A DNA stretch of 44,984 nucleotides. It comes from an uncultured Candidatus Bathyarchaeia archaeon (GTDB lineage: Archaea; Thermoproteota; Bathyarchaeia; Bathyarchaeales; B26-1). Location: contig CAZCOP010000001.1 of NCBI GenBank assembly GCA_964499825.1, positions 1-44,984 on the forward strand, given 5' to 3'. Below the pieces are notes generated by a model. That model was not told where the DNA came from. It saw nothing but the letters and a program-made list of their open reading frames with translations, and did no database searches. The translations under genes were made by a program, and so were the position numbers. How positions within the stretch are numbered: position 1 is the first letter of the stretch; each line of letters opens with the position of its first letter. Positions 1-44,984 of the stretch are shown in pieces.

Positions 1-262
1 GGGAACTCCGCTGCTCCATCACCAGACAGGGTATACTCTATGTAGGGGTCGTAGGGTGTGCCGTCTTTGTCGGGAACTTGACGAAGCTCCTTAGGTACTT
101 GTTACCTGTGCTGTCTCCCTAGCGGAGGTAATCTAGGTTCCATGTTCCTCCCCAGTCGGCTACGTCTCCGTCACTTGTGTCTCCGCATATTGTTGGGTCT
201 GGTGATGCTAGGACCGTTGGGGACGCGTAGATCCTGAGTCTACGTCCAGTTCACATGGAGTT
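1..262 (-). pseudogene. Decayed gene fragment, copy 1 (runs off the left edge)
   Basis: The minus-strand frame is open from about nt 103 to nt 1 and reads QVPKELRQVPDKDGTPYDPYIEYTLSGDGAAEF, with no start codon. Protein-like text upstream (..SDGDVADWGGTWNLDYLR*) lies in another frame. nt 1-86 are similar to 1207-1290. Confidence 0.3.
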
Positions 263-424
263 TAGGGACTCAAGGGTTGATATGCAGACTAGGGATACCA
301 AAAGGCAGAAGAGAACAATTCCATCACTCAATACATATCTTCATAATTTTGGCTCCCTCTATTGGAGAGGTTTTATATAAAATTAATTGTTGCACGTTGT
401 CACGTCATCAATTGGTACAAAATG

Positions 425-434
425 TTTATAATAT
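425..434 (+). promoter_or_regulatory. Candidate TATA box for vapBC
   Basis: tttataatat lies in an AT-rich stretch about 35-45 nt upstream of the vapB ATG at 469. A second A/T box (ttttatataaaatt) sits near 372-385. Confidence 0.35.
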
Positions 435-468
435 TGTGTTACATTTTGTATGCATATTGTGATGCGGA

Positions 469-684
469 ATGTCATCTACATTTACGATAAGGGTTCCGCG
501 TGAGTTGAAGGAGCGGATGAAGAGGTTTCGGGTGGAGTGGAGCGAGGAGATTAGGAGGTTCATTGAGGGGCAGATTAAGCGTCTGGAGTTGATCGAGGTT
601 GTCGAGGATGTCTGGTTGAGGGCTGAGAGGAGGCCTGTGAGGGTTGACTCAACCGTCTTGATAAGGGAGGATAGGGGGCGCTGA
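469..684 (+). CDS. vapB: VapB-type antitoxin (ribbon-helix-helix/CopG-like)
   Basis: 71 aa. The N-terminal TIRVPRELKERMKR is RHH-like. Its stop lies 2 nt before the start of a PIN-domain gene. Confidence 0.7.
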   Translation: MSSTFTIRVPRELKERMKRFRVEWSEEIRRFIEGQIKRLELIEVVEDVWLRAERRPVRVDSTVLIREDRGR

Positions 685-686
685 GT

Positions 687-1109
687 GTGATCTTGGACTC
701 AAGTATACTTGTGAAGCTGGTTCTAGCTGAGCCTGGTTCTAGGGAAGCTAAGGAGCTGGTGGTCAGCCTCTTGAGGGATGGCTACACCTTACATACCGTT
801 GATATAGCCCTCGCTGAGAGCTTGAATGCTGTATGGAAGCATGTGGTGATCCATAAGGATTTAGAAGCTGAAGCCGTGAGGGATGTTTTGGAGGATCTGA
901 TTAGGATATACTCAAAGCTGGGTGTCCTCTCAACCCCTGAGCTTTCCGAGGAGGCTATGGAGATATCCCTGATTCACAAGATAGCGGTCTACGATTCGCT
1001 CTATATAGCGGCGGCTAGGAAGCTTGGGACCACGCTATATACGGCTGACAAGAGGCTCCATGACGAATCGAGGGGGATAGCGTCATCTAGGCTGCTCGGA
1101 TCAGAGTAA
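687..1109 (+). CDS. vapC: VapC-type PIN-domain ribonuclease toxin
   Basis: 140 aa with a GTG start. The PIN acidic residues are in the expected order: ILDSS (Asp4), ..ALAESLN.., VYDSLYIAAA, YTADKR. Confidence 0.8.
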   Translation: MILDSSILVKLVLAEPGSREAKELVVSLLRDGYTLHTVDIALAESLNAVWKHVVIHKDLEAEAVRDVLEDLIRIYSKLGVLSTPELSEEAMEISLIHKIAVYDSLYIAAARKLGTTLYTADKRLHDESRGIASSRLLGSE

Positions 1110-1387
1110 TCCCTTAACCCTCCTACTAAGTGCTGTTCTTCGCTTCGGTATGTAGATAGCGAATAGCATGGACCAGGCAATCAGTGGTAGAGGTTGCACC
1201 CATGATGGGAACTCTGGTGCTCCACCGGAGATATGGTGTACTCTATGTATGGGTCGTAGGCTGTGCCTGTATAGTTTCTTGAACAGAAGGGCCACCGGTC
1301 GTTCTTGTCGTTGTCTGTTCCAGTCGTTATTTGCAGTCTGTATGTTATCCATGCTCTATTGTTGTTTATGTCGTCTTGTATAGTCAC
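1110..1387 (-). pseudogene. Decayed gene fragment, copy 2 (frameshifted paralogue of the fragment at 1-262)
   Basis: ORF 1181..1387 reads ..GTAYDPYIEYTISP. ORF 1101..1352, one frame over, continues SGGAPEFPSW. Together these match copy 1 (DGTPYDPYIEYTLSGDGAAEF). nt 1207-1267 are about 80 percent identical to nt 1-62 by eye. Confidence 0.35.
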
Positions 1388-1627
1388 CTTAACATTTATA
1401 CCAATCTACCCAACGTTTAGTGTTTCTATCCCGCTCATCATCCGTGGGTCGTTCCCTATCAACGAAGATCGAGATCACTACCATCTAGAGTTCCATAATC
1501 ATCTATACGTATTACGTTTAGATCTCCTAAGCCTGGGTTTGCTAATTAGTCTTTATTGTACGTAGTATCGTCATGGTTAACTTATAGACGGATATGTTGA
1601 GCATTTCTAATGGAACCTCTATAAATA

Positions 1628-2014
1628 TTAATTGATAGCGTTATCCCTTTTTGGTAGTTCGCTTGCTTCTCTCAGTCTATTATGGAAGCACGTCTCCATC
1701 CCGAGGTGGCATGCATAGCCCTTCTGTTTTACGAGGAATATCAGTGAGTCCCGGTCGCAGTCTACGAGTATGTCCCTCACCTCCTGGACGTTCCCGGATG
1801 TTACACCCTTCTTCATGACCCTCCCCTTAGACCTCCTGTAGTAGTGGGCGTACCCGGTCTGTATGGTCCTCTCTAGGGCCTCCCTGTTGACGTAGGCCAA
1901 CGTTAGAACCTGACTGGTCTTGTAGTCTTGGACGACTACGGGTATGAGACCCCCTCCCTTCTCGAAGTCCAGTTCATCTATGGTTACGGTTCTCAAACTC
2001 TTAGCTCTCTTCAT
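1628..2014 (-). CDS. hisI: Phosphoribosyl-AMP cyclohydrolase (HisI only, no HisE domain)
   Basis: 128 aa. [47 protein letters not shown] matches the HisI signature. It has a 4-nt ATGA overlap with hisF. Confidence 0.9.
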
Positions 2015-2829
2015 AGCCTTACAGGCACCCCCCTCTCGTTCAGGAACCTCTTCACAACAGGTATGGGATACTTATTATAATGGAAGACCGAGGCTGCTAG
2101 GGCTGCATCAGCGCCTCCAACCGTGAAGGCCTCAAGGAAGTGTTCAGGCCTCCCAGCCCCACCGCTAGCTATCACAGGTATATTAACCCTCTCAACTATG
2201 CTCCGCGTCAACTCGAGGTCGTACCCGTTCTCGGTTCCATCCCTATCCATCGATGTCACGAGCAGTTCACCAGCCCCAAGCCTAGCGGCCTCCACAGCCC
2301 ACCTGAGGGCGTCTATCCCGGTAGGCTTCCTCCCGCCATACGTGTAGACCTCAAACCAGCATACCCCTCCATCCCCAAGCTCCACCATGGTCTTAGATTC
2401 ATCCCTCCAGTATCTCCTCTTTGCGTCTATAGCCACAACCACGCACTGCCGCCCGAAGGTATCCGACAGCATCTCAACAAGCCTAGGGTTCTCAACGGCA
2501 GCCGTGTTCACCGAGACCTTGTCAGCTCCGTTGCATAGGATGACCCTCGCATCCTCTACGCTCCTTATCCCACCCCCAACCGTGAACGGTATATCAAGCT
2601 CCGAGGCTACAGCCCTAACAACATCCTTCAGTATCTCCCTCTTCTCGGGGGAGGCTGTTATATCGAGGAAGACAAGCTCGTCAGCCCCATCTTCACTATA
2701 CCTCCTACCCAACTCAACAGGATCCCCGGCATCCCTAAGGTTTACGAAGTTTATGCCCTTAACAACCCTCCCGTGGTCCACATCGAGGCATGGGATTATC
2801 CTCTTGGCTAGAACCATCCAGCTATACAC
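2011..2829 (-). CDS. hisF: Imidazole glycerol phosphate synthase, cyclase subunit
   Basis: 272 aa. [24 protein letters not shown] and the C-terminal ..IASGGAG.. motifs are typical of HisF. Confidence 0.92.
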
Positions 2830-3556
2830 CCCCCATCTTACGGATCGTCTCTATAGCATCCTTCAACGTGAACTTGCCCTCGTATAGGGCCTTCCCAACC
2901 ACGACGCCGTAGACCCCGACATCCCTCAGGAGGATCAGGTCTTCAAGGCTCCTGACACCCCCAGCAGCCATCACCTTGACGTTGAAGGCCTTACATATCC
3001 TTTCCAGGCTCTTTATATCAGGCCCTTGAAGGGTTCCATCCCTAGCTATCGACGTTATCAAGAAGTACTCAACACCCATATCCATGAATGTTGAGAGGGC
3101 CTCCTCAATCCTCACACCAACCCTTGAATGCCAACCCCGGACCATAACCTCACCGTCCAGGTGGTCTAAGGCTACGGCGACCCGGCTGGCGCCGTAATCA
3201 TCTAGAAGCCTTCCTATGGCCGTTCTATCCCTGAAGGCTAGGGAGCCCGCTATTACCCTCCATACACCCCCATCGAGTAGTTTTTTGGCTGTTTTCAAAT
3301 TCCTTATACCCCCACCGACTTGGAGGGGTACACCAACCGAGCTGGCTATCTCGCCTATCAACTGGCGGTTATCCCCCAAACCGAGTGTTGCGTCTAGATC
3401 GACTACGTGGATGATCCCCGCCCCCTCGGACTCCCACCTCTCGGCTACGGTTACGGGATCTCCCAAGTGTTCGTATGTTCTAACCTCCTCAGGCCTCCCC
3501 CTCGTGAGCCTCACAACCCTCCCACCCATCAAGTCTACCGCGGGTATAACCTCCAT
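2822..3556 (-). CDS. hisA: ProFAR isomerase (HisA)
   Basis: [20 protein letters not shown].. is the HisA N-terminus. I prefer the ATG at 3556 (preceded by gggtgg) to the TTG at 3586 used in the ORF track. Confidence 0.88.
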
Positions 3557-3563
3557 CCACCCT

Positions 3564-4169
3564 TCACCTCTTGAGAATCTCGGCAAAGTTCTTCAGTATC
3601 AAAGCCCCAGACTTCCCAGACTTCTCGGGGTGGAACTGGGTTCCAAATATACACCCGCTCGATATGACCGATGGAAACCTAACCCCATACTCAGTCTTCG
3701 CCGCAACCACATCCTCATCGTCCGGTTCTGCGTAGTATGAGTGGACGAAGTAGAAGTATGAACCCTCCTCTACGCCATCTAGGAGTTCGCTCCACCTACA
3801 CACCTCAAGCGTATTCCATCCCATATGGGGGGTCTTAACTCCACGGGGCAGCCTGACAACCCTCCCGCCTATCAGGTTTAGACCCCTCCCCCAACTCTCC
3901 TCACTCTCGCCGAAGAGTATCTGCATACCCAGGCAGATCCCGAGTAGTGGCCTACCCTCCCCCGACAGGTCCACCAGCACAGGCTTGAAGGGCTTGATGT
4001 TTCTAGACGCCGTGCTGAAGTTGCCGACGCCTGGTAGGACGACGCCGTCCACTCCGTTGAGCTCTCCCGGGGTTGAGGCTAAGACCACATCTAGATTTAA
4101 CCTCCTGAGTGCGCATCCTATGCTGAAGAGGTTCCCAACCCCGTAGTCTACAACCCCAACCTTCGGGAT
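3564..4169 (-). CDS. hisH: Imidazole glycerol phosphate synthase, glutaminase subunit (HisH); conserved N-terminus lacks a canonical start
   Basis: GICLGMQ (catalytic Cys) and FHPEKS are present. The conserved N-terminal strand IPKVGVVDYGVGNLFS is encoded at 4089-4169, in frame and immediately after the hisB TAG (4170-4172). The first canonical start is the GTG at 4088. Confidence 0.85.
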   Translation of the reverse strand: MPKVGVVDYGVGNLFSIGCALRRLNLDVVLASTPGELNGVDGVVLPGVGNFSTASRNIKPFKPVLVDLSGEGRPLLGICLGMQILFGESEESWGRGLNLIGGRVVRLPRGVKTPHMGWNTLEVCRWSELLDGVEEGSYFYFVHSYYAEPDDEDVVAAKTEYGVRFPSVISSGCIFGTQFHPEKSGKSGALILKNFAEILKR

Positions 4170-4745
4170 CTAGATCACCCCCTTAGCGCTTGGGATACCC
4201 CTCCTCCTCGGGTCGATCGAGACAGCCTCCCTGAGGGATAGTGCTAGAGCCTTGAATGCAGCCTCAACCTTGTGGTGGTCGTTAGCCCCATAATGGACTT
4301 GTACGTGTATATTCGCCTTAAGGGATGACGCTAGGCTCTCTAGGAAGTGGTACAGATCCTCGTAGGGTGTATCCTCGATGGCCACACCCTTCAGTTTGAG
4401 GTTTATCCTAGAGTAGGGTCTGCCGCCGAGGTCAACGGCGGCGGTCGCTAGGGAGCAGTCCATCGGGACTATGGCGTACCCGAACCTCCTTATCCCGGAT
4501 CTATCTCCTAAGGCCCTACTTATCGCCTCACCTAGACATATGGCTGCATCCTCGATAACGTGGTGCCTGAGGTCCCCTACAGCCTTAACCGTTATATCCA
4601 TCAAGCTGTGGACCGCTAGGGATCGCAGCATGTGGTCGGCGAAGGCGAAGCCCGTATCCACATCCGCCTCACCCCTACCGTCGAGGTTCACCTTAACGTA
4701 TATCTCGGTCTCCCTAGTCTTCCTCGAATATTCTGCAACCCTCAA
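4170..4745 (-). CDS. hisB: Imidazoleglycerol-phosphate dehydratase (monofunctional HisB)
   Basis: 191 aa. RKTRETEI.V.VNLDG.G...V.TG..F.DHML and the later ..H.VE..FKA.. motifs are present. The TTG start overlaps the stop of the upstream HAD gene (TTGA). Confidence 0.9.
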   Translation of the reverse strand: MRVAEYSRKTRETEIYVKVNLDGRGEADVDTGFAFADHMLRSLAVHSLMDITVKAVGDLRHHVIEDAAICLGEAISRALGDRSGIRRFGYAIVPMDCSLATAAVDLGGRPYSRINLKLKGVAIEDTPYEDLYHFLESLASSLKANIHVQVHYGANDHHKVEAAFKALALSLREAVSIDPRRRGIPSAKGVI

Positions 4746-5956
4746 AGCTGACCACCCTTCAAGGCTCTTAATACCTCTGGCAACTCGTTGATCGAAGGCA
4801 CTATAAGATCGGAGCTGAACTTAATGAAGCTTTGTAAGGTCTGGCTGCCCATCGATATGTATCTATATACACCTGCGAATAGGTATCGGGCGTCGAGCCT
4901 CCTAGCCTCCTCCACCATGAGTAGGTCGCCCATCGAGTCTCCAACGTATAGGGCTGAATCGAATGGTTCTAGGGCCTTGGCTGCCTCGAGGAGTGAGTAG
5001 GGGTTCGGCTTCTTCAGGTTCCCCACCGGTTGGCCCCTCCTCAACGCCTCACGCTCAGCCCTCATGACATCGTCATAGAAGATTAGGGCGTCTTTATTAA
5101 ACCTCTTTAGGATGTCCCCCAGTATGTAGTCGGCTGGCTTCCTTTGGCTTCCGGATGCTATGCCAAGCCTCCCCTCGCCAACTATCGACTCTAAGGCTTC
5201 TAGGGTTTCCTCCTTCACTATAACCCTCTCATTCATTATCAAGCCTGGAGAGTTGACAAACCTCGCCTCAACCCCGTGGACCTCCCTGTACAGCCTATCG
5301 CCGTAGAAGAGCTCCTCGAACACCGTTGGGATTACGCTCTCCCCAACATATCCCGGATAGGAAAAGAAAGCCTTGAGGCTTCTATAGAACTCTTGGAAGC
5401 CATCCACACCCCTGAACTCCCCGAGGAGGTTACCATCAACCGAGGCTATACCGGTCTCGTCGAGGTTCTCAGCGAAACCCTCCAACCCATCGACCAACTC
5501 CTCAACCTCCCCGCAGTTCACAACCCCACTGTTTAAGAGCTTCCTCACAGACCCCGCCACCATCTTGAACCTATCGTGGGGCTTCATCCCGGGCTTTACC
5601 ATCTTGATGCTCCTCTTTAGGGCCTCCCTAAACCCTTCAGGCATGTGGGATAGCAGGTACATGGTTATGCCGTAGGTTGTGTCCCAGTCGTCGTTGAACC
5701 CGCCGCTCCTCCTGAACGCGAAGATCACACCCTCGGGTATCATTTCCCCCGGGAGGCTACATCCCGTTAACCCGTTGATTATGTATGAAACCGCCTTTGA
5801 GATGGCTTTATCATAGGATTCCCTAACATCTATCAGGACCCCATCGCAGTCGAATATGATGGAGTCTACTCTGCGTAGATTCTCAACGCTGTCCCGCCTG
5901 ATGTAGGCAGACCCACCTCCAGTCTCAAACTTCACGTAATCCTCAATCGACCCCAC
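4742..5956 (-). CDS. HAD-superfamily phosphatase with a very large cap insertion (candidate histidinol-phosphate phosphatase)
   Basis: 404 aa. HAD motif I is IIFDCDGVLID (D36/D38), motif II is GIASGS (about residue 265), motif III is KKPNP, and motif IV is YVGDSMGD. About 220 aa lie between motifs I and II. The gene is embedded between hisC and hisB with overlaps on both sides. Confidence 0.75.
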   Translation of the reverse strand: MGSIEDYVKFETGGGSAYIRRDSVENLRRVDSIIFDCDGVLIDVRESYDKAISKAVSYIINGLTGCSLPGEMIPEGVIFAFRRSGGFNDDWDTTYGITMYLLSHMPEGFREALKRSIKMVKPGMKPHDRFKMVAGSVRKLLNSGVVNCGEVEELVDGLEGFAENLDETGIASVDGNLLGEFRGVDGFQEFYRSLKAFFSYPGYVGESVIPTVFEELFYGDRLYREVHGVEARFVNSPGLIMNERVIVKEETLEALESIVGEGRLGIASGSQRKPADYILGDILKRFNKDALIFYDDVMRAEREALRRGQPVGNLKKPNPYSLLEAAKALEPFDSALYVGDSMGDLLMVEEARRLDARYLFAGVYRYISMGSQTLQSFIKFSSDLIVPSINELPEVLRALKGGQL

Positions 5957-7088
5957 CGGTTAGAACCTCCCTGAAAGTCGTTATGAACTTGTCCATCACC
6001 GGTCTCGGCGCAACCGTAACCCTTATACAATCCTCAAGGTGGAGCACCCTCCCAAGGTTCCTGACTATTATCCCCTTCTCGAGGAGTCTCTCGTATAACA
6101 TGCGTGAATCCACCGATAGGCTTATGAGTATGAAGTTTGTCTCTGAGTCGAAGGCTCTGACCCCGTCAATCTCGTTCAGGAGCTTAATCGCCCTACTCCT
6201 CTCAACCTTCAAAGCCTTAACCGCCCTCCTCACAACCTCAACCCTATCCAGGAGCTTCAAGCCAACCCTCAGGGCTATGGAGCAGACGGCGTAGGGCATC
6301 TGGAACCTCTCATCTAGGGTTGACGCAAGCTCCTCATTCGAGACTGCGTACCCCAACCTCAAGCTGGCTATGCCGAAGGACTTGGAGAAGGTTCTGAGTA
6401 CGATGAGGTTCTCATACTCGTCGACGAGGTCGATTATTGACCGACCGGCGAAGTCTACGTAGGCCTCGTCGACCACAACTAAGCCGTTAAACCCCTCCAG
6501 CAGGCTCCGGATCGAGTCGGTATCGAACTGGTTGGCGGTTGGATTATTGGGTGAGCAGAGGAAGATTATCCTAGTCCTCGGCTTGGCGGAGTTAAGCATC
6601 CCATCCACATCTAGGGAGAAGTCCTCCCTCAGGGGTACGGCCTCGTATCGGGCTCTATGGATGCGTGTACACCGCTCGTATATGGAGAATGTTGGGGTCA
6701 CAGAGAGAGTGTGATCTCCGGGTTTGAGGAACGCCCTGGAGATGAGTTCTATCAGCTGGTCGCTCCCGGCTCCAAGAACTATCTGCCCGGTTGATACGTT
6801 CAAGTAACGGCTCAAAGCCTCAATCAGCTGGAGCTTCTCGTATCTTGGATATACCCTCGGGTCGTACTCCCCTACAACCTCCATGAGGATCGACCTTAAG
6901 AACCCTATCGGGACGAAGAAGTTCTCGTTTGAGTTCAGCTTCAGTATGCTGGCCGGATCCCTCCTTAACCTGCGGGAGAGATCCTCAACGGTCTCTCCAA
7001 CATCATACCTACTTAACCCCTCAGCCTCCCTCAGAACCTCCCTAACCCAGTCGAGCCCATCACCCTTCAAGCTGCACCCTCCCCTCAA
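5943..7088 (-). CDS. hisC: Histidinol-phosphate aminotransferase
   Basis: 381 aa. LNSNENFF.P, SPNNPT and FSKSFG.A.LRLGY (PLP lysine) are present. The start is TTG and its exact position is uncertain. Confidence 0.88.
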   Translation of the reverse strand: MRGGCSLKGDGLDWVREVLREAEGLSRYDVGETVEDLSRRLRRDPASILKLNSNENFFVPIGFLRSILMEVVGEYDPRVYPRYEKLQLIEALSRYLNVSTGQIVLGAGSDQLIELISRAFLKPGDHTLSVTPTFSIYERCTRIHRARYEAVPLREDFSLDVDGMLNSAKPRTRIIFLCSPNNPTANQFDTDSIRSLLEGFNGLVVVDEAYVDFAGRSIIDLVDEYENLIVLRTFSKSFGIASLRLGYAVSNEELASTLDERFQMPYAVCSIALRVGLKLLDRVEVVRRAVKALKVERSRAIKLLNEIDGVRAFDSETNFILISLSVDSRMLYERLLEKGIIVRNLGRVLHLEDCIRVTVAPRPVMDKFITTFREVLTGGVD

Positions 7089-8340
7089 CCGCTGATGCGT
7101 GGTTCGGCAGCCCCTCAGCTAGGGCTAGAGTCGTTATCTGATCCCTAACCTCGATGAGTCCATCCCTCGAACACTCGATTATATTGGTGATCTTAACGAA
7201 GTTCAGGACTGATAGCCCAGAGAAAACATGGCCGTAACCCCCAGTTGGGAGGATGTGGTTGGTTCCGAGGCAGTAGTCGCTGGCCGAGGCTGGGGAGTAG
7301 TCCCCGGTTAGGATGACGCCCGCTGAGGTTATCCTCCCAGCAATCTCGGCCGGGTTCTCGGTCATCACCTCTAGGTGTTCGGGTGCAAACTGGTTGACAA
7401 AGTCTACAGCTTCATCCATACCCCCACAGACAAGGATCAGCCCGTTCCTAGATAGGGCCTCAGCAACGATCTCGCCTCTAGGTATGGATGGAACAGTACG
7501 CTCAAGCTCCTCCAGAACCCTGTCGGCTAGGCCCTTAGAGGTCGTTACGAGTATGGAGATACAGCCAACACCGTGTTCGGCCTGCGAGATCATATCCAAC
7601 GCGACTATTCTCGGATCCGCTGATCCATCGGCCAGTATGAGGATCTCGCTTGGACCCGCCGGCATATCTATCGGTACATCCACGGAGACCAGCATCTTGG
7701 CAGCTGTGACATAGATGTTGCCGGGGCCGACTATCTTATCAACCGGCTCTATGGTCTCAGTTCCATAGGCGAGCGCCGCTACGGCTTGAGCTCCCCCAAC
7801 CCTGTAGATCTCTGATACACCGCATATATCCGCGGCTACTAGGGTTAGCGGCTCTATCCCTCCATCTCTCCTTGGTGGTGTGCAGATGGCTATTCTAGGT
7901 ACACCCGCAACCCTCGCCGGTACAACAGCCATCATCACCGTGCTTGGGTATGACGCCTCCCCTCCTGGGATGTAGCATCCTACGCTTCTGATGGGGGTTA
8001 CCCGTCTATAAACCATCAAGTTTTCCCCTTCTACTTTGAGGTTCAGCCTTTCAAGTGTGAGTTTCTCCAGCCTCTCCAGCCTCTCCTTGGCGAGTTTCAC
8101 CGCCGATATCTCCTCTCCACCAACCCTGCTGTAGGCTTCTTCAATCTCCCCCTCTGAAACCCTTATCTTGTTGGGTTCCAGCTCTACCCCGTCGAATCTC
8201 TTGGTAAATTCGATTAGGGCCTCATCCCCACGCCTCTTAACATCATCGATTATCTTGGAGACGTATGCCTTGAGCTTCGGATCTAGGTGCCTCTTAGATG
8301 GCCACCTCCCCTCTAGGAGCTCCTTCGGAGCTCGGTTCAT
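7060..8340 (-). CDS. hisD: Histidinol dehydrogenase
   Basis: 426 aa. GGAQAVAALAYGTETIEPVDKIVGPGNIYVTAAK, SQAEHG and APEHLE are HisD signatures. Confidence 0.92.
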   Translation of the reverse strand: MNRAPKELLEGRWPSKRHLDPKLKAYVSKIIDDVKRRGDEALIEFTKRFDGVELEPNKIRVSEGEIEEAYSRVGGEEISAVKLAKERLERLEKLTLERLNLKVEGENLMVYRRVTPIRSVGCYIPGGEASYPSTVMMAVVPARVAGVPRIAICTPPRRDGGIEPLTLVAADICGVSEIYRVGGAQAVAALAYGTETIEPVDKIVGPGNIYVTAAKMLVSVDVPIDMPAGPSEILILADGSADPRIVALDMISQAEHGVGCISILVTTSKGLADRVLEELERTVPSIPRGEIVAEALSRNGLILVCGGMDEAVDFVNQFAPEHLEVMTENPAEIAGRITSAGVILTGDYSPASASDYCLGTNHILPTGGYGHVFSGLSVLNFVKITNIIECSRDGLIEVRDQITTLALAEGLPNHASAVEGRVQLEG

Positions 8341-8356
8341 CCTCCTTATCCTGAGT

Positions 8357-9361
8357 TTACCAGTCCCCGTCGCTCCTCTCCCCCTTCTCCGTCTTCTTTG
8401 GTGTTATCTGGTCTAGTGGTAGAACCTGCCTCGGCTCGTAGACGACGAGTCCCTGAGCCAGCCTCCTCAGGGTTGGGAGGAGCTGGAGGAACTGATCCTT
8501 GTCGATGACCGTATTAACCGAGTACCAGTCCTTATCGGATAGGGGCGCTACGGTCGGCCTCTTCAACGCCGGAAGCCTCTCCAGCAGCCTTGGGAGGTTC
8601 TCCCTGCTCACGTTGACGAAGATGTGTAGCTTCTTCCTACCGTCTACGACGCCGCGGAGTAGGGTCAGTATGTCATATATCTTCTCACGCTTCTCCGGGT
8701 CCTTCAGGGACGACTTGTTCGCTATCAACACAGCCGTCGACTCCATGACAGTCTCGATCGGTTTCAGGTCGTTCTGCTCTAGGGTTGTGCCTGTCTCTAT
8801 AACCTCGAAGATGGCGTCTGCATCCTCGGGTGGTTTGGCCTCCGTGGCCCCGAAGGATAGGTATATGAGGACCCTATCGTTGTCGCCCTTCCTCCACCAC
8901 GGTGTGACCATGACCGGGTCTGAGTCGCCGTAGAGCCTACGGTAAGCCTCGTTGCCCTTCAGGTACTGGGCTGTCAGGTTTAGGTACTCCGTTGATATCC
9001 TCAGCGGCTTCCCCTCACGCGCGAACTCCTCTATCAGGCTTTTCAGGGAGTTTATCTTCCTCCAAGACTTTGGGACTGCGACCACAAGCCTGACGTGGGA
9101 GTGTTCGAGGTTTAGTAGAACCTCGACTTCCGCTCCGGTCTCCCTAACCCAGTCCAGCCCGGTTATCCCCACATCCTGTAGCCCCTCGCTTACAAAGATG
9201 GGTATCTCCTGAGGCCTCAATACCTTCAGCTCTATCTCCGGGTCGTTTATGGTTGGGCGGTAGGTCCTCTCCTCCCCTGTGATCACATATCCAGCCCTCC
9301 TCAGCGTCTGGAGCGTAGGCTCGGCTAGGTGTCCCTTCGGTATGGCAAATCTAACCTTCAC
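8357..9361 (-). CDS. hisG: ATP phosphoribosyltransferase, long form with C-terminal regulatory domain
   Basis: 334 aa with a GTG start. The N-terminal core (..FAIPKG.L...TL..L..AG.., DVGITGLDWV.E) and LRISTEYLNLT match HisG. It is the first gene of the operon. Confidence 0.85.
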   Translation of the reverse strand: MKVRFAIPKGHLAEPTLQTLRRAGYVITGEERTYRPTINDPEIELKVLRPQEIPIFVSEGLQDVGITGLDWVRETGAEVEVLLNLEHSHVRLVVAVPKSWRKINSLKSLIEEFAREGKPLRISTEYLNLTAQYLKGNEAYRRLYGDSDPVMVTPWWRKGDNDRVLIYLSFGATEAKPPEDADAIFEVIETGTTLEQNDLKPIETVMESTAVLIANKSSLKDPEKREKIYDILTLLRGVVDGRKKLHIFVNVSRENLPRLLERLPALKRPTVAPLSDKDWYSVNTVIDKDQFLQLLPTLRRLAQGLVVYEPRQVLPLDQITPKKTEKGERSDGDW

Positions 9362-9635
9362 CGTTCAAACCCACCATAGACTCGTATTTAGAAGAGTATA
9401 TGCTTTGCCGTCTGGTTGAAGTGAGGGAGGCCAATTGCAGCAGGATTGGAAACTTTAAGAACGAGACTAAACGAGCGGGTTCAATCGTGATGTCTAGTAT
9501 GGAGCTGTCTCCGCGGAACCTACGGATGAACGTAGTCGCCCCTTGTGAACTCGATCCCTCACTTCACACCACTGCAGAAATAGGCATCTGATTTAAGATA
9601 TAAAGCTTTCTACCAATCCAGCTCCTCTGAGCCTC

Positions 9636-10478
9636 TCACCGTTTCTTCCCCATATACTTGGCCAGGGCTGTCTCGACATCTAAGCCCTCATGGACTATCC
9701 CGCAGAGAACCCTAACCATCCCCGTTGGGTTCTCATGCTGGAAGACGTTCCTCCCGGCCGCTACGCCAGCTCCTCCAGCCTGTATGGAGTCATAGACCAT
9801 CTGGCAGAACTCCTCATCGGTCTTCGTCTTAGGTCCGCCCGCCATCACCACCGGCACAGGGCATCCCTTCACAACCTCCCTGAAGGTGTCGGGATCCCCT
9901 GTGTAGTTCGTCTTTATTATGTCCGCTCCGAGTTCGGCTCCTATCCTAGCCGCATGCCTCACAACCTCCACGTCGTATTCGTTCTTTATCTTCCTACCCC
10001 TAGGGTACATCATAGCTAGGAGGGGCATACCCCACTCTTCACACTGCTTGGCAACCTGACCGAGAATCCTCAGCTGTTCTGGTTCTGTATCTGAGCCTAC
10101 ATTTATGTGTATAGAGACCGCGTCTGCCCCGAGCTTTATTGCCTCTATGACATCCGCCACTAGAACCTTATTGTTTGGGTCCGGCCCGAGCAGTGTGCTT
10201 CCAGATAGGTGCATTATCAACCCTATATCCCTGCCGTACCCTCTATATCCAGCCTTTATTATCCCTTTATGAAGTAGAACGGCGTTTGCTCCCCCCTCGG
10301 CAACCTGGTTCACTATGCTCCTCATGTCATAGAGCCCCTTTATCGGCCCCATAGTTATCCCGTGGTCCATGGGTATTATCACCGTCTTCTTTGTGTTTCT
10401 GTTTATAACCCTGTCGAGCCTTATCCTCTTCCCTATCCCGGTCATTCTCTCACGCCCGGAAGGATCAAGTTTAACCAT
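9636..10478 (-). CDS. fba: Archaeal class I aldolase of the DhnA/FbaB family (fructose-bisphosphate aldolase, or the related ADH synthase)
   Basis: 280 aa. [26 protein letters not shown] (Schiff-base Lys region) and GRN.FQ are present. It is divergent from a phosphoglucose isomerase gene, which favours FBP aldolase. Confidence 0.7.
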
Positions 10479-10637
10479 CTTACATATGAACTGCTTTATA
10501 AAATTTCGATTTCATCATCTGGATTTTTTGTGTGCGCCTAAACGGCTGTGTCAGGAAACCTCACGGAAGGGTTTAGAAACTTTTATCTCCCTCAACTTCA
10601 AACTTAACTCCAAAAAAGAGGAGGTTCTCATTTCCAA

Positions 10638-11222
10638 TTGGCAAACTCGATAATCTACCTCACAACAGTCATAGACGGGGCTAGAGGCTTAAAACCGTAT
10701 AAGAGGAAGCTCACGAGGAGATTAAGCGACCTCCATGGATGCTTCCTCGATAAGGAGCTGGTTGAGGACATTCTCTCCAAGGGGGAGGACCCAATAATCT
10801 ACGAGGTCTATGAGGTACCGCAGGAACCAATCGACGGGTTGCTGAGTATAGGCTGCACGGTAATATACCCGGGTAAGGTAGGGGATGAATACTACTTCAC
10901 GAAGGGGCACTTCCACGTGAAGGAGAGTGCAAGTGAGGTCTACATAGGGGTTGAGGGTGAGGGTATAATCCTAATGCAGAACAGGGATGGCGAGACCGCA
11001 TACTCTAGGATAGAACCCAACGTTATCGTTTACATACCGCCAGGTGTGGCCCACAGAGCCATAAACGTAGGTTCGGGGAAGCTTGTCTTTCTGGCTGTAT
11101 ACCCATCAGATGCTGGACATGATTATGGCAGTATAGAGAAGATGGGCTTCGCGAAGCTTGTTGTTGAGAGGGATGGTAAACCCGAGGTTGTGGATAACCC
11201 AAACTACGTTAAGGCCTCGTAG
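10638..11222 (+). CDS. pgiA: Cupin-type glucose-6-phosphate isomerase
   Basis: 194 aa. RRLSDL.G.F.D, TVIYPGKVG.EYYFTKGHFH, YIPPGVAHR.INVG and AVYP.DAGHDYG..E..GF closely track the Pyrococcus-type cupin PGI as I recall it. The TTG start is 14 nt after gaggagg. Confidence 0.85.
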   Translation: MANSIIYLTTVIDGARGLKPYKRKLTRRLSDLHGCFLDKELVEDILSKGEDPIIYEVYEVPQEPIDGLLSIGCTVIYPGKVGDEYYFTKGHFHVKESASEVYIGVEGEGIILMQNRDGETAYSRIEPNVIVYIPPGVAHRAINVGSGKLVFLAVYPSDAGHDYGSIEKMGFAKLVVERDGKPEVVDNPNYVKAS

Positions 11223-11226
11223 GAGT

Positions 11227-11520
11227 CTACCAGTAGACGGTCTCCGTCGGTCTGCCTTCGAGTACCGCCTCGGTCTCCTCCGGTTCTAGGGTCTTCCTAA
11301 CGCCGAGCTTGTAGTGCCAGTCGTAACAGCAGTAGCGGACGAGTTTGATCCGCTTCCCCTTTAAGTGGTCTGGTATAACCTCATCTGGGGTTCGCTTTGA
11401 GAAGTTTGTCAACTCAACGGTGAAGATGCACTTCTCCCACCTATCCCCATACTCGTCGGTTATGTACTCACCCGTCCTCTCGATGTCCACAACCCTTCCC
11501 TGCAACTTTCTAACCTTCAA
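11227..11520 (-). CDS. Hypothetical protein
   Basis: 97-aa ORF with coding-like composition and no motif I recognise. Confidence 0.4.
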   Translation of the reverse strand: MKVRKLQGRVVDIERTGEYITDEYGDRWEKCIFTVELTNFSKRTPDEVIPDHLKGKRIKLVRYCCYDWHYKLGVRKTLEPEETEAVLEGRPTETVYW

Positions 11521-11750
11521 CCGAGACCACCTTTTGGAGATATAGAGGGCCGTGGATATTAGTCTTGCGGGTTAATCATGAAGGTTTAAATCTCATGCAC
11601 ACCAGAAGTGGTAACTCTCGTCACATTTTCAAACTCTTCTCTCAATTATAACTTAAATTCTGCCCCTCTCGTAACGGTTGGCATCAATATATTTAAGTGA
11701 GGCTTCCCATCTCTTCTAGAGGATGAGGAATAGCCTGGAGAGGTGGACGT

Positions 11751-12056
11751 GTGGGGAAGAAGAAGGTAATCAGCGAGGAAGAGCTCGACGAGATGGTCCT
11801 CCCCGTGGCGAATGACATCCTCGGGATAGCTGTGAAGCTGCTCGGCTACGACAGGGTCCTCGTTAGATGCCAGGATGGACGTGAGAGAATCTGCCGCATA
11901 AGGGGGAAGATGAAGAGAAGGGTCTGGGTAAGGGTTGGGGACGTGGTCTTAGTATCTCCATGGGACTTCCAATCTGACACGAGGGGCGACATAATCTGGC
12001 GTTACACGAAGGGACAGGCTGAGTTACTGCGTAAGAAGGGGCTCCTAACGATCTGA
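11751..12056 (+). CDS. eif1a: Translation initiation factor aIF-1A
   Basis: 101 aa. ..VLVRC.DG.ER.CRIRGKM.RRVW...GDVVLVSPWDFQ.. is the S1-like eIF1A fold signature. The start is GTG. Confidence 0.9.
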   Translation: MGKKKVISEEELDEMVLPVANDILGIAVKLLGYDRVLVRCQDGRERICRIRGKMKRRVWVRVGDVVLVSPWDFQSDTRGDIIWRYTKGQAELLRKKGLLTI

Positions 12057-12075
12057 TGGTTGACGGTGGCAATCG

Positions 12076-12870
12076 ATGGGTGTTGAGGATAGGGTTAGGA
12101 AGAGGCTTGAGAGGAAGGAGAGGACCTATGAGACCGAGCAGCTGATGAAGGAGAAGAGGAGCGAGGAGTATGAGGTCCTAGAGGAGGTCTTCGACAGGTC
12201 CACCTTGATGACGATATACGACCTCATGAATAAGGGTGTTATAGATGAGATATACGGCGTAGTGAAAGCCGGGAAGGAGTCGAGGATCTACTACGGAAAA
12301 GGCCTCAAGGGCGAGGAGTTAGCGATAAAGATATACCTAACAGTCTCAGCCGAGTTTAGGAGGGGGATGCTCCCATACATACTTGGAGACCCACGCTTCA
12401 AGAACGTGAAGAGGAGCGGGAGACACCTAATCTATGCATGGGCCCAGAAGGAGTTTAAGAACCTCAAGCTGGCCTACGAAGCTGGGGTCAGGGTGCCGGA
12501 GCCGATCCACGTCCAGAACAATGTCCTAGTAATGGAGTTCATAGGGGAGGATGGAATAAGCGCACCGATACTGAAGGAGGCTGAGATAGAGAGGCCGAAG
12601 GCTGTATACCGCAAGCTGATAGAGGCTGTTGAGAAGCTTTATAAGGGGGCGAAGCTGGTCCATGGAGACCTGAGCGAATATAACATCATGATATGGGACG
12701 GTGAACCCGTAATCTTCGATATATCACAGGCGGTCTCCCTAGAGCATCCCAATGCAACCCAGTACCTGATAAGGGATCTAGAGAACCTAAACCGGTACTT
12801 CAGGAGGATGGGTGTAGATGTTACGCCTGTCGATGAGCTCTTCAGGAGGATAACAGGCGGTGAGATATAA
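12076..12870 (+). CDS. rio1: RIO-type serine/threonine protein kinase (Rio1)
   Basis: 264 aa. GKESRIY, A.KIY, LVHGDLSEYNIM and IFD.SQAV are RIO kinase motifs. It sits in the conserved eIF1A-Rio-KH neighbourhood. Confidence 0.88.
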   Translation: MGVEDRVRKRLERKERTYETEQLMKEKRSEEYEVLEEVFDRSTLMTIYDLMNKGVIDEIYGVVKAGKESRIYYGKGLKGEELAIKIYLTVSAEFRRGMLPYILGDPRFKNVKRSGRHLIYAWAQKEFKNLKLAYEAGVRVPEPIHVQNNVLVMEFIGEDGISAPILKEAEIERPKAVYRKLIEAVEKLYKGAKLVHGDLSEYNIMIWDGEPVIFDISQAVSLEHPNATQYLIRDLENLNRYFRRMGVDVTPVDELFRRITGGEI

Positions 12871-13447
12871 CACATTCATAAAGATACCGAAGGAGAGGAT
12901 AGGCGTCCTGATAGGACCGAAGGGCTCAGTGAAGGAGTTGATAGAGAGAAGACTCAATGTTGAGTTGGACATCGACAGCAAGACCGGGGATGTGGAGATA
13001 ACACTGAACGGGAACGCGGAGGATCCATCATTACTCTTCAGAGCTAAAGATGTGGTTAGGGCGATAGGTAGGGGCTTCTCACCCGAGAGGGCCTTCAAGC
13101 TCCTAGAGGATGAAGATAAGGTCTTCGAGATGATAGACCTAAGGGATATCTTCGGTAGGTCTCAATCTAACATAAAGAGGGTTAAGGGTCGAATAATAGG
13201 CAAGGATGGGAAGACTAGGCGTATAATAGAGGAGCTGACGGGAGCCCTACTCTCGGTATACGGGGACACAGTATCCATAATAGGGAATATAGAACAGGTT
13301 GAGACGGCCCGTGAAGCCGTAAAGATGCTGATAAAGGGGAGCCAGCACAGGACTGTCTACAAGTTCCTGCAGAGGAAGAGGCATGAGCTGAAGAAGAGGA
13401 GGCTTGAGCTCTGGGAAACTGACACCCTAAAAAGCCTAGAAATATAA
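12860..13447 (+). CDS. KH-domain RNA-binding protein (Dim2/Pno1-like)
   Basis: 195 aa with two KH GxxG loops (IGPKGS, IGKDGKT). The GTG start overlaps the end of rio1. Confidence 0.8.
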   Translation: MRYNTFIKIPKERIGVLIGPKGSVKELIERRLNVELDIDSKTGDVEITLNGNAEDPSLLFRAKDVVRAIGRGFSPERAFKLLEDEDKVFEMIDLRDIFGRSQSNIKRVKGRIIGKDGKTRRIIEELTGALLSVYGDTVSIIGNIEQVETAREAVKMLIKGSQHRTVYKFLQRKRHELKKRRLELWETDTLKSLEI

Positions 13448-13480
13448 TATAAATACCCAACCTCTAACACTAATTGTAAC

Positions 13481-15337
13481 TTGAAATCAATTGATAAATC
13501 CAGTTTAAATATAGAGTTGAAGGAGGACGGGAAGATAACCCAAGTATTTAGAGAGATAAGCCCTGCGGACTTCTTCTACAGGAATAGGGAGATAGCTGGC
13601 TTCACAAATCCGACTAGGGCTATATTCTCAGCTGTTAGGGAGATGGTTGAGAACTCCCTAGATGCGGCTGAGGTTGTAGGCGTTCCACCCGACATCTACA
13701 TCCGCATATCACATGACAACCCCGATGAGAATCTGCACGCCTACACTATAAGGGTTGAGGATAACGGCTCCGGGATTCCACCCCACCACGTCCCCCTAGC
13801 CTTCGGTCAGTTCCTCTTCAGCTCTAAGTACGTGTTGAAGCAGGCTAGGGGAACCTTCGGGCTTGGGGGTACGATGGCCATCCTCTATGGGCAGATAACA
13901 ACCAATAAGGCCGTCCGGATAGTCTCGAGCACGGGTAAGTCGAGGATATGCGAGTACTTGTTGATGATAGATATCGAGAGGAACCGCCCCATAATCCTCA
14001 ACCGCAAGTTGTACCCTAACCGAGCTGGGTGGCATGGCACAATAGTTGAGTTCCATCTTGAGGGAGACTACTACAAGGCGATGCCTAGAATACTTGAATA
14101 CCTGAAGCAGACGGCCATAGTCAACCCATACGCCAACATAACCTTCGTGGATCCGAGGGGAAGGCTATACCTGTTCCTCCGCAAGTCTACGGAGATGCCT
14201 CCTCCCCCGAAGGAGACGCTCCCACACCCACACGGCGTAGACGTCGAGATGATGCAGAGGATAATACGCGCGACCAAATGTAAGACTATGCTGGACTTCA
14301 TGAGGGTCCACTTCCACAGGGTTAGGGAGAGGAGGGGTATAGCCCGCAAGTTCCTCAAGTTTGCTGGTGTAGACCCTAAGAGGAACCCGAAGACCTTAAA
14401 GCCGGATGAGATCGTTGAGTTAGTCCAGGCTATGAAGGAGTTCGACGAGTTCCTTCCACCGGATGCGAGCTGCCTCTCACCCTTGGGGGAGAGCCTCCTA
14501 AGAACCGGTATATTGAAGGAGCTCGAGCCGGAGTTCGTCGCGGTCCGTCAACGTAAGCCGTCAGCATACTCGGGTCACCCCTTCATAGTTGAGGTTGGGA
14601 TAGCATATGGGGGTAAGGTCCCTGTTAAGGGTGACATAACCCTATACAGGTTCGCAAACAAGATACCCCTAATCTACGACGAGTCCGGGGATGTCTCATG
14701 GAAGATAATCAAGTCGATAAACTGGAGGCGTTACGGGGTTAACCCCGGTATGCCGATAGCCGTCTTCGTCCACCTCTGCAGCACGAAGGTTCCATACAAG
14801 ACGGTTGGTAAGGAGTTCATAGCTGACATACCAGAGGTGAGCAGGGAGATAGCGAATGGGATAAGGGATGTGGCCCGTCAACTAAAGCGGTACCTGTCAC
14901 GTAGGGAGTATGTGGAGAAGCAGAGGAGGAGGCTGAGCATCTTCTCAAGGTATCTACCGAAGATCGCGAGGTTCTCGGCTGAGCTGGCGAGCTCTGAGAG
15001 GATGCCTGACGTAAATAAGCTCTATAAGAGGCAGATGGTCTTCTCGGACTACGTGACGACGAATGAGTACGTTGACAGCGAGGTCTTCGATGCTAAGCCG
15101 TACAGGACGATACTGGTCTACGTCAAGAATAAGCACAGTGAAAACTCGGTGAATGTTAGGATTCTGGGCTTCACGGGTAAAAAATGGAGGGAACTCATAC
15201 CAGAGGTGATCCTGAGCGCCGGGTCGGAGCTTTATGAGATGTTGAAGGAGGGTGTAAGCCTAGTCAAGGTACAGGCCAAGTCGGCGTCGATGAATAAGGA
15301 GGGAATAATAGAGGCCTCCATAGAGGGGTTGAGGTAA
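13481..15337 (+). CDS. top6B: DNA topoisomerase VI subunit B (long form with C-terminal extension)
   Basis: 618 aa. The GHKL ATPase motifs (ENSLDA, DNG.GI, GTFGLGG) are present, and top6A follows. Confidence 0.9.
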   Translation: MKSIDKSSLNIELKEDGKITQVFREISPADFFYRNREIAGFTNPTRAIFSAVREMVENSLDAAEVVGVPPDIYIRISHDNPDENLHAYTIRVEDNGSGIPPHHVPLAFGQFLFSSKYVLKQARGTFGLGGTMAILYGQITTNKAVRIVSSTGKSRICEYLLMIDIERNRPIILNRKLYPNRAGWHGTIVEFHLEGDYYKAMPRILEYLKQTAIVNPYANITFVDPRGRLYLFLRKSTEMPPPPKETLPHPHGVDVEMMQRIIRATKCKTMLDFMRVHFHRVRERRGIARKFLKFAGVDPKRNPKTLKPDEIVELVQAMKEFDEFLPPDASCLSPLGESLLRTGILKELEPEFVAVRQRKPSAYSGHPFIVEVGIAYGGKVPVKGDITLYRFANKIPLIYDESGDVSWKIIKSINWRRYGVNPGMPIAVFVHLCSTKVPYKTVGKEFIADIPEVSREIANGIRDVARQLKRYLSRREYVEKQRRRLSIFSRYLPKIARFSAELASSERMPDVNKLYKRQMVFSDYVTTNEYVDSEVFDAKPYRTILVYVKNKHSENSVNVRILGFTGKKWRELIPEVILSAGSELYEMLKEGVSLVKVQAKSASMNKEGIIEASIEGLR

Positions 15338-15375
15338 TCTGAGTGGATAATGATCAGTAGAAGAAGAGAGGGGTT

Positions 15376-16470
15376 ATGAGTAAATTGAGCCCGAAGGTTA
15401 AGAGTTTAGACCGGAAGGAACTGGTCGTTAAGAGCTTGGAGGAGATAGGTAGGAGAGTATGCGAGCAGATAGAGAACGGCGAGTTTCCCTGGATAGAGAT
15501 GAAGAGCAGGTCGACGAGCAACATATTCTATAGCCCCGAGCTTAGGCAGTACGCCCTCGGCGAGAAGACTATTAAGAGGAGCGCCAGGGTTGTCAGCCAC
15601 CTACGTCCCTTCACACAGATGGTCTGGACCGCCTACTTCGTCCGTGAACTGATAAGGCAGAGGAAGACGAGCACCCTGAGGGATGTCTACTACTCGGCGC
15701 AGGCCTACGATATAGCCTTCGACAACCAGTCGGAGTCGGATAACATAATCACCGACCTAGAGACGGTGATAGGTTACCCACGTGAGGACTTCAACGTCTT
15801 CCCTGAGGAGCGTTCAGCGGTGTTCGGCGACCTAACCATCCGGTATACTGTTCCGGGATACGAGAATAGACGGTTAAACCTGACATCACATCCGGATGGT
15901 ATGATGATAGGCCCAGCCCTAACAAACGCCAAGTTCGTGAAGACGACGGCCGATAAGGTCATAGTCATCGAGAAGGGCGCCATGTTCACAAGGTTCATAG
16001 AAGAACAGGTTTACAAGAAGTTCAACGCCATACTGATCTACACCTCAGGCCAAGCGCCACGTTCAACCAGATACTTCATAAGGAGGCTGAACAGTGAGCT
16101 TGGGCTCCCAGTCTACATATTCACCGATGCGGACCCGTGGGGTATGCATATAGCCATGGTCATAATCTCAGGCTCGGCGAATGCGGCCCATCTAAGGGAG
16201 TTGACGACCCCAGATGCCGAGTGGGCGGGGGTCTGGGCGTCGGATATAGTCAACTACAAGCTGCCGAGCGAGAAGCTGAGCCCGCTGGACATAAAGAGGT
16301 TGAGTGAACTCAGTAAGGACCCGAGGTATAAGGGTGGCATATGGCAGAGGGAGATAGCGAACTTCATGAAGATAAAGAAGAAGTGTGAGCTTGAGGCCTT
16401 CTCGAGGTATGGGCTCACCCACATAGTTGATAAGTACCTGCCGGAGAGGTTGAGCGAGCTGGGTGCCTAG
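15376..16470 (+). CDS. top6A: DNA topoisomerase VI subunit A (Spo11 homologue)
   Basis: 364 aa. The catalytic region (RDVYY) and the Toprim region (VIVIEKGA.F, IFTDADPWG) are present. Confidence 0.9.
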   Translation: MSKLSPKVKSLDRKELVVKSLEEIGRRVCEQIENGEFPWIEMKSRSTSNIFYSPELRQYALGEKTIKRSARVVSHLRPFTQMVWTAYFVRELIRQRKTSTLRDVYYSAQAYDIAFDNQSESDNIITDLETVIGYPREDFNVFPEERSAVFGDLTIRYTVPGYENRRLNLTSHPDGMMIGPALTNAKFVKTTADKVIVIEKGAMFTRFIEEQVYKKFNAILIYTSGQAPRSTRYFIRRLNSELGLPVYIFTDADPWGMHIAMVIISGSANAAHLRELTTPDAEWAGVWASDIVNYKLPSEKLSPLDIKRLSELSKDPRYKGGIWQREIANFMKIKKKCELEAFSRYGLTHIVDKYLPERLSELGA

Positions 16471-16497
16471 ATAATTCCTCGTTAGGGGGCTGGTTGG

Positions 16498-16695
16498 TTG
16501 AGTGAGGATACGCCGACGGGTCTGATACTGGCCGAAAAGTTGATGGGTATAATCATCTTGATAATAGGTGTTCTCCTCTCCTATTACACGTACGAGAACA
16601 TCGAGGCCGCTGGAGTATCAGCCGGCGTATTCATAATAGCCGGGATAGCCCTGATAATCCTTGGAATAATTATGTTGATAGCAAAGACGAGTTAG
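16498..16695 (+). CDS. Small two-helix membrane protein
   Basis: 65 aa with two hydrophobic spans (GIIILIIGVLLSYY, VFIIAGIALIILGIIMLI). The start is uncertain (TTG). Confidence 0.4.
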   Translation: MSEDTPTGLILAEKLMGIIILIIGVLLSYYTYENIEAAGVSAGVFIIAGIALIILGIIMLIAKTS

Positions 16696-16782
16696 TTTAT
16701 TACGTCCACCAGCCTCCATGCACTCACCCTCCTTTTTGTAGGAAATCTTTATCTCAGACCTAACCATAAAGACCTTGGAGCT

Positions 16783-17601
16783 ATGTCAATTAGAGAGAAG
16801 AGACTACACCTTGAGATGGGGAGGGTCGTCTATGGACCTGTTAGGTCCAGGAGGTTCGGTCTATCACTTGGGATAAACCCGCTCCCCCTCATGAGGAAGA
16901 CTTGCTCCTTCGACTGTGTATACTGTCAGCTCGGTAGGACTGACAACCCACTTGTAGACCCAGGCGGGTTGAAGGATTACCCAACCCCAAACCGGATAGC
17001 CGATTCACTTAGGTGTAAGTTGAAGAGTTCAGGTTTAAACCTTGATGAGATAAACGTCGTAGCATTCTCAGGGAATGGGGAGCCAACCCTAAATCCTGAG
17101 CTTGGTGAATCCGTCAGGCGTGTGAGGGAGGTCTTAGGGGAATTCGGGTTAGACGTTCCGATAATAATACTGACAAACTCCTCCCTCCTGGGATGCGAGG
17201 TGGTCAGGGAGGGACTAGCCGAGTTCGATCTTGTCGTGGCCAAGCTTGACACGGCGGATCAGGAGAGGTTCCTCAGGATAAATAGACCCGTCGTTGATAT
17301 GGAGGTTATGGACATAATTAAGCACCTCACAACTTTGAAGAAGCTGATTGGGGATAGGCTCATCGTGCAGGTTATGGTTATAGACTCAACAGATGAGGGG
17401 TTGAGGAATTACGGACCTGAGGAAGCCTCTAGGATGGCTGAGCTCCTCTCGGATGTAAACCCAAAGCTAGTCCAGGTATACACGATAGATAGGCCCCCAT
17501 CAGAAAGCTCTGTCTTTAAGGCATCGGAGGAGAAACTCTCGATCGTGGCGGAAGCCCTAAAGGAGAGGCTTGGTGAGGGCCGCGTAAAGGTCTATTATTG
17601 A
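16783..17601 (+). CDS. Radical SAM protein
   Basis: 272 aa. CSFDCVYCQ (CxxxCxxC) is preceded by [17 protein letters not shown], and GNGEPTL is the SAM glycine-rich motif. Confidence 0.75.
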
Positions 17602-18332
17602 CCGGTTTTTCTCCTCAACACCTCCAGAATCTCCTTTACAGCCCCCTCCAAACCCAAGAAGACAGCCCTCGAGATTATGCTGTGCCCTATACTAACCTCA
17701 AGGAGGTTGGGGAGCTCAGCGACTGGACCAAGGTTGCGGACGTTCAAACCGTGCCCCGCGTTGACCCCAAGGCCCAGCTCCCCCGCCACATGGGCGGCGT
17801 GGTTGAGCCTCTCCAGCTCCCTCTCCCTCTCCTCAGGGGTTGATGCCTCCGAGTACGCCCTCGTGTTCAGCTCCACCCTGTCGGCTCCAGCCTCCTTAGC
17901 GGCCCTAATCTGTTCATCATCCGGCTCGACAAAGATGCTGACCCTGATCCCGGCTTCACGCAGCCTCTTCACAGCCTCCTTAACGGCCTCCATATTCTTA
18001 ATTACGTCCAGCCCTCCCTCCGTCGTCCTCTCCCCCGGCCTCTCGGGTACTAGGGTGCACTGGTCAGGCTTCACCTCTAGGGCGAAGTTCACCATCTCCT
18101 CAGTAATGGCCATCTCGAGGTTCAACTCGGTCTTCACGATACTCCTGAGGAGGTGGACATCCCTCTCCTTTATGTGCCGCCTATCACCCCTAAGGTGGAC
18201 GGTTATCCCATCTGCCCCGGCGAGTTCACAGATGACTGCCGCCGCAACCGGGTCGGGTTCGACCCCTCCCCTAGCCTCACGGAGGGTGGCAACATGATCA
18301 ACGTTAACGCTGAGCCTAACCACCACGATCAC
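17595..18332 (-). CDS. pdxJ: Pyridoxine 5'-phosphate synthase
   Basis: 245 aa. [24 protein letters not shown]...[22 protein letters not shown] is nearly collinear with the bacterial PdxJ N-terminus as I recall it. There is a 7-nt convergent overlap with the radical SAM gene. Confidence 0.88.
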
Positions 18333-18542
18333 CAGCGGATAATAAGCCGAACACTTGTATTTAACGGTACCTCACGGTTTGACATCGCCTCCCGATGGTT
18401 TAAGGTTTCATCCTTTTTGGATACCTAGTTTACCTTCCCCCGCATGAATTAAGTCCATAGGTCTATACAAACCTACCATCGGCTCCACGGCTTTAACCCT
18501 TAATTTTAGAAGCTGATGCTTAGGCTTTGCAGTTTCCACCCC

Positions 18543-21299
18543 TTACCTCCACTTGAGAACCTTCCTCTCGTATAGGTACTCAGGCATCAATAGTAGCCCT
18601 GAGGTCGCTATCGAGCCTACTAGGAGCCACTCCATAACCCCCAGCGGAACCGTTCCGAACATCACCTGGAGTATCGGCACATAAAGTATAAGAACAGTCG
18701 ATATTAGTGAGATTATCTCGGCTATGAGCAGGAACTTATTCGATGTCCAGCTCAACTTGAAGGCTGACTTCGTCTCTGAACGGCAGTTCCACACTATGAC
18801 TAGCTCCCTCAACGTCGCCTGGACGAAGCACATGGTCTGGGCCTTCATTAACCTCTCAGGCTCGCTCATACCGGCTGTGAAGAGGCCGTACTCGTAGACG
18901 AGGAGGAAGATAACCGTTGTCCCGACGTACTGGCAGATGAAGGATATTATTATCTGAAGGACTCGGCCGTATAGGACGCCCTGCTTGGGATCCCTTGGCG
19001 GGCGGGCCATGACATCCTCGAGCGGTGGATCCATGCTCAGGGCGGTGGCTGGTCCCCCATCGGTTACTAGATTTATCCACAGTATCATGGCTGCCGTTAG
19101 CGGTAGGGGCATCCCCAGCAAGGCGAAGGTTCCGATAACCGCCAGCTCGTCGAAGTTGCACCTCATCAGGAAGAAGGCGAACTTCCTTATGTTGTCGTAG
19201 ATTATCCTCCCATGCTTTACTGCGTTCACTATCGTTGCGAAGTTGTCATCCATCAGTATCATGTCTGAGGACTCCTTAGTCACGTCGGTCCCCGTTATCC
19301 CCATCGCAACCCCTATATCGGCGATCTTAAGGGCTGGCGCATCGTTGACTCCGTCGCCGGTCATGGCTACTATGTGGCCCTTCCTCTTCAAGGCCTTCAC
19401 TATGCGGAGTTTATGCTCCGGTGAGACCCTCGCGTAGACCTTCACGTCCTCGACTATCCTCTCAAACTCATCGTCTGGTATCCTGTCGAGCTCCTCGCCA
19501 GTCAGCACTAGGCCTCCATTCTCCAGTATACCTATCTCCCTAGCAACAGCCACCGCTGTCAGCTTATGGTCCCCAGTTATCATGACTGGTTTTATACCGG
19601 CCCTCTTGCAGAGCTTTATTGCTTCTTTAACCTCATCCCTTGGGGGGTCTATCATCCCCATCAAGCCGACGAAGACTAGGTCCCTCTCGACGTAGTCCTC
19701 CTTCACCTTCCCCTCGGAGAAGCCCTCCAGCCTCCGGTAGGCCATGCCCAGAACCCTTAGGGCGTCGTTTGCGAACTCCTCGTTGACCCTCAGGACCCTA
19801 CGTTTTTCCTCTCTGGTTAGCCTCCTCTCCTCCCCGTCCTTAAGTATCCACCTGCACCTTTCCAGGATTATCTCTGGGGCTCCTTTGACGTATGCATGAA
19901 CCTCACCATTCGGGAGTTTATGTATGGTTGTCATCCTCTTCCTCTCTGAGCTGAAGGGTATCTCCCCAACCCTCGGGTAGACCTTCTCCAGCTCCTCCTG
20001 TACCAGGCCGGCTTTATGGGCCGCTACGACGAGGGCTCCCTCAGTTGTGTCTCCGATTATCCGCCACCCATTCTCGTCCCTGTCTAGGCGTGAGTTGTTG
20101 CATAGGGCCCCGATCCTGAGGAGTAGGCCTAGGGAGTCGTCATTTTCCGGGTTGACCTTCTCGGAGCCCTGTATGAACTCCCCCTTAGGCTCGTAGCCTG
20201 AACCTGTAACCTCCACAACCCGCCCGTTGTAGTATATCCTCCTGACGGTCATCTCGCCCTTAGTTAGGGTTCCGGTCTTGTCTGAGCATATCACAGTTGT
20301 AGAGCCTAGAGTCTCAGCCGCCGCGAGCTTCCTTATAACGGCGTTGCGTTTGGCGAGTTCCCTCGCACCTAGGGCTAGGCATATCGTGACGATGGCTGGT
20401 AGGCCCTCCGGAACCGCTGAGACTGCGAGGGCTACGGCGGTCATGAAGAACTTCAGCAGGTTCGCCCCGGCTGTCGGCTCCCTCACCATCTCGAGGATGA
20501 AGATCAAGGCGCATACTAAGACTATAAATATGGACAGCTTCTTTGCGAACCTGTTCAGTTTAGCCTTCAACGGCGGGGTCTTCTCCTCGGTCTCCTGTAT
20601 CATGCCAGCTATCTTACCGAACTCCGTATTCATGCCGGTCGCGGTTATCACCGCCCTCCCACGCCCGAAGATCACGTGGGTTCCCATGAAGACCATGTTC
20701 CGCCTATCGCTGACCGGAGCGTCCTCCCTAACAAGGTCCGTCATCTTCTCGACCGGTGTGGACTCACCCGTTAGGACAGCCTCATTAGTCCTTAACTCTA
20801 TGGCCTCAATCAATCTCCCATCGGCTGGGATGCGGTCTCCAGACTCGAGGAGTACCACGTCACCTGGGACAACCATCTCGGCTGGTATTATAACCTCCCT
20901 ACCATCCCTTAAGACCCTGGCTTGGGGTGCAGTTAACCTCTTCAAGGCCTCCATGGCCTTCTCTGATCTGTACTCCTGGACGAAACCAACTATCGAGTTT
21001 AGGATCACGATTGCACCTATCGTTATCGAGTCCGCGTAGTCCTCCAGGGTTGGGGTGGATGTCTCCATGAATACTGTGAGCAGTGAGATCACTATCGCTG
21101 CGATGAGCATCAGGACGAAGACATCCTTAAACTGTCCAAGGAATATGATGAAGGGGTTTACACCCTCCCTCTCGACGAGCTTGTTAGGTCCATACTCCTC
21201 TAGCCTACGTTCAGCCTCCTCACTGCTCAACCCATCCGGGGTTGTTCCTAGAGCATCTAGAACCTTCTCAACCTCTTCGGCGTGCCACTGTAAGCCCAA
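18543..21299 (-). CDS. P-type cation-transporting ATPase, type IIA (Ca2+/SERCA-like)
   Basis: 918 aa. TGES, PEGLPA in TM4, CSDKTGTLT (phospho-Asp), TGDHK and [12 protein letters not shown] are present. The start is TTG. Confidence 0.88.
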
Positions 21300-21431
21300 G
21301 CTGAACCCTCTACCTCTTTCCTATTAAATTTTTCAAGGAGTTAATTAACCTTTTGAAACTGGAACCTGCGTGTTTGGTGGATGACCTCCGCCGTTTGAGT
21401 ACAGAATAACTTAAATTTTTCTTGGATTTAA

Positions 21432-22091
21432 GTGAGGGTGGGGTGGTTAGAGTTAATTCGCATAAGTAGGCTGCATATGGTTGCTATGGCCCTCGTAGCC
21501 CTCGTAGCGATAGGTCTGGCGGTCTACTTCCTAATCCCCCAGCCGAAGAGGATAGAGGGGGTGAAGGTCCTCGTTATAGTGGCTGAAGGCTTCAGCTACC
21601 ACGAGTACGCCGGGGTGACCCGGATCCTAAGCATGGAGGGCGCAACCATAACGACAGCTAGCTTCACGAAAGAAAGAGTCTCCGGGAGCGGTGGAAGCTG
21701 CAAGCCGGATGTAACCTTCGACGAGGTGAACGTCTCGCTCTACGATGTGATATACATACCAGGAGGGAATGGACCGTACAGTATAATCACAAACCCAGAT
21801 AACCTGAAGGTCTACAACATACTCACTGAAGCCTACAGGGAGGGGAAGATAATCGCAGCCATATGCCATGGCCCATGGGTCTTGGCCGAGGCCGACCTCG
21901 TGAGGGGTAAGAGGGTAACGTGCTGGAACGACCAGGAGATGATAAACGACCTAAAGGCTCACGGGGCCGTTGTTGACACGGGGAAGAGCGTCATACGGGA
22001 TGGGAATATGATAACGGCGAGGGGTCTCTCAGCTATGCATGCCCTGGCTGAGGAGATAATAAAGGCCCTGCTCGAGAAGGAGGGTTCGTAG
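21432..22091 (+). CDS. DJ-1/PfpI-family protein with N-terminal membrane anchor
   Basis: 219 aa. A hydrophobic segment (MVAMALVALVAIGLAVYFLI) is followed by a DJ-1/PfpI core with AAICHGPWVL (nucleophile elbow). The start could instead be the ATG at 21477. Confidence 0.75.
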   Translation: MRVGWLELIRISRLHMVAMALVALVAIGLAVYFLIPQPKRIEGVKVLVIVAEGFSYHEYAGVTRILSMEGATITTASFTKERVSGSGGSCKPDVTFDEVNVSLYDVIYIPGGNGPYSIITNPDNLKVYNILTEAYREGKIIAAICHGPWVLAEADLVRGKRVTCWNDQEMINDLKAHGAVVDTGKSVIRDGNMITARGLSAMHALAEEIIKALLEKEGS

Positions 22092-22125
22092 CCTTCAACC
22101 AGAACCTTGAACAGTCCTTGATTAT

Positions 22126-22585
22126 TTAAGGTAACTTAACAAGGTGGGTCTCGAAGTCCTTAACAAAGAGCTTCCCACCTTTACCCTTGATAATTCTGTG
22201 TCCCTCAGCCCTCAGCCTCTCAGCCTGAGCCTCAACACCCCCCGGGGAACTTTGGGTTCAGGCTTCCATCCACCTTTATCACCCTCCAGTACGGCGTTAT
22301 ATCGGTCCTCCCTCCCCTCCTATCTTCCTCAGCCGCCTCGGCTATTATACGTATGAACAAACCCGTTACTAATGGACAGGTTAAGTCGACGCCGAATCTT
22401 CTAGCTAGGTTCTCCCTGATCTGGTTTACCGTCACCAAGCCTCCACATGGGACTCCTCTTATTAGGTTTTCTATGTCTAGGGGTCTCGGGATTAGCATCC
22501 TACCCCGCCCCCTAGGGTCGTCAACTATCCTGGGCTCCTTAACCCCCTCCAGTTTCTCACGCCAAGTCTTACGCCTCCTAACCAT
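22126..22585 (-). CDS. MGMT-fold alkyltransferase-like (ATL) DNA-binding protein, interrupted by a homopolymer frameshift
   Basis: The HTH-like ..VPCGGLVTVNQIRENLARRFG.. is followed by TPYWRV at the position of the MGMT PCHRV motif (no acceptor Cys). The ORF stops at 22232 right after a C6/G4 run (22238-22247). The expected C-terminus, VEAQAERLRAEGHRIIKGKGGKLFVKDFETHLVKLP*, continues in another frame to 22126. Confidence 0.55.
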
Positions 22586-22656
22586 AAAGGACCACCCGCA
22601 GACATCAATGTTTGAACATAAAAATAAAGGAGGGTGGAGAGTTTATGGTTTTCAAG

Positions 22657-23208
22657 TTACACTCCCAGTAGTTTGAGGAACTCCCTCATGAAGGCTGGTA
22701 GGTCGGGCCAGGCCCTGCTCGTCACGAGGTTTCCGTCGACAACGACCTCCTCATCAACGTATTCAGCCCCAGCCTGCTTGAGGTCTGGCGCAACGGCCAT
22801 GTAGCAGGTCATCCTCCTACCCTTAGCAAGGCCATAGCCAGCTATAATTAGGGGTCCATGGCATATGGCTGCAACGGGCTTATTCGCCTCGAAGAAGTGC
22901 TTAACTATCGCCTCCAGCTCCTTGTGGGTTCGCATATACTCTGGAGCTCTGCCGCCAGGTATTATGAGGCCGTCGAAATCTTCTGGTTTTACATCCTTAT
23001 ATGCGGCGTCGACCCAGCCGAACCTATAACCGGGCTTCTCAGTGTACGTTTCCCATCCGGGCTCGAAGTCGTGAACCACCGTAAATAGGACCTTTTTGGA
23101 TGGGGCTGCAACCGTAACCTCAACCCCAGCCTCCTTAAGCCTCCAGTACGGGTAGAATATCTCCTGAGCCTCAACTGCGTCTCCGGCAACTATCAAAACT
23201 TTAGGCAT
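22657..23208 (-). CDS. pfpI: PfpI/DJ-1-family intracellular protease or deglycase
   Basis: MPKVLIVAGD.., IIPGGRAPE and AAICHGPLII are present. I prefer the ATG at 23208 over the TTG at 23262, because the extra 18 codons overlap an A/T-box-like stretch. Confidence 0.8.
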   Translation of the reverse strand: MPKVLIVAGDAVEAQEIFYPYWRLKEAGVEVTVAAPSKKVLFTVVHDFEPGWETYTEKPGYRFGWVDAAYKDVKPEDFDGLIIPGGRAPEYMRTHKELEAIVKHFFEANKPVAAICHGPLIIAGYGLAKGRRMTCYMAVAPDLKQAGAEYVDEEVVVDGNLVTSRAWPDLPAFMREFLKLLGV

Positions 23209-23428
23209 AACAATCCCCAACCTAAATCTGTCGACTCTAAATATTATTAGTTTTGGTTCCAAGCCATCCTCAGCCAGTTTCCATTTTAAATCAGGTTAAA
23301 CCGTTATTATCTTTGATGTTGAAGATGTCCACAGTGTTGAGCATGATGGTCCTACACTCGACGAATACAGTGAGAGATTATAAGGGGGCTTAAGCCTCAC
23401 GGCATCGATAATTTTATAAGTTTTGGTG

Positions 23429-23437
23429 TTATAAAAA
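23429..23437 (+). promoter_or_regulatory. Candidate TATA box for the pspA module
   Basis: ttataaaaa lies about 30-37 nt upstream of the pspA ATG at 23466, so the leader would be short or absent. Confidence 0.35.
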
Positions 23438-23465
23438 GAGGTTGAATTTAAAGGAAGAATGGATA

Positions 23466-24167
23466 ATGGGTTTGTTAAGTAGAACAAGCACAATAATTAA
23501 GGCTAAAATAAGCCGTTTTCTCGATCGGTTCGAAGATCCTAGGGAGACCCTAGACTACTCCTACAACAAACAGGTTGAACTCCTGAATAAGGTCAGGCGG
23601 AACATAGCCTCAGTGGTAACCGCAAAGAAGAGGCTTGAGATGCAACTAGAGAAATTGAGGGGAAACGTGGAGAGGCTTGATGAACAGGCTAGGGAAGCTG
23701 TCAAACTCGGAAGGGAAGACCTCGCAAAGATAGCCCTACAGAGGAAGTACAGAACACTGTCTGAGATCTCCCTACTGGAGAAGCAGATAGACTCCTTGGC
23801 GAGGGAGCAGGGGCGTCTGGAGGCCGCCGAGAAGAGGCTGGCCGCAAAGATAGAGTCCTTCAGGGCCTACAAGGAGGTTATAAAGGCCCAATACACAGCG
23901 GCTGAAGCCCAGGTTAAGATAACCGAGGCCGTGACCGGAATATCTGAGGAGATGGAGGACGTCGGGATGACCATACGTAGGGCTGAGGATAAGACCGAGG
24001 AGATGAAGGCTAGGGCTCTAGCCCTTGAGGAACTGGTTGAGAAGGGAACATTAACTGATGTCCTAACGGCTGGGAAGGATGAGATAACGAGGGAGCTGGA
24101 GAAGATAACCGAGGAGGCTAAGGTTGAGGAGGAGCTTGAAGCCATAAAGAGGGAGGTCTCGGGATGA
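23466..24167 (+). CDS. pspA: PspA/IM30 (Vipp1/ESCRT-III-superfamily) membrane-stress protein
   Basis: The N-terminus MGLLSRTSTIIKAKISRFLDRFEDPRETLDYSY.. is followed by long coiled-coil text (LEKLRGNVERLDEQAREAVKLGREDLAKIAL.RK), which is typical of PspA. Confidence 0.85.
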   Translation: MGLLSRTSTIIKAKISRFLDRFEDPRETLDYSYNKQVELLNKVRRNIASVVTAKKRLEMQLEKLRGNVERLDEQAREAVKLGREDLAKIALQRKYRTLSEISLLEKQIDSLAREQGRLEAAEKRLAAKIESFRAYKEVIKAQYTAAEAQVKITEAVTGISEEMEDVGMTIRRAEDKTEEMKARALALEELVEKGTLTDVLTAGKDEITRELEKITEEAKVEEELEAIKREVSG

Positions 24168-24448
24168 TAGTCCGCATAATAGGTGAGGGCCAATTCGAGC
24201 TTGAGAGCAGATACTACGACGAGCTGAACGCAATCGATAATAGACTAGTCGAGCTCGTCGCCAAGGAGGATGAGGAAGCCTTCAAGGAGGAGCTCAAGAA
24301 GCTCGTAGACCTCATAATGGAGAAGGGACATCCAATAGATCCAAGCAGGATAGTTGAGTCCGACATCATAATCCCGCCGCCAGATATAACCCTAGACGAG
24401 GCCAAAGAGATATTCAGGGGCGAGGGATTATTCCCGGACCTTGAATAG
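24164..24448 (+). CDS. Small acidic PspA-associated protein (PspAA-like)
   Basis: 94 aa. It is translationally coupled to pspA through an ATGA overlap and is acidic and helical. The PspAA family assignment is from memory, not verified. Confidence 0.5.
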   Translation: MIVRIIGEGQFELESRYYDELNAIDNRLVELVAKEDEEAFKEELKKLVDLIMEKGHPIDPSRIVESDIIIPPPDITLDEAKEIFRGEGLFPDLE

Positions 24449-24460
24449 GAAGCCTAAACC

Positions 24461-25276
24461 ATGGAGTTAATCCCCCTACTGATGGGCTTAGTCTCGATGA
24501 TGGTAGGGGTGATACTATTCTACGTATCGAGGAGGACCGAAGAGAAGATAAGGGCGATACTATCAGTTGAGGCCTCAACGGTATCAGAACTGGAGGAGCT
24601 ATACTCAAGGGTTACGGAGGAGGCCGGAAAGGGTTACTTCGGGGTGAAGTGTAAGCTGTATGGAACAGTCGAGTGTGATAAACCCTTAACATCCGAACTG
24701 GCGAAGAAGAGATGCGTATACTACAAGATGAGGGTGGAGAGGGAGTGGGAGGAGGAGAGAACTGAGAGGAGGAGGGACAAGCACGGGAACGTATACTACG
24801 AGACTGTGACCCATAGAGGCTCAGATGTGGTGGCTGAGAACATCCGTTCAGTAGACTTCTGGCTCAGAAACCACACGGGTAGGATCCACATATACCCGGA
24901 TGGAGCCGAGTTCGACGCCCAGAAGGTCTACGAGAAGTTCGAACCCGCCGAGAGCATCCACGCCGGGAGGATAACAATAGGATCCATCTCGATAGTTATA
25001 CCGGCACCATTAGAGGGTAGGAGGACAATAGGCTACAGGTCAACCGAGAGTATAATACCGGTCGATAGGCCGGCCTTCATCCTAGGCTGGGCGTCCGATG
25101 AGAGGGGTGAACTGGCAGTCCAGAGGCCTAGGGAGGAGGGTTTCTTCATAATAAGCTACAAGTCGGAGCGTGAATACATCTCGAGCCTGCACAAGAAGAG
25201 GCGGAACCTCATAATCGGCGGGACGGTCGCATTCCTGATAGGGATACTCCTAATAATAATGGGCTTTCTCATCTAA
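24461..25276 (+). CDS. Two-TM membrane protein with a large charged loop (possibly GIDE-like)
   Basis: 271 aa. It has an N-terminal TM (LIPLLMGLVSMMVGVILFYV), a C-terminal TM (IIGGTVAFLIGILLIIMGFLI) and a soluble domain of about 220 aa between them. It starts 12 nt after pspAA. Confidence 0.5.
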   Translation: MELIPLLMGLVSMMVGVILFYVSRRTEEKIRAILSVEASTVSELEELYSRVTEEAGKGYFGVKCKLYGTVECDKPLTSELAKKRCVYYKMRVEREWEEERTERRRDKHGNVYYETVTHRGSDVVAENIRSVDFWLRNHTGRIHIYPDGAEFDAQKVYEKFEPAESIHAGRITIGSISIVIPAPLEGRRTIGYRSTESIIPVDRPAFILGWASDERGELAVQRPREEGFFIISYKSEREYISSLHKKRRNLIIGGTVAFLIGILLIIMGFLI

Positions 25277-25598
25277 TCAAGAATTGTGGAGGCCCTATCC
25301 CCCCATCGCATGAATAGCAACCTGTAATCCAGCCCTACGAGCCTTCATCACGAGGCCGTCCAGCCTCCGTTGTGCGTATAACATAAACTCCTCTGGTGAG
25401 GTTATTATCCAATGAATGCAGGTCAGCCCGGCCTAAACCGCCCTCCTACACGCCGTGACGCAAGCCTCCTCGACCCATTCAATGCTCGCCCTCGGACCTG
25501 GGTTTCCCTATCGAAGAACGGAACGTCGCCGTTCGCCAAGAGCAACGTCTTCAACTCCACGTTTCCCTCCTCTTTCCGCCCTCCTCAGAGCCTCGTCT

Positions 25599-25913
25599 TC
25601 ACCCTCCAACCGGCATTGGCATGAATATTAGGATGTCCCCCTCCTTTAGTTCTGTCTCGAAGCCCTTTAGGGAATGGATGTTCCTCCCGTTCAGGAGTAT
25701 GATCAGGGATTCGTCATCCGTCTTTGATGGGTCTGGGAGCTTCCTCCGAGCCCTTTCAGCTATACTCATCAACTTGGAGATTAAGTCTTTGACCTTCGCT
25801 TTACATTCCAGCTCCACAGTTATTCTGTCTCCGATGGCCCGTCTGACGAATCCGTACGCTCTAACCTTAACCCTCACCCCTAGGGCGCCCTCCCTCCTTA
25901 GAATAACTACCAA
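25599..25913 (-). CDS. MoaD/ThiS-family ubiquitin-like protein ending in Gly-Gly
   Basis: 104 aa. The C-terminus (..EGDILIFMPMPVGG*) is a beta-grasp type tail. It lies directly downstream of an AOR gene. Confidence 0.7.
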   Translation of the reverse strand: MVVILRREGALGVRVKVRAYGFVRRAIGDRITVELECKAKVKDLISKLMSIAERARRKLPDPSKTDDESLIILLNGRNIHSLKGFETELKEGDILIFMPMPVGG

Positions 25914-25940
25914 CCGGCTATTTAATAAAAAATTGGAAGG

Positions 25941-27818
25941 TTAAATCTCCCTTCGGACCTTCTCTAGGGCCTCATCCACATCATGCAGTCCAAGCCTCCT
26001 TAGTACACTTGATTTCGGTATACCCCTCTCATCCCAGCCTATGGCCTCGTAGTATTCCCTCCTCCTCCGCTCTATCTCCTCCCTATCTAAGGCTGAGCCC
26101 TTGTGGGGGCCGGATGGCAACGGCTCATAGAACCTTGGCGGGTTGTCGTCGTCCCTTGGCGGCCTCCACCTAACGTCGGGTCCGCCGAGCAGCTCTGCGG
26201 CCCTCTGGATGTGGATTATCCTGTGGCCCAGCGTCCGGTTCCACTCCTCCTCGGTTATGTCCCATCCCGTCACCGCCCTCAGGAACCTCCATTCTAACCC
26301 CTTCAAGCTTCCTCCCCAAGTTATGATTGCGCATATCACAGCTGAGTCTGCGAAGACTATGGACATATCCCTGTAGGCATCGCTTACGGTTGATGTGTGG
26401 TCTCCACCCTGAACTGAGCAGGCATAGCATATGTCGTGTGTGTAGTCCTCCCCGCTCCTGACTCCGTGGGCTCCAACCTCAACCCCCTTAACCTGGACCG
26501 CGTACTTTAGGGCGTCTACGCCTTTCAGCTCTGAGATCTTCAAGGCCGCCCTGTAGGTTCCCTCAGCCAGTATATCGAAGTACTTGCCCCTCCTCGTCGC
26601 TATCCTCCTCGCCAGCTCGGCTAGGGCCTCCACATCGCCCCACCTGAGTTCTAGGCCGTCCAAGTCTTCTTTTGTTAGTATCCCCCTCTGGTATAGCTCG
26701 GTTGCGAAGGCTAGGACGTTACCTACATTTATCCCTGAGAAGCCTAGGTCCTCGATGAGCGAGCTTAGGTATACTATCCCTCCAGCGTCGAATACTCCTA
26801 GGTTTGGCCCCAGGTAGGCCTCCAACTCGTAGTCTGGGTTATCCGTTATCGCACCCTTGTAGGGACCCGCCTTTATCACCGCGAGCTTCATGCACGTCAC
26901 TGCGCATCCGTAGTCTCCCCAGTATCGTTTGACCCAGTACCTTAAGTCGAAGTGGTCTCCGCCTATGCTCTTCTCGTCGTGCCATTCCTCCTGCCAGTTC
27001 CTGACCGGCTCCGAGCTTCTCACAGCTCCAACCTCGTATCCAGAGTATCCGGTTCCCCACCTCCGTATCCTGTCCCTCGAGGGGTCTAGGACGGCTCTCT
27101 CATACTCTTGGATGAGCCTCTTAACTTCATCCATGTCTGCCACTTGGGGGAGGGGACCGTTCCCCTTCGCGACCACTGCCTTTAGGTTCTTAGAACCCAT
27201 GACCGCTCCGTAGCCTCCGTATCCGGCTGCGTGGGTCCACTTCTGTTCGACCGCTGCAACCCTCACCTTATTCTCGCCAGCTGGGCCTATGTAGAGGACC
27301 GCTGGCTCCCTCTGCACCCCGATCTTAGCGTACCGCTTGTTCAACTCCTCTCTGACCTCCTTTGTTATCGTCCTTAGCGTTGTCTTTGAGTCCTTACCCC
27401 ATAAGTGTCTGGCGTTCTTTATCTCAACGTTCTCGTTGTCGATCAGTATGTAGACCGGCTTCTCAGCCCTACCCGATATGATCACGCCGTCCCAGCCAGC
27501 GCACTTAAGCTCTATCGGGAACTCTCCGCTCACTGTGGAGCCTATGATCCCGTTATTCTGGGGCGACTTTCCGGTTATGCATATCCTTGCTCCGTGGAAG
27601 TATCCGGTTAACGGACCCGTCAGGATTAGGAGTAGGTTCTCAGGGCCTAGCGGGTCCACCTCCTCCCACCTATCACCAAGGCGGTCCCAGAGTATCCTCG
27701 TCCCTAAGCCCCTACCACCCAAGTATTGGCGTAGAACATCCTCGGGGATCCTTAACTCCCCTACCTCCCCGTCGCTTAGGTCTATATCAAGTATCTTACC
27801 TGCGTATCCACCAACCAT
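25941..27818 (-). CDS. aor: Tungsten-containing aldehyde:ferredoxin oxidoreductase family protein (paralogue 1)
   Basis: 625 aa. The AOR N-terminal domain (GYAGKILDIDLS.., GGRGLG.RILWD) is present, together with the pterin/cluster region DYGCAVTC..AGPY, GGDH and DS..IC. Confidence 0.88.
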   Translation of the reverse strand: MVGGYAGKILDIDLSDGEVGELRIPEDVLRQYLGGRGLGTRILWDRLGDRWEEVDPLGPENLLLILTGPLTGYFHGARICITGKSPQNNGIIGSTVSGEFPIELKCAGWDGVIISGRAEKPVYILIDNENVEIKNARHLWGKDSKTTLRTITKEVREELNKRYAKIGVQREPAVLYIGPAGENKVRVAAVEQKWTHAAGYGGYGAVMGSKNLKAVVAKGNGPLPQVADMDEVKRLIQEYERAVLDPSRDRIRRWGTGYSGYEVGAVRSSEPVRNWQEEWHDEKSIGGDHFDLRYWVKRYWGDYGCAVTCMKLAVIKAGPYKGAITDNPDYELEAYLGPNLGVFDAGGIVYLSSLIEDLGFSGINVGNVLAFATELYQRGILTKEDLDGLELRWGDVEALAELARRIATRRGKYFDILAEGTYRAALKISELKGVDALKYAVQVKGVEVGAHGVRSGEDYTHDICYACSVQGGDHTSTVSDAYRDMSIVFADSAVICAIITWGGSLKGLEWRFLRAVTGWDITEEEWNRTLGHRIIHIQRAAELLGGPDVRWRPPRDDDNPPRFYEPLPSGPHKGSALDREEIERRRREYYEAIGWDERGIPKSSVLRRLGLHDVDEALEKVRREI

Positions 27819-27819
27819 G

Positions 27820-28350
27820 CTACATCAACTCCTCAGCCTTCTCGCCATAAAGGTTCTCAGCCACATCACGGGTTAATTCTTCAGGGGTCTTGGCGAAGAG
27901 GTTGTGGGAGATTGAAGGTCCCTCCTTAACGAGTCTTAGGGCGTCATAACCAGCCTCGGTACACACTTTCACGCATTCCGGGTCACCCCCGCATAGGTCA
28001 CAGATTAGAACGTAGTTATCCCTTGGGTGGATGTGGGGTATATTCCCGGGGCAGGCCTCTATGCAGACGCCACAGCCCGTGCACTTATCCCTATCAACCA
28101 GGACGGCTGATGTCTCCTCATCAACTGACAGGGCATCGAGGGGGCAAGCCTCTACACAGGGATAGTCGGTGCACTGAACGCAGAGGTGCGGTATCTCAAC
28201 CCCGGGTATTAACATGAAAACCCTGACCCTCGAGGCTTCAGGCCAGATGGCGCCTTCATGGTGTAGGGTGCAGGCTATCTCGCACCTCCTACATCCGGTG
28301 CATCTAAGGTAGTCCCTGCTTATCCATAACCTACCTTTAGCTTTAGCCAT
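27820..28350 (-). CDS. Four-cluster [4Fe-4S] electron-transfer protein (AOR-associated polyferredoxin)
   Basis: 176 aa with four Cys motifs: CTGCRRCEIAC, CVQCTDYPCVEACP, CTGCGVCIEACP and CDLCGGDPECVKVC. Its stop lies 1 nt from the AOR start. Confidence 0.85.
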   Translation of the reverse strand: MAKAKGRLWISRDYLRCTGCRRCEIACTLHHEGAIWPEASRVRVFMLIPGVEIPHLCVQCTDYPCVEACPLDALSVDEETSAVLVDRDKCTGCGVCIEACPGNIPHIHPRDNYVLICDLCGGDPECVKVCTEAGYDALRLVKEGPSISHNLFAKTPEELTRDVAENLYGEKAEELM

Positions 28351-28654
28351 AACCTCTCACCGAGGTGATCATTATTCGTTCCTCATCTATTATAAAGTCT
28401 TTGATCGTTAAGCCTAGAAATTTACGTCCAGTTAACGTATACGTCTCTTCTTCTATCATTGCTCCCCCCGGGTTTCTCAGTAAGGCCTCGGCGCCCATTA
28501 AGGTTAGGCCATAGAATTCACCAGCCTTCATCCCAGCCTCAGCTTCTATGGAGCCTGTAATCATCCGCGTCACCTTTGGGTTTGATGAAAGCCTTGCCCT
28601 GTCAGTGTTGGACACGGCGTCAGAACTCCTTCCTTCCCAAGCCAGTCCGCACAA
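28343..28654 (-). CDS. Hypothetical small protein upstream of the Fe-S/AOR genes
   Basis: The ORF overlaps the ferredoxin start by 8 nt. The likely true start is the internal MITGSIEAE.., giving about 73 aa. I recognise no motif. Confidence 0.35.
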   Translation of the reverse strand: MCGLAWEGRSSDAVSNTDRARLSSNPKVTRMITGSIEAEAGMKAGEFYGLTLMGAEALLRNPGGAMIEEETYTLTGRKFLGLTIKDFIIDEERIMITSVRGYG

Positions 28655-28727
28655 AATAGGTCCCTAAGCCTAACATCTAATACTTCTAGGAAGTAAAAGC
28701 ATGGCTTTCCCCGCAACTCTCAGACGG

Positions 28728-28738
28728 TTAATTTAAAT
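28728..28738 (+). promoter_or_regulatory. Candidate TATA box for the aldolase-AOR2 operon
   Basis: ttaatttaaat lies about 20-30 nt upstream of the first possible start (28759), within the 104-nt divergent intergenic region. Confidence 0.35.
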
Positions 28739-28758
28739 CCTCATAGATTGATTAATCT

Positions 28759-29418
28759 TTGGAGGTTTTGGTCTTGAGCGGGGAACTCTTTAGCGAGGAG
28801 GAGATCAAGCAGGAGATTTGCAGGGTTATGTCAGCCCTATACCGTAGAGGGTTGATATCAGCGACAGGGGGGAATGTGAGCGCTAGGATGCCGGGTTCAA
28901 GGGAGTTCTGGATAACCCCAAGCGGGATCTTCAAGGGTGAACTCTCACCGGACGATCTGGTCAAGGTGAACCTTAAGGGTGAAGTTGTTGAGGGATACAT
29001 GAAGCCATCGGTTGAAACCCCTATGCATAGGGCAATATACGAGAAGAGGCTCGACGTTAACGCCATAGTCCACGCCCATAACCCTGTTGCGACTGGGTTA
29101 GCCCTCGCCGGCGTGGAGATCCAACCCATCACCATAGAGGCCGTTGTAACCCTCAGAAGGGTCCCAATCGTCCCCTTCTTCTACCCTGGAACCGAGGACC
29201 TAGCCAAAGCCGTAGCTGAACATATACTCGGCGTTAGGGCCCTTATACTCCAGAACCACGGGGTTGTCGGCGTCGGCTTCAACCTCGTTGAGGCTGAGAC
29301 CATAGTTGAGACATTGGAGGAGGTAGCCATGACCCAGTGGGTTGCCCAACACTTCGGGAAGCCCCCGCTGATACCTGAGAAGGATAGGGAGCTCATAATG
29401 AAGCTATACGGCGTATAA
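28759..29418 (+). CDS. Class II aldolase/adducin-domain protein (FucA / L-ribulose-5-P 4-epimerase-like)
   Basis: 219 aa. ATGGNVSAR, ITPSG, PSVETPMHRAIY, VHAHNP and LQNHGVV (metal-binding His residues) are present. Confidence 0.82.
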   Translation: MEVLVLSGELFSEEEIKQEICRVMSALYRRGLISATGGNVSARMPGSREFWITPSGIFKGELSPDDLVKVNLKGEVVEGYMKPSVETPMHRAIYEKRLDVNAIVHAHNPVATGLALAGVEIQPITIEAVVTLRRVPIVPFFYPGTEDLAKAVAEHILGVRALILQNHGVVGVGFNLVEAETIVETLEEVAMTQWVAQHFGKPPLIPEKDRELIMKLYGV

Positions 29419-29434
29419 CTGGAGCTGGAGGGGT

Positions 29435-31279
29435 ATGCCGGACGAGTGGCACGGATACACGGGTAAGATACTGCGGATAGACCTCTCGAGGGGGACGGTG
29501 AAGACCCAGGAGTTGAGGAAGGAGGACGCCGTAAGGTTTATAGGCGGGGTTGGGCTAGCCGCAAAGATAATCCACGACGAAGTAGGCCCAGAGGTATCAC
29601 CATACAACCCAGATAACCTCCTAGTATTCATGACCGGGCCGCTTGAGGGAACCATGGTTCCATGCTCAGCTAGGTATGCGGTCTGCGCTAGGTCCCCCCT
29701 AACCGGAGCTTGGGGTGAAGCCCACGCGTCGGGTTTCTGGGGTCCTGAGTTGAAGGCGGCCGGTTACGATGGGATAATCATCGTCGGGAGGGCTGAGAAA
29801 CCCGTCTACATCAAGGTCTTCGATAACGACGTTGAGGTGGTTGACGCTGACCACCTGTGGGGTTTGGGTTGTATAGAGACCGAGAACGCGCTCAAGAAGG
29901 AGCTTGATGGGAGGGTTAAGGTTGCATCTATAGGGCCCGCCGGTGAGAAGCTCGTCCGCTTCGCATCGATACTGAACGATGAGGGGAGGGCTGCTGGGCG
30001 TTGCGGTATGGGCGCAGTTATGGGCTCCAAGAGGCTTAAGGCGGTCGCGGTCTTGGGTTCAAGCCACGTTAGAGTCGCCGACCCAAACAGATTGAGGAGC
30101 TTCATAAGGAGGCTCTACCCAGTCCTGATGTCCTTCCCAACGACCCAGATACACTCAGCCTACGGAACCAACGGGGAGATGGCGTCCTTCTACGAGTATG
30201 GGGATGTCCCGATAAAGCACTTCACTATGGGCTCATGGGATGGAATCCGAAAGATAGACGGCCACGCGATGGCTGAGGCCATAGTTAAGGGGCAACGTGC
30301 ATGCCTCGGCTGCCCGATAGGCTGTTGGAGGATCGTGAAGGTTGAGGCCGGACCTTACGCAGGCGTTGAGGGTAGGGGTCCCGAGTATGAGACGGTCGCA
30401 TCCTTTGGCGCCCTACTCCTAAACGACGATATAGAGGCCATAGCCAAGGCCAACCAGATATGCAACCACTACGGGATGGACACGATCTCGACGGGTGTGA
30501 GCATAGCCTTCGCGATGGAGTGCTACGAGAGGGGGATAATAGACGAGAAAACAACGGGAGGATTGGATCTGAGGTGGGGCGATGCTGATTCCATATTGAG
30601 GCTTACCGAGATGATAGGGAGGAGGGAGGGCTTCGGCGATATACTTGCGGAGGGCGTTAGGAGGGCCGCCGAGAGGATAGGGCGTGGAGCCGAGAAGTAC
30701 GCGATGCACGTCAAGGGCTTGGAGATACCGATGCACGATCCAAGGGCCTTCCATGGGATGGGCCTCCAATACGCAACATCGAATAGGGGAGCCTGCCACA
30801 TGAACGGTTTCGTGATCAGGATTGAGCAGGGGGAGAGGATGACAGACCTGAAGATATACGAGAGGGTTGACAGGTTCGAGACTAGGGGTAAGGGTAGGAT
30901 AGTTGCCCTGATGCAGAACTGGCATGAGGTCCTAGACTCAACGATAACGTGCAAGTTCCTAGCGGTCTCACCTGGACACCTAGCCGGCTTCTACACGATG
31001 GTTACCGGCTTCACGATGAGGGTTCCGGAGATGATAGAGGCTGGGGAGAGGATATTCAACATAAAGAGGCTCTTCAACGTAAGGTGTGGAATAACCCGCA
31101 AGGATGACACACTTCCGGATAGATTCAGGAAGGAGCCTCTACCAAATGGAGGGGCGAAGGGTAGAACCGTTAAGTTGGATGAGATGTTGGAGGAGTACTA
31201 CCGGTTTAGGGGTTGGGATGAGGATGGTAAGCCCAGCGAGGAGACCCTCAGGAGGCTGGGTTTAACCACAAACCCATAA
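29435..31279 (+). CDS. aor: Tungsten-containing aldehyde:ferredoxin oxidoreductase family protein (paralogue 2)
   Basis: 614 aa. The canonical cluster motif CLGCPIGC, PEYET, SNRGACH and DS.TC are present. It starts 16 nt downstream of the aldolase gene. Confidence 0.9.
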   Translation: MPDEWHGYTGKILRIDLSRGTVKTQELRKEDAVRFIGGVGLAAKIIHDEVGPEVSPYNPDNLLVFMTGPLEGTMVPCSARYAVCARSPLTGAWGEAHASGFWGPELKAAGYDGIIIVGRAEKPVYIKVFDNDVEVVDADHLWGLGCIETENALKKELDGRVKVASIGPAGEKLVRFASILNDEGRAAGRCGMGAVMGSKRLKAVAVLGSSHVRVADPNRLRSFIRRLYPVLMSFPTTQIHSAYGTNGEMASFYEYGDVPIKHFTMGSWDGIRKIDGHAMAEAIVKGQRACLGCPIGCWRIVKVEAGPYAGVEGRGPEYETVASFGALLLNDDIEAIAKANQICNHYGMDTISTGVSIAFAMECYERGIIDEKTTGGLDLRWGDADSILRLTEMIGRREGFGDILAEGVRRAAERIGRGAEKYAMHVKGLEIPMHDPRAFHGMGLQYATSNRGACHMNGFVIRIEQGERMTDLKIYERVDRFETRGKGRIVALMQNWHEVLDSTITCKFLAVSPGHLAGFYTMVTGFTMRVPEMIEAGERIFNIKRLFNVRCGITRKDDTLPDRFRKEPLPNGGAKGRTVKLDEMLEEYYRFRGWDEDGKPSEETLRRLGLTTNP

Positions 31280-31284
31280 GCAAA

Positions 31285-31292
31285 CTTTAAAT
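31285..31292 (+). promoter_or_regulatory. Candidate TATA box for the complex I-like operon
   Basis: ctttaaat (context caaactttaaatctc) is the only strong A/T box between the AOR2 stop (31279) and the nuoA-like coding text. Confidence 0.4.
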
Positions 31293-31461
31293 CTCACATC
31301 TGATTATGTTATAGAACCCGATAACCAGCGGATGGAGGCGTACATGGACGTTAATCGAGTCGGCGACAGCCTTCGCGGTCATCCTAGCATCATCGATACT
31401 AATCTATCTACTCGCTAGGCTGCTGGCTCCCAAACCTCCGAGGAATCGAGATAAGGTCTCC

Positions 31462-31674
31462 ATGTACGCTTGTGGGGAGAGGGTTCGTTCTGGAAGATTT
31501 GTAATAGACATAACATTATACAAGTACCTCGTATACTTCATAATCCTCGACTCCTCGGTTCTACTACTAGCCTTCGCAGCCCTAACACCAACTCCGATAA
31601 GCCTACCTCTCCTACTGGTCTACATCTCAACCCTACTGGCAGCCACTATACTACTAGCAACGGGTGGTGACTAA
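31462..31674 (+). CDS. nuoA: NuoA-like membrane subunit (minimal ORF; conserved N-terminal helix lies upstream without a start codon)
   Basis: SMYACGER.. is followed by two hydrophobic helices, matching the NuoA YECGE region. The same frame is open back to 31315 and encodes ..ESATAFAVILASSILIYLLARLLAPKPP.. (the expected TM1) with no ATG/GTG/TTG. Confidence 0.7.
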   Translation: MYACGERVRSGRFVIDITLYKYLVYFIILDSSVLLLAFAALTPTPISLPLLLVYISTLLAATILLATGGD

Positions 31675-32113
31675 AACGCAAAGATGGAGCCCGATAAGAT
31701 GGGCGAGGTTGAAATCCCCCTGGATACTGCACTTCAATAGCGGAGCGTGTAACGCATGCGACATAGAGGTTTTAGCCCTCCTAACACCTAGATACGACCT
31801 TGAAAGGTTCGGGGTTCTCCACAAGGCAACCCCAAGACACGCCGATATACTCGTCGCAACTGGACCCGTAACCAGGCAGGCCGCTCCGAGGCTTAAGAGG
31901 ATCTACAAGCAGATGCCGGAGCCGAAGTTTGTGATAGCTGTCGGCACATGTGCATGTTCAGGGGGAGTCTTCAAGAAGTGCTACAACGTCCTTAAGGGCG
32001 TTGATAAGGTTATCCCCGTCGATGTTTATGTCCCCGGGTGTCCGCCGAAGCCTGAGGCCATACTATACGGGATCATGAAGTTGCTGGGGAAGATCGAGAA
32101 GGTGGGAGGCTGA
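31664..32113 (+). CDS. nuoB: NuoB-like / group 4 [NiFe]-hydrogenase small subunit
   Basis: 149 aa. The cluster ligands are SGACNACDIE (CxxC, hydrogenase type), GTCACSGG and PGCPP. The GTG start overlaps nuoA. Confidence 0.88.
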   Translation: MVTKTQRWSPIRWARLKSPWILHFNSGACNACDIEVLALLTPRYDLERFGVLHKATPRHADILVATGPVTRQAAPRLKRIYKQMPEPKFVIAVGTCACSGGVFKKCYNVLKGVDKVIPVDVYVPGCPPKPEAILYGIMKLLGKIEKVGG

Positions 32114-32116
32114 GAG

Positions 32117-33790
32117 ATGGACTTCGAGGATGAGGTTATCGGCTTAATCAGGGATAAGCTTGGAGGCAAGGTGTTGGAGGCTGAGGTTCCAACTGAGAGG
32201 AGAGTATACATATCACTCAAACCGGGCCTTCATAGGGATGCCATCTCGACGCTCCTCGAGGCCTACCCGACGACGATAATCTCGACGATAACCGGTGTCG
32301 ATTTGGGCGACTACATCGAGCTGAACTACCACCTCTGGTGCGGCAGAGCGGAGGTAACCATCAGAACAAAGGTGCCGAAGCTAAAACCGGAGATAGATAC
32401 CATAACAGACATCATACCCGGTGCAGCCCTATACGAGAGGGAGGTCTTCGACCTACTTGGAGTCAGATTCATAAACCACCCAGACCTAAGGAGGCTGCTA
32501 CTACCGGAGGACTGGCCTGAGGGTGAGTACCCGCTTAGGAAGGAATGGAAGCCCAAATCCCTAGAAGAATCAACAGCCACGGGCAGGCGGCTTCTTAAGG
32601 GTGAGAACCTAAGGAGTTCAACCGGGGAGGGAACCGTCATAAACGTGGTTGTTGGACCCCAACACCCAGCCCTCCACGAACCCGAGAGGTTCCTCTTTAA
32701 GGTTGACGGGGAGGTTGTAGTCGATGTTGAACCTAGGCTCGGCTATGCCCATAGGGGTATAGAGAAGGCAGCTGAACAGTTGATGTTCTTCCAGGATGTC
32801 CACTTGGTTGAGAGAATATGCGGCATATGCAACGTGGCTCACACAACATGCTTCTGTGAAGGCGTCGAGGCTCTCGGCGGGATAGATGTCCCGCCTAGAG
32901 GCAGATACCTCAGGACGATAGTCCACGAGTTGAATAGGATACACAGCCACCTCCTCCTCCTCGGCGTTACCGGCTTGGAGATGGGCTTTGAGTCCCTATT
33001 CCAGTATATATGGCGTGACCGAGAGATAGTTCTAGACTTAACCGAGAAGTTAACCGGAAACAGGGTTATGGCGGAGTATAACACGATAGGCGGAGTCAGG
33101 AGGGATCTAAACCCGAAATTGGCCGAGGAGATGAGGGAGAAACTTGGAGTTCTCAGGGATAGGATGCTCTTCTACCGCGGAGTCTTCGAGGACGACCCAA
33201 CCTTCGAGGCTAGGACTAAGGATGTTGGGGTTCTAAGGGATGAGGATGCCCTAAAGCTCTGCGTGGTTGGACCGGTCGCCAGAGGGTCAGGGATCGAGAT
33301 AGATGTCAGGAAGCATGACCCATACGCCGCCTACGACGAGATACCCTTCAGAGAAGTGATCTACAAGGAGGGCGACTCATGGGCCCGCCTCATGGTTCGA
33401 CTAGACGAGGTAATCGAGAGCATAGATGTAATCTCCTACGCCGTTGAGAACCTCCCACCCGGACCGTACAGGGTTAGGGTTCCGAGGAGGATGCCTAAGG
33501 GTGAGGTTCTGAGTAGGGTTGAGGCGCCACGCGGCGAACTGGTTCATTACATTAGAAGCAACGGCTCCGCCTACCCCGAACGGGTGAAGATAAGGTCCCC
33601 AACCTTAGCGAATATAATATGCTTCAGGGAGATAATTCGGGGCTGTTACGTTGCGGATATACCGGTCGTCCTCGCCAGTTTAGACCCATGCTTCTCATGT
33701 ACGGATAGGATGACCTTCGTAGATGTGAATGATGGGCGGAGGTGGACTTGGAGCATGAATGAGGTAAGGAGGAGGCCTAGAGGGCGGTGA
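32117..33790 (+). CDS. nuoCD: Fused NuoC-NuoD homologue with intact [NiFe] ligand motifs (HycE-like hydrogenase large subunit)
   Basis: 557 aa. The N-terminal 30-kDa-like domain (..YEREVFDLLGV.F..HPDLRRLLLPEDW) is followed by GPQHPA, ERICGICNVAH and the C-terminal DPCFSCTDR. A 26-aa tail, MTFVDVNDGRRWTWSMNEVRRRPRGR, follows. Confidence 0.88.
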   Translation: MDFEDEVIGLIRDKLGGKVLEAEVPTERRVYISLKPGLHRDAISTLLEAYPTTIISTITGVDLGDYIELNYHLWCGRAEVTIRTKVPKLKPEIDTITDIIPGAALYEREVFDLLGVRFINHPDLRRLLLPEDWPEGEYPLRKEWKPKSLEESTATGRRLLKGENLRSSTGEGTVINVVVGPQHPALHEPERFLFKVDGEVVVDVEPRLGYAHRGIEKAAEQLMFFQDVHLVERICGICNVAHTTCFCEGVEALGGIDVPPRGRYLRTIVHELNRIHSHLLLLGVTGLEMGFESLFQYIWRDREIVLDLTEKLTGNRVMAEYNTIGGVRRDLNPKLAEEMREKLGVLRDRMLFYRGVFEDDPTFEARTKDVGVLRDEDALKLCVVGPVARGSGIEIDVRKHDPYAAYDEIPFREVIYKEGDSWARLMVRLDEVIESIDVISYAVENLPPGPYRVRVPRRMPKGEVLSRVEAPRGELVHYIRSNGSAYPERVKIRSPTLANIICFREIIRGCYVADIPVVLASLDPCFSCTDRMTFVDVNDGRRWTWSMNEVRRRPRGR

Positions 33791-34785
33791 TCCCTGACCT
33801 AAACTTCATCTTCAGGGTTCTAGTCTTCCCGGGTTTTCTATTCCTCCTATCCTTCTCCCTCTTCTGCGACTGGTTCGAAAGGAAGGTTATGGCTAGGATG
33901 CAGAATAGGATGGGGCCGTCTTACACCGGACCCTTCGGGATACTCCAGCCCCTAGCGGATTACATCAAGCTATTGACGAAGGAGGATATAACCCCCGATC
34001 ACGTTGAGGGTCTACTCTTCACCCTAACCCCGTTATTCTCATTCTCCCTCTTCACGTTCTCGATCTTCTACTTTCCATTGGATGGAGTTAACGTCTTCTC
34101 GAACCCCGGTTTCGAGGGAGACCTCCTCCTCGTACTTGCCATAGTGACCTTCGCCCACTTCACCCTCTTCCTCTCAGGGTGGTCCTCATCTAACCCCTAC
34201 AGCGGGATAGGGGCTGTCAGAATACTGACCCAGTTCATAGGATATGATATACCGCTCCTCATACTCTCATTAGGTCCAGCATTCCTCGTTGGGAGCCTCT
34301 CGCTAAACAGGATAGCCTCACACCAGCCTGTGCCCTTCGCCATCCTGATACCGTGGGTCTTCCTCCCCTTCCTCATAACCCTACAAGCAGAGCTGGAGGA
34401 GGATCCCTTCGATATACCACACGCCGAGACCGAGATAGTAGCCGGCTACGGGACAGAGTTCTCCGGGAGGAAGCTCGCCTTCATAAACCTCTCGAAGGAT
34501 GTCCAGATAATCTTCGGAGCGATCCTGACGGTTGAGCTTTTCCTAGGTGGACCTTACGGACCGACGCCCTCTGAGCCGCATAGGCTCTGGTTCACGTTAT
34601 GGCTTATCCTTAAGGTTCTCTTCGTCATATTCATACTCGAATTCGTTGAGGCGATCTGTGCAAGGTTCAGGATAGACCAGATTGTGAGGGCGAACTGGAG
34701 GCTGATGATACCGTTATCCATCCTGTCTATAGCCTTGACGATCCTGTATGCGCCCTTGGTGAGACCGTTGATCGGAGGTGTGTAA
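33787..34785 (+). CDS. nuoH: NuoH-like membrane subunit
   Basis: 332 aa and polytopic. GPFGILQPLADYIKLLTKED matches the NuoH/HycD signature. The start has a GTGA overlap. Confidence 0.88.
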   Translation: MIPDLNFIFRVLVFPGFLFLLSFSLFCDWFERKVMARMQNRMGPSYTGPFGILQPLADYIKLLTKEDITPDHVEGLLFTLTPLFSFSLFTFSIFYFPLDGVNVFSNPGFEGDLLLVLAIVTFAHFTLFLSGWSSSNPYSGIGAVRILTQFIGYDIPLLILSLGPAFLVGSLSLNRIASHQPVPFAILIPWVFLPFLITLQAELEEDPFDIPHAETEIVAGYGTEFSGRKLAFINLSKDVQIIFGAILTVELFLGGPYGPTPSEPHRLWFTLWLILKVLFVIFILEFVEAICARFRIDQIVRANWRLMIPLSILSIALTILYAPLVRPLIGGV

Positions 34786-35179
34786 GGGCATGGTTAGGGT
34801 GAAGGCCCCGAGGATGGTGAGGGAGGTCCTGACAGCCCTCTTCAAGAGGCCGTTTACAAGACAGTACCCATTCGTCAAGCCTGAGCCTCCAGAAGGGCTC
34901 AGGGGTAGACAGGTATTCCATCCGGAGAGGTGTATAGGGTGCGGCCTCTGCGCTAGGGACTGCCCAGCTGGAGCCATAGAGATGGTTGAGGTCTCGGGTA
35001 AGAGGATGCCCCTCATCCACCTTGACAGCTGCATCTTCTGTTACGTATGCGTGGAGAACTGTCCCAGAAACGCGATAGTTGAGTCAACCCTCTATGAGCT
35101 TGCCTCGACAAGCAAGGATGAGCTTGTTATAAGGCCCTACGAGAGCCAATCCGCCTCATCAGGGGGTGTTGACGGATGA
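34778..35179 (+). CDS. nuoI: NuoI-like 2x[4Fe-4S] subunit
   Basis: CIGCGLCARDCP and CIFCYVCVENCP are present. The start may be the ATG at 34790. Confidence 0.88.
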   Translation: MCKGMVRVKAPRMVREVLTALFKRPFTRQYPFVKPEPPEGLRGRQVFHPERCIGCGLCARDCPAGAIEMVEVSGKRMPLIHLDSCIFCYVCVENCPRNAIVESTLYELASTSKDELVIRPYESQSASSGGVDG

Positions 35180-35661
35180 TTATCCCATATGAGGATTTGA
35201 TCGCCGTCTTGCTCGTCGCCTCAGCCTTCCTAGCTGTACACATGGATGATACAACCCATTCAGTCATCTCCTTCGGTTTCATGTTCGCGGTGCTCTCCAC
35301 CCTATACTTCGCCCTAGGTGCCTACTTTGCAGCCGTCTTCCAAATAGTTGTAGCTGTTGGAACCATAGCGGTCTTCTTCCTCGCAGGCGAGATGCTCACA
35401 TCGAAGAGGAGAGCCAGGAAGGGAGGAGCCCGCAAGACCCTGGAGTTTGCGGCCGCCGTGCTCCTCTCCATACCGGCGCTCATCTCCAAGTTTGAGTTCA
35501 ACACGTTGATGAAGCCTCAGGGTTTATCCTTCCAGAGGGCCCTATGGGAGTTCAGGGCTCTAGATGTTGTGGCCCAAGGGGTCGTCGTCCTAACTCTAGC
35601 CCTCGGGGTCGTCATAGTTCTCAGGGAGAGGCGGCGTGTAGAGAAGAGGAGGGTTGGTTAG
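35176..35661 (+). CDS. nuoJ: NuoJ-like membrane subunit
   Basis: 161-aa hydrophobic protein at the NuoJ position, with ATGA overlap coupling. Confidence 0.7.
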   Translation: MIIPYEDLIAVLLVASAFLAVHMDDTTHSVISFGFMFAVLSTLYFALGAYFAAVFQIVVAVGTIAVFFLAGEMLTSKRRARKGGARKTLEFAAAVLLSIPALISKFEFNTLMKPQGLSFQRALWEFRALDVVAQGVVVLTLALGVVIVLRERRRVEKRRVG

Positions 35662-35992
35662 GTTGGAGTATATCGTTCTCTCTGCAACCCTGCTGGCGAT
35701 AGGTGTATACGGCCTCCTAACGAAGAGGAACCTACTCAAGATGTTGATCTCCATCGAGATGATAGCGGCGGCTGCGAGTATGAACTTCGTGGTCTTCGCA
35801 TCATCAGCTGGTGGAAGCCTCGGGCAGGTCTTCCTCACCCTAGCGTTGTCGGTTGACACAGCCATAACCGCGATAGTCATAGCTCTGGTTCTGGTCTCGT
35901 ATAGGGAGTTTAGGGTTCTGGATGTATGGGACCTCTCAAGACTTGGCAGGAGGAGGGAACGTAAACACAAACTTGGGGAGGTTGAGGAGTGA
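35654..35992 (+). CDS. nuoK: NuoK-like membrane subunit
   Basis: About 100-112 aa with three helices and a membrane Glu in ..LISIEMI.. It is at the NuoK position. Confidence 0.75.
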   Translation: MVRLEYIVLSATLLAIGVYGLLTKRNLLKMLISIEMIAAAASMNFVVFASSAGGSLGQVFLTLALSVDTAITAIVIALVLVSYREFRVLDVWDLSRLGRRRERKHKLGEVEE

Positions 35993-37938
35993 TGTTCCCG
36001 CAGCCTCCGCTTTCCCTTGACGGCCTCTCCCCGTGGCTTGTATGGCTCCTCCCATTAGCCTCGAGCATACTCGTCCCCTTCGTGGATAGGGTTGGCTCAA
36101 GGGTTAGGGATGGATTCGTAATCGTCGTTGGGGTTATAACGTTGATCCTGGCGGCCTCCCTAATCCCCGAGGCACATTCAGCGGTCGGCGGTCCGGAGGG
36201 GGTTGAGTGGATACCGGTTGTGGATGTGAAACTTGGGGTCTTGGTTGACCCGTTAAGCATCCTCTTCGCAAACCTGATAGCCCTCATAGGCTTGGTCGTC
36301 CTCATCTACTCGTTGAGTTACATGGCCCATGAGGAGGGTTTAGCCCGCTACTACTTCTTCATGCTCCTCTTCATAGGGTCTATGATCGGGTTGGTGATGG
36401 CCGACAACTTCCTCCAACTCTTCATCTTCTGGGAGATGGTTGGTTTATGCTCCTACGCCCTCGTCTCCTTCTGGTATAAACGCCCAGAGGCCGTGAAGGC
36501 CGGGGTTAAGGTCTTCATAATGACGAAGGTAGGTGACATCGCGCTTCTAGCCGGTATACTCATCCTATACGCAAACCTGAACACCCTATCCTACTCGGAG
36601 ATATTCCAGAGGTACGGGGAGGTTGCCACGCCAATCCTGACCGTGGTTGGGATGCTGATGCTTATCGGAGCCTTCGTCAAGTCGGCTCAGCTACCGTTAC
36701 ATACATGGCTCTACAGCGCGATGGAGGCTCCAACATCGGTGAGCTGCCTCCTCCACGGCGCAACCATGGTTAAGGCTGGGGTCTACCTGATCGCTAGGAC
36801 CCACCCGATCTTCTCCTCGATACCCCTCTGGTTGAACTCCACCGTCTGGCTTGGAGCCCTAACGGCCTTCATAGGTGCAACCCTAGCCCTGCACACTCCG
36901 GATATAAAGGGGGTTCCAGCCTACTCCACGGTAAGCCAGATAGGTTTCATGATGGCCGCCTTAGGTGTCTCACCGCATCCCATAGGCTGGTTTGCGGGTT
37001 TATTCCACATGATAAGCCACGCCTTCTTCCAGGGTTTGGGCTTCTTAGCGATCGGGAGTATAATACACCAGCTTGGAACTAGGGATATGAGGAAGATGGG
37101 CGGTTTGAGGAGGGATATGCCCTTCACATTCGCCCTCTGCATAGTCGTTATACTCGCCCGCTCCGGGATACCGCCCTTCTGCAGCTTCTTCAGTAAGGGT
37201 TTGATAGCGGGCATCCTCCTATCCTCCGGCGACATCTGCCTAATACTCCTGATATACTCAGCCACGGCGGTAACGTTCGCATACAGCTACAGATTTCTGG
37301 TCCTAACCTTCGCTGGTGAGAAGTCCCCATACCTGAAGAGGATTAAGGTTCACGAGGCTCCACTTTTGATGTGCCTCTCCTCAAGCGTGCTGGCCGTTGG
37401 AAGCGCCGTCTTCGGGTTCTTCGGTAACCCGCTGGCTAGATTCCTAGGTGTGAACTACGCCTTCAGGTTGGAGAGCTTCTTCAGTTTAGAGTCGCTCATG
37501 TTCATGACCACCCTACTCATAGGCGGGTTGCCCATCTACCTGATCTACCAGAGGAGGATTATACCGCCATCCCGGGTGAGGAGTGGGATCCTATCCATCC
37601 TTGATAGGCTCCTGGAGAACGGCTACTACTTCGACTCCCTCTATGGAGGGGTTGCCAGCTCCGTCATGGGCCTTTCCAGCCAGCTCCGCAGAGAATTAGA
37701 GATTAAGGTCTTCGAGCGTGTGCCCTACTTGGTTGCCAGCTCCGTCATGGGCCTCGCAAGGTTCAGCCTATGGAACTTCGAGGTGGCCCTTACGAGGCTT
37801 CTCCACCTAACCGCCATCGCAACAGCCCGCCACAGCGTCAAGATAAGGAGGGTTCACAGCGGGGCCCTCCCACACTTCGTCTTGGCGGCAACCATGGGCT
37901 TCCTCTTTTTATGCATCCTACTATTACTAACAGTCTGA
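35989..37938 (+). CDS. nuoL: NuoL-like antiporter-type subunit
   Basis: 649 aa. FIFWEMVGLCSYALVSFW and a long C-terminal region after YFDSLY are consistent with a lateral helix plus a final TM. Confidence 0.88.
   Translation: MMFPQPPLSLDGLSPWLVWLLPLASSILVPFVDRVGSRVRDGFVIVVGVITLILAASLIPEAHSAVGGPEGVEWIPVVDVKLGVLVDPLSILFANLIALIGLVVLIYSLSYMAHEEGLARYYFFMLLFIGSMIGLVMADNFLQLFIFWEMVGLCSYALVSFWYKRPEAVKAGVKVFIMTKVGDIALLAGILILYANLNTLSYSEIFQRYGEVATPILTVVGMLMLIGAFVKSAQLPLHTWLYSAMEAPTSVSCLLHGATMVKAGVYLIARTHPIFSSIPLWLNSTVWLGALTAFIGATLALHTPDIKGVPAYSTVSQIGFMMAALGVSPHPIGWFAGLFHMISHAFFQGLGFLAIGSIIHQLGTRDMRKMGGLRRDMPFTFALCIVVILARSGIPPFCSFFSKGLIAGILLSSGDICLILLIYSATAVTFAYSYRFLVLTFAGEKSPYLKRIKVHEAPLLMCLSSSVLAVGSAVFGFFGNPLARFLGVNYAFRLESFFSLESLMFMTTLLIGGLPIYLIYQRRIIPPSRVRSGILSILDRLLENGYYFDSLYGGVASSVMGLSSQLRRELEIKVFERVPYLVASSVMGLARFSLWNFEVALTRLLHLTAIATARHSVKIRRVHSGALPHFVLAATMGFLFLCILLLLTV
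37650..37754 (+). repeat. In-frame direct repeat inside nuoL (24-nt perfect core, 81-nt period)
   Basis: ggttgccagctccgtcatgggcct occurs at 37650-37673 and again at 37731-37754. It encodes (G/L)VASSVMGL twice. Confidence 0.85.
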
Positions 37939-37949
37939 GGTGATGTGAC

Positions 37950-39422
37950 GTGTTCACGCCGCTCTTGTTCGCCCTCCTCCTACCCGCCTTCTCGGCGTTG
38001 CTCGTCTATCTGGTTGGTGGCAGATCCGTTAGGGCAGCCGCAGCGGTAGTCCTCTTAACATCGATCCTCGATCTTACAGCCATATTGACGGTTGTTCCGA
38101 GGGTTCTCTCCGAGGGTGAATACTTAGAGTCCTATTATTGGATGCCCATGTTGGGTTCTCCGTTGACCCTATTCGTTGACGGTGTGAGCCTCTCGATGGC
38201 CATCGTAACATTACTGCTCATAATCTCGGCTGTCCTCTTCTCGGTCGGCTACATGGAGGAGAGGGAGGGCTTGAGGGAGTACTACGCCCTCATGGCTCTA
38301 TTAACCGTCGGCCTGGTCGGGGTCTTCATAACATCCAACCTCATGGTCTTCTACTTCTGTTGGGAGTTCATGCTTATCCCAACCTACTTCATAATTGGGG
38401 GTTGGGGTTATAGGGAGTCCTATAGGGCTGCGTTCAAGTTCTTCATATTCACCCATGCAGGAGCGGTCGCTGTGCTACTCGGGGTTGGAGCCGTCTACAT
38501 GCTCACCGGAACACTAGACATGATCGAGGCTAGAACCCTACTGATGGCTTCCCCACAGGAGATACTGAGGTGGATATTCATAGCCTTCACCCTAGGCTTC
38601 GCCGTGAAGATGGCGGTGGTACCGGTCCACATGTGGCTACCAGACGCACACGCCGAGGCTCCAGCCCCAATGTCGGCCCTCCTAAGCGGGGTCATAATCG
38701 AGGCTGGCGCATATGCGATATTGAGGATCTCCCTTGGTATGGTCCTACCGTCGATAAGTGATGCAACCCTGACAAGCCGCTTCCTCTACGGCCTATCGAT
38801 CTTCGGTGTTATCTCAGCCTTTTATGGAGCTATGACCGCCCTAGCCGAGAATGATATAAAGAGGATAGTTGCCTACTCGAGTATAAGCCATATGGGGTAT
38901 GCCCTCTTTGGCCTATCCCTGTTCCCGCTGGCTGAGGGCGTTGTGGGGGTTGTCCTACACCTCGTCAACCACGCCGTAAGTAAGGGCCTACTCTTCCTAA
39001 ACGCTGGGGCCATAATGAAGCAGACCGGTTTGAGGGATATAAGGGAGATGGGCGGCTTAGCCTCCAAGATGCCCCTAACAGCGGTCTCAACGGCCATCTC
39101 ATCCTTCAGTATAGCCGGTATACCAGCCTTCGCCTGCTTCATAAGTGAGTTCCTAATCTTCATGGGAGGCTTCCAGGCTGGGGTGTCCGACAGCTTCTAC
39201 TACACAACCACAGCCCTGATGGTGGTGGCGACGGTATTCAGCCTCGCCTACGTCCTACGACTATTCTGGAGGGTCTTCCTAGAGAAACCCAAGGTTGAGG
39301 AGGTTGAGAGGGGATCGATCTACATGGCTTTACCGATGGCCATACTCTCAATTGTCGTCGTGGTATTGGGTGTATGGCCAGGCCCCGTGATCGAGTTGAT
39401 AAGTACAGCTCAACCGGGTTGA
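37950..39422 (+). CDS. nuoM: NuoM-like antiporter-type subunit
   Basis: 490 aa. FYFCWEFMLIPTYFIIGGWG and VPVHMWLPDAHAEAP are present. Confidence 0.88.
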   Translation: MFTPLLFALLLPAFSALLVYLVGGRSVRAAAAVVLLTSILDLTAILTVVPRVLSEGEYLESYYWMPMLGSPLTLFVDGVSLSMAIVTLLLIISAVLFSVGYMEEREGLREYYALMALLTVGLVGVFITSNLMVFYFCWEFMLIPTYFIIGGWGYRESYRAAFKFFIFTHAGAVAVLLGVGAVYMLTGTLDMIEARTLLMASPQEILRWIFIAFTLGFAVKMAVVPVHMWLPDAHAEAPAPMSALLSGVIIEAGAYAILRISLGMVLPSISDATLTSRFLYGLSIFGVISAFYGAMTALAENDIKRIVAYSSISHMGYALFGLSLFPLAEGVVGVVLHLVNHAVSKGLLFLNAGAIMKQTGLRDIREMGGLASKMPLTAVSTAISSFSIAGIPAFACFISEFLIFMGGFQAGVSDSFYYTTTALMVVATVFSLAYVLRLFWRVFLEKPKVEEVERGSIYMALPMAILSIVVVVLGVWPGPVIELISTAQPG

Positions 39423-39423
39423 G

Positions 39424-40932
39424 GTGGAGGCTTTGATAGGATTACTGGAGGCTTTAACCCCAACCGTCATCCTCATCCTATCAGCCCTAATCACCGTTCC
39501 GGTGGTTGCGTTGATAAGGAGGGGGGATAACCGCCACAGAAGCCTCATAATCTTGTGGGTTATCATACCCTTCATCCTAGTCGGGATCAGCCTCATAAAC
39601 CTAAGCCGTGAGTATTATGGGATGGCTGGGGAGACCCCCTTCATCAACGTCTCCCTCATCGGTGGAGCTGGAGCCGCCCTATCAAGCTCCTTCCTCATAG
39701 ACGCCGTCTCGCTGTATATGGCCTCAGTCTACCTAATCATGGCTTTGCCCTCATGCATCTATAGTATATTGTACGTGGGCATGGATGATGAACTCTCCGG
39801 TAGATACTTCGCCTTGATGTTCATGGTCTTGGGGAGCGTCATAGCGGCGACCTTCTCCGGCGACCTCCTCACACTCTTCATCTTCTGGGAGGCCTCCGCC
39901 GCCGGCTCATGCTTCCTCATAGTATACGGGAGGAGGGCGGAATCTATAGAGGCCTCCTTGAAGTACTTGGTCATGATAATCATAGCGTCGGGCTTCATAG
40001 TCTTCGGCCTATCCATAATCTACGGCATAGTCGGCTCACTCAACTTCTGGGCTGTGAGGGAGGTCCTCCTATCCATAACCGACAAGAGACTTCTAGTCGC
40101 GGCCTTCGCCTTCGTCGCGTGTGGCTACGCCATCGAGACAGCTGTAGTCCCCTTCCACATGTGGCTTCCAGACGCCTACACAGCTGCGCCCCCATCATCT
40201 GCGGCCTTCCTCTCAGCCATAGTGGACCAAGCTAGCTACTACGTCTTCATGAGGGTTCTGGTATACATATTGACCCCTCCCCTCATCCTGAACTGGCCCC
40301 CCGCCTTGGGGGTCTTCTCAGCCCTCACGATGACTGTTGGGAACCTCTTCGCCCTAGCCCAGAGCGATGTGAAACGTATGATATCCTATGTCTGTGTTGC
40401 GGATATAGGCTATAACCTTGTAGCCATAACGAGCGTGAAGCCGATTGGGGTTATGGGAAACCTGTTCTTCTTCTTCGTTGGCGGTATGACTACCGCTCTG
40501 GCTTTCATGGCTATAGGTGTTCTAAACGATATGGGTTTGAGGAGCTTGGAGGACCTATCCGGGATCGGTAGGAAGCTTCCGCTAACCAGCCTAGCCTTGA
40601 TAGTTGCGGTGTTATCCTTCTCGGGTATACCGACCTTCGCCGGCTTCATGGCTAAGTACCTAGTCTTTACGGCGGCTATAGAGGCCGGTATGGGATGGCT
40701 GGCGGTTGCGGGGGTTTTAAACACCGTTCTCCAGACGGCTTACCTGATAAGGCTCATTCATTACATGTTCGCTAGGAGGGCGAGGCGTAGGGTTGAGGGT
40801 GAGGAGCCCAGAAGTTTGATGGTGCCCATCTACATGCTGGTGGCTGCGATAATCATATTGGGGGTCTATCCGGCTATTGCCTTGGCGATGATAAACCCGG
40901 CTGCTGAGCAGTTGAGCCTCCTCATCCCCTGA
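39424..40932 (+). CDS. nuoN: NuoN-like antiporter-type subunit
   Basis: 502 aa. FIFWEASAAGSCFLIVY and VPFHMWLPDAYTAAP are present. Confidence 0.88.
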   Translation: MEALIGLLEALTPTVILILSALITVPVVALIRRGDNRHRSLIILWVIIPFILVGISLINLSREYYGMAGETPFINVSLIGGAGAALSSSFLIDAVSLYMASVYLIMALPSCIYSILYVGMDDELSGRYFALMFMVLGSVIAATFSGDLLTLFIFWEASAAGSCFLIVYGRRAESIEASLKYLVMIIIASGFIVFGLSIIYGIVGSLNFWAVREVLLSITDKRLLVAAFAFVACGYAIETAVVPFHMWLPDAYTAAPPSSAAFLSAIVDQASYYVFMRVLVYILTPPLILNWPPALGVFSALTMTVGNLFALAQSDVKRMISYVCVADIGYNLVAITSVKPIGVMGNLFFFFVGGMTTALAFMAIGVLNDMGLRSLEDLSGIGRKLPLTSLALIVAVLSFSGIPTFAGFMAKYLVFTAAIEAGMGWLAVAGVLNTVLQTAYLIRLIHYMFARRARRRVEGEEPRSLMVPIYMLVAAIIILGVYPAIALAMINPAAEQLSLLIP

Positions 40933-40994
40933 GAGTGTGGTGAGTAAAGGTAAATATTCCTCGACGTTCATCCTATGGTTGGAGATGTAAACCT

Positions 40995-42515
40995 ATGGCG
41001 GGGGATAGGAGCCTAATAGCCTTCGACGAGTTGAACTCAACCATCATAAGCCAAGGCTTCTGCACTCTATGTGGAGCATGTGAGGCAGCCTGCCCCGTCC
41101 ACGCCATAAGGATAGAGGGAGATAAGATACACTACGACGACTGCTCACATTTTCTGGACTTCTGCTCGATCTGCTATGATATATGCCCCCACACCGAGCC
41201 CCTCCTGATGGAGGCCATGAGGTTCGTGATGGACGCCCCGGTAAGGAGGAGCGCCCTGGGATATTATAGGAGGATAGTCCTAGCCCAAGCCGTTGACAGC
41301 AAGATTAGGGAGCTGAGCCACGGCGGCGGCGTTGTAACAACGATCCTATCCCAGAGCCTCGAGGATAAGATGATCGATAGCGCCGTAATCTCCGAGGTTG
41401 AACTCAAAGCCCCCTTGAGGCTTAGAACTCGGATAGGCCTCGTCCCTGACGATGTCCTCTTAGCTGTGGATAGTAAATTCTCTCCCTCCTCCGTGGCGAA
41501 GGCCTTCGGAAGCGCCGTTAGGGAATATGGGAGGAGTAAGATAGCCTTCGTCGGGGTTCCCCATCAAGTTCTGGCTATACGTAAACTTGAGGCTTGGGAG
41601 CACAAGATAACGAGAAGCCTTAAGGTTACGATAGGGCTCTTCTGCCTCTGGGTCTTCTCCCGGGATATCCTCCTCAACTACTTGGAGGAGAAGTTCGGGG
41701 TTCGACGCACAGACATCGTCGGGATAGACCTCACAGACAAGTATGAGGTCTACACCAAACGGGGGATTGTTGAGGTCCCGATAAAGGAGCTCATGGGCCA
41801 CATCCTGAACAAATGCAAGACGTGTATGGACTTCACATCTGAGCTCGCCGACATATCGGTCGGTGGAGCCTATCCACTGAAGGACTGGTCTGTGGTCATC
41901 GTAAGGACCGAGAGGGGTGAAGAGATATTCAATAACGCCCTGGAAAGGGGGGCCATAAGAATTATGGATATAGAGCGGCATAGGGATGTCTTCACGCACC
42001 TACTGTCCATGGCTATGCGTAAGAAGGAGATGGCCTTAAGGGAGGTCAGGAGGCTGCGCAGTATGGGCCTATCCATACCCCCGATCGATTACACCTTAAC
42101 ATTCCTTAGCCCAGAGGCGTCGGTGATGGCTGAAACTAGGGTTGGCGACGTCATGACGAAGAAGGTCATGTCCGTCAACCCCTCGATGACGGTAAACCAG
42201 TTGCTGGATAACATGACCAAGCACCACCATATGGGGTATCCGGTCTTGAATGAGAAGGGTGAGCTTGTTGGTATAATAACCTTTGAGGATGTCATGAGGG
42301 TTCCGAAGGATGAGAGGGATAGGGTTCTAGTTGGGGAGGTTGCGAAGAAGGAGATAATCATCGCCTACCCGGATGAGACGCTCCTAGAAGCCTTCGAGAG
42401 GATGAACGAACATGAGATAGGGCGCCTCTTGATAGTGGACCCGAAGGACCATAAGAGGCTTCTGGGAATATTGACCAGAACTGATATAATGCACGCTTTG
42501 GGGAGGAGGTTTTAG
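40995..42515 (+). CDS. FrhB/FpoF-family (F420 hydrogenase/dehydrogenase beta-like) Fe-S flavoprotein fused to a C-terminal CBS pair
   Basis: 506 aa. It starts with ferredoxin motifs (CTLCGACEAACP, CSICYDICP). The FrhB-type core follows (SHGGGVVTTILSQSLEDKMIDSAVI, IAFVGVPHQVLAIRKL, CKTCMDFTSELADISVGG). It ends with two CBS repeats (VGDVMTKKVMSV..GYPVLNEKGELVGIITFEDVM; VGEVAKKEIIIA..RLLIVDPKDHKRLLGILTRTDIM). Confidence 0.8.
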   Translation: MAGDRSLIAFDELNSTIISQGFCTLCGACEAACPVHAIRIEGDKIHYDDCSHFLDFCSICYDICPHTEPLLMEAMRFVMDAPVRRSALGYYRRIVLAQAVDSKIRELSHGGGVVTTILSQSLEDKMIDSAVISEVELKAPLRLRTRIGLVPDDVLLAVDSKFSPSSVAKAFGSAVREYGRSKIAFVGVPHQVLAIRKLEAWEHKITRSLKVTIGLFCLWVFSRDILLNYLEEKFGVRRTDIVGIDLTDKYEVYTKRGIVEVPIKELMGHILNKCKTCMDFTSELADISVGGAYPLKDWSVVIVRTERGEEIFNNALERGAIRIMDIERHRDVFTHLLSMAMRKKEMALREVRRLRSMGLSIPPIDYTLTFLSPEASVMAETRVGDVMTKKVMSVNPSMTVNQLLDNMTKHHHMGYPVLNEKGELVGIITFEDVMRVPKDERDRVLVGEVAKKEIIIAYPDETLLEAFERMNEHEIGRLLIVDPKDHKRLLGILTRTDIMHALGRRF

Positions 42516-42516
42516 G

Positions 42517-44858
42517 CTACTCACACCTTAATGCATCGGACAACCTTACAGTTGTTGCATATAACCCCAGGATGAGGCCGCTCGGCAGGATGGTCATCAC
42601 TATGAAGATTAGAGAGTCGATTAGATCGGGGCTGAGAGTTCTATCGGCGTATAGAAGACCACCGTTCTTGAAAGGAACCCGCCGAGTATGCCGAGCAGTA
42701 TCGGCGTCGAGGCTACGCATAATGCAGCCGCCAGCAAGCCGAGGATGAGCACCTTAGTCAGTACCATCATGATGCAGCTCTTCCTGCTCATCCCGAGAGC
42801 TCTGAGGGTTACGATGATTATCCTCTCCTCGTTTAAGTCATGCCCAACTATGCTGAATATCAGCATAACTGAGGTCACCCATGTGAAGATTATCATGGTT
42901 GCTGCCACTGACTGGAAGGTTCTCGTGAGGATATCGGTCATTATATCGAGAACCCCAGCCTTCTTTATGTGCCACAGGTATCCGGGCGCGTTATCCCTTA
43001 TCTCCTTGATGAGGCTACTCAGCTTCACGCCCTCCTTGGCCTTGACGATTATCGCGTTCACCTTCCCCTCCCTCCCCTCGAACCTCTGCATCATGAATAA
43101 TGGGACGATGAGCGCGTTGAATACAGGGTCACGTCTTAACCCAACCACCGTAACCTGGATCGTTCTCTCACCGTTTGAGAGGGTTATCTTATCCCCAACT
43201 CCAACACCTAGAGTATCGGCTATCCTCTCGTTAAGTATGCCCTCGTTCCCGTCCTCGGTGAACCACCTGCCCTCCGTTATGTGATAGTTGAAGTAGGGGG
43301 AGTTCGGCTTCATCCCGACGGCTAGAAGCGTGTAGCCCTCAACCCTAACCTGTGTATAGTAGGCGAACTCTAGGAACTCCACGTCATCCACAACCGTCTG
43401 AAGCCTCCTCTCAAGGAATGTGGAGTTCATGTACCTACTTAGACAGACGAAGAAGTCGAAGTTCAGGGCATCCGATATCTCCTCCACAAGGTTCCTCTGG
43501 GACTCAGACGCAGCCGTTAGGGCCGAGTTTATCGTCACGCTTATAACTATAACCAAGACGACGACCAACTCCCTACCCTTTCTCCTAGACAGCCCCCTGA
43601 GGGCGTACCTGAAGAATAAGGGTCCACCGCCGTGCATAAGCCTCCTCTTCACACTGAATGGAGCTGAGAAACCCGGGAAGATCTTGACCGCCTGGGCTGC
43701 CGGTATCCTTGACGCCGTGACCGATGGCGGGATCACCATTACCATCGAGAGTATGACCTCTAGGATCATGTAGAAGGCTATCAGCCTATTGTTCTCAATT
43801 ATTATCTCAAGTAGGGAGCGCGTTATGTAGATCACGCCCTCAAAGGTTAAGGACAGTGATGCGAAGCCGCTTATTAGAAAGCTGGCCGCCAAGACCCCCA
43901 GCAGACTCCCTGATAAGCCGCCGATGAAACCTAGGATCACGCCTCTGAGGATGTATGTTAGGGTTATACCCCTACCAGCTGCACCCATCGCCTTCAGTGT
44001 CCCTATCTCCCTATGCTCCTGCGTAACCATAAGGCTTAGCGAGCTGTAGAGTAGGGCCATGCTGACGGCGAAGATCGAGGTTCCTATGAGGGATATAAGC
44101 TTGACGAGGTAATTGTAGTAGGCCTCAGCCTCAACCATTGGTATTACGTAGCCCTCAACCGTCTTCGAGGTTACGCCGTATGGTTTCAGCCTCTCAGCCA
44201 AGTTGTCCATCACACCGTCTACGTCGTAGCCCTCAACCACCCTCACTAGGATGGTATTAGTAACGTTCCCCACTTTCATGAGCCTCTGAAGAGTCCTTAT
44301 CGGTATGAGGGCGTAGGCTATTGAGCTTACATACCACCTAGGCATCCATACGGCCCTACATGAGCCCACTACTTTAAGGGTTAAGTTCTCCCCCAGCATC
44401 GTCACGAGTACGGATTTACCCAGCACAGACTCACCGTAGTCCGCCTCGACCAAGATTGCCTCCTCATCATCGCCCGGCATCCTCCCATTAACTATGATGA
44501 CCCTATTCAGCTTTAGGGGGAAATCTACGCCTATAAGGAGTATATCCGTGCTCTCCGGCCATCCATGGATTGTGTAGGCGGTGCTCCTCACGGTCAAGCG
44601 TTCCTCGAACGTTTTGACCCCCTCAACGTCGGCGCATATATCCTCCACCATCGATGTTAGGGTTGGCTTAAAGTTTATCGAGAAGTCCGCCATGTTGGCG
44701 TCCTCAATCGATGCCTCCACAATCGATGGTATCTCCTCAAGGGCTATGGTTGAACCTGTTAGAAGCATAATCCCTACCGTCATCATGAGTAGGGTGAAGA
44801 GGGACCTTCCAGGGCGTTTAGTCAAACCCCTCCAGGCGAACCTTAGGTAAGGCTGCAA
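42517..44858 (-). CDS. ABC transporter permease with two FtsX domains, 3' end frameshifted
   Basis: There are two repeats of LR.L..R.GR + TM + large loop + 3 TM (RFAWRGLTKRPGRSLFTLL; FRYALRGLSRRKGRELVVVL). The main ORF stops at 42621. The missing last helix and the family C-terminus (..DLIDSLIFIVMTILPSGLILGLYATTVRLSDALRCE*) are in another frame, running down to 42517. Confidence 0.8.
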
Positions 44859-44873
44859 TCTGACGCATCTCAG

Positions 44874-44900
44874 TTTTGATTAAAAAATTTTGATTAAAAA
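44874..44900 (-). repeat. Tandem A/T-rich box (ttttgattaaaaa x2) upstream of the permease; probable promoter elements
   Basis: The 13-nt unit occurs at 44874-44886 and 44888-44900, which is 16-42 nt upstream of the TTG start at 44858 on the minus strand. Confidence 0.4.
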
Positions 44901-44984
44901 GAATTATGGTTAAGCTATTAAACTTAGTTATGGAGTTGCCCGTGGGGATACTAAGACCATAGGTAACGTCATTATCGTAACAGG

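What the first reader, a model, noticed from the sequence alone, without database searches (positions are those of the whole stretch)
4742..5956. HAD phosphatase with a ~220-aa cap at the exact HisB-N position: candidate missing archaeal histidinol-phosphate phosphatase
The 404-aa ORF has all four HAD motifs: FDCDGVLID, GIASGS, KKPNP and YVGDSMGD. About 220 residues lie between motifs I and II, far more than the usual C1 cap, and there is also a 35-aa N-terminal extension. The gene overlaps hisC at its 5' end (14 nt) and hisB at its 3' end (TTGA), so it is co-translated with the pathway. In E. coli the HAD-type histidinol-phosphatase is the N-terminal domain of HisB, immediately upstream of the dehydratase domain. 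Here a free-standing HAD gene occupies that slot. None of the known HolPase types (PHP/HisK or IMPase-like HisN) is in the operon. My inference is that this is the HolPase of this lineage, and that the large cap provides substrate specificity or a regulatory function.
Basis: partly seen in the sequence, partly recalled or inferred. Interest (0 to 1): 0.6.

Follow-up and report, generated by a model that had tools for sequence, protein, structure and literature searches.

The report
Archaeal HAD-type histidinol-phosphate phosphatase gene
The large-capped HAD hydrolase gene between hisC and hisB very probably makes the histidinol-phosphate phosphatase of this Bathyarchaeia archaeon, but it belongs to an enzyme family already shown to do this job in Nitrosopumilus in 2024, so it is a sound annotation and not a discovery.

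Summary
A 404-aa ORF on the minus strand (4742-5956) has all four HAD motifs. It overlaps hisC by 14 nt and hisB by 4 nt inside a hisG-D-C-HAD-B-H-A-F-I operon.

Kinateder et al. 2024 (PMC10804674, sections read) assayed Nmar_1556 (nmHisN), the HAD gene between hisC and hisB of Nitrosopumilus, as a specific histidinol-phosphate phosphatase. They defined a fingerprint, Y24-D25-K56-E64, with YDRD in the Thermococcus enzyme. They placed Bathyarchaeota sequences in the same network cluster.

- **Fingerprint:** the window protein carries Y48-D49-R82-D90 plus I52 and I78.
- **Homology:** it matches the Nitrosopumilaceae-type gene product at E 5e-45.
- **Fold:** the model has pLDDT 96.6, a HAD core and an all-helical cap. 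The closest solved structures are 1QYI and the Thermococcus phosphatase 6IAH.
- **Synteny:** 35 of 41 related Thermoproteota loci keep it next to hisB.
- **No rival enzyme:** no PHP- or IMPase-type HolPase was recognised in the 92.8%-complete genome.

The scan reached the same verdict earlier on other DNA. Side note: no canonical hisE was found in this genome.

The parts
4742..5956 (-). nmHisN-type HAD histidinol-phosphate phosphatase gene (404 aa). It has an N-terminal beta-hairpin plus helix (residues 7-28), a Rossmann-like HAD core, and an all-helical cap of about 200 residues (48-245).
   Evidence: Translation. Pfam PF00702 at 1.8e-10. TIGR01548 at 61.5 bits, below its cut-off. Fingerprint Y48 D49 R82 D90. 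AlphaFold model with pLDDT 96.6. 1qyi at Z 27.0 and 6iah at Z 20.1.
5943..7088 (-). hisC (histidinol-phosphate aminotransferase), which makes the phosphatase's substrate. Its 3' end overlaps the HAD start by 14 nt.
   Evidence: PF00155 at 4.8e-50. Junction read.
4170..4745 (-). hisB, imidazoleglycerol-phosphate dehydratase domain only, with no fused phosphatase domain. Its TTG start overlaps the HAD stop (TTGA).
   Evidence: PF00475 at 1.6e-51 covering residues 31-171 of 191. Junction read.
7060..8340 (-). hisD (histidinol dehydrogenase), which uses the phosphatase's product.
   Evidence: PF00815 at 1.6e-157.
8357..9361 (-). hisG, long form; first gene of the operon.
   Evidence: PF01634 and PF08029.
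1628..4088 (-). hisH (3564-4088), hisA (2822-3586), hisF (2011-2829) and hisI, PRA-CH domain only (1628-2014).
   Evidence: Pfam matches.

Best explanation
The gene encodes the cell's L-histidinol-phosphate phosphatase, a member of the archaeal nmHisN/toHisN family of capped HAD phosphatases.

Inferred mechanism, from HAD chemistry and the published work on nmHisN:
- Asp36 attacks the phosphate of histidinol phosphate, and Asp38 acts as the general acid/base.
- Ser268, Lys316, Asp340 and Asp344 hold the phosphate and Mg2+.
- The helical cap closes over the site. Tyr48, Asp49, Arg82 and Asp90, packed by Ile52 and Ile78, recognise the imidazole and amino groups and give specificity.

The gene is translated together with hisC, which makes its substrate, and with hisB. 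It supplies histidinol to HisD.

Shown here: homology, motifs, fingerprint, fold and synteny. Inferred: activity of this particular protein and the residue roles.
For: 1. **Family assayed in print.** PMC10804674 (sections 8-10 read) reports that Nmar_1556, located between hisC and hisB, hydrolyses HolP (kcat 0.79 s-1, KM 73 uM, Mg2+) and none of nine other phosphate compounds. Its fingerprint is Y24 D25 K56 E64, with YDRD in the Thermococcus enzyme. Its cluster I holds Thaumarchaeota and Bathyarchaeota sequences.
2. **Homology.** P0001 aligns over its full length with the hisC-hisB gene product of a Nitrosopumilaceae-type genome (L115) at 28% identity, E 5e-45. In L115 the six published residues fall at exactly the published spacings (Y, Y+1, Y+4, Y+28, Y+32, Y+40; sequence). 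In P0001 they correspond to Y48, D49, I52, I78, R82 and D90.
3. **Fingerprint frequency.** YDRD occurs in 54 of 117 aligned representatives. Position 82 is Arg or Lys in 117 of 117, and position 90 is Asp or Glu in 114 of 117.
4. **Fold.** The model has pLDDT 96.6 and pTM 0.92, with a HAD core and 10-11 cap helices. Best solved matches are 1qyi (Z 27.0, 337 residues aligned) and 6iah, 'Phosphatase Tt82 from Thermococcus thioreducens' (Z 20.1, 240 of 240 aligned, 28% identity).
5. **Synteny.** 35 of 41 Thermoproteota loci have the gene directly upstream of hisB, after hisC or hisD. Of 80 loci from named genomes, 26 are linked to his genes. These are 4 of 4 Bathyarchaeota loci plus 22 loci that include records titled Anaerolineae, Chloroflexia, Armatimonadota, Abditibacterium, Atribacteria and UBP13.
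6. **Co-occurrence.** In one 401-genome sample of the phylum, every family that carries the gene also carries IGPD, for example f3 8/8 and 8/8, f16 56/56 and 56/56, f24 17/17 and 17/17. Families without IGPD lack the gene (f17 0/16, f5 0/4).
7. **No rival in the genome.** The three PHP proteins are CehA/McbA-family metallohydrolases, and TIGR01856 (HisJ family) gives no hit. The single IMPase-family protein scores best as FBPase/IMPase (214.6 bits) and only 58.2 bits against HisN, whose cut-off is 275. HisB-N-type matches stay at or below 29.8 bits against a cut-off of 84.15. The gene is single-copy.
Against: - No enzyme assay exists for this protein or for any roughly 400-aa Bathyarchaeia member. 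Identity to the Nitrosopumilaceae type is only 28%.
- The N. maritimus sequence itself was not in hand. The fingerprint mapping rests on a relative (L115) and on residue spacing. The paper's supplementary figures (one PDF) could not be read.
- The family is not always linked to his genes. 6 of 41 Thermoproteota loci (L105, L106, L108, L109, L125, L126) and 54 of 80 named loci, nearly all Omnitrophota, show no his gene within the flanks.
- Many IGPD-positive lineages lack the gene, including the sister family f2 (0 of 25), where hisC abuts hisB directly. The enzyme is therefore not universal.
- The genome is 92.8% complete, so another HolPase cannot be ruled out.
- The related Thermococcus enzyme Tt82 was, as I recall and did not check here, described as broad in substrate range.
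Confidence: 0.87

Rival explanations
1. It is a HAD phosphatase for a different small phosphate ester (phosphoglycolate, a sugar phosphate or phosphoserine) that merely sits in the his operon.
For: JGI names many relatives 'phosphoglycolate phosphatase-like HAD superfamily hydrolase'. Weak NCBIfam matches to PGP and beta-PGM families appear. Subgroups of the family lie away from his genes.
Against: Those NCBIfam scores are far below the cut-offs (14.6 against 180; 20.9 against 153). nmHisN did not hydrolyse phosphoserine, glycerol-1-phosphate, fructose-6-phosphate or six others (PMC10804674). The HolPase fingerprint is complete. The position between hisC or hisD and hisB is kept across distant lineages, with translational coupling here.
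Confidence: 0.06
2. The real HolPase is another enzyme in the genome (the IMPase-family protein on contig C79, or a PHP-fold hydrolase), and the HAD protein is redundant or has a non-catalytic role.
For: One IMPase-family gene and three PHP-domain genes are present. IMPase-type and PHP-type HolPases are known families.
Against: The IMPase scores 58.2 bits against HisN TIGR02067 (cut-off 275) and best matches archaeal FBPase/IMPase. The PHP proteins pass only the CehA/McbA model, and HisJ-family models score at most 32.6 bits against cut-offs of 90 to 212. None lies near his genes. All catalytic residues of the HAD protein are intact.
Confidence: 0.04
3. It is bifunctional. Besides HolP it also strips the terminal phosphates of phosphoribosyl-ATP, standing in for the HisE that was not found. 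This would explain the unusually large cap.
For: PRA-PH (PF01503) was not found in the own genome. It was also not found in f3 (0/8), f4 (0/2), f16 (0/56, closed genomes) or f24 (0/17), all of which carry this HAD and IGPD. Families with PRA-PH mostly lack the HAD (f20, f22, f25, f31 and others).
Against: Family f2 lacks both the HAD and PRA-PH yet has the operon. By eye, 15 of the 140 HAD-positive genomes have both genes. nmHisN did not hydrolyse ATP or PRPP. The pattern follows a few clades, so it may simply reflect shared descent. Releasing pyrophosphate is not HAD chemistry. No MazG-like fold appeared among the fold matches, though that result is inconclusive.
Confidence: 0.03

Closest known systems
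nmHisN (Nmar_1556), the HAD histidinol-phosphate phosphatase of Nitrosopumilus maritimus (Kinateder et al. 2024, Protein Sci, PMC10804674; sections 8-10 read)
   Same: It has the same gene position (hisC-X-hisB), the same HAD core, and a single large all-helical cap inserted after motif I. The fingerprint positions are conserved (Y, D, K/R, E/D, plus two hydrophobic residues). Full-length homology to a Nitrosopumilaceae-type relative is E 5e-45. The paper's cluster I includes Bathyarchaeota.
   Different: The window protein is 404 aa, against about 325 aa in the Nitrosopumilaceae-type relatives. Its Asp-to-motif-II span is 232 residues, against about 178. Most of the extra length is one block near residues 110-153, in the least conserved part of the cap. 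Its fingerprint is YDRD, not YDKE. Identity is only 28%, and the protein has not been assayed.
toHisN-type HolPase of Thermococcales (T. onnurineus; Lee et al. 2008, as cited in PMC10804674) and its solved relative 6IAH, 'Phosphatase Tt82 from Thermococcus thioreducens'
   Same: It has the same YDRD fingerprint type according to the paper. The profile of the family hits 6iah at E 4.2e-29, with the shared stretch ...DGVLIDVRESYD.... The structural match is Z 20.1 with all 240 residues aligned.
   Different: The Thermococcus enzyme is 240 aa with a much smaller cap (seven helices according to the paper). The window protein has 10-11 cap helices and an N-terminal hairpin.
PDB 1QYI (Q8NW41, structural-genomics target ZR25; function unassigned in the entry title)
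   Same: This is the best structural match over core and cap together: Z 27.0, 337 of 380 residues aligned, rmsd 3.8. The profile match is E 2.9e-18 over the full length. A large-capped relative has therefore been solved.
   Different: Identity is 19-20%. The entry names no function, and its genomic context was not examined here.
E. coli HisB N-terminal domain (HAD-IIIA 'DDDD' histidinol-phosphatase; TIGR01656 and TIGR01261)
   Same: Same superfamily, same reaction, and a position immediately before the IGPD coding sequence.
   Different: It is a different HAD subfamily with almost no cap. P0001 scores 16.6 bits against a cut-off of 84.15. The paper argues for independent origins.
NCBIfam TIGR01548 (HAD-SF-IA-hyp1, a hypothetical equivalog)
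   Same: This is the best NCBIfam match (7.4e-17). JGI names many Nitrosopumilaceae-type relatives 'TIGR01548 family'.
   Different: The score of 61.5 bits is far below the curated cut-off of 140.2. The model has 197 positions and so describes a short-capped form.

Membership tests
nmHisN/toHisN-type capped HAD histidinol-phosphate phosphatases (Kinateder et al. 2024) | HAD catalytic core: DxD nucleophile motif, Ser/Thr motif II, Lys motif III and acidic motif IV | tested here: met
   D36 and D38, S268, K316, and D340 with D344. D36, D38 and K316 are invariant in 117 of 117 relatives.
nmHisN/toHisN-type capped HAD histidinol-phosphate phosphatases (Kinateder et al. 2024) | Specificity fingerprint Y24-D25-K56-E64 (variants R56 and D64 accepted, as in toHisN) | tested here: met
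   Y48-D49-R82-D90 (YDRD), from the alignment to L115 and column counts. The mapping to the paper's numbering relies on residue spacing in L115, because the N. maritimus sequence was not in hand.
nmHisN/toHisN-type capped HAD histidinol-phosphate phosphatases (Kinateder et al. 2024) | Accessory hydrophobic residues at positions 28 and 52 | tested here: met
   I52 and I78. These columns are Ile, Val or Leu in 106 of 117 and 108 of 117 relatives.
nmHisN/toHisN-type capped HAD histidinol-phosphate phosphatases (Kinateder et al. 2024) | One large all-helical cap inserted after motif I, with no second insertion | tested here: met
   The model shows helices only between residues 48 and 245, then the core strands.
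nmHisN/toHisN-type capped HAD histidinol-phosphate phosphatases (Kinateder et al. 2024) | Significant sequence homology to the Thaumarchaeota hisC-hisB gene product | tested here: met
   E 5e-45 and 28% identity over residues 10-397 against L115. L115-L118 lie between hisC and hisB.
nmHisN/toHisN-type capped HAD histidinol-phosphate phosphatases (Kinateder et al. 2024) | Mg2+-dependent, specific hydrolysis of L-histidinol phosphate | not testable with these tools
   This needs an enzyme assay or genetic complementation.
HisB-N type histidinol-phosphatase domain (TIGR01656, HAD-IIIA) | Score above the curated cut-off of the family model | tested here: not met
   16.6 bits against a cut-off of 84.15, with only motif III-IV matched.
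NCBIfam TIGR01548 (HAD-SF-IA-hyp1) | Score above the curated cut-off (140.2 bits) | tested here: not met
   61.5 bits in two stretches. It is related but outside the model's trusted range.
PSPase-like HAD-IB HolPase (paHisN type) | HAD-IB architecture, by family model score | tested here: not met
   TIGR01488 (HAD-IB) scores 12.2 bits against a cut-off of 45. The paper describes two small cap insertions in paHisN, whereas the model here has one large one.

The most novel reading that the evidence does not exclude
The lineages that carry the Asp/Asn-type large-cap enzyme show no canonical HisE. These are this genome, f3, f4, the closed genomes of f16, and f24. The oversized cap might therefore let this one phosphatase also remove the terminal phosphates of phosphoribosyl-ATP, so that it serves two steps of histidine synthesis. 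The evidence does not exclude this, but it mostly speaks against it. Family f2 lacks both genes, some genomes have both, and nmHisN did not hydrolyse ATP or PRPP.
Probability: 0.03. Interest if true: 0.75.

Novelty: already known. Interest (0 to 1): 0.12.

Why it matters
The practical value is annotation. The gene and more than a thousand relatives are labelled 'hypothetical protein', 'HAD family hydrolase' or 'phosphoglycolate phosphatase-like'. Pathway tools still report the histidinol-phosphatase step as the most common gap: it is missing in 42 of 208 prototrophs in GapMind 2026 (PMC13759103, passages read). Naming this family HisN closes that gap for most Bathyarchaeia and Nitrososphaeria genomes. 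It does not change what is known about the enzyme class.

Two by-products may be worth more than the finding itself:
- Relatives in several bacterial phyla carry Arg at the fingerprint's second position and sit next to his genes. The 2024 paper left that variant's function open.
- The canonical HisE step appears to be missing in whole lineages.

Tried and rejected
- **Supplement unreadable.** The supplement of PMC10804674 (figures S18, S19 and S25, and the sequences) is a PDF that cannot be read here. I therefore could not confirm that 400-aa Bathyarchaeota proteins were in the paper's cluster I, and I could not take the N. maritimus sequence from it.
- **N. maritimus entry not retrieved.** A search seeded with the Nitrosopumilaceae-type relative listed its best 120 of 3732 hits. 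These carried Nitrosotenuis and Thaumarchaeota names but no N. maritimus entry.
- **Cap fold.** I asked whether the cap resembles another fold, such as a MazG/HisE-like bundle. The Foldseek and VIA searches of the whole model returned only HAD proteins. This is inconclusive for the cap, because the cap was not folded and searched alone.
- **Downstream ORFs as a hidden hisE.** The two small ORFs after hisI (1101-1352 minus strand, 1305-1565 plus strand) have no Pfam match. Against the related loci, only the second ORF matched, and only the near-identical L001, so neither is conserved in more distant relatives. I rejected them as genes.
- **Rfam.** The whole window gave 0 matches at gathering score.
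- **Omnitrophota neighbours.** The neighbours of four loci (L016, L019, L033, L038) are FtsH, a PP-loop ATPase, LptF/G, DsbD and IlvD. They give no functional lead.
- **Profile search in genomes lacking the gene.** A profile search (A1) in five HAD-negative genomes found only generic HAD-core matches of at most 33 bits in proteins of 220-250 aa. No family member was found.
- **Literature on a hisE gap.** A search for a known hisE gap in Thaumarchaeota gave nothing usable in the listing or in the GapMind 2026 supplements.
- **Earlier notes on this genome.** None exist.
Full report
**What is there.** The finding's coordinates hold a 404-aa ORF on the minus strand with a GTG start at 5956. Pfam identifies its neighbours on the same strand as hisG (8357-9361), hisD (7060-8340), hisC (5943-7088), then the ORF, then hisB with the IGPD domain only (4170-4745), hisH, hisA, hisF and hisI with the PRA-CH domain only. 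The ORF start lies 14 nt inside hisC. Its TGA stop shares the bases TTGA with the TTG start of hisB. The nucleophile Asp36 and motif II Ser268 are 232 residues apart. Pfam sees only the C-terminal half of the HAD core (PF00702, residues 243-351, 1.8e-10). The best NCBIfam model is TIGR01548 at 61.5 bits, below its cut-off of 140.2. The HisB-N domain model TIGR01656 gives 16.6 bits against a cut-off of 84.15.

**Organism and family size.** Close relatives carry Bathyarchaeota or Bathyarchaeia names, and a named record holds the same operon at 94-99% protein identity. One search found 1185 relatives at E<=1e-3 among the 8000 candidates scored. One search found 861 cluster representatives at E<=1e-3 and 144 at E<=1e-30. 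Most are 300-420 aa long.

**The function is already in print.** A full-text search led to Kinateder et al. 2024 (PMC10804674; outline and sections 8, 9 and 10 read).
- They purified Nmar_1556 of Nitrosopumilus maritimus and measured HolP hydrolysis (kcat 0.79 s-1, KM 73 uM with Mg2+).
- They found no activity on nine other phosphate compounds, including ATP, PRPP and phosphoserine.
- They describe one large cap insertion of nine predicted helices.
- From an alanine scan they derived the fingerprint Y24, D25, K56, E64, with I28 and I52 as accessory residues.
- The Thermococcus onnurineus enzyme has R56 and D64.
[quoted passage not shown] In it, 50.0% of sequences have YDKE, 14.3% have YDRD, and most of the rest have D25N.
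- The only paper in the library that names Nmar_1556 is this one.

**Is the window protein that enzyme?** I could not obtain the N. maritimus sequence, because the supplement is an unreadable PDF. I therefore used relatives from genomes of the same phylum.
- A 401-genome sample gave 140 genomes with a match at E<=1e-5. One family (f16) matched in 56 of 56 genomes, with closed 1.6-Mb genomes and proteins of about 325 aa.
- Four such loci (L115-L118) have the gene between hisC and hisB in a hisG-D-C-X-B-H-A-F-I operon.
- The database relatives of the L115 protein carry Nitrosotenuis and Thaumarchaeota names, and JGI often labels them 'TIGR01548 family'.
- In the L115 protein the residues Y, D, I, I, K and E occur at exactly the relative spacings of the published fingerprint.
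- P0001 aligns with it over residues 10-397 at 28% identity, E 5e-45. The correspondences are Y48, D49, I52, I78, R82 and D90, which is the YDRD type.
- In an alignment of 117 representatives, YDRD is the commonest combination (54 of 117), followed by YNRD (22 of 117). Position 82 is always Arg or Lys. This matches the paper's description of its cluster I.

**Structure.** AlphaFold2 with that alignment gave pLDDT 96.6 and pTM 0.92. The model has three parts.
- A beta-hairpin and helix at residues 7-28.
- The Rossmann-like core.
- Helices only between residues 48 and 245, about 10-11 of them.

The best solved matches are 1QYI, a 380-residue structural-genomics protein (Foldseek E 2.1e-12; VIA Z 27.0 with 337 residues aligned), and 6IAH, 'Phosphatase Tt82 from Thermococcus thioreducens' (Z 20.1, all 240 residues aligned, 28% identity). 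Generic HAD-IA proteins follow at Z 15-18. The family profile hits the same two entries by sequence, at 4.2e-29 and 2.9e-18. Compared with the Nitrosopumilaceae-type relatives, the Asp-to-motif-II span is 232 residues against about 178. Most of the excess is one block near residues 110-153, in the least conserved segment of the protein (mean top-residue frequency 0.21, against 0.47 for the flanking cap parts). The fingerprint residues lie in the conserved proximal cap. Nothing points to a regulatory module.

**Context across genomes.** Of the 41 related Thermoproteota loci examined, 35 have the gene directly upstream of hisB, after hisC or hisD. These 41 are the 29 best hits plus 12 that I chose to sample other families. 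The 6 without his genes in the flanks are L105, L106, L108, L109, L125 and L126.

Of 80 loci from named genomes, 26 carry his genes within 4 kb. These are 4 of 4 Bathyarchaeota loci and 22 bacterial loci whose record titles include Anaerolineae, Chloroflexia, Armatimonadota, Capsulimonadaceae, Abditibacterium, Atribacteria and UBP13. The other 54, nearly all Omnitrophota, do not.

The fingerprint separates three groups.
- Archaeal members have Y-[D/N]-[R/K]-[D/E].
- The his-linked bacterial members have Arg at the second position, like the paper's cluster II and its delta-proteobacterial clusters, whose function the authors left open.
- The Omnitrophota members mostly have Leu there (a few Thr or Ile), and their neighbours are unrelated housekeeping genes.

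At family level, every lineage of the sample that has the gene also has IGPD, and lineages without IGPD lack it. The converse does not hold. f2 (same order), f20, f22, f25 and f31 have IGPD but not this gene. In three f2 genomes hisC abuts hisB directly.

**Other HolPase types in this genome.** The genome is 92.8% complete. The three PHP-domain proteins pass only the CehA/McbA metallohydrolase model, and the HisJ-family model finds nothing. The one IMPase-family protein scores best as archaeal FBPase/IMPase and reaches 58.2 bits against a cut-off of 275 for HisN. HisB-N-like matches stay at or below 29.8 bits.

**Verdict.** The enzyme kind, its operon position and its Bathyarchaeota members are published, so novelty is 'already known' and interest is low. 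Earlier agents of this scan reached the same conclusion on other genomes (for example a 402-residue HAD between hisC and hisB).

**Left unexplained.** No canonical HisE (PF01503) was found in this genome. It was also not found in f2 (0/25), f3 (0/8), f4 (0/2), f16 (0/56) or f24 (0/17), although the control genomes all ring and other families of the phylum have it. By eye, 15 of the 140 genomes with the HAD gene also have PRA-PH, and these carry the divergent variants. This anti-correlation is the only support for a bifunctional reading. Family f2, which lacks both genes, and the paper's negative ATP and PRPP assays argue against it. I rate that reading at 0.03.

Noticed in passing
whole genome G000; operon at window 1628-9361: No PRA-PH (HisE, PF01503) was found in the own genome (92.8% complete), and hisI here is PRA-CH only. 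In the same 401-genome phylum sample it was also not found in f2 (0/25), f3 (0/8), f4 (0/2), f16 (0/56, closed genomes) or f24 (0/17), all of which have IGPD. Most families with PRA-PH lack the nmHisN-type HAD. The PR-ATP pyrophosphatase step appears unassigned in whole lineages.
   Followed up: partly
L131, L132, L133 (genomes G077, G061, G234; family f2, same order): These are otherwise syntenic hisG-D-C-B-H-A-F-I operons in which hisC abuts hisB with no HAD gene. The family profile finds only generic HAD cores elsewhere in these genomes. Their HolPase is unidentified.
   Followed up: partly
L035, L040, L042, L047, L048, L054, L055, L058, L060, L061, L063, L066, L072 and others: Bacterial relatives sit beside hisB or hisD and carry Arg at the fingerprint's second position. 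Their record titles include Anaerolineae, Armatimonadota, Abditibacterium, Atribacteria and UBP13. This gene-context evidence supports a HolPase role for the Arg variant, which PMC10804674 left in question.
   Followed up: partly
L005-L079, mostly Omnitrophota (for example L016, L019, L033, L038): About 50 Omnitrophota relatives have mostly Leu at that position (a few Thr or Ile) and no his gene within 4 kb. Their neighbours are FtsH, a PP-loop ATPase, LptF/G, DsbD and IlvD. Their function is open.
   Followed up: partly
window 469-1109 (+): A PIN-domain ORF (687-1109; PF01850 at 6e-13) is preceded by a 71-aa ORF (469-684) that ends 2 nt before it. This looks like a VapBC-type toxin-antitoxin pair just beyond the end of the his operon.
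   Followed up: no
window 1110-1627: About 500 bases between hisI and the PIN gene have no conserved ORF and no Rfam match.
   Followed up: partly
window 3564-4088 (-); L003, L004, L091, L092: hisH is short (174 aa, with the GATase match starting at profile position 43). In some relatives' operons the hisH match is partial (L003, L004) or missing (L091, L092) between hisB and hisA.
   Followed up: no
window 9636-11222: A DeoC/LacD-family aldolase (9636-10478, minus strand) and a cupin-type glucose-6-phosphate isomerase (10638-11222, plus strand) flank the operon's upstream side.
   Followed up: no

Follow-up and report, generated by a model that had tools for sequence, protein, structure and literature searches.

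What kind of enzyme is encoded by a run of genes that keeps the subunit order of complex I and carries the cysteines of a hydrogenase at its catalytic site, and does the FrhB-family gene behind it belong to the same machine? The run lies in a 44,984-nucleotide stretch of Bathyarchaeia DNA, hereafter the window. With a probability of roughly 80%, we read the region as an Hfo-type operon of Bathyarchaeia, which would encode an energy-converting group 4g [NiFe]-hydrogenase and an FrhB-like companion protein with CBS domains (FrhB-CBS).

Positions 31315–40932 hold ten close-set genes encoding eleven complex I core subunits in nuo/fpo order. By Pfam and NCBIfam, the products are in turn NuoA, NuoB, NuoC+NuoD, NuoH, NuoI, NuoJ, NuoK, NuoL, NuoM and NuoN homologues (Table 1). 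Most neighboring genes overlap (A/B 31664/31674, CD/H 33787/33790, H/I 34778/34785, I/J 35176/35179, J/K 35654/35661 and K/L 35989/35992), the gaps within the set measure 3, 11 and 1 nt, and the FrhB-family gene stands 62 nt behind the last of the ten. This order and spacing had been described in the original prediction and are reproduced in the ORF coordinates and profile matches. The reported absence of nuoE/F/G also stands, as no NuoE, NuoF or NuoG homologue was found by a Pfam scan of window ORFs of at least 110 aa, overlapping shadow ORFs left out. No hyp genes were detected within the 45-kb window. The window comes from a Guaymas-type member of the Bathyarchaeia and is 96–99% identical to the MAG B17_G17.

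Table 1. Genes of the hfo locus and the profile matches of their products.
Feature	Position	Strand	Evidence
hfoA, NuoA/FpoA homologue, small membrane subunit	31315..31674	+	Pfam Oxidored_q4 7.3e-07
hfoB, NuoB/MbhJ-type small subunit, proximal [4Fe-4S], hydrogenase CxxC	31664..32113	+	Pfam Oxidored_q6 1.2e-35
hfoCD, NuoC + [NiFe] large subunit fusion	32117..33790	+	Pfam Complex1_30kDa, Complex1_49kDa, NiFeSe_Hases
hfoH, NuoH homologue, membrane subunit joining both arms	33787..34785	+	Pfam NADHdh 1.4e-87; NCBIfam NuoH 252.8 bits
hfoI, NuoI-type 2x[4Fe-4S] subunit	34778..35179	+	Fer4 families; NCBIfam NuoI, HycF, HyfH
hfoJ, NuoJ homologue	35176..35661	+	Pfam Oxidored_q3 2.3e-10
hfoK, NuoK/FpoK homologue	35654..35992	+	Pfam Oxidored_q2 3e-17
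hfoL, NuoL-type antiporter-like, NuoL-specific C-terminal extension	35989..37938	+	NCBIfam NuoL models
hfoM, NuoM-type antiporter-like	37950..39422	+	TIGR01972 NDH_I_M 343.9 bits, over cut-off
hfoN, NuoN-type antiporter-like, non-canonical Glu238 + Asp268	39424..40932	+	TIGR01770 247 bits
FrhB/FpoF-like flavo-iron-sulfur protein (FrhB-CBS)	40995..42515	+	Pfam Fer4, FrhB_FdhB_N, FrhB_FdhB_C, 2x CBS

The beginning of hfoA had to be revised. Position 31315 only opens the frame, being the first codon past an in-frame TAG and not a start codon, and the frame holds no ATG, GTG or TTG upstream of its first canonical start at 31462. In the closest long relative (L022), an ATG is aligned to the window's ATA at 31321–31323, and translation of hfoA probably begins at this ATA. 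Upstream of the operon, the two AOR genes from which coupling to ferredoxin had been deduced are real. That deduction is weak, however, because the neighborhood is conserved in no related locus: nothing beside any of them corresponds to the window's AOR gene (29435–31279) or to its class II aldolase genes.

The layout had been thought to fit none of the standard Nuo, Fpo, Mbh, Ech or Hyf layouts. The same architecture has already been defined as Hfo, the “Fpo-like 11-subunit hydrogenase” of subgroup 4g-6, named by Loh, Hervé and Brune 2021 with a phylogeny and HydDB class 4g (PMC7886697) and noted in the cultivated Bathyarchaeum tardum (PMC10477458); the subgroup is thus defined but not biochemically characterised. 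Subgroup 4g-6 is carried over to the window by architecture. Both the published Hfo and the window have a Bathyarchaeia host, the same eleven subunits in the order A-B-C-D-H-I-J-K-L-M-N and the L1 and L2 Ni-Fe motifs, and neither has NuoEFG or FpoO. They differ in that C and D are fused in the window, and in that the window and most sampled relatives possess an FpoF/FrhB-like, CBS-fused gene after hfoN, whereas Hfo was described as having no FpoF module (PMC7886697). The complex-I-shaped hydrogenase is therefore known; what is new is the CBS-fused gene, which stands almost always beside Hfo and is undescribed in the literature searched. The FrhB homologue of termite-gut Bathy-6 has no CBS domain annotated, and its adjacency to hfo is not reported.

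The window's FrhB-family gene, whose predicted coordinates hold, is a genuine and conserved neighbor. Among 72 informative metagenome loci, all selected via FrhB-CBS itself, 61 tie the gene to an Hfo-type cluster in one of four arrangements: directly after hfoN (48 loci), directly after hfoI (9), divergent from hfoA (3) or upstream of hfoA (1). Where it follows hfoI, the cluster is a short B-C-D-H-I set from which the membrane genes diverge. Of the loci selected through the hydrogenase large subunit, 6/6 carry it as well.

The protein begins with a 2x[4Fe-4S] domain, continues with an FrhB core and ends in a CBS pair, both motifs of which retain GxxTxxD. All of its nearest solved relatives are F420 enzymes: FrhB and two F420-reductase subunits, 8riu_B and 8rja_E. 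The alignment with the Ethanoperedens zeta subunit spans residues 12–345 (4.5e-40) and takes in the anchoring ferredoxin domain. The FpoF profile aligns to residues 17–344 at 116 bits against a cut-off of 475, and the protein falls under the NCBIfam cut-offs of both FrhB and FpoF. Coupling to F420, as originally predicted, is plausible from this nearest homology, yet the 163-IGKGK turn of FrhB, assigned to the F420 phosphate, reads DLT-DKY here and varies among family members. Since this loop is not conserved, F420 use is unproven. The same domain order, an N-terminal 2x[4Fe-4S] anchor followed by an FrhB-type FAD/[4Fe-4S] module, occurs in Ca. Ethanoperedens, where CODH/ACDS zeta (8RIU) and FwdI (8RJA) are plug-in F420-reductase subunits (PMC11493965). 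In contrast to those, the proposed host in the window is a membrane hydrogenase, the CBS pair stands in place of a dimerisation extension, the window's subclade has His190 as its first cluster ligand, and the GxGK turn is not conserved.

FrhB-CBS is probably the FpoF-like electron module of the Hfo complex, and from synteny we infer its physical association with that complex. It is possible, if rather unlikely, that Hfo is instead a ferredoxin-only energy-converting hydrogenase and that FrhB-CBS is a separate soluble enzyme, merely co-expressed, such as a ferredoxin:F420 oxidoreductase. Ferredoxin-only use is the current assumption for subgroup 4g, and the soluble FpoF of Methanosarcina mazei is described as a ferredoxin:F420 oxidoreductase. 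The same role has been proposed for FqoF, and a soluble FqoF/FrhB has been discussed (PMC10667645). Consistent with a separate enzyme, a Shine-Dalgarno-like GGAG of its own precedes the gene within the 62-nt gap, 11 of the 72 loci have it apart from any hfo gene, and Bathy-6 genomes are reported to carry FpoF/FrhB homologues elsewhere. However, the linkage persists through all four arrangements, including the one directly after hfoI with divergent membrane genes, and in 8RIU and 8RJA the N-terminal ferredoxin-like domain is the anchor to the host enzyme.

The hydrogenase assignment is carried by the catalytic pair. The L1 (RICGICNVAH) and L2 (DPCFSCTDR) motifs of HfoCD align exactly with those of E. 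coli HycE (7z0s_E; RVCGICGFAH/DPCYSCTDR) and P. furiosus MbhL (6cfw_L; RMCGICSFSH/DPCLSCTDR), so that the cysteine pairs match the Ni-Fe ligands column for column, at the positions the original prediction had given them. All four cysteines and the proton-relay Glu are retained, and among the 120 closest large-subunit homologues L1 is kept in 118, L2 in 120, and the loop QHP[AV]LHEPE is also near-invariant. HycE is the best solved relative (6.5e-90; 305.7 bits), against scores of 270 for MbhL, 239 for Nqo4 and 190 for MbsL (6u8y_L); HfoCD shares 60–61% identity with proteins whose records name Candidatus Bathyarchaeum MAGs. Its 26-aa C-terminal tail, which had also been pointed out, aligns to the beginning of the HycE tail and is predicted to be a cleavable tail. 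In Brockarchaeota loci a HycI endopeptidase gene adjoins the operon, and proteins listed for Bathyarchaeota MAGs include HycI homologues of 58–62% identity. Ni-Fe maturation is implied by the cleavable tail together with the neighboring HycI gene. The predicted hydrogenase-type CxxC of the NuoB homologue was likewise borne out: SGACNACDIE of HfoB aligns with SGSCNGCDIE of MbhJ (6cfw_J), its best solved relative (1.6e-50), at a place where the cysteines of complex I chains are adjacent (“AC--C”). These alignments support a group 4-type [NiFe]-hydrogenase as the catalytic pair within a complex I/Fpo-ordered 11-subunit gene set.

It is very improbable that the complex is instead a respiratory, Fpo/Nuo-like one that reduces quinone, methanophenazine or another membrane acceptor, with the Ni-Fe cysteines a relic. 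The nuo subunit order, the NuoC/D names in the source annotations, several automatic annotations as “NADH-quinone oxidoreductase subunit D”, a score of 354.8 bits against NCBIfam NuoD PRK06075 (slightly below its cut-off of 360) and the equivalent of Nqo4 His38, kept in QHPALHEPE, would all suit such a complex. The near-invariant cysteines, the implied maturation and the CxxC of the small subunit argue against it, as does the finding of Loh et al. that Hfo-bearing genomes have no methanophenazine biosynthesis genes (PMC7886697). In addition, the Gly within CGIC occupies the position of Nqo4 Tyr87. A sulfur- or polysulfide-reducing Mbs/Mbx-like complex has the slightest chance of all: MbsL and MbsH (6u8y_H) are detectable homologues, but MbsL scores far under HycE and MbhL, both cysteine pairs are intact whereas those of Mbx/Mbs are partly lost, and NuoA and NuoJ take the place of an Mrp-type Na+ module.

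The eleven-subunit core and gene order of the Hfo-type hydrogenase recur in Fpo of Methanosarcina, in Fqo of Archaeoglobus and in the Fpo-like complexes found in Methanothrix and Methanomassiliicoccales. Further likenesses are a NuoL-type lateral extension and an F-type subunit of the FrhB family that starts with a 2x[4Fe-4S] domain. Unlike these, the window has a Ni-Fe site in D where they have a phenazine/quinone pocket, a CxxC in B, and an F-like protein with a CBS pair, without the IGKGK turn and far below the FpoF cut-off. Its catalytic chemistry is that of Mbh of P. furiosus (group 4d, 6CFW) and of E. coli FHL/Hyc and Hyf (4a, 7Z0S), but it has neither an Mrp-type MbhA-G module nor a formate dehydrogenase partner, and instead has NuoA, NuoJ and three antiporter-like subunits in nuo order.

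The membrane arm is of complex I type, made up of homologues of NuoA, NuoH, NuoJ and NuoK and of NuoL, NuoM and NuoN. NCBIfam NuoL models cover residues 16–588 of HfoL, whereas MrpA and HyfB models end near residue 485, and Glu35 of HfoK is aligned with Glu36 of E. coli NuoK. Key antiporter residues are kept, namely the TM5 Glu and TM7 Lys in L and M and the TM12 Lys/Glu/Lys (conserved are HfoL E149, K231 and K403 and HfoM E139, K220 and E400). HfoN has NuoN (8e9g_N) as its best solved relative, and 36/36 family members carry its E238 and D268, at the positions of K217 and K247 in E. coli NuoN. Against the Hfo reading, the free energy of H2 chemistry linked to ferredoxin or F420 is small, and an arm with three antiporter-like subunits seems too large for it.

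In the mechanism we propose, electrons would pass to or from the [NiFe] site through the iron-sulfur clusters of HfoI and HfoB, the site would interconvert 2H+ and H2, and the redox energy would drive ion translocation via HfoH/A/J/K and the antiporter-like subunits. FrhB-CBS would most likely correspond to FpoF/FqoF or to the Ethanoperedens CODH/Fwd subunits. Its ferredoxin-like domain would dock on the peripheral arm near HfoI, and the protein would link the cluster chain with a hydride carrier, for which F420 is the leading candidate, while the CBS pair may tune the protein by adenine-nucleotide status. Hfo would be reversible: in a fermenter it would evolve H2 at the expense of reduced ferredoxin, and in the opposite direction it would use the membrane potential to drive ferredoxin reduction with H2.

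A probable hydrogenase of the type of Hfo, the Fpo-like 11-subunit [NiFe]-hydrogenase of subgroup 4g-6 (Loh, Hervé and Brune, 2021; PMC7886697), is encoded in the window with its subunit set A, B, C, D, H, I, J, K, L, M and N in Fpo/Nuo order and with C and D fused. The coordinates, overlaps and gaps of the original prediction were all reproduced in our ORF table, and the nuo order that it claimed was borne out by Pfam and NCBIfam, which give NuoA, B, fused C and D, H, I, J, K, L, M and N. Namely, the NuoA and NuoB products are Oxidored_q4 and Oxidored_q6 proteins (Pfam), the fused NuoC and NuoD product also matches NiFeSe_Hases, and the NuoI-type product is a 2x[4Fe-4S] protein (Pfam/NCBIfam). 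As predicted, no NuoE, NuoF or NuoG homologue was present among the Pfam-scanned window ORFs of at least 110 aa, and no FpoO was found in the window. The same A-to-N order is common to eleven related metagenome loci (L002, L022, L023, L036, L049, L059, L063, L072, L084, L093 and L096).

Housekeeping-type genes, among them a histidine biosynthesis operon and those for topoisomerase VI, a RIO kinase, a P-type ATPase and two AORs, fill the other scanned ORFs, an archaeal gene set; no Rfam family or tRNA was found in the window. Its proteins share 96-99% identity with those on a contig of 'Candidatus Bathyarchaeota archaeon B17_G17', a MAG from the Guaymas Basin, and homologues occur by the hundred in Bathyarchaeia and Brockarchaeota metagenome bins. 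An exact-sequence look-up of the window large subunit returned no record.

Positions of the genes and sites discussed, in the window and in related metagenome loci (L handles)
Feature	Contig	Position (strand)	Remark
AOR genes (two)	window	25941-31279
Second AOR gene	window	29435-31279 (+)	ends 35 nt before hfoA open frame
TATA-like TTTAAAT	window	31286-31292	immediately past AOR stop codon
In-frame TAG	window	ends at 31314
hfoA-hfoN	window	31315-40932 (+)	31315 is the first codon after the TAG
ATA codon of hfoA	window	31321-31323
First in-frame ATG/GTG/TTG of hfoA	window	31462	47 codons downstream
hfoB, small subunit	window	31664-32113
hfoCD, large subunit	window	32117-33790
hfoL	window	35989-37938
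hfoM	window	37950-39422
hfoN	window	39424-40932
FrhB-CBS gene	window	40995-42515 (+)
Codon of FrhB-CBS His190	window	41562-41564
Tandem group 4 clusters	L107	1-9000 and 9285-20604	second Hfo-ordered
Small membrane protein gene	L088	6666-7163
Small membrane protein gene	L097	2235-2744
Small membrane protein gene	L098	2853-3362

The catalytic pair could in principle belong either to a hydrogenase or to a complex I-type enzyme. Against solved structures, the large subunit scores highest with E. coli HycE (305.7 bits), followed by P. furiosus MbhL (270), complex I NuoD/Nqo4 (252-239) and MbsL (190). Its first Ni-Fe ligand pair (L1), RICGICNVAH, aligns on RVCGICGFAH of HycE and RMCGICSFSH of MbhL, and its second (L2), DPCFSCTDR, aligns on DPCYSCTDR and DPCLSCTDR, respectively. 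The predicted ligand cysteines therefore occupy the L1 and L2 positions, and the concern that they might be misplaced falls away. The group 4 L1 motif C[GS][ILV]C[AGNS]xxH is present in the window protein and is kept in 118 of its 120 closest homologues, which span 59-100% identity; the L2 motif [DE][PL]Cx[AGST]Cx[DE][RL] near the C-terminus is likewise present and is kept in all 120. By contrast, D subunits of complex I, Fpo and Fqo have no Ni-Fe cysteines and carry a quinone head-group Tyr together with His38. Nqo4 reads RMDYLHSFAH at the L1 position, and the column of its quinone ligand Tyr87 is occupied in the window protein by the Gly within CGIC, whereas the His38 column is His in both. 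This His lies in a beta1-beta2 loop, QHP[AV]LHEPE, that is nearly invariant in the 120 closest homologues and also holds the Glu typical of group 4 hydrogenases. In the small subunit, whose closest solved relative is MbhJ (1.6e-50), the predicted CxxC, which supplies ligands of the proximal cluster in group 4 hydrogenases, was confirmed: CNACDIE aligns with CNGCDIE of MbhJ, whereas complex I PSST chains show adjacent cysteines ('AC--C'). Judged by these alignments, the large and small subunits are a hydrogenase-type pair, with H2 turnover coupled to ion translocation as the predicted function.

The membrane arm is of the complex I type, comprising NuoA, H, J and K and three antiporter-like subunits that include the NuoL lateral C-terminal extension; NuoL models reach residue 588, some 100 residues past the MrpA and Hyf models, which end near 485. 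We aligned HfoL, HfoM and HfoN with E. coli NuoL, NuoM and NuoN and checked the columns by motif context, using what we take to be the E. coli numbers of the key residues (NuoN Lys217 and Lys247, and Lys342 opposite HfoL Gln348). The canonical charged residues of such subunits are a TM5 Glu, a TM7 Lys, a TM8 Lys/His and a TM12 Lys/Glu. The TM5 Glu and the TM12 Lys/Glu/Lys are kept in all three subunits and the TM7 Lys in HfoL and HfoM. HfoN has Glu238 for NuoN Lys217 and Asp268 for the TM8 Lys, Lys247 (36/36 family members). HfoM lacks the TM8 Lys but has an invariant Lys345; in HfoL, Lys262 is invariant and Gln348 stands where E. coli has Lys342. These departures are invariant within the family. 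As read from its alignments, the arm resembles complex I in its composition but departs from it at some key residues.

One detail of the predicted operon needed revision. The hfoA frame is correct as an open reading frame, but its first position is not a start codon; the frame merely opens after an in-frame TAG, and no canonical start precedes the first ATG, GTG or TTG listed in the table. Near the beginning of the frame lies an ATA codon; in L022, the closest long relative, the aligned codon is ATG. The window's ATA may serve as a rare start codon, or it may reflect population variation or an error in base calling. A TATA-like element lies between the upstream AOR gene and hfoA.

The Hfo architecture has already been described by Loh et al., in whose proposal it couples H2 and ferredoxin with membrane potential (PMC7886697). 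The same cluster has been recognised in the cultivated Bathyarchaeum tardum, in which a NuoD-annotated protein was assigned to Hfo (PMC10477458), and a large subunit of Bathyarchaeota BA1 was classed earlier as 4g by HydDB. The window large subunit is 60-61% identical to proteins named from MAGs of Candidatus Bathyarchaeum, the genus of B. tardum. The core system most likely adds another member to the published Hfo kind. The original prediction was right in placing a hydrogenase pair within a complex I-ordered gene set. The layout, which it could not match with the standard ones that it knew, is that of Hfo, a defined subgroup within a group (4g) that has no biochemically characterised enzyme.

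Maturation of group 4 hydrogenases involves a C-terminal tail, cleaved off by a HycI-type endopeptidase, and the hypA-F genes. The large subunit ends in a 26-residue tail, which in alignment matches the first part of the tail of HycE, and tails of 22-33 residues are found in all 120 closest homologues. Across Hfo large subunits we observed two forms. One ends exactly at ...DPCFSCTDR (L049, L059, L063, L065, L074, L084, L088, L093, L096 and L098), resembles MbhL and would need no processing; the other resembles HycE in carrying a 26-30-residue tail (the window, L022-L025, L036, L039, L072 and L089). In the Brockarchaeota loci L024 and L025, a divergent gene beside the operon encodes a HycI endopeptidase, and HycI homologues (58-62% identity) are named from Bathyarchaeota MAGs. 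No hycI or hyp gene was found among the Pfam-scanned ORFs of the 45-kb window.

Published descriptions state that the FpoF(O) module is absent from Hfo. In contrast to Hfo as published, without NuoEFG or FpoFO, the window has an FrhB/FpoF-like gene after hfoN, and this gene is conserved there; its presence is no argument against homology of the core. Pfam identifies in its product, here called FrhB-CBS, one Fer4 region, FrhB_FdhB_N (9.2e-09), FrhB_FdhB_C (3.2e-35) and two CBS domains. Linkage of this gene to hfo clusters was assessed from both sides. From the hydrogenase side, a Fer4+FrhB+CBS gene directly follows hfoN in 6/6 loci with sequence beyond hfoN (L022, L023, L106, L107, L108 and L109; large-subunit identity 61-76%). 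From the other side, an alignment of 18 FrhB-CBS family members (A1) was used to fetch 80 metagenome loci, onto which the window proteins were mapped, and counts were restricted to those loci, 72 in all, that have 600 nt or more of upstream sequence. The gene lies directly after hfoN on the same strand in 48 of these, directly after hfoI in 9 (clusters B-C-D-H-I with the membrane genes divergent), divergent from hfoA in 3 and at the operon head in 1, so that 61/72 loci link it to Hfo-type clusters; the other 11 have no hfo gene nearby. A linkage that survives several rearrangements is a classical signature of functional partnership. Both Cys pairs are kept in every large-subunit homologue of these loci that is readable through the motif regions. 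A single-protein scan of genome contigs gave two close loci only; its remaining hits, in Methanoregula, Cloacimonadota and others, were other group 4 clusters, in which the gene order differs and FrhB-CBS is absent.

Several further features of these loci were observed. Tailed and tailless large subunits are both linked to FrhB-CBS, and where one contig (L107) carries two tandem group 4 clusters, only the Hfo-ordered one is followed by it. One subclade has, ahead of hfoA, a gene encoding a small membrane protein (165-169 aa); this gene stands between FrhB-CBS and hfoA in 3/4 divergent or head-of-operon loci (L088, L097 and L098) and may encode an extra subunit. A universal stress protein (Usp) gene lies 3' of FrhB-CBS on the same strand in L023, L106, L108 and L109, in place of which the window carries, on its other strand, a MacB/FtsX-type permease. 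In L073, L078, L083 and L085, FrhB-CBS is not next to hfo and directly follows genes that encode an adenosine-specific kinase and an Fe-S-transfer P-loop NTPase of the NUBPL/Mrp type, the eukaryotic relative of which assembles complex I clusters.

What FrhB-CBS might do was considered from its domains. Eight N-terminal cysteines, CxxCxxCxxxCP and C...CxxCxxxCP, are invariant in the family (A1) and would bind two [4Fe-4S] clusters. GxxTxxD, the ribose-binding signature of adenosyl-ligand-binding CBS modules, is kept in both CBS repeats (G426/T429/D432 and G491/T494/D497). An AlphaFold2 model has a mean pLDDT of 67, with the N-terminal ferredoxin domain below 50 and the CBS pair at about 90. The core matches FrhB (9r51_B) at 1.2e-41, and residues 12-345 match zeta, a subunit of the F420-reducing Ca. 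Ethanoperedens CODH (8RIU), at 4.5e-40; FwdI (8RJA) and Fsr are further matches, and the non-F420 relatives HCAR and FdhB reach only about 1e-7. The Ethanoperedens subunits are plug-in F420 reductases, zeta being held to its host enzyme via an N-terminal ferredoxin domain (Lemaire et al., PMC11493965), and offer a direct precedent for the role proposed here.

Three observations speak against a simple F420 assignment. First, NCBIfam scores are all below cut-off (FrhB subfamily, 182.3 versus 269 bits; TIGR03289, 158.9 versus 331.5; FpoF, 116 versus 475). Second, the ligands of the core [4Fe-4S] cluster of M. marburgensis FrhB, C104, C134, C192 and C195 (PMC3591093), correspond to H190, C217, C274 and C277, and His190 at the position of the first ligand, C104, suggests a putative 3Cys/1His cluster in the window's subclade. 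The surrounding sequence is 'GVPHQ' in the window and its closest relatives, with Cys ('PCH') in more distant family members. Third, the FrhB turn 163-IGKGK, placed adjoining the F420 ring and phosphate (Mills et al., Frh cryo-EM), aligns to 'DLT-DKY' in the window, one residue shorter, and its lysines are not conserved across A1; the Fsr paper describes F420 binding merely by a 'positively charged cleft'. Of the predicted FrhB-like electron link, the gene is real and a conserved neighbour, but the sub-cut-off scores and unconserved turn weaken the case for F420, and F420(H2) oxidoreductase is a candidate role.

Ferredoxin coupling had also been read from the AOR operons upstream, one with its AOR on the minus strand, paired with a 4Fe-4S protein, and the other with its AOR on the plus strand after a class II aldolase; we set this neighbourhood aside as an argument for coupling, since neither the second AOR nor the aldolase is matched by a gene close to any of the related loci.

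In the model that we propose, electrons would pass from HfoI, with its two clusters, through HfoB to the [NiFe] site, where H+/H2 turnover would drive, or be driven by, ion movement via HfoH/A/J/K and L/M/N. The direction would be set by physiology: a fermenter would evolve H2 from reduced ferredoxin, the alternative being membrane-potential-driven ferredoxin reduction as proposed by Loh et al. FrhB-CBS most likely docks on the peripheral arm; its gene follows hfoI where the arm genes stand alone. It would add FAD and three more clusters and so connect a hydride carrier with the chain, subject to control by adenylates. For Hfo, a full 4 H+/2e- stoichiometry is unlikely, since H2 chemistry linked to ferredoxin or F420 provides little free energy next to NADH:quinone; we speculate that the charge-inverted HfoN may be relevant here. 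Taken together, Hfo and FrhB-CBS could form a twelve-component, F420- (or other hydride-carrier-) linked, adenine-nucleotide-gated, ion-translocating [NiFe]-hydrogenase, in effect an Fpo/Fqo with its F subunit but still with H+/H2 chemistry, a tentative reading to which we give a probability of roughly 0.3.

Among hydrogenases, Hfo has the gene set that comes closest to that of respiratory complex I, and so it bears on the origin of complex I from membrane hydrogenases, a link itself already published in 2021. The conserved FrhB-CBS companion is a feature that we have not found described, as no paper tying such a protein to a group 4 hydrogenase turned up in a search whose coverage stopped short of subscription journals, and it is a concrete, testable extension of the model. 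If the twelve-component reading is true, the complex would represent an extant intermediate that joins membrane hydrogenases to F420H2 dehydrogenases, and it would provide the F420H2 source for the archaeal Wood-Ljungdahl pathway in Bathyarchaeia that Loh et al. did not find. If FrhB-CBS is a real subunit, an idea that the cultivated relative Bathyarchaeum tardum makes testable, the likeness to Fpo/Fqo would extend to the electron-input module, and the CBS pair would be an example of an energy-status sensor within a respiratory-type complex. It would also explain how the abundant Bathyarchaeia of sediments could join H2 to F420 or another carrier for acetogenesis.
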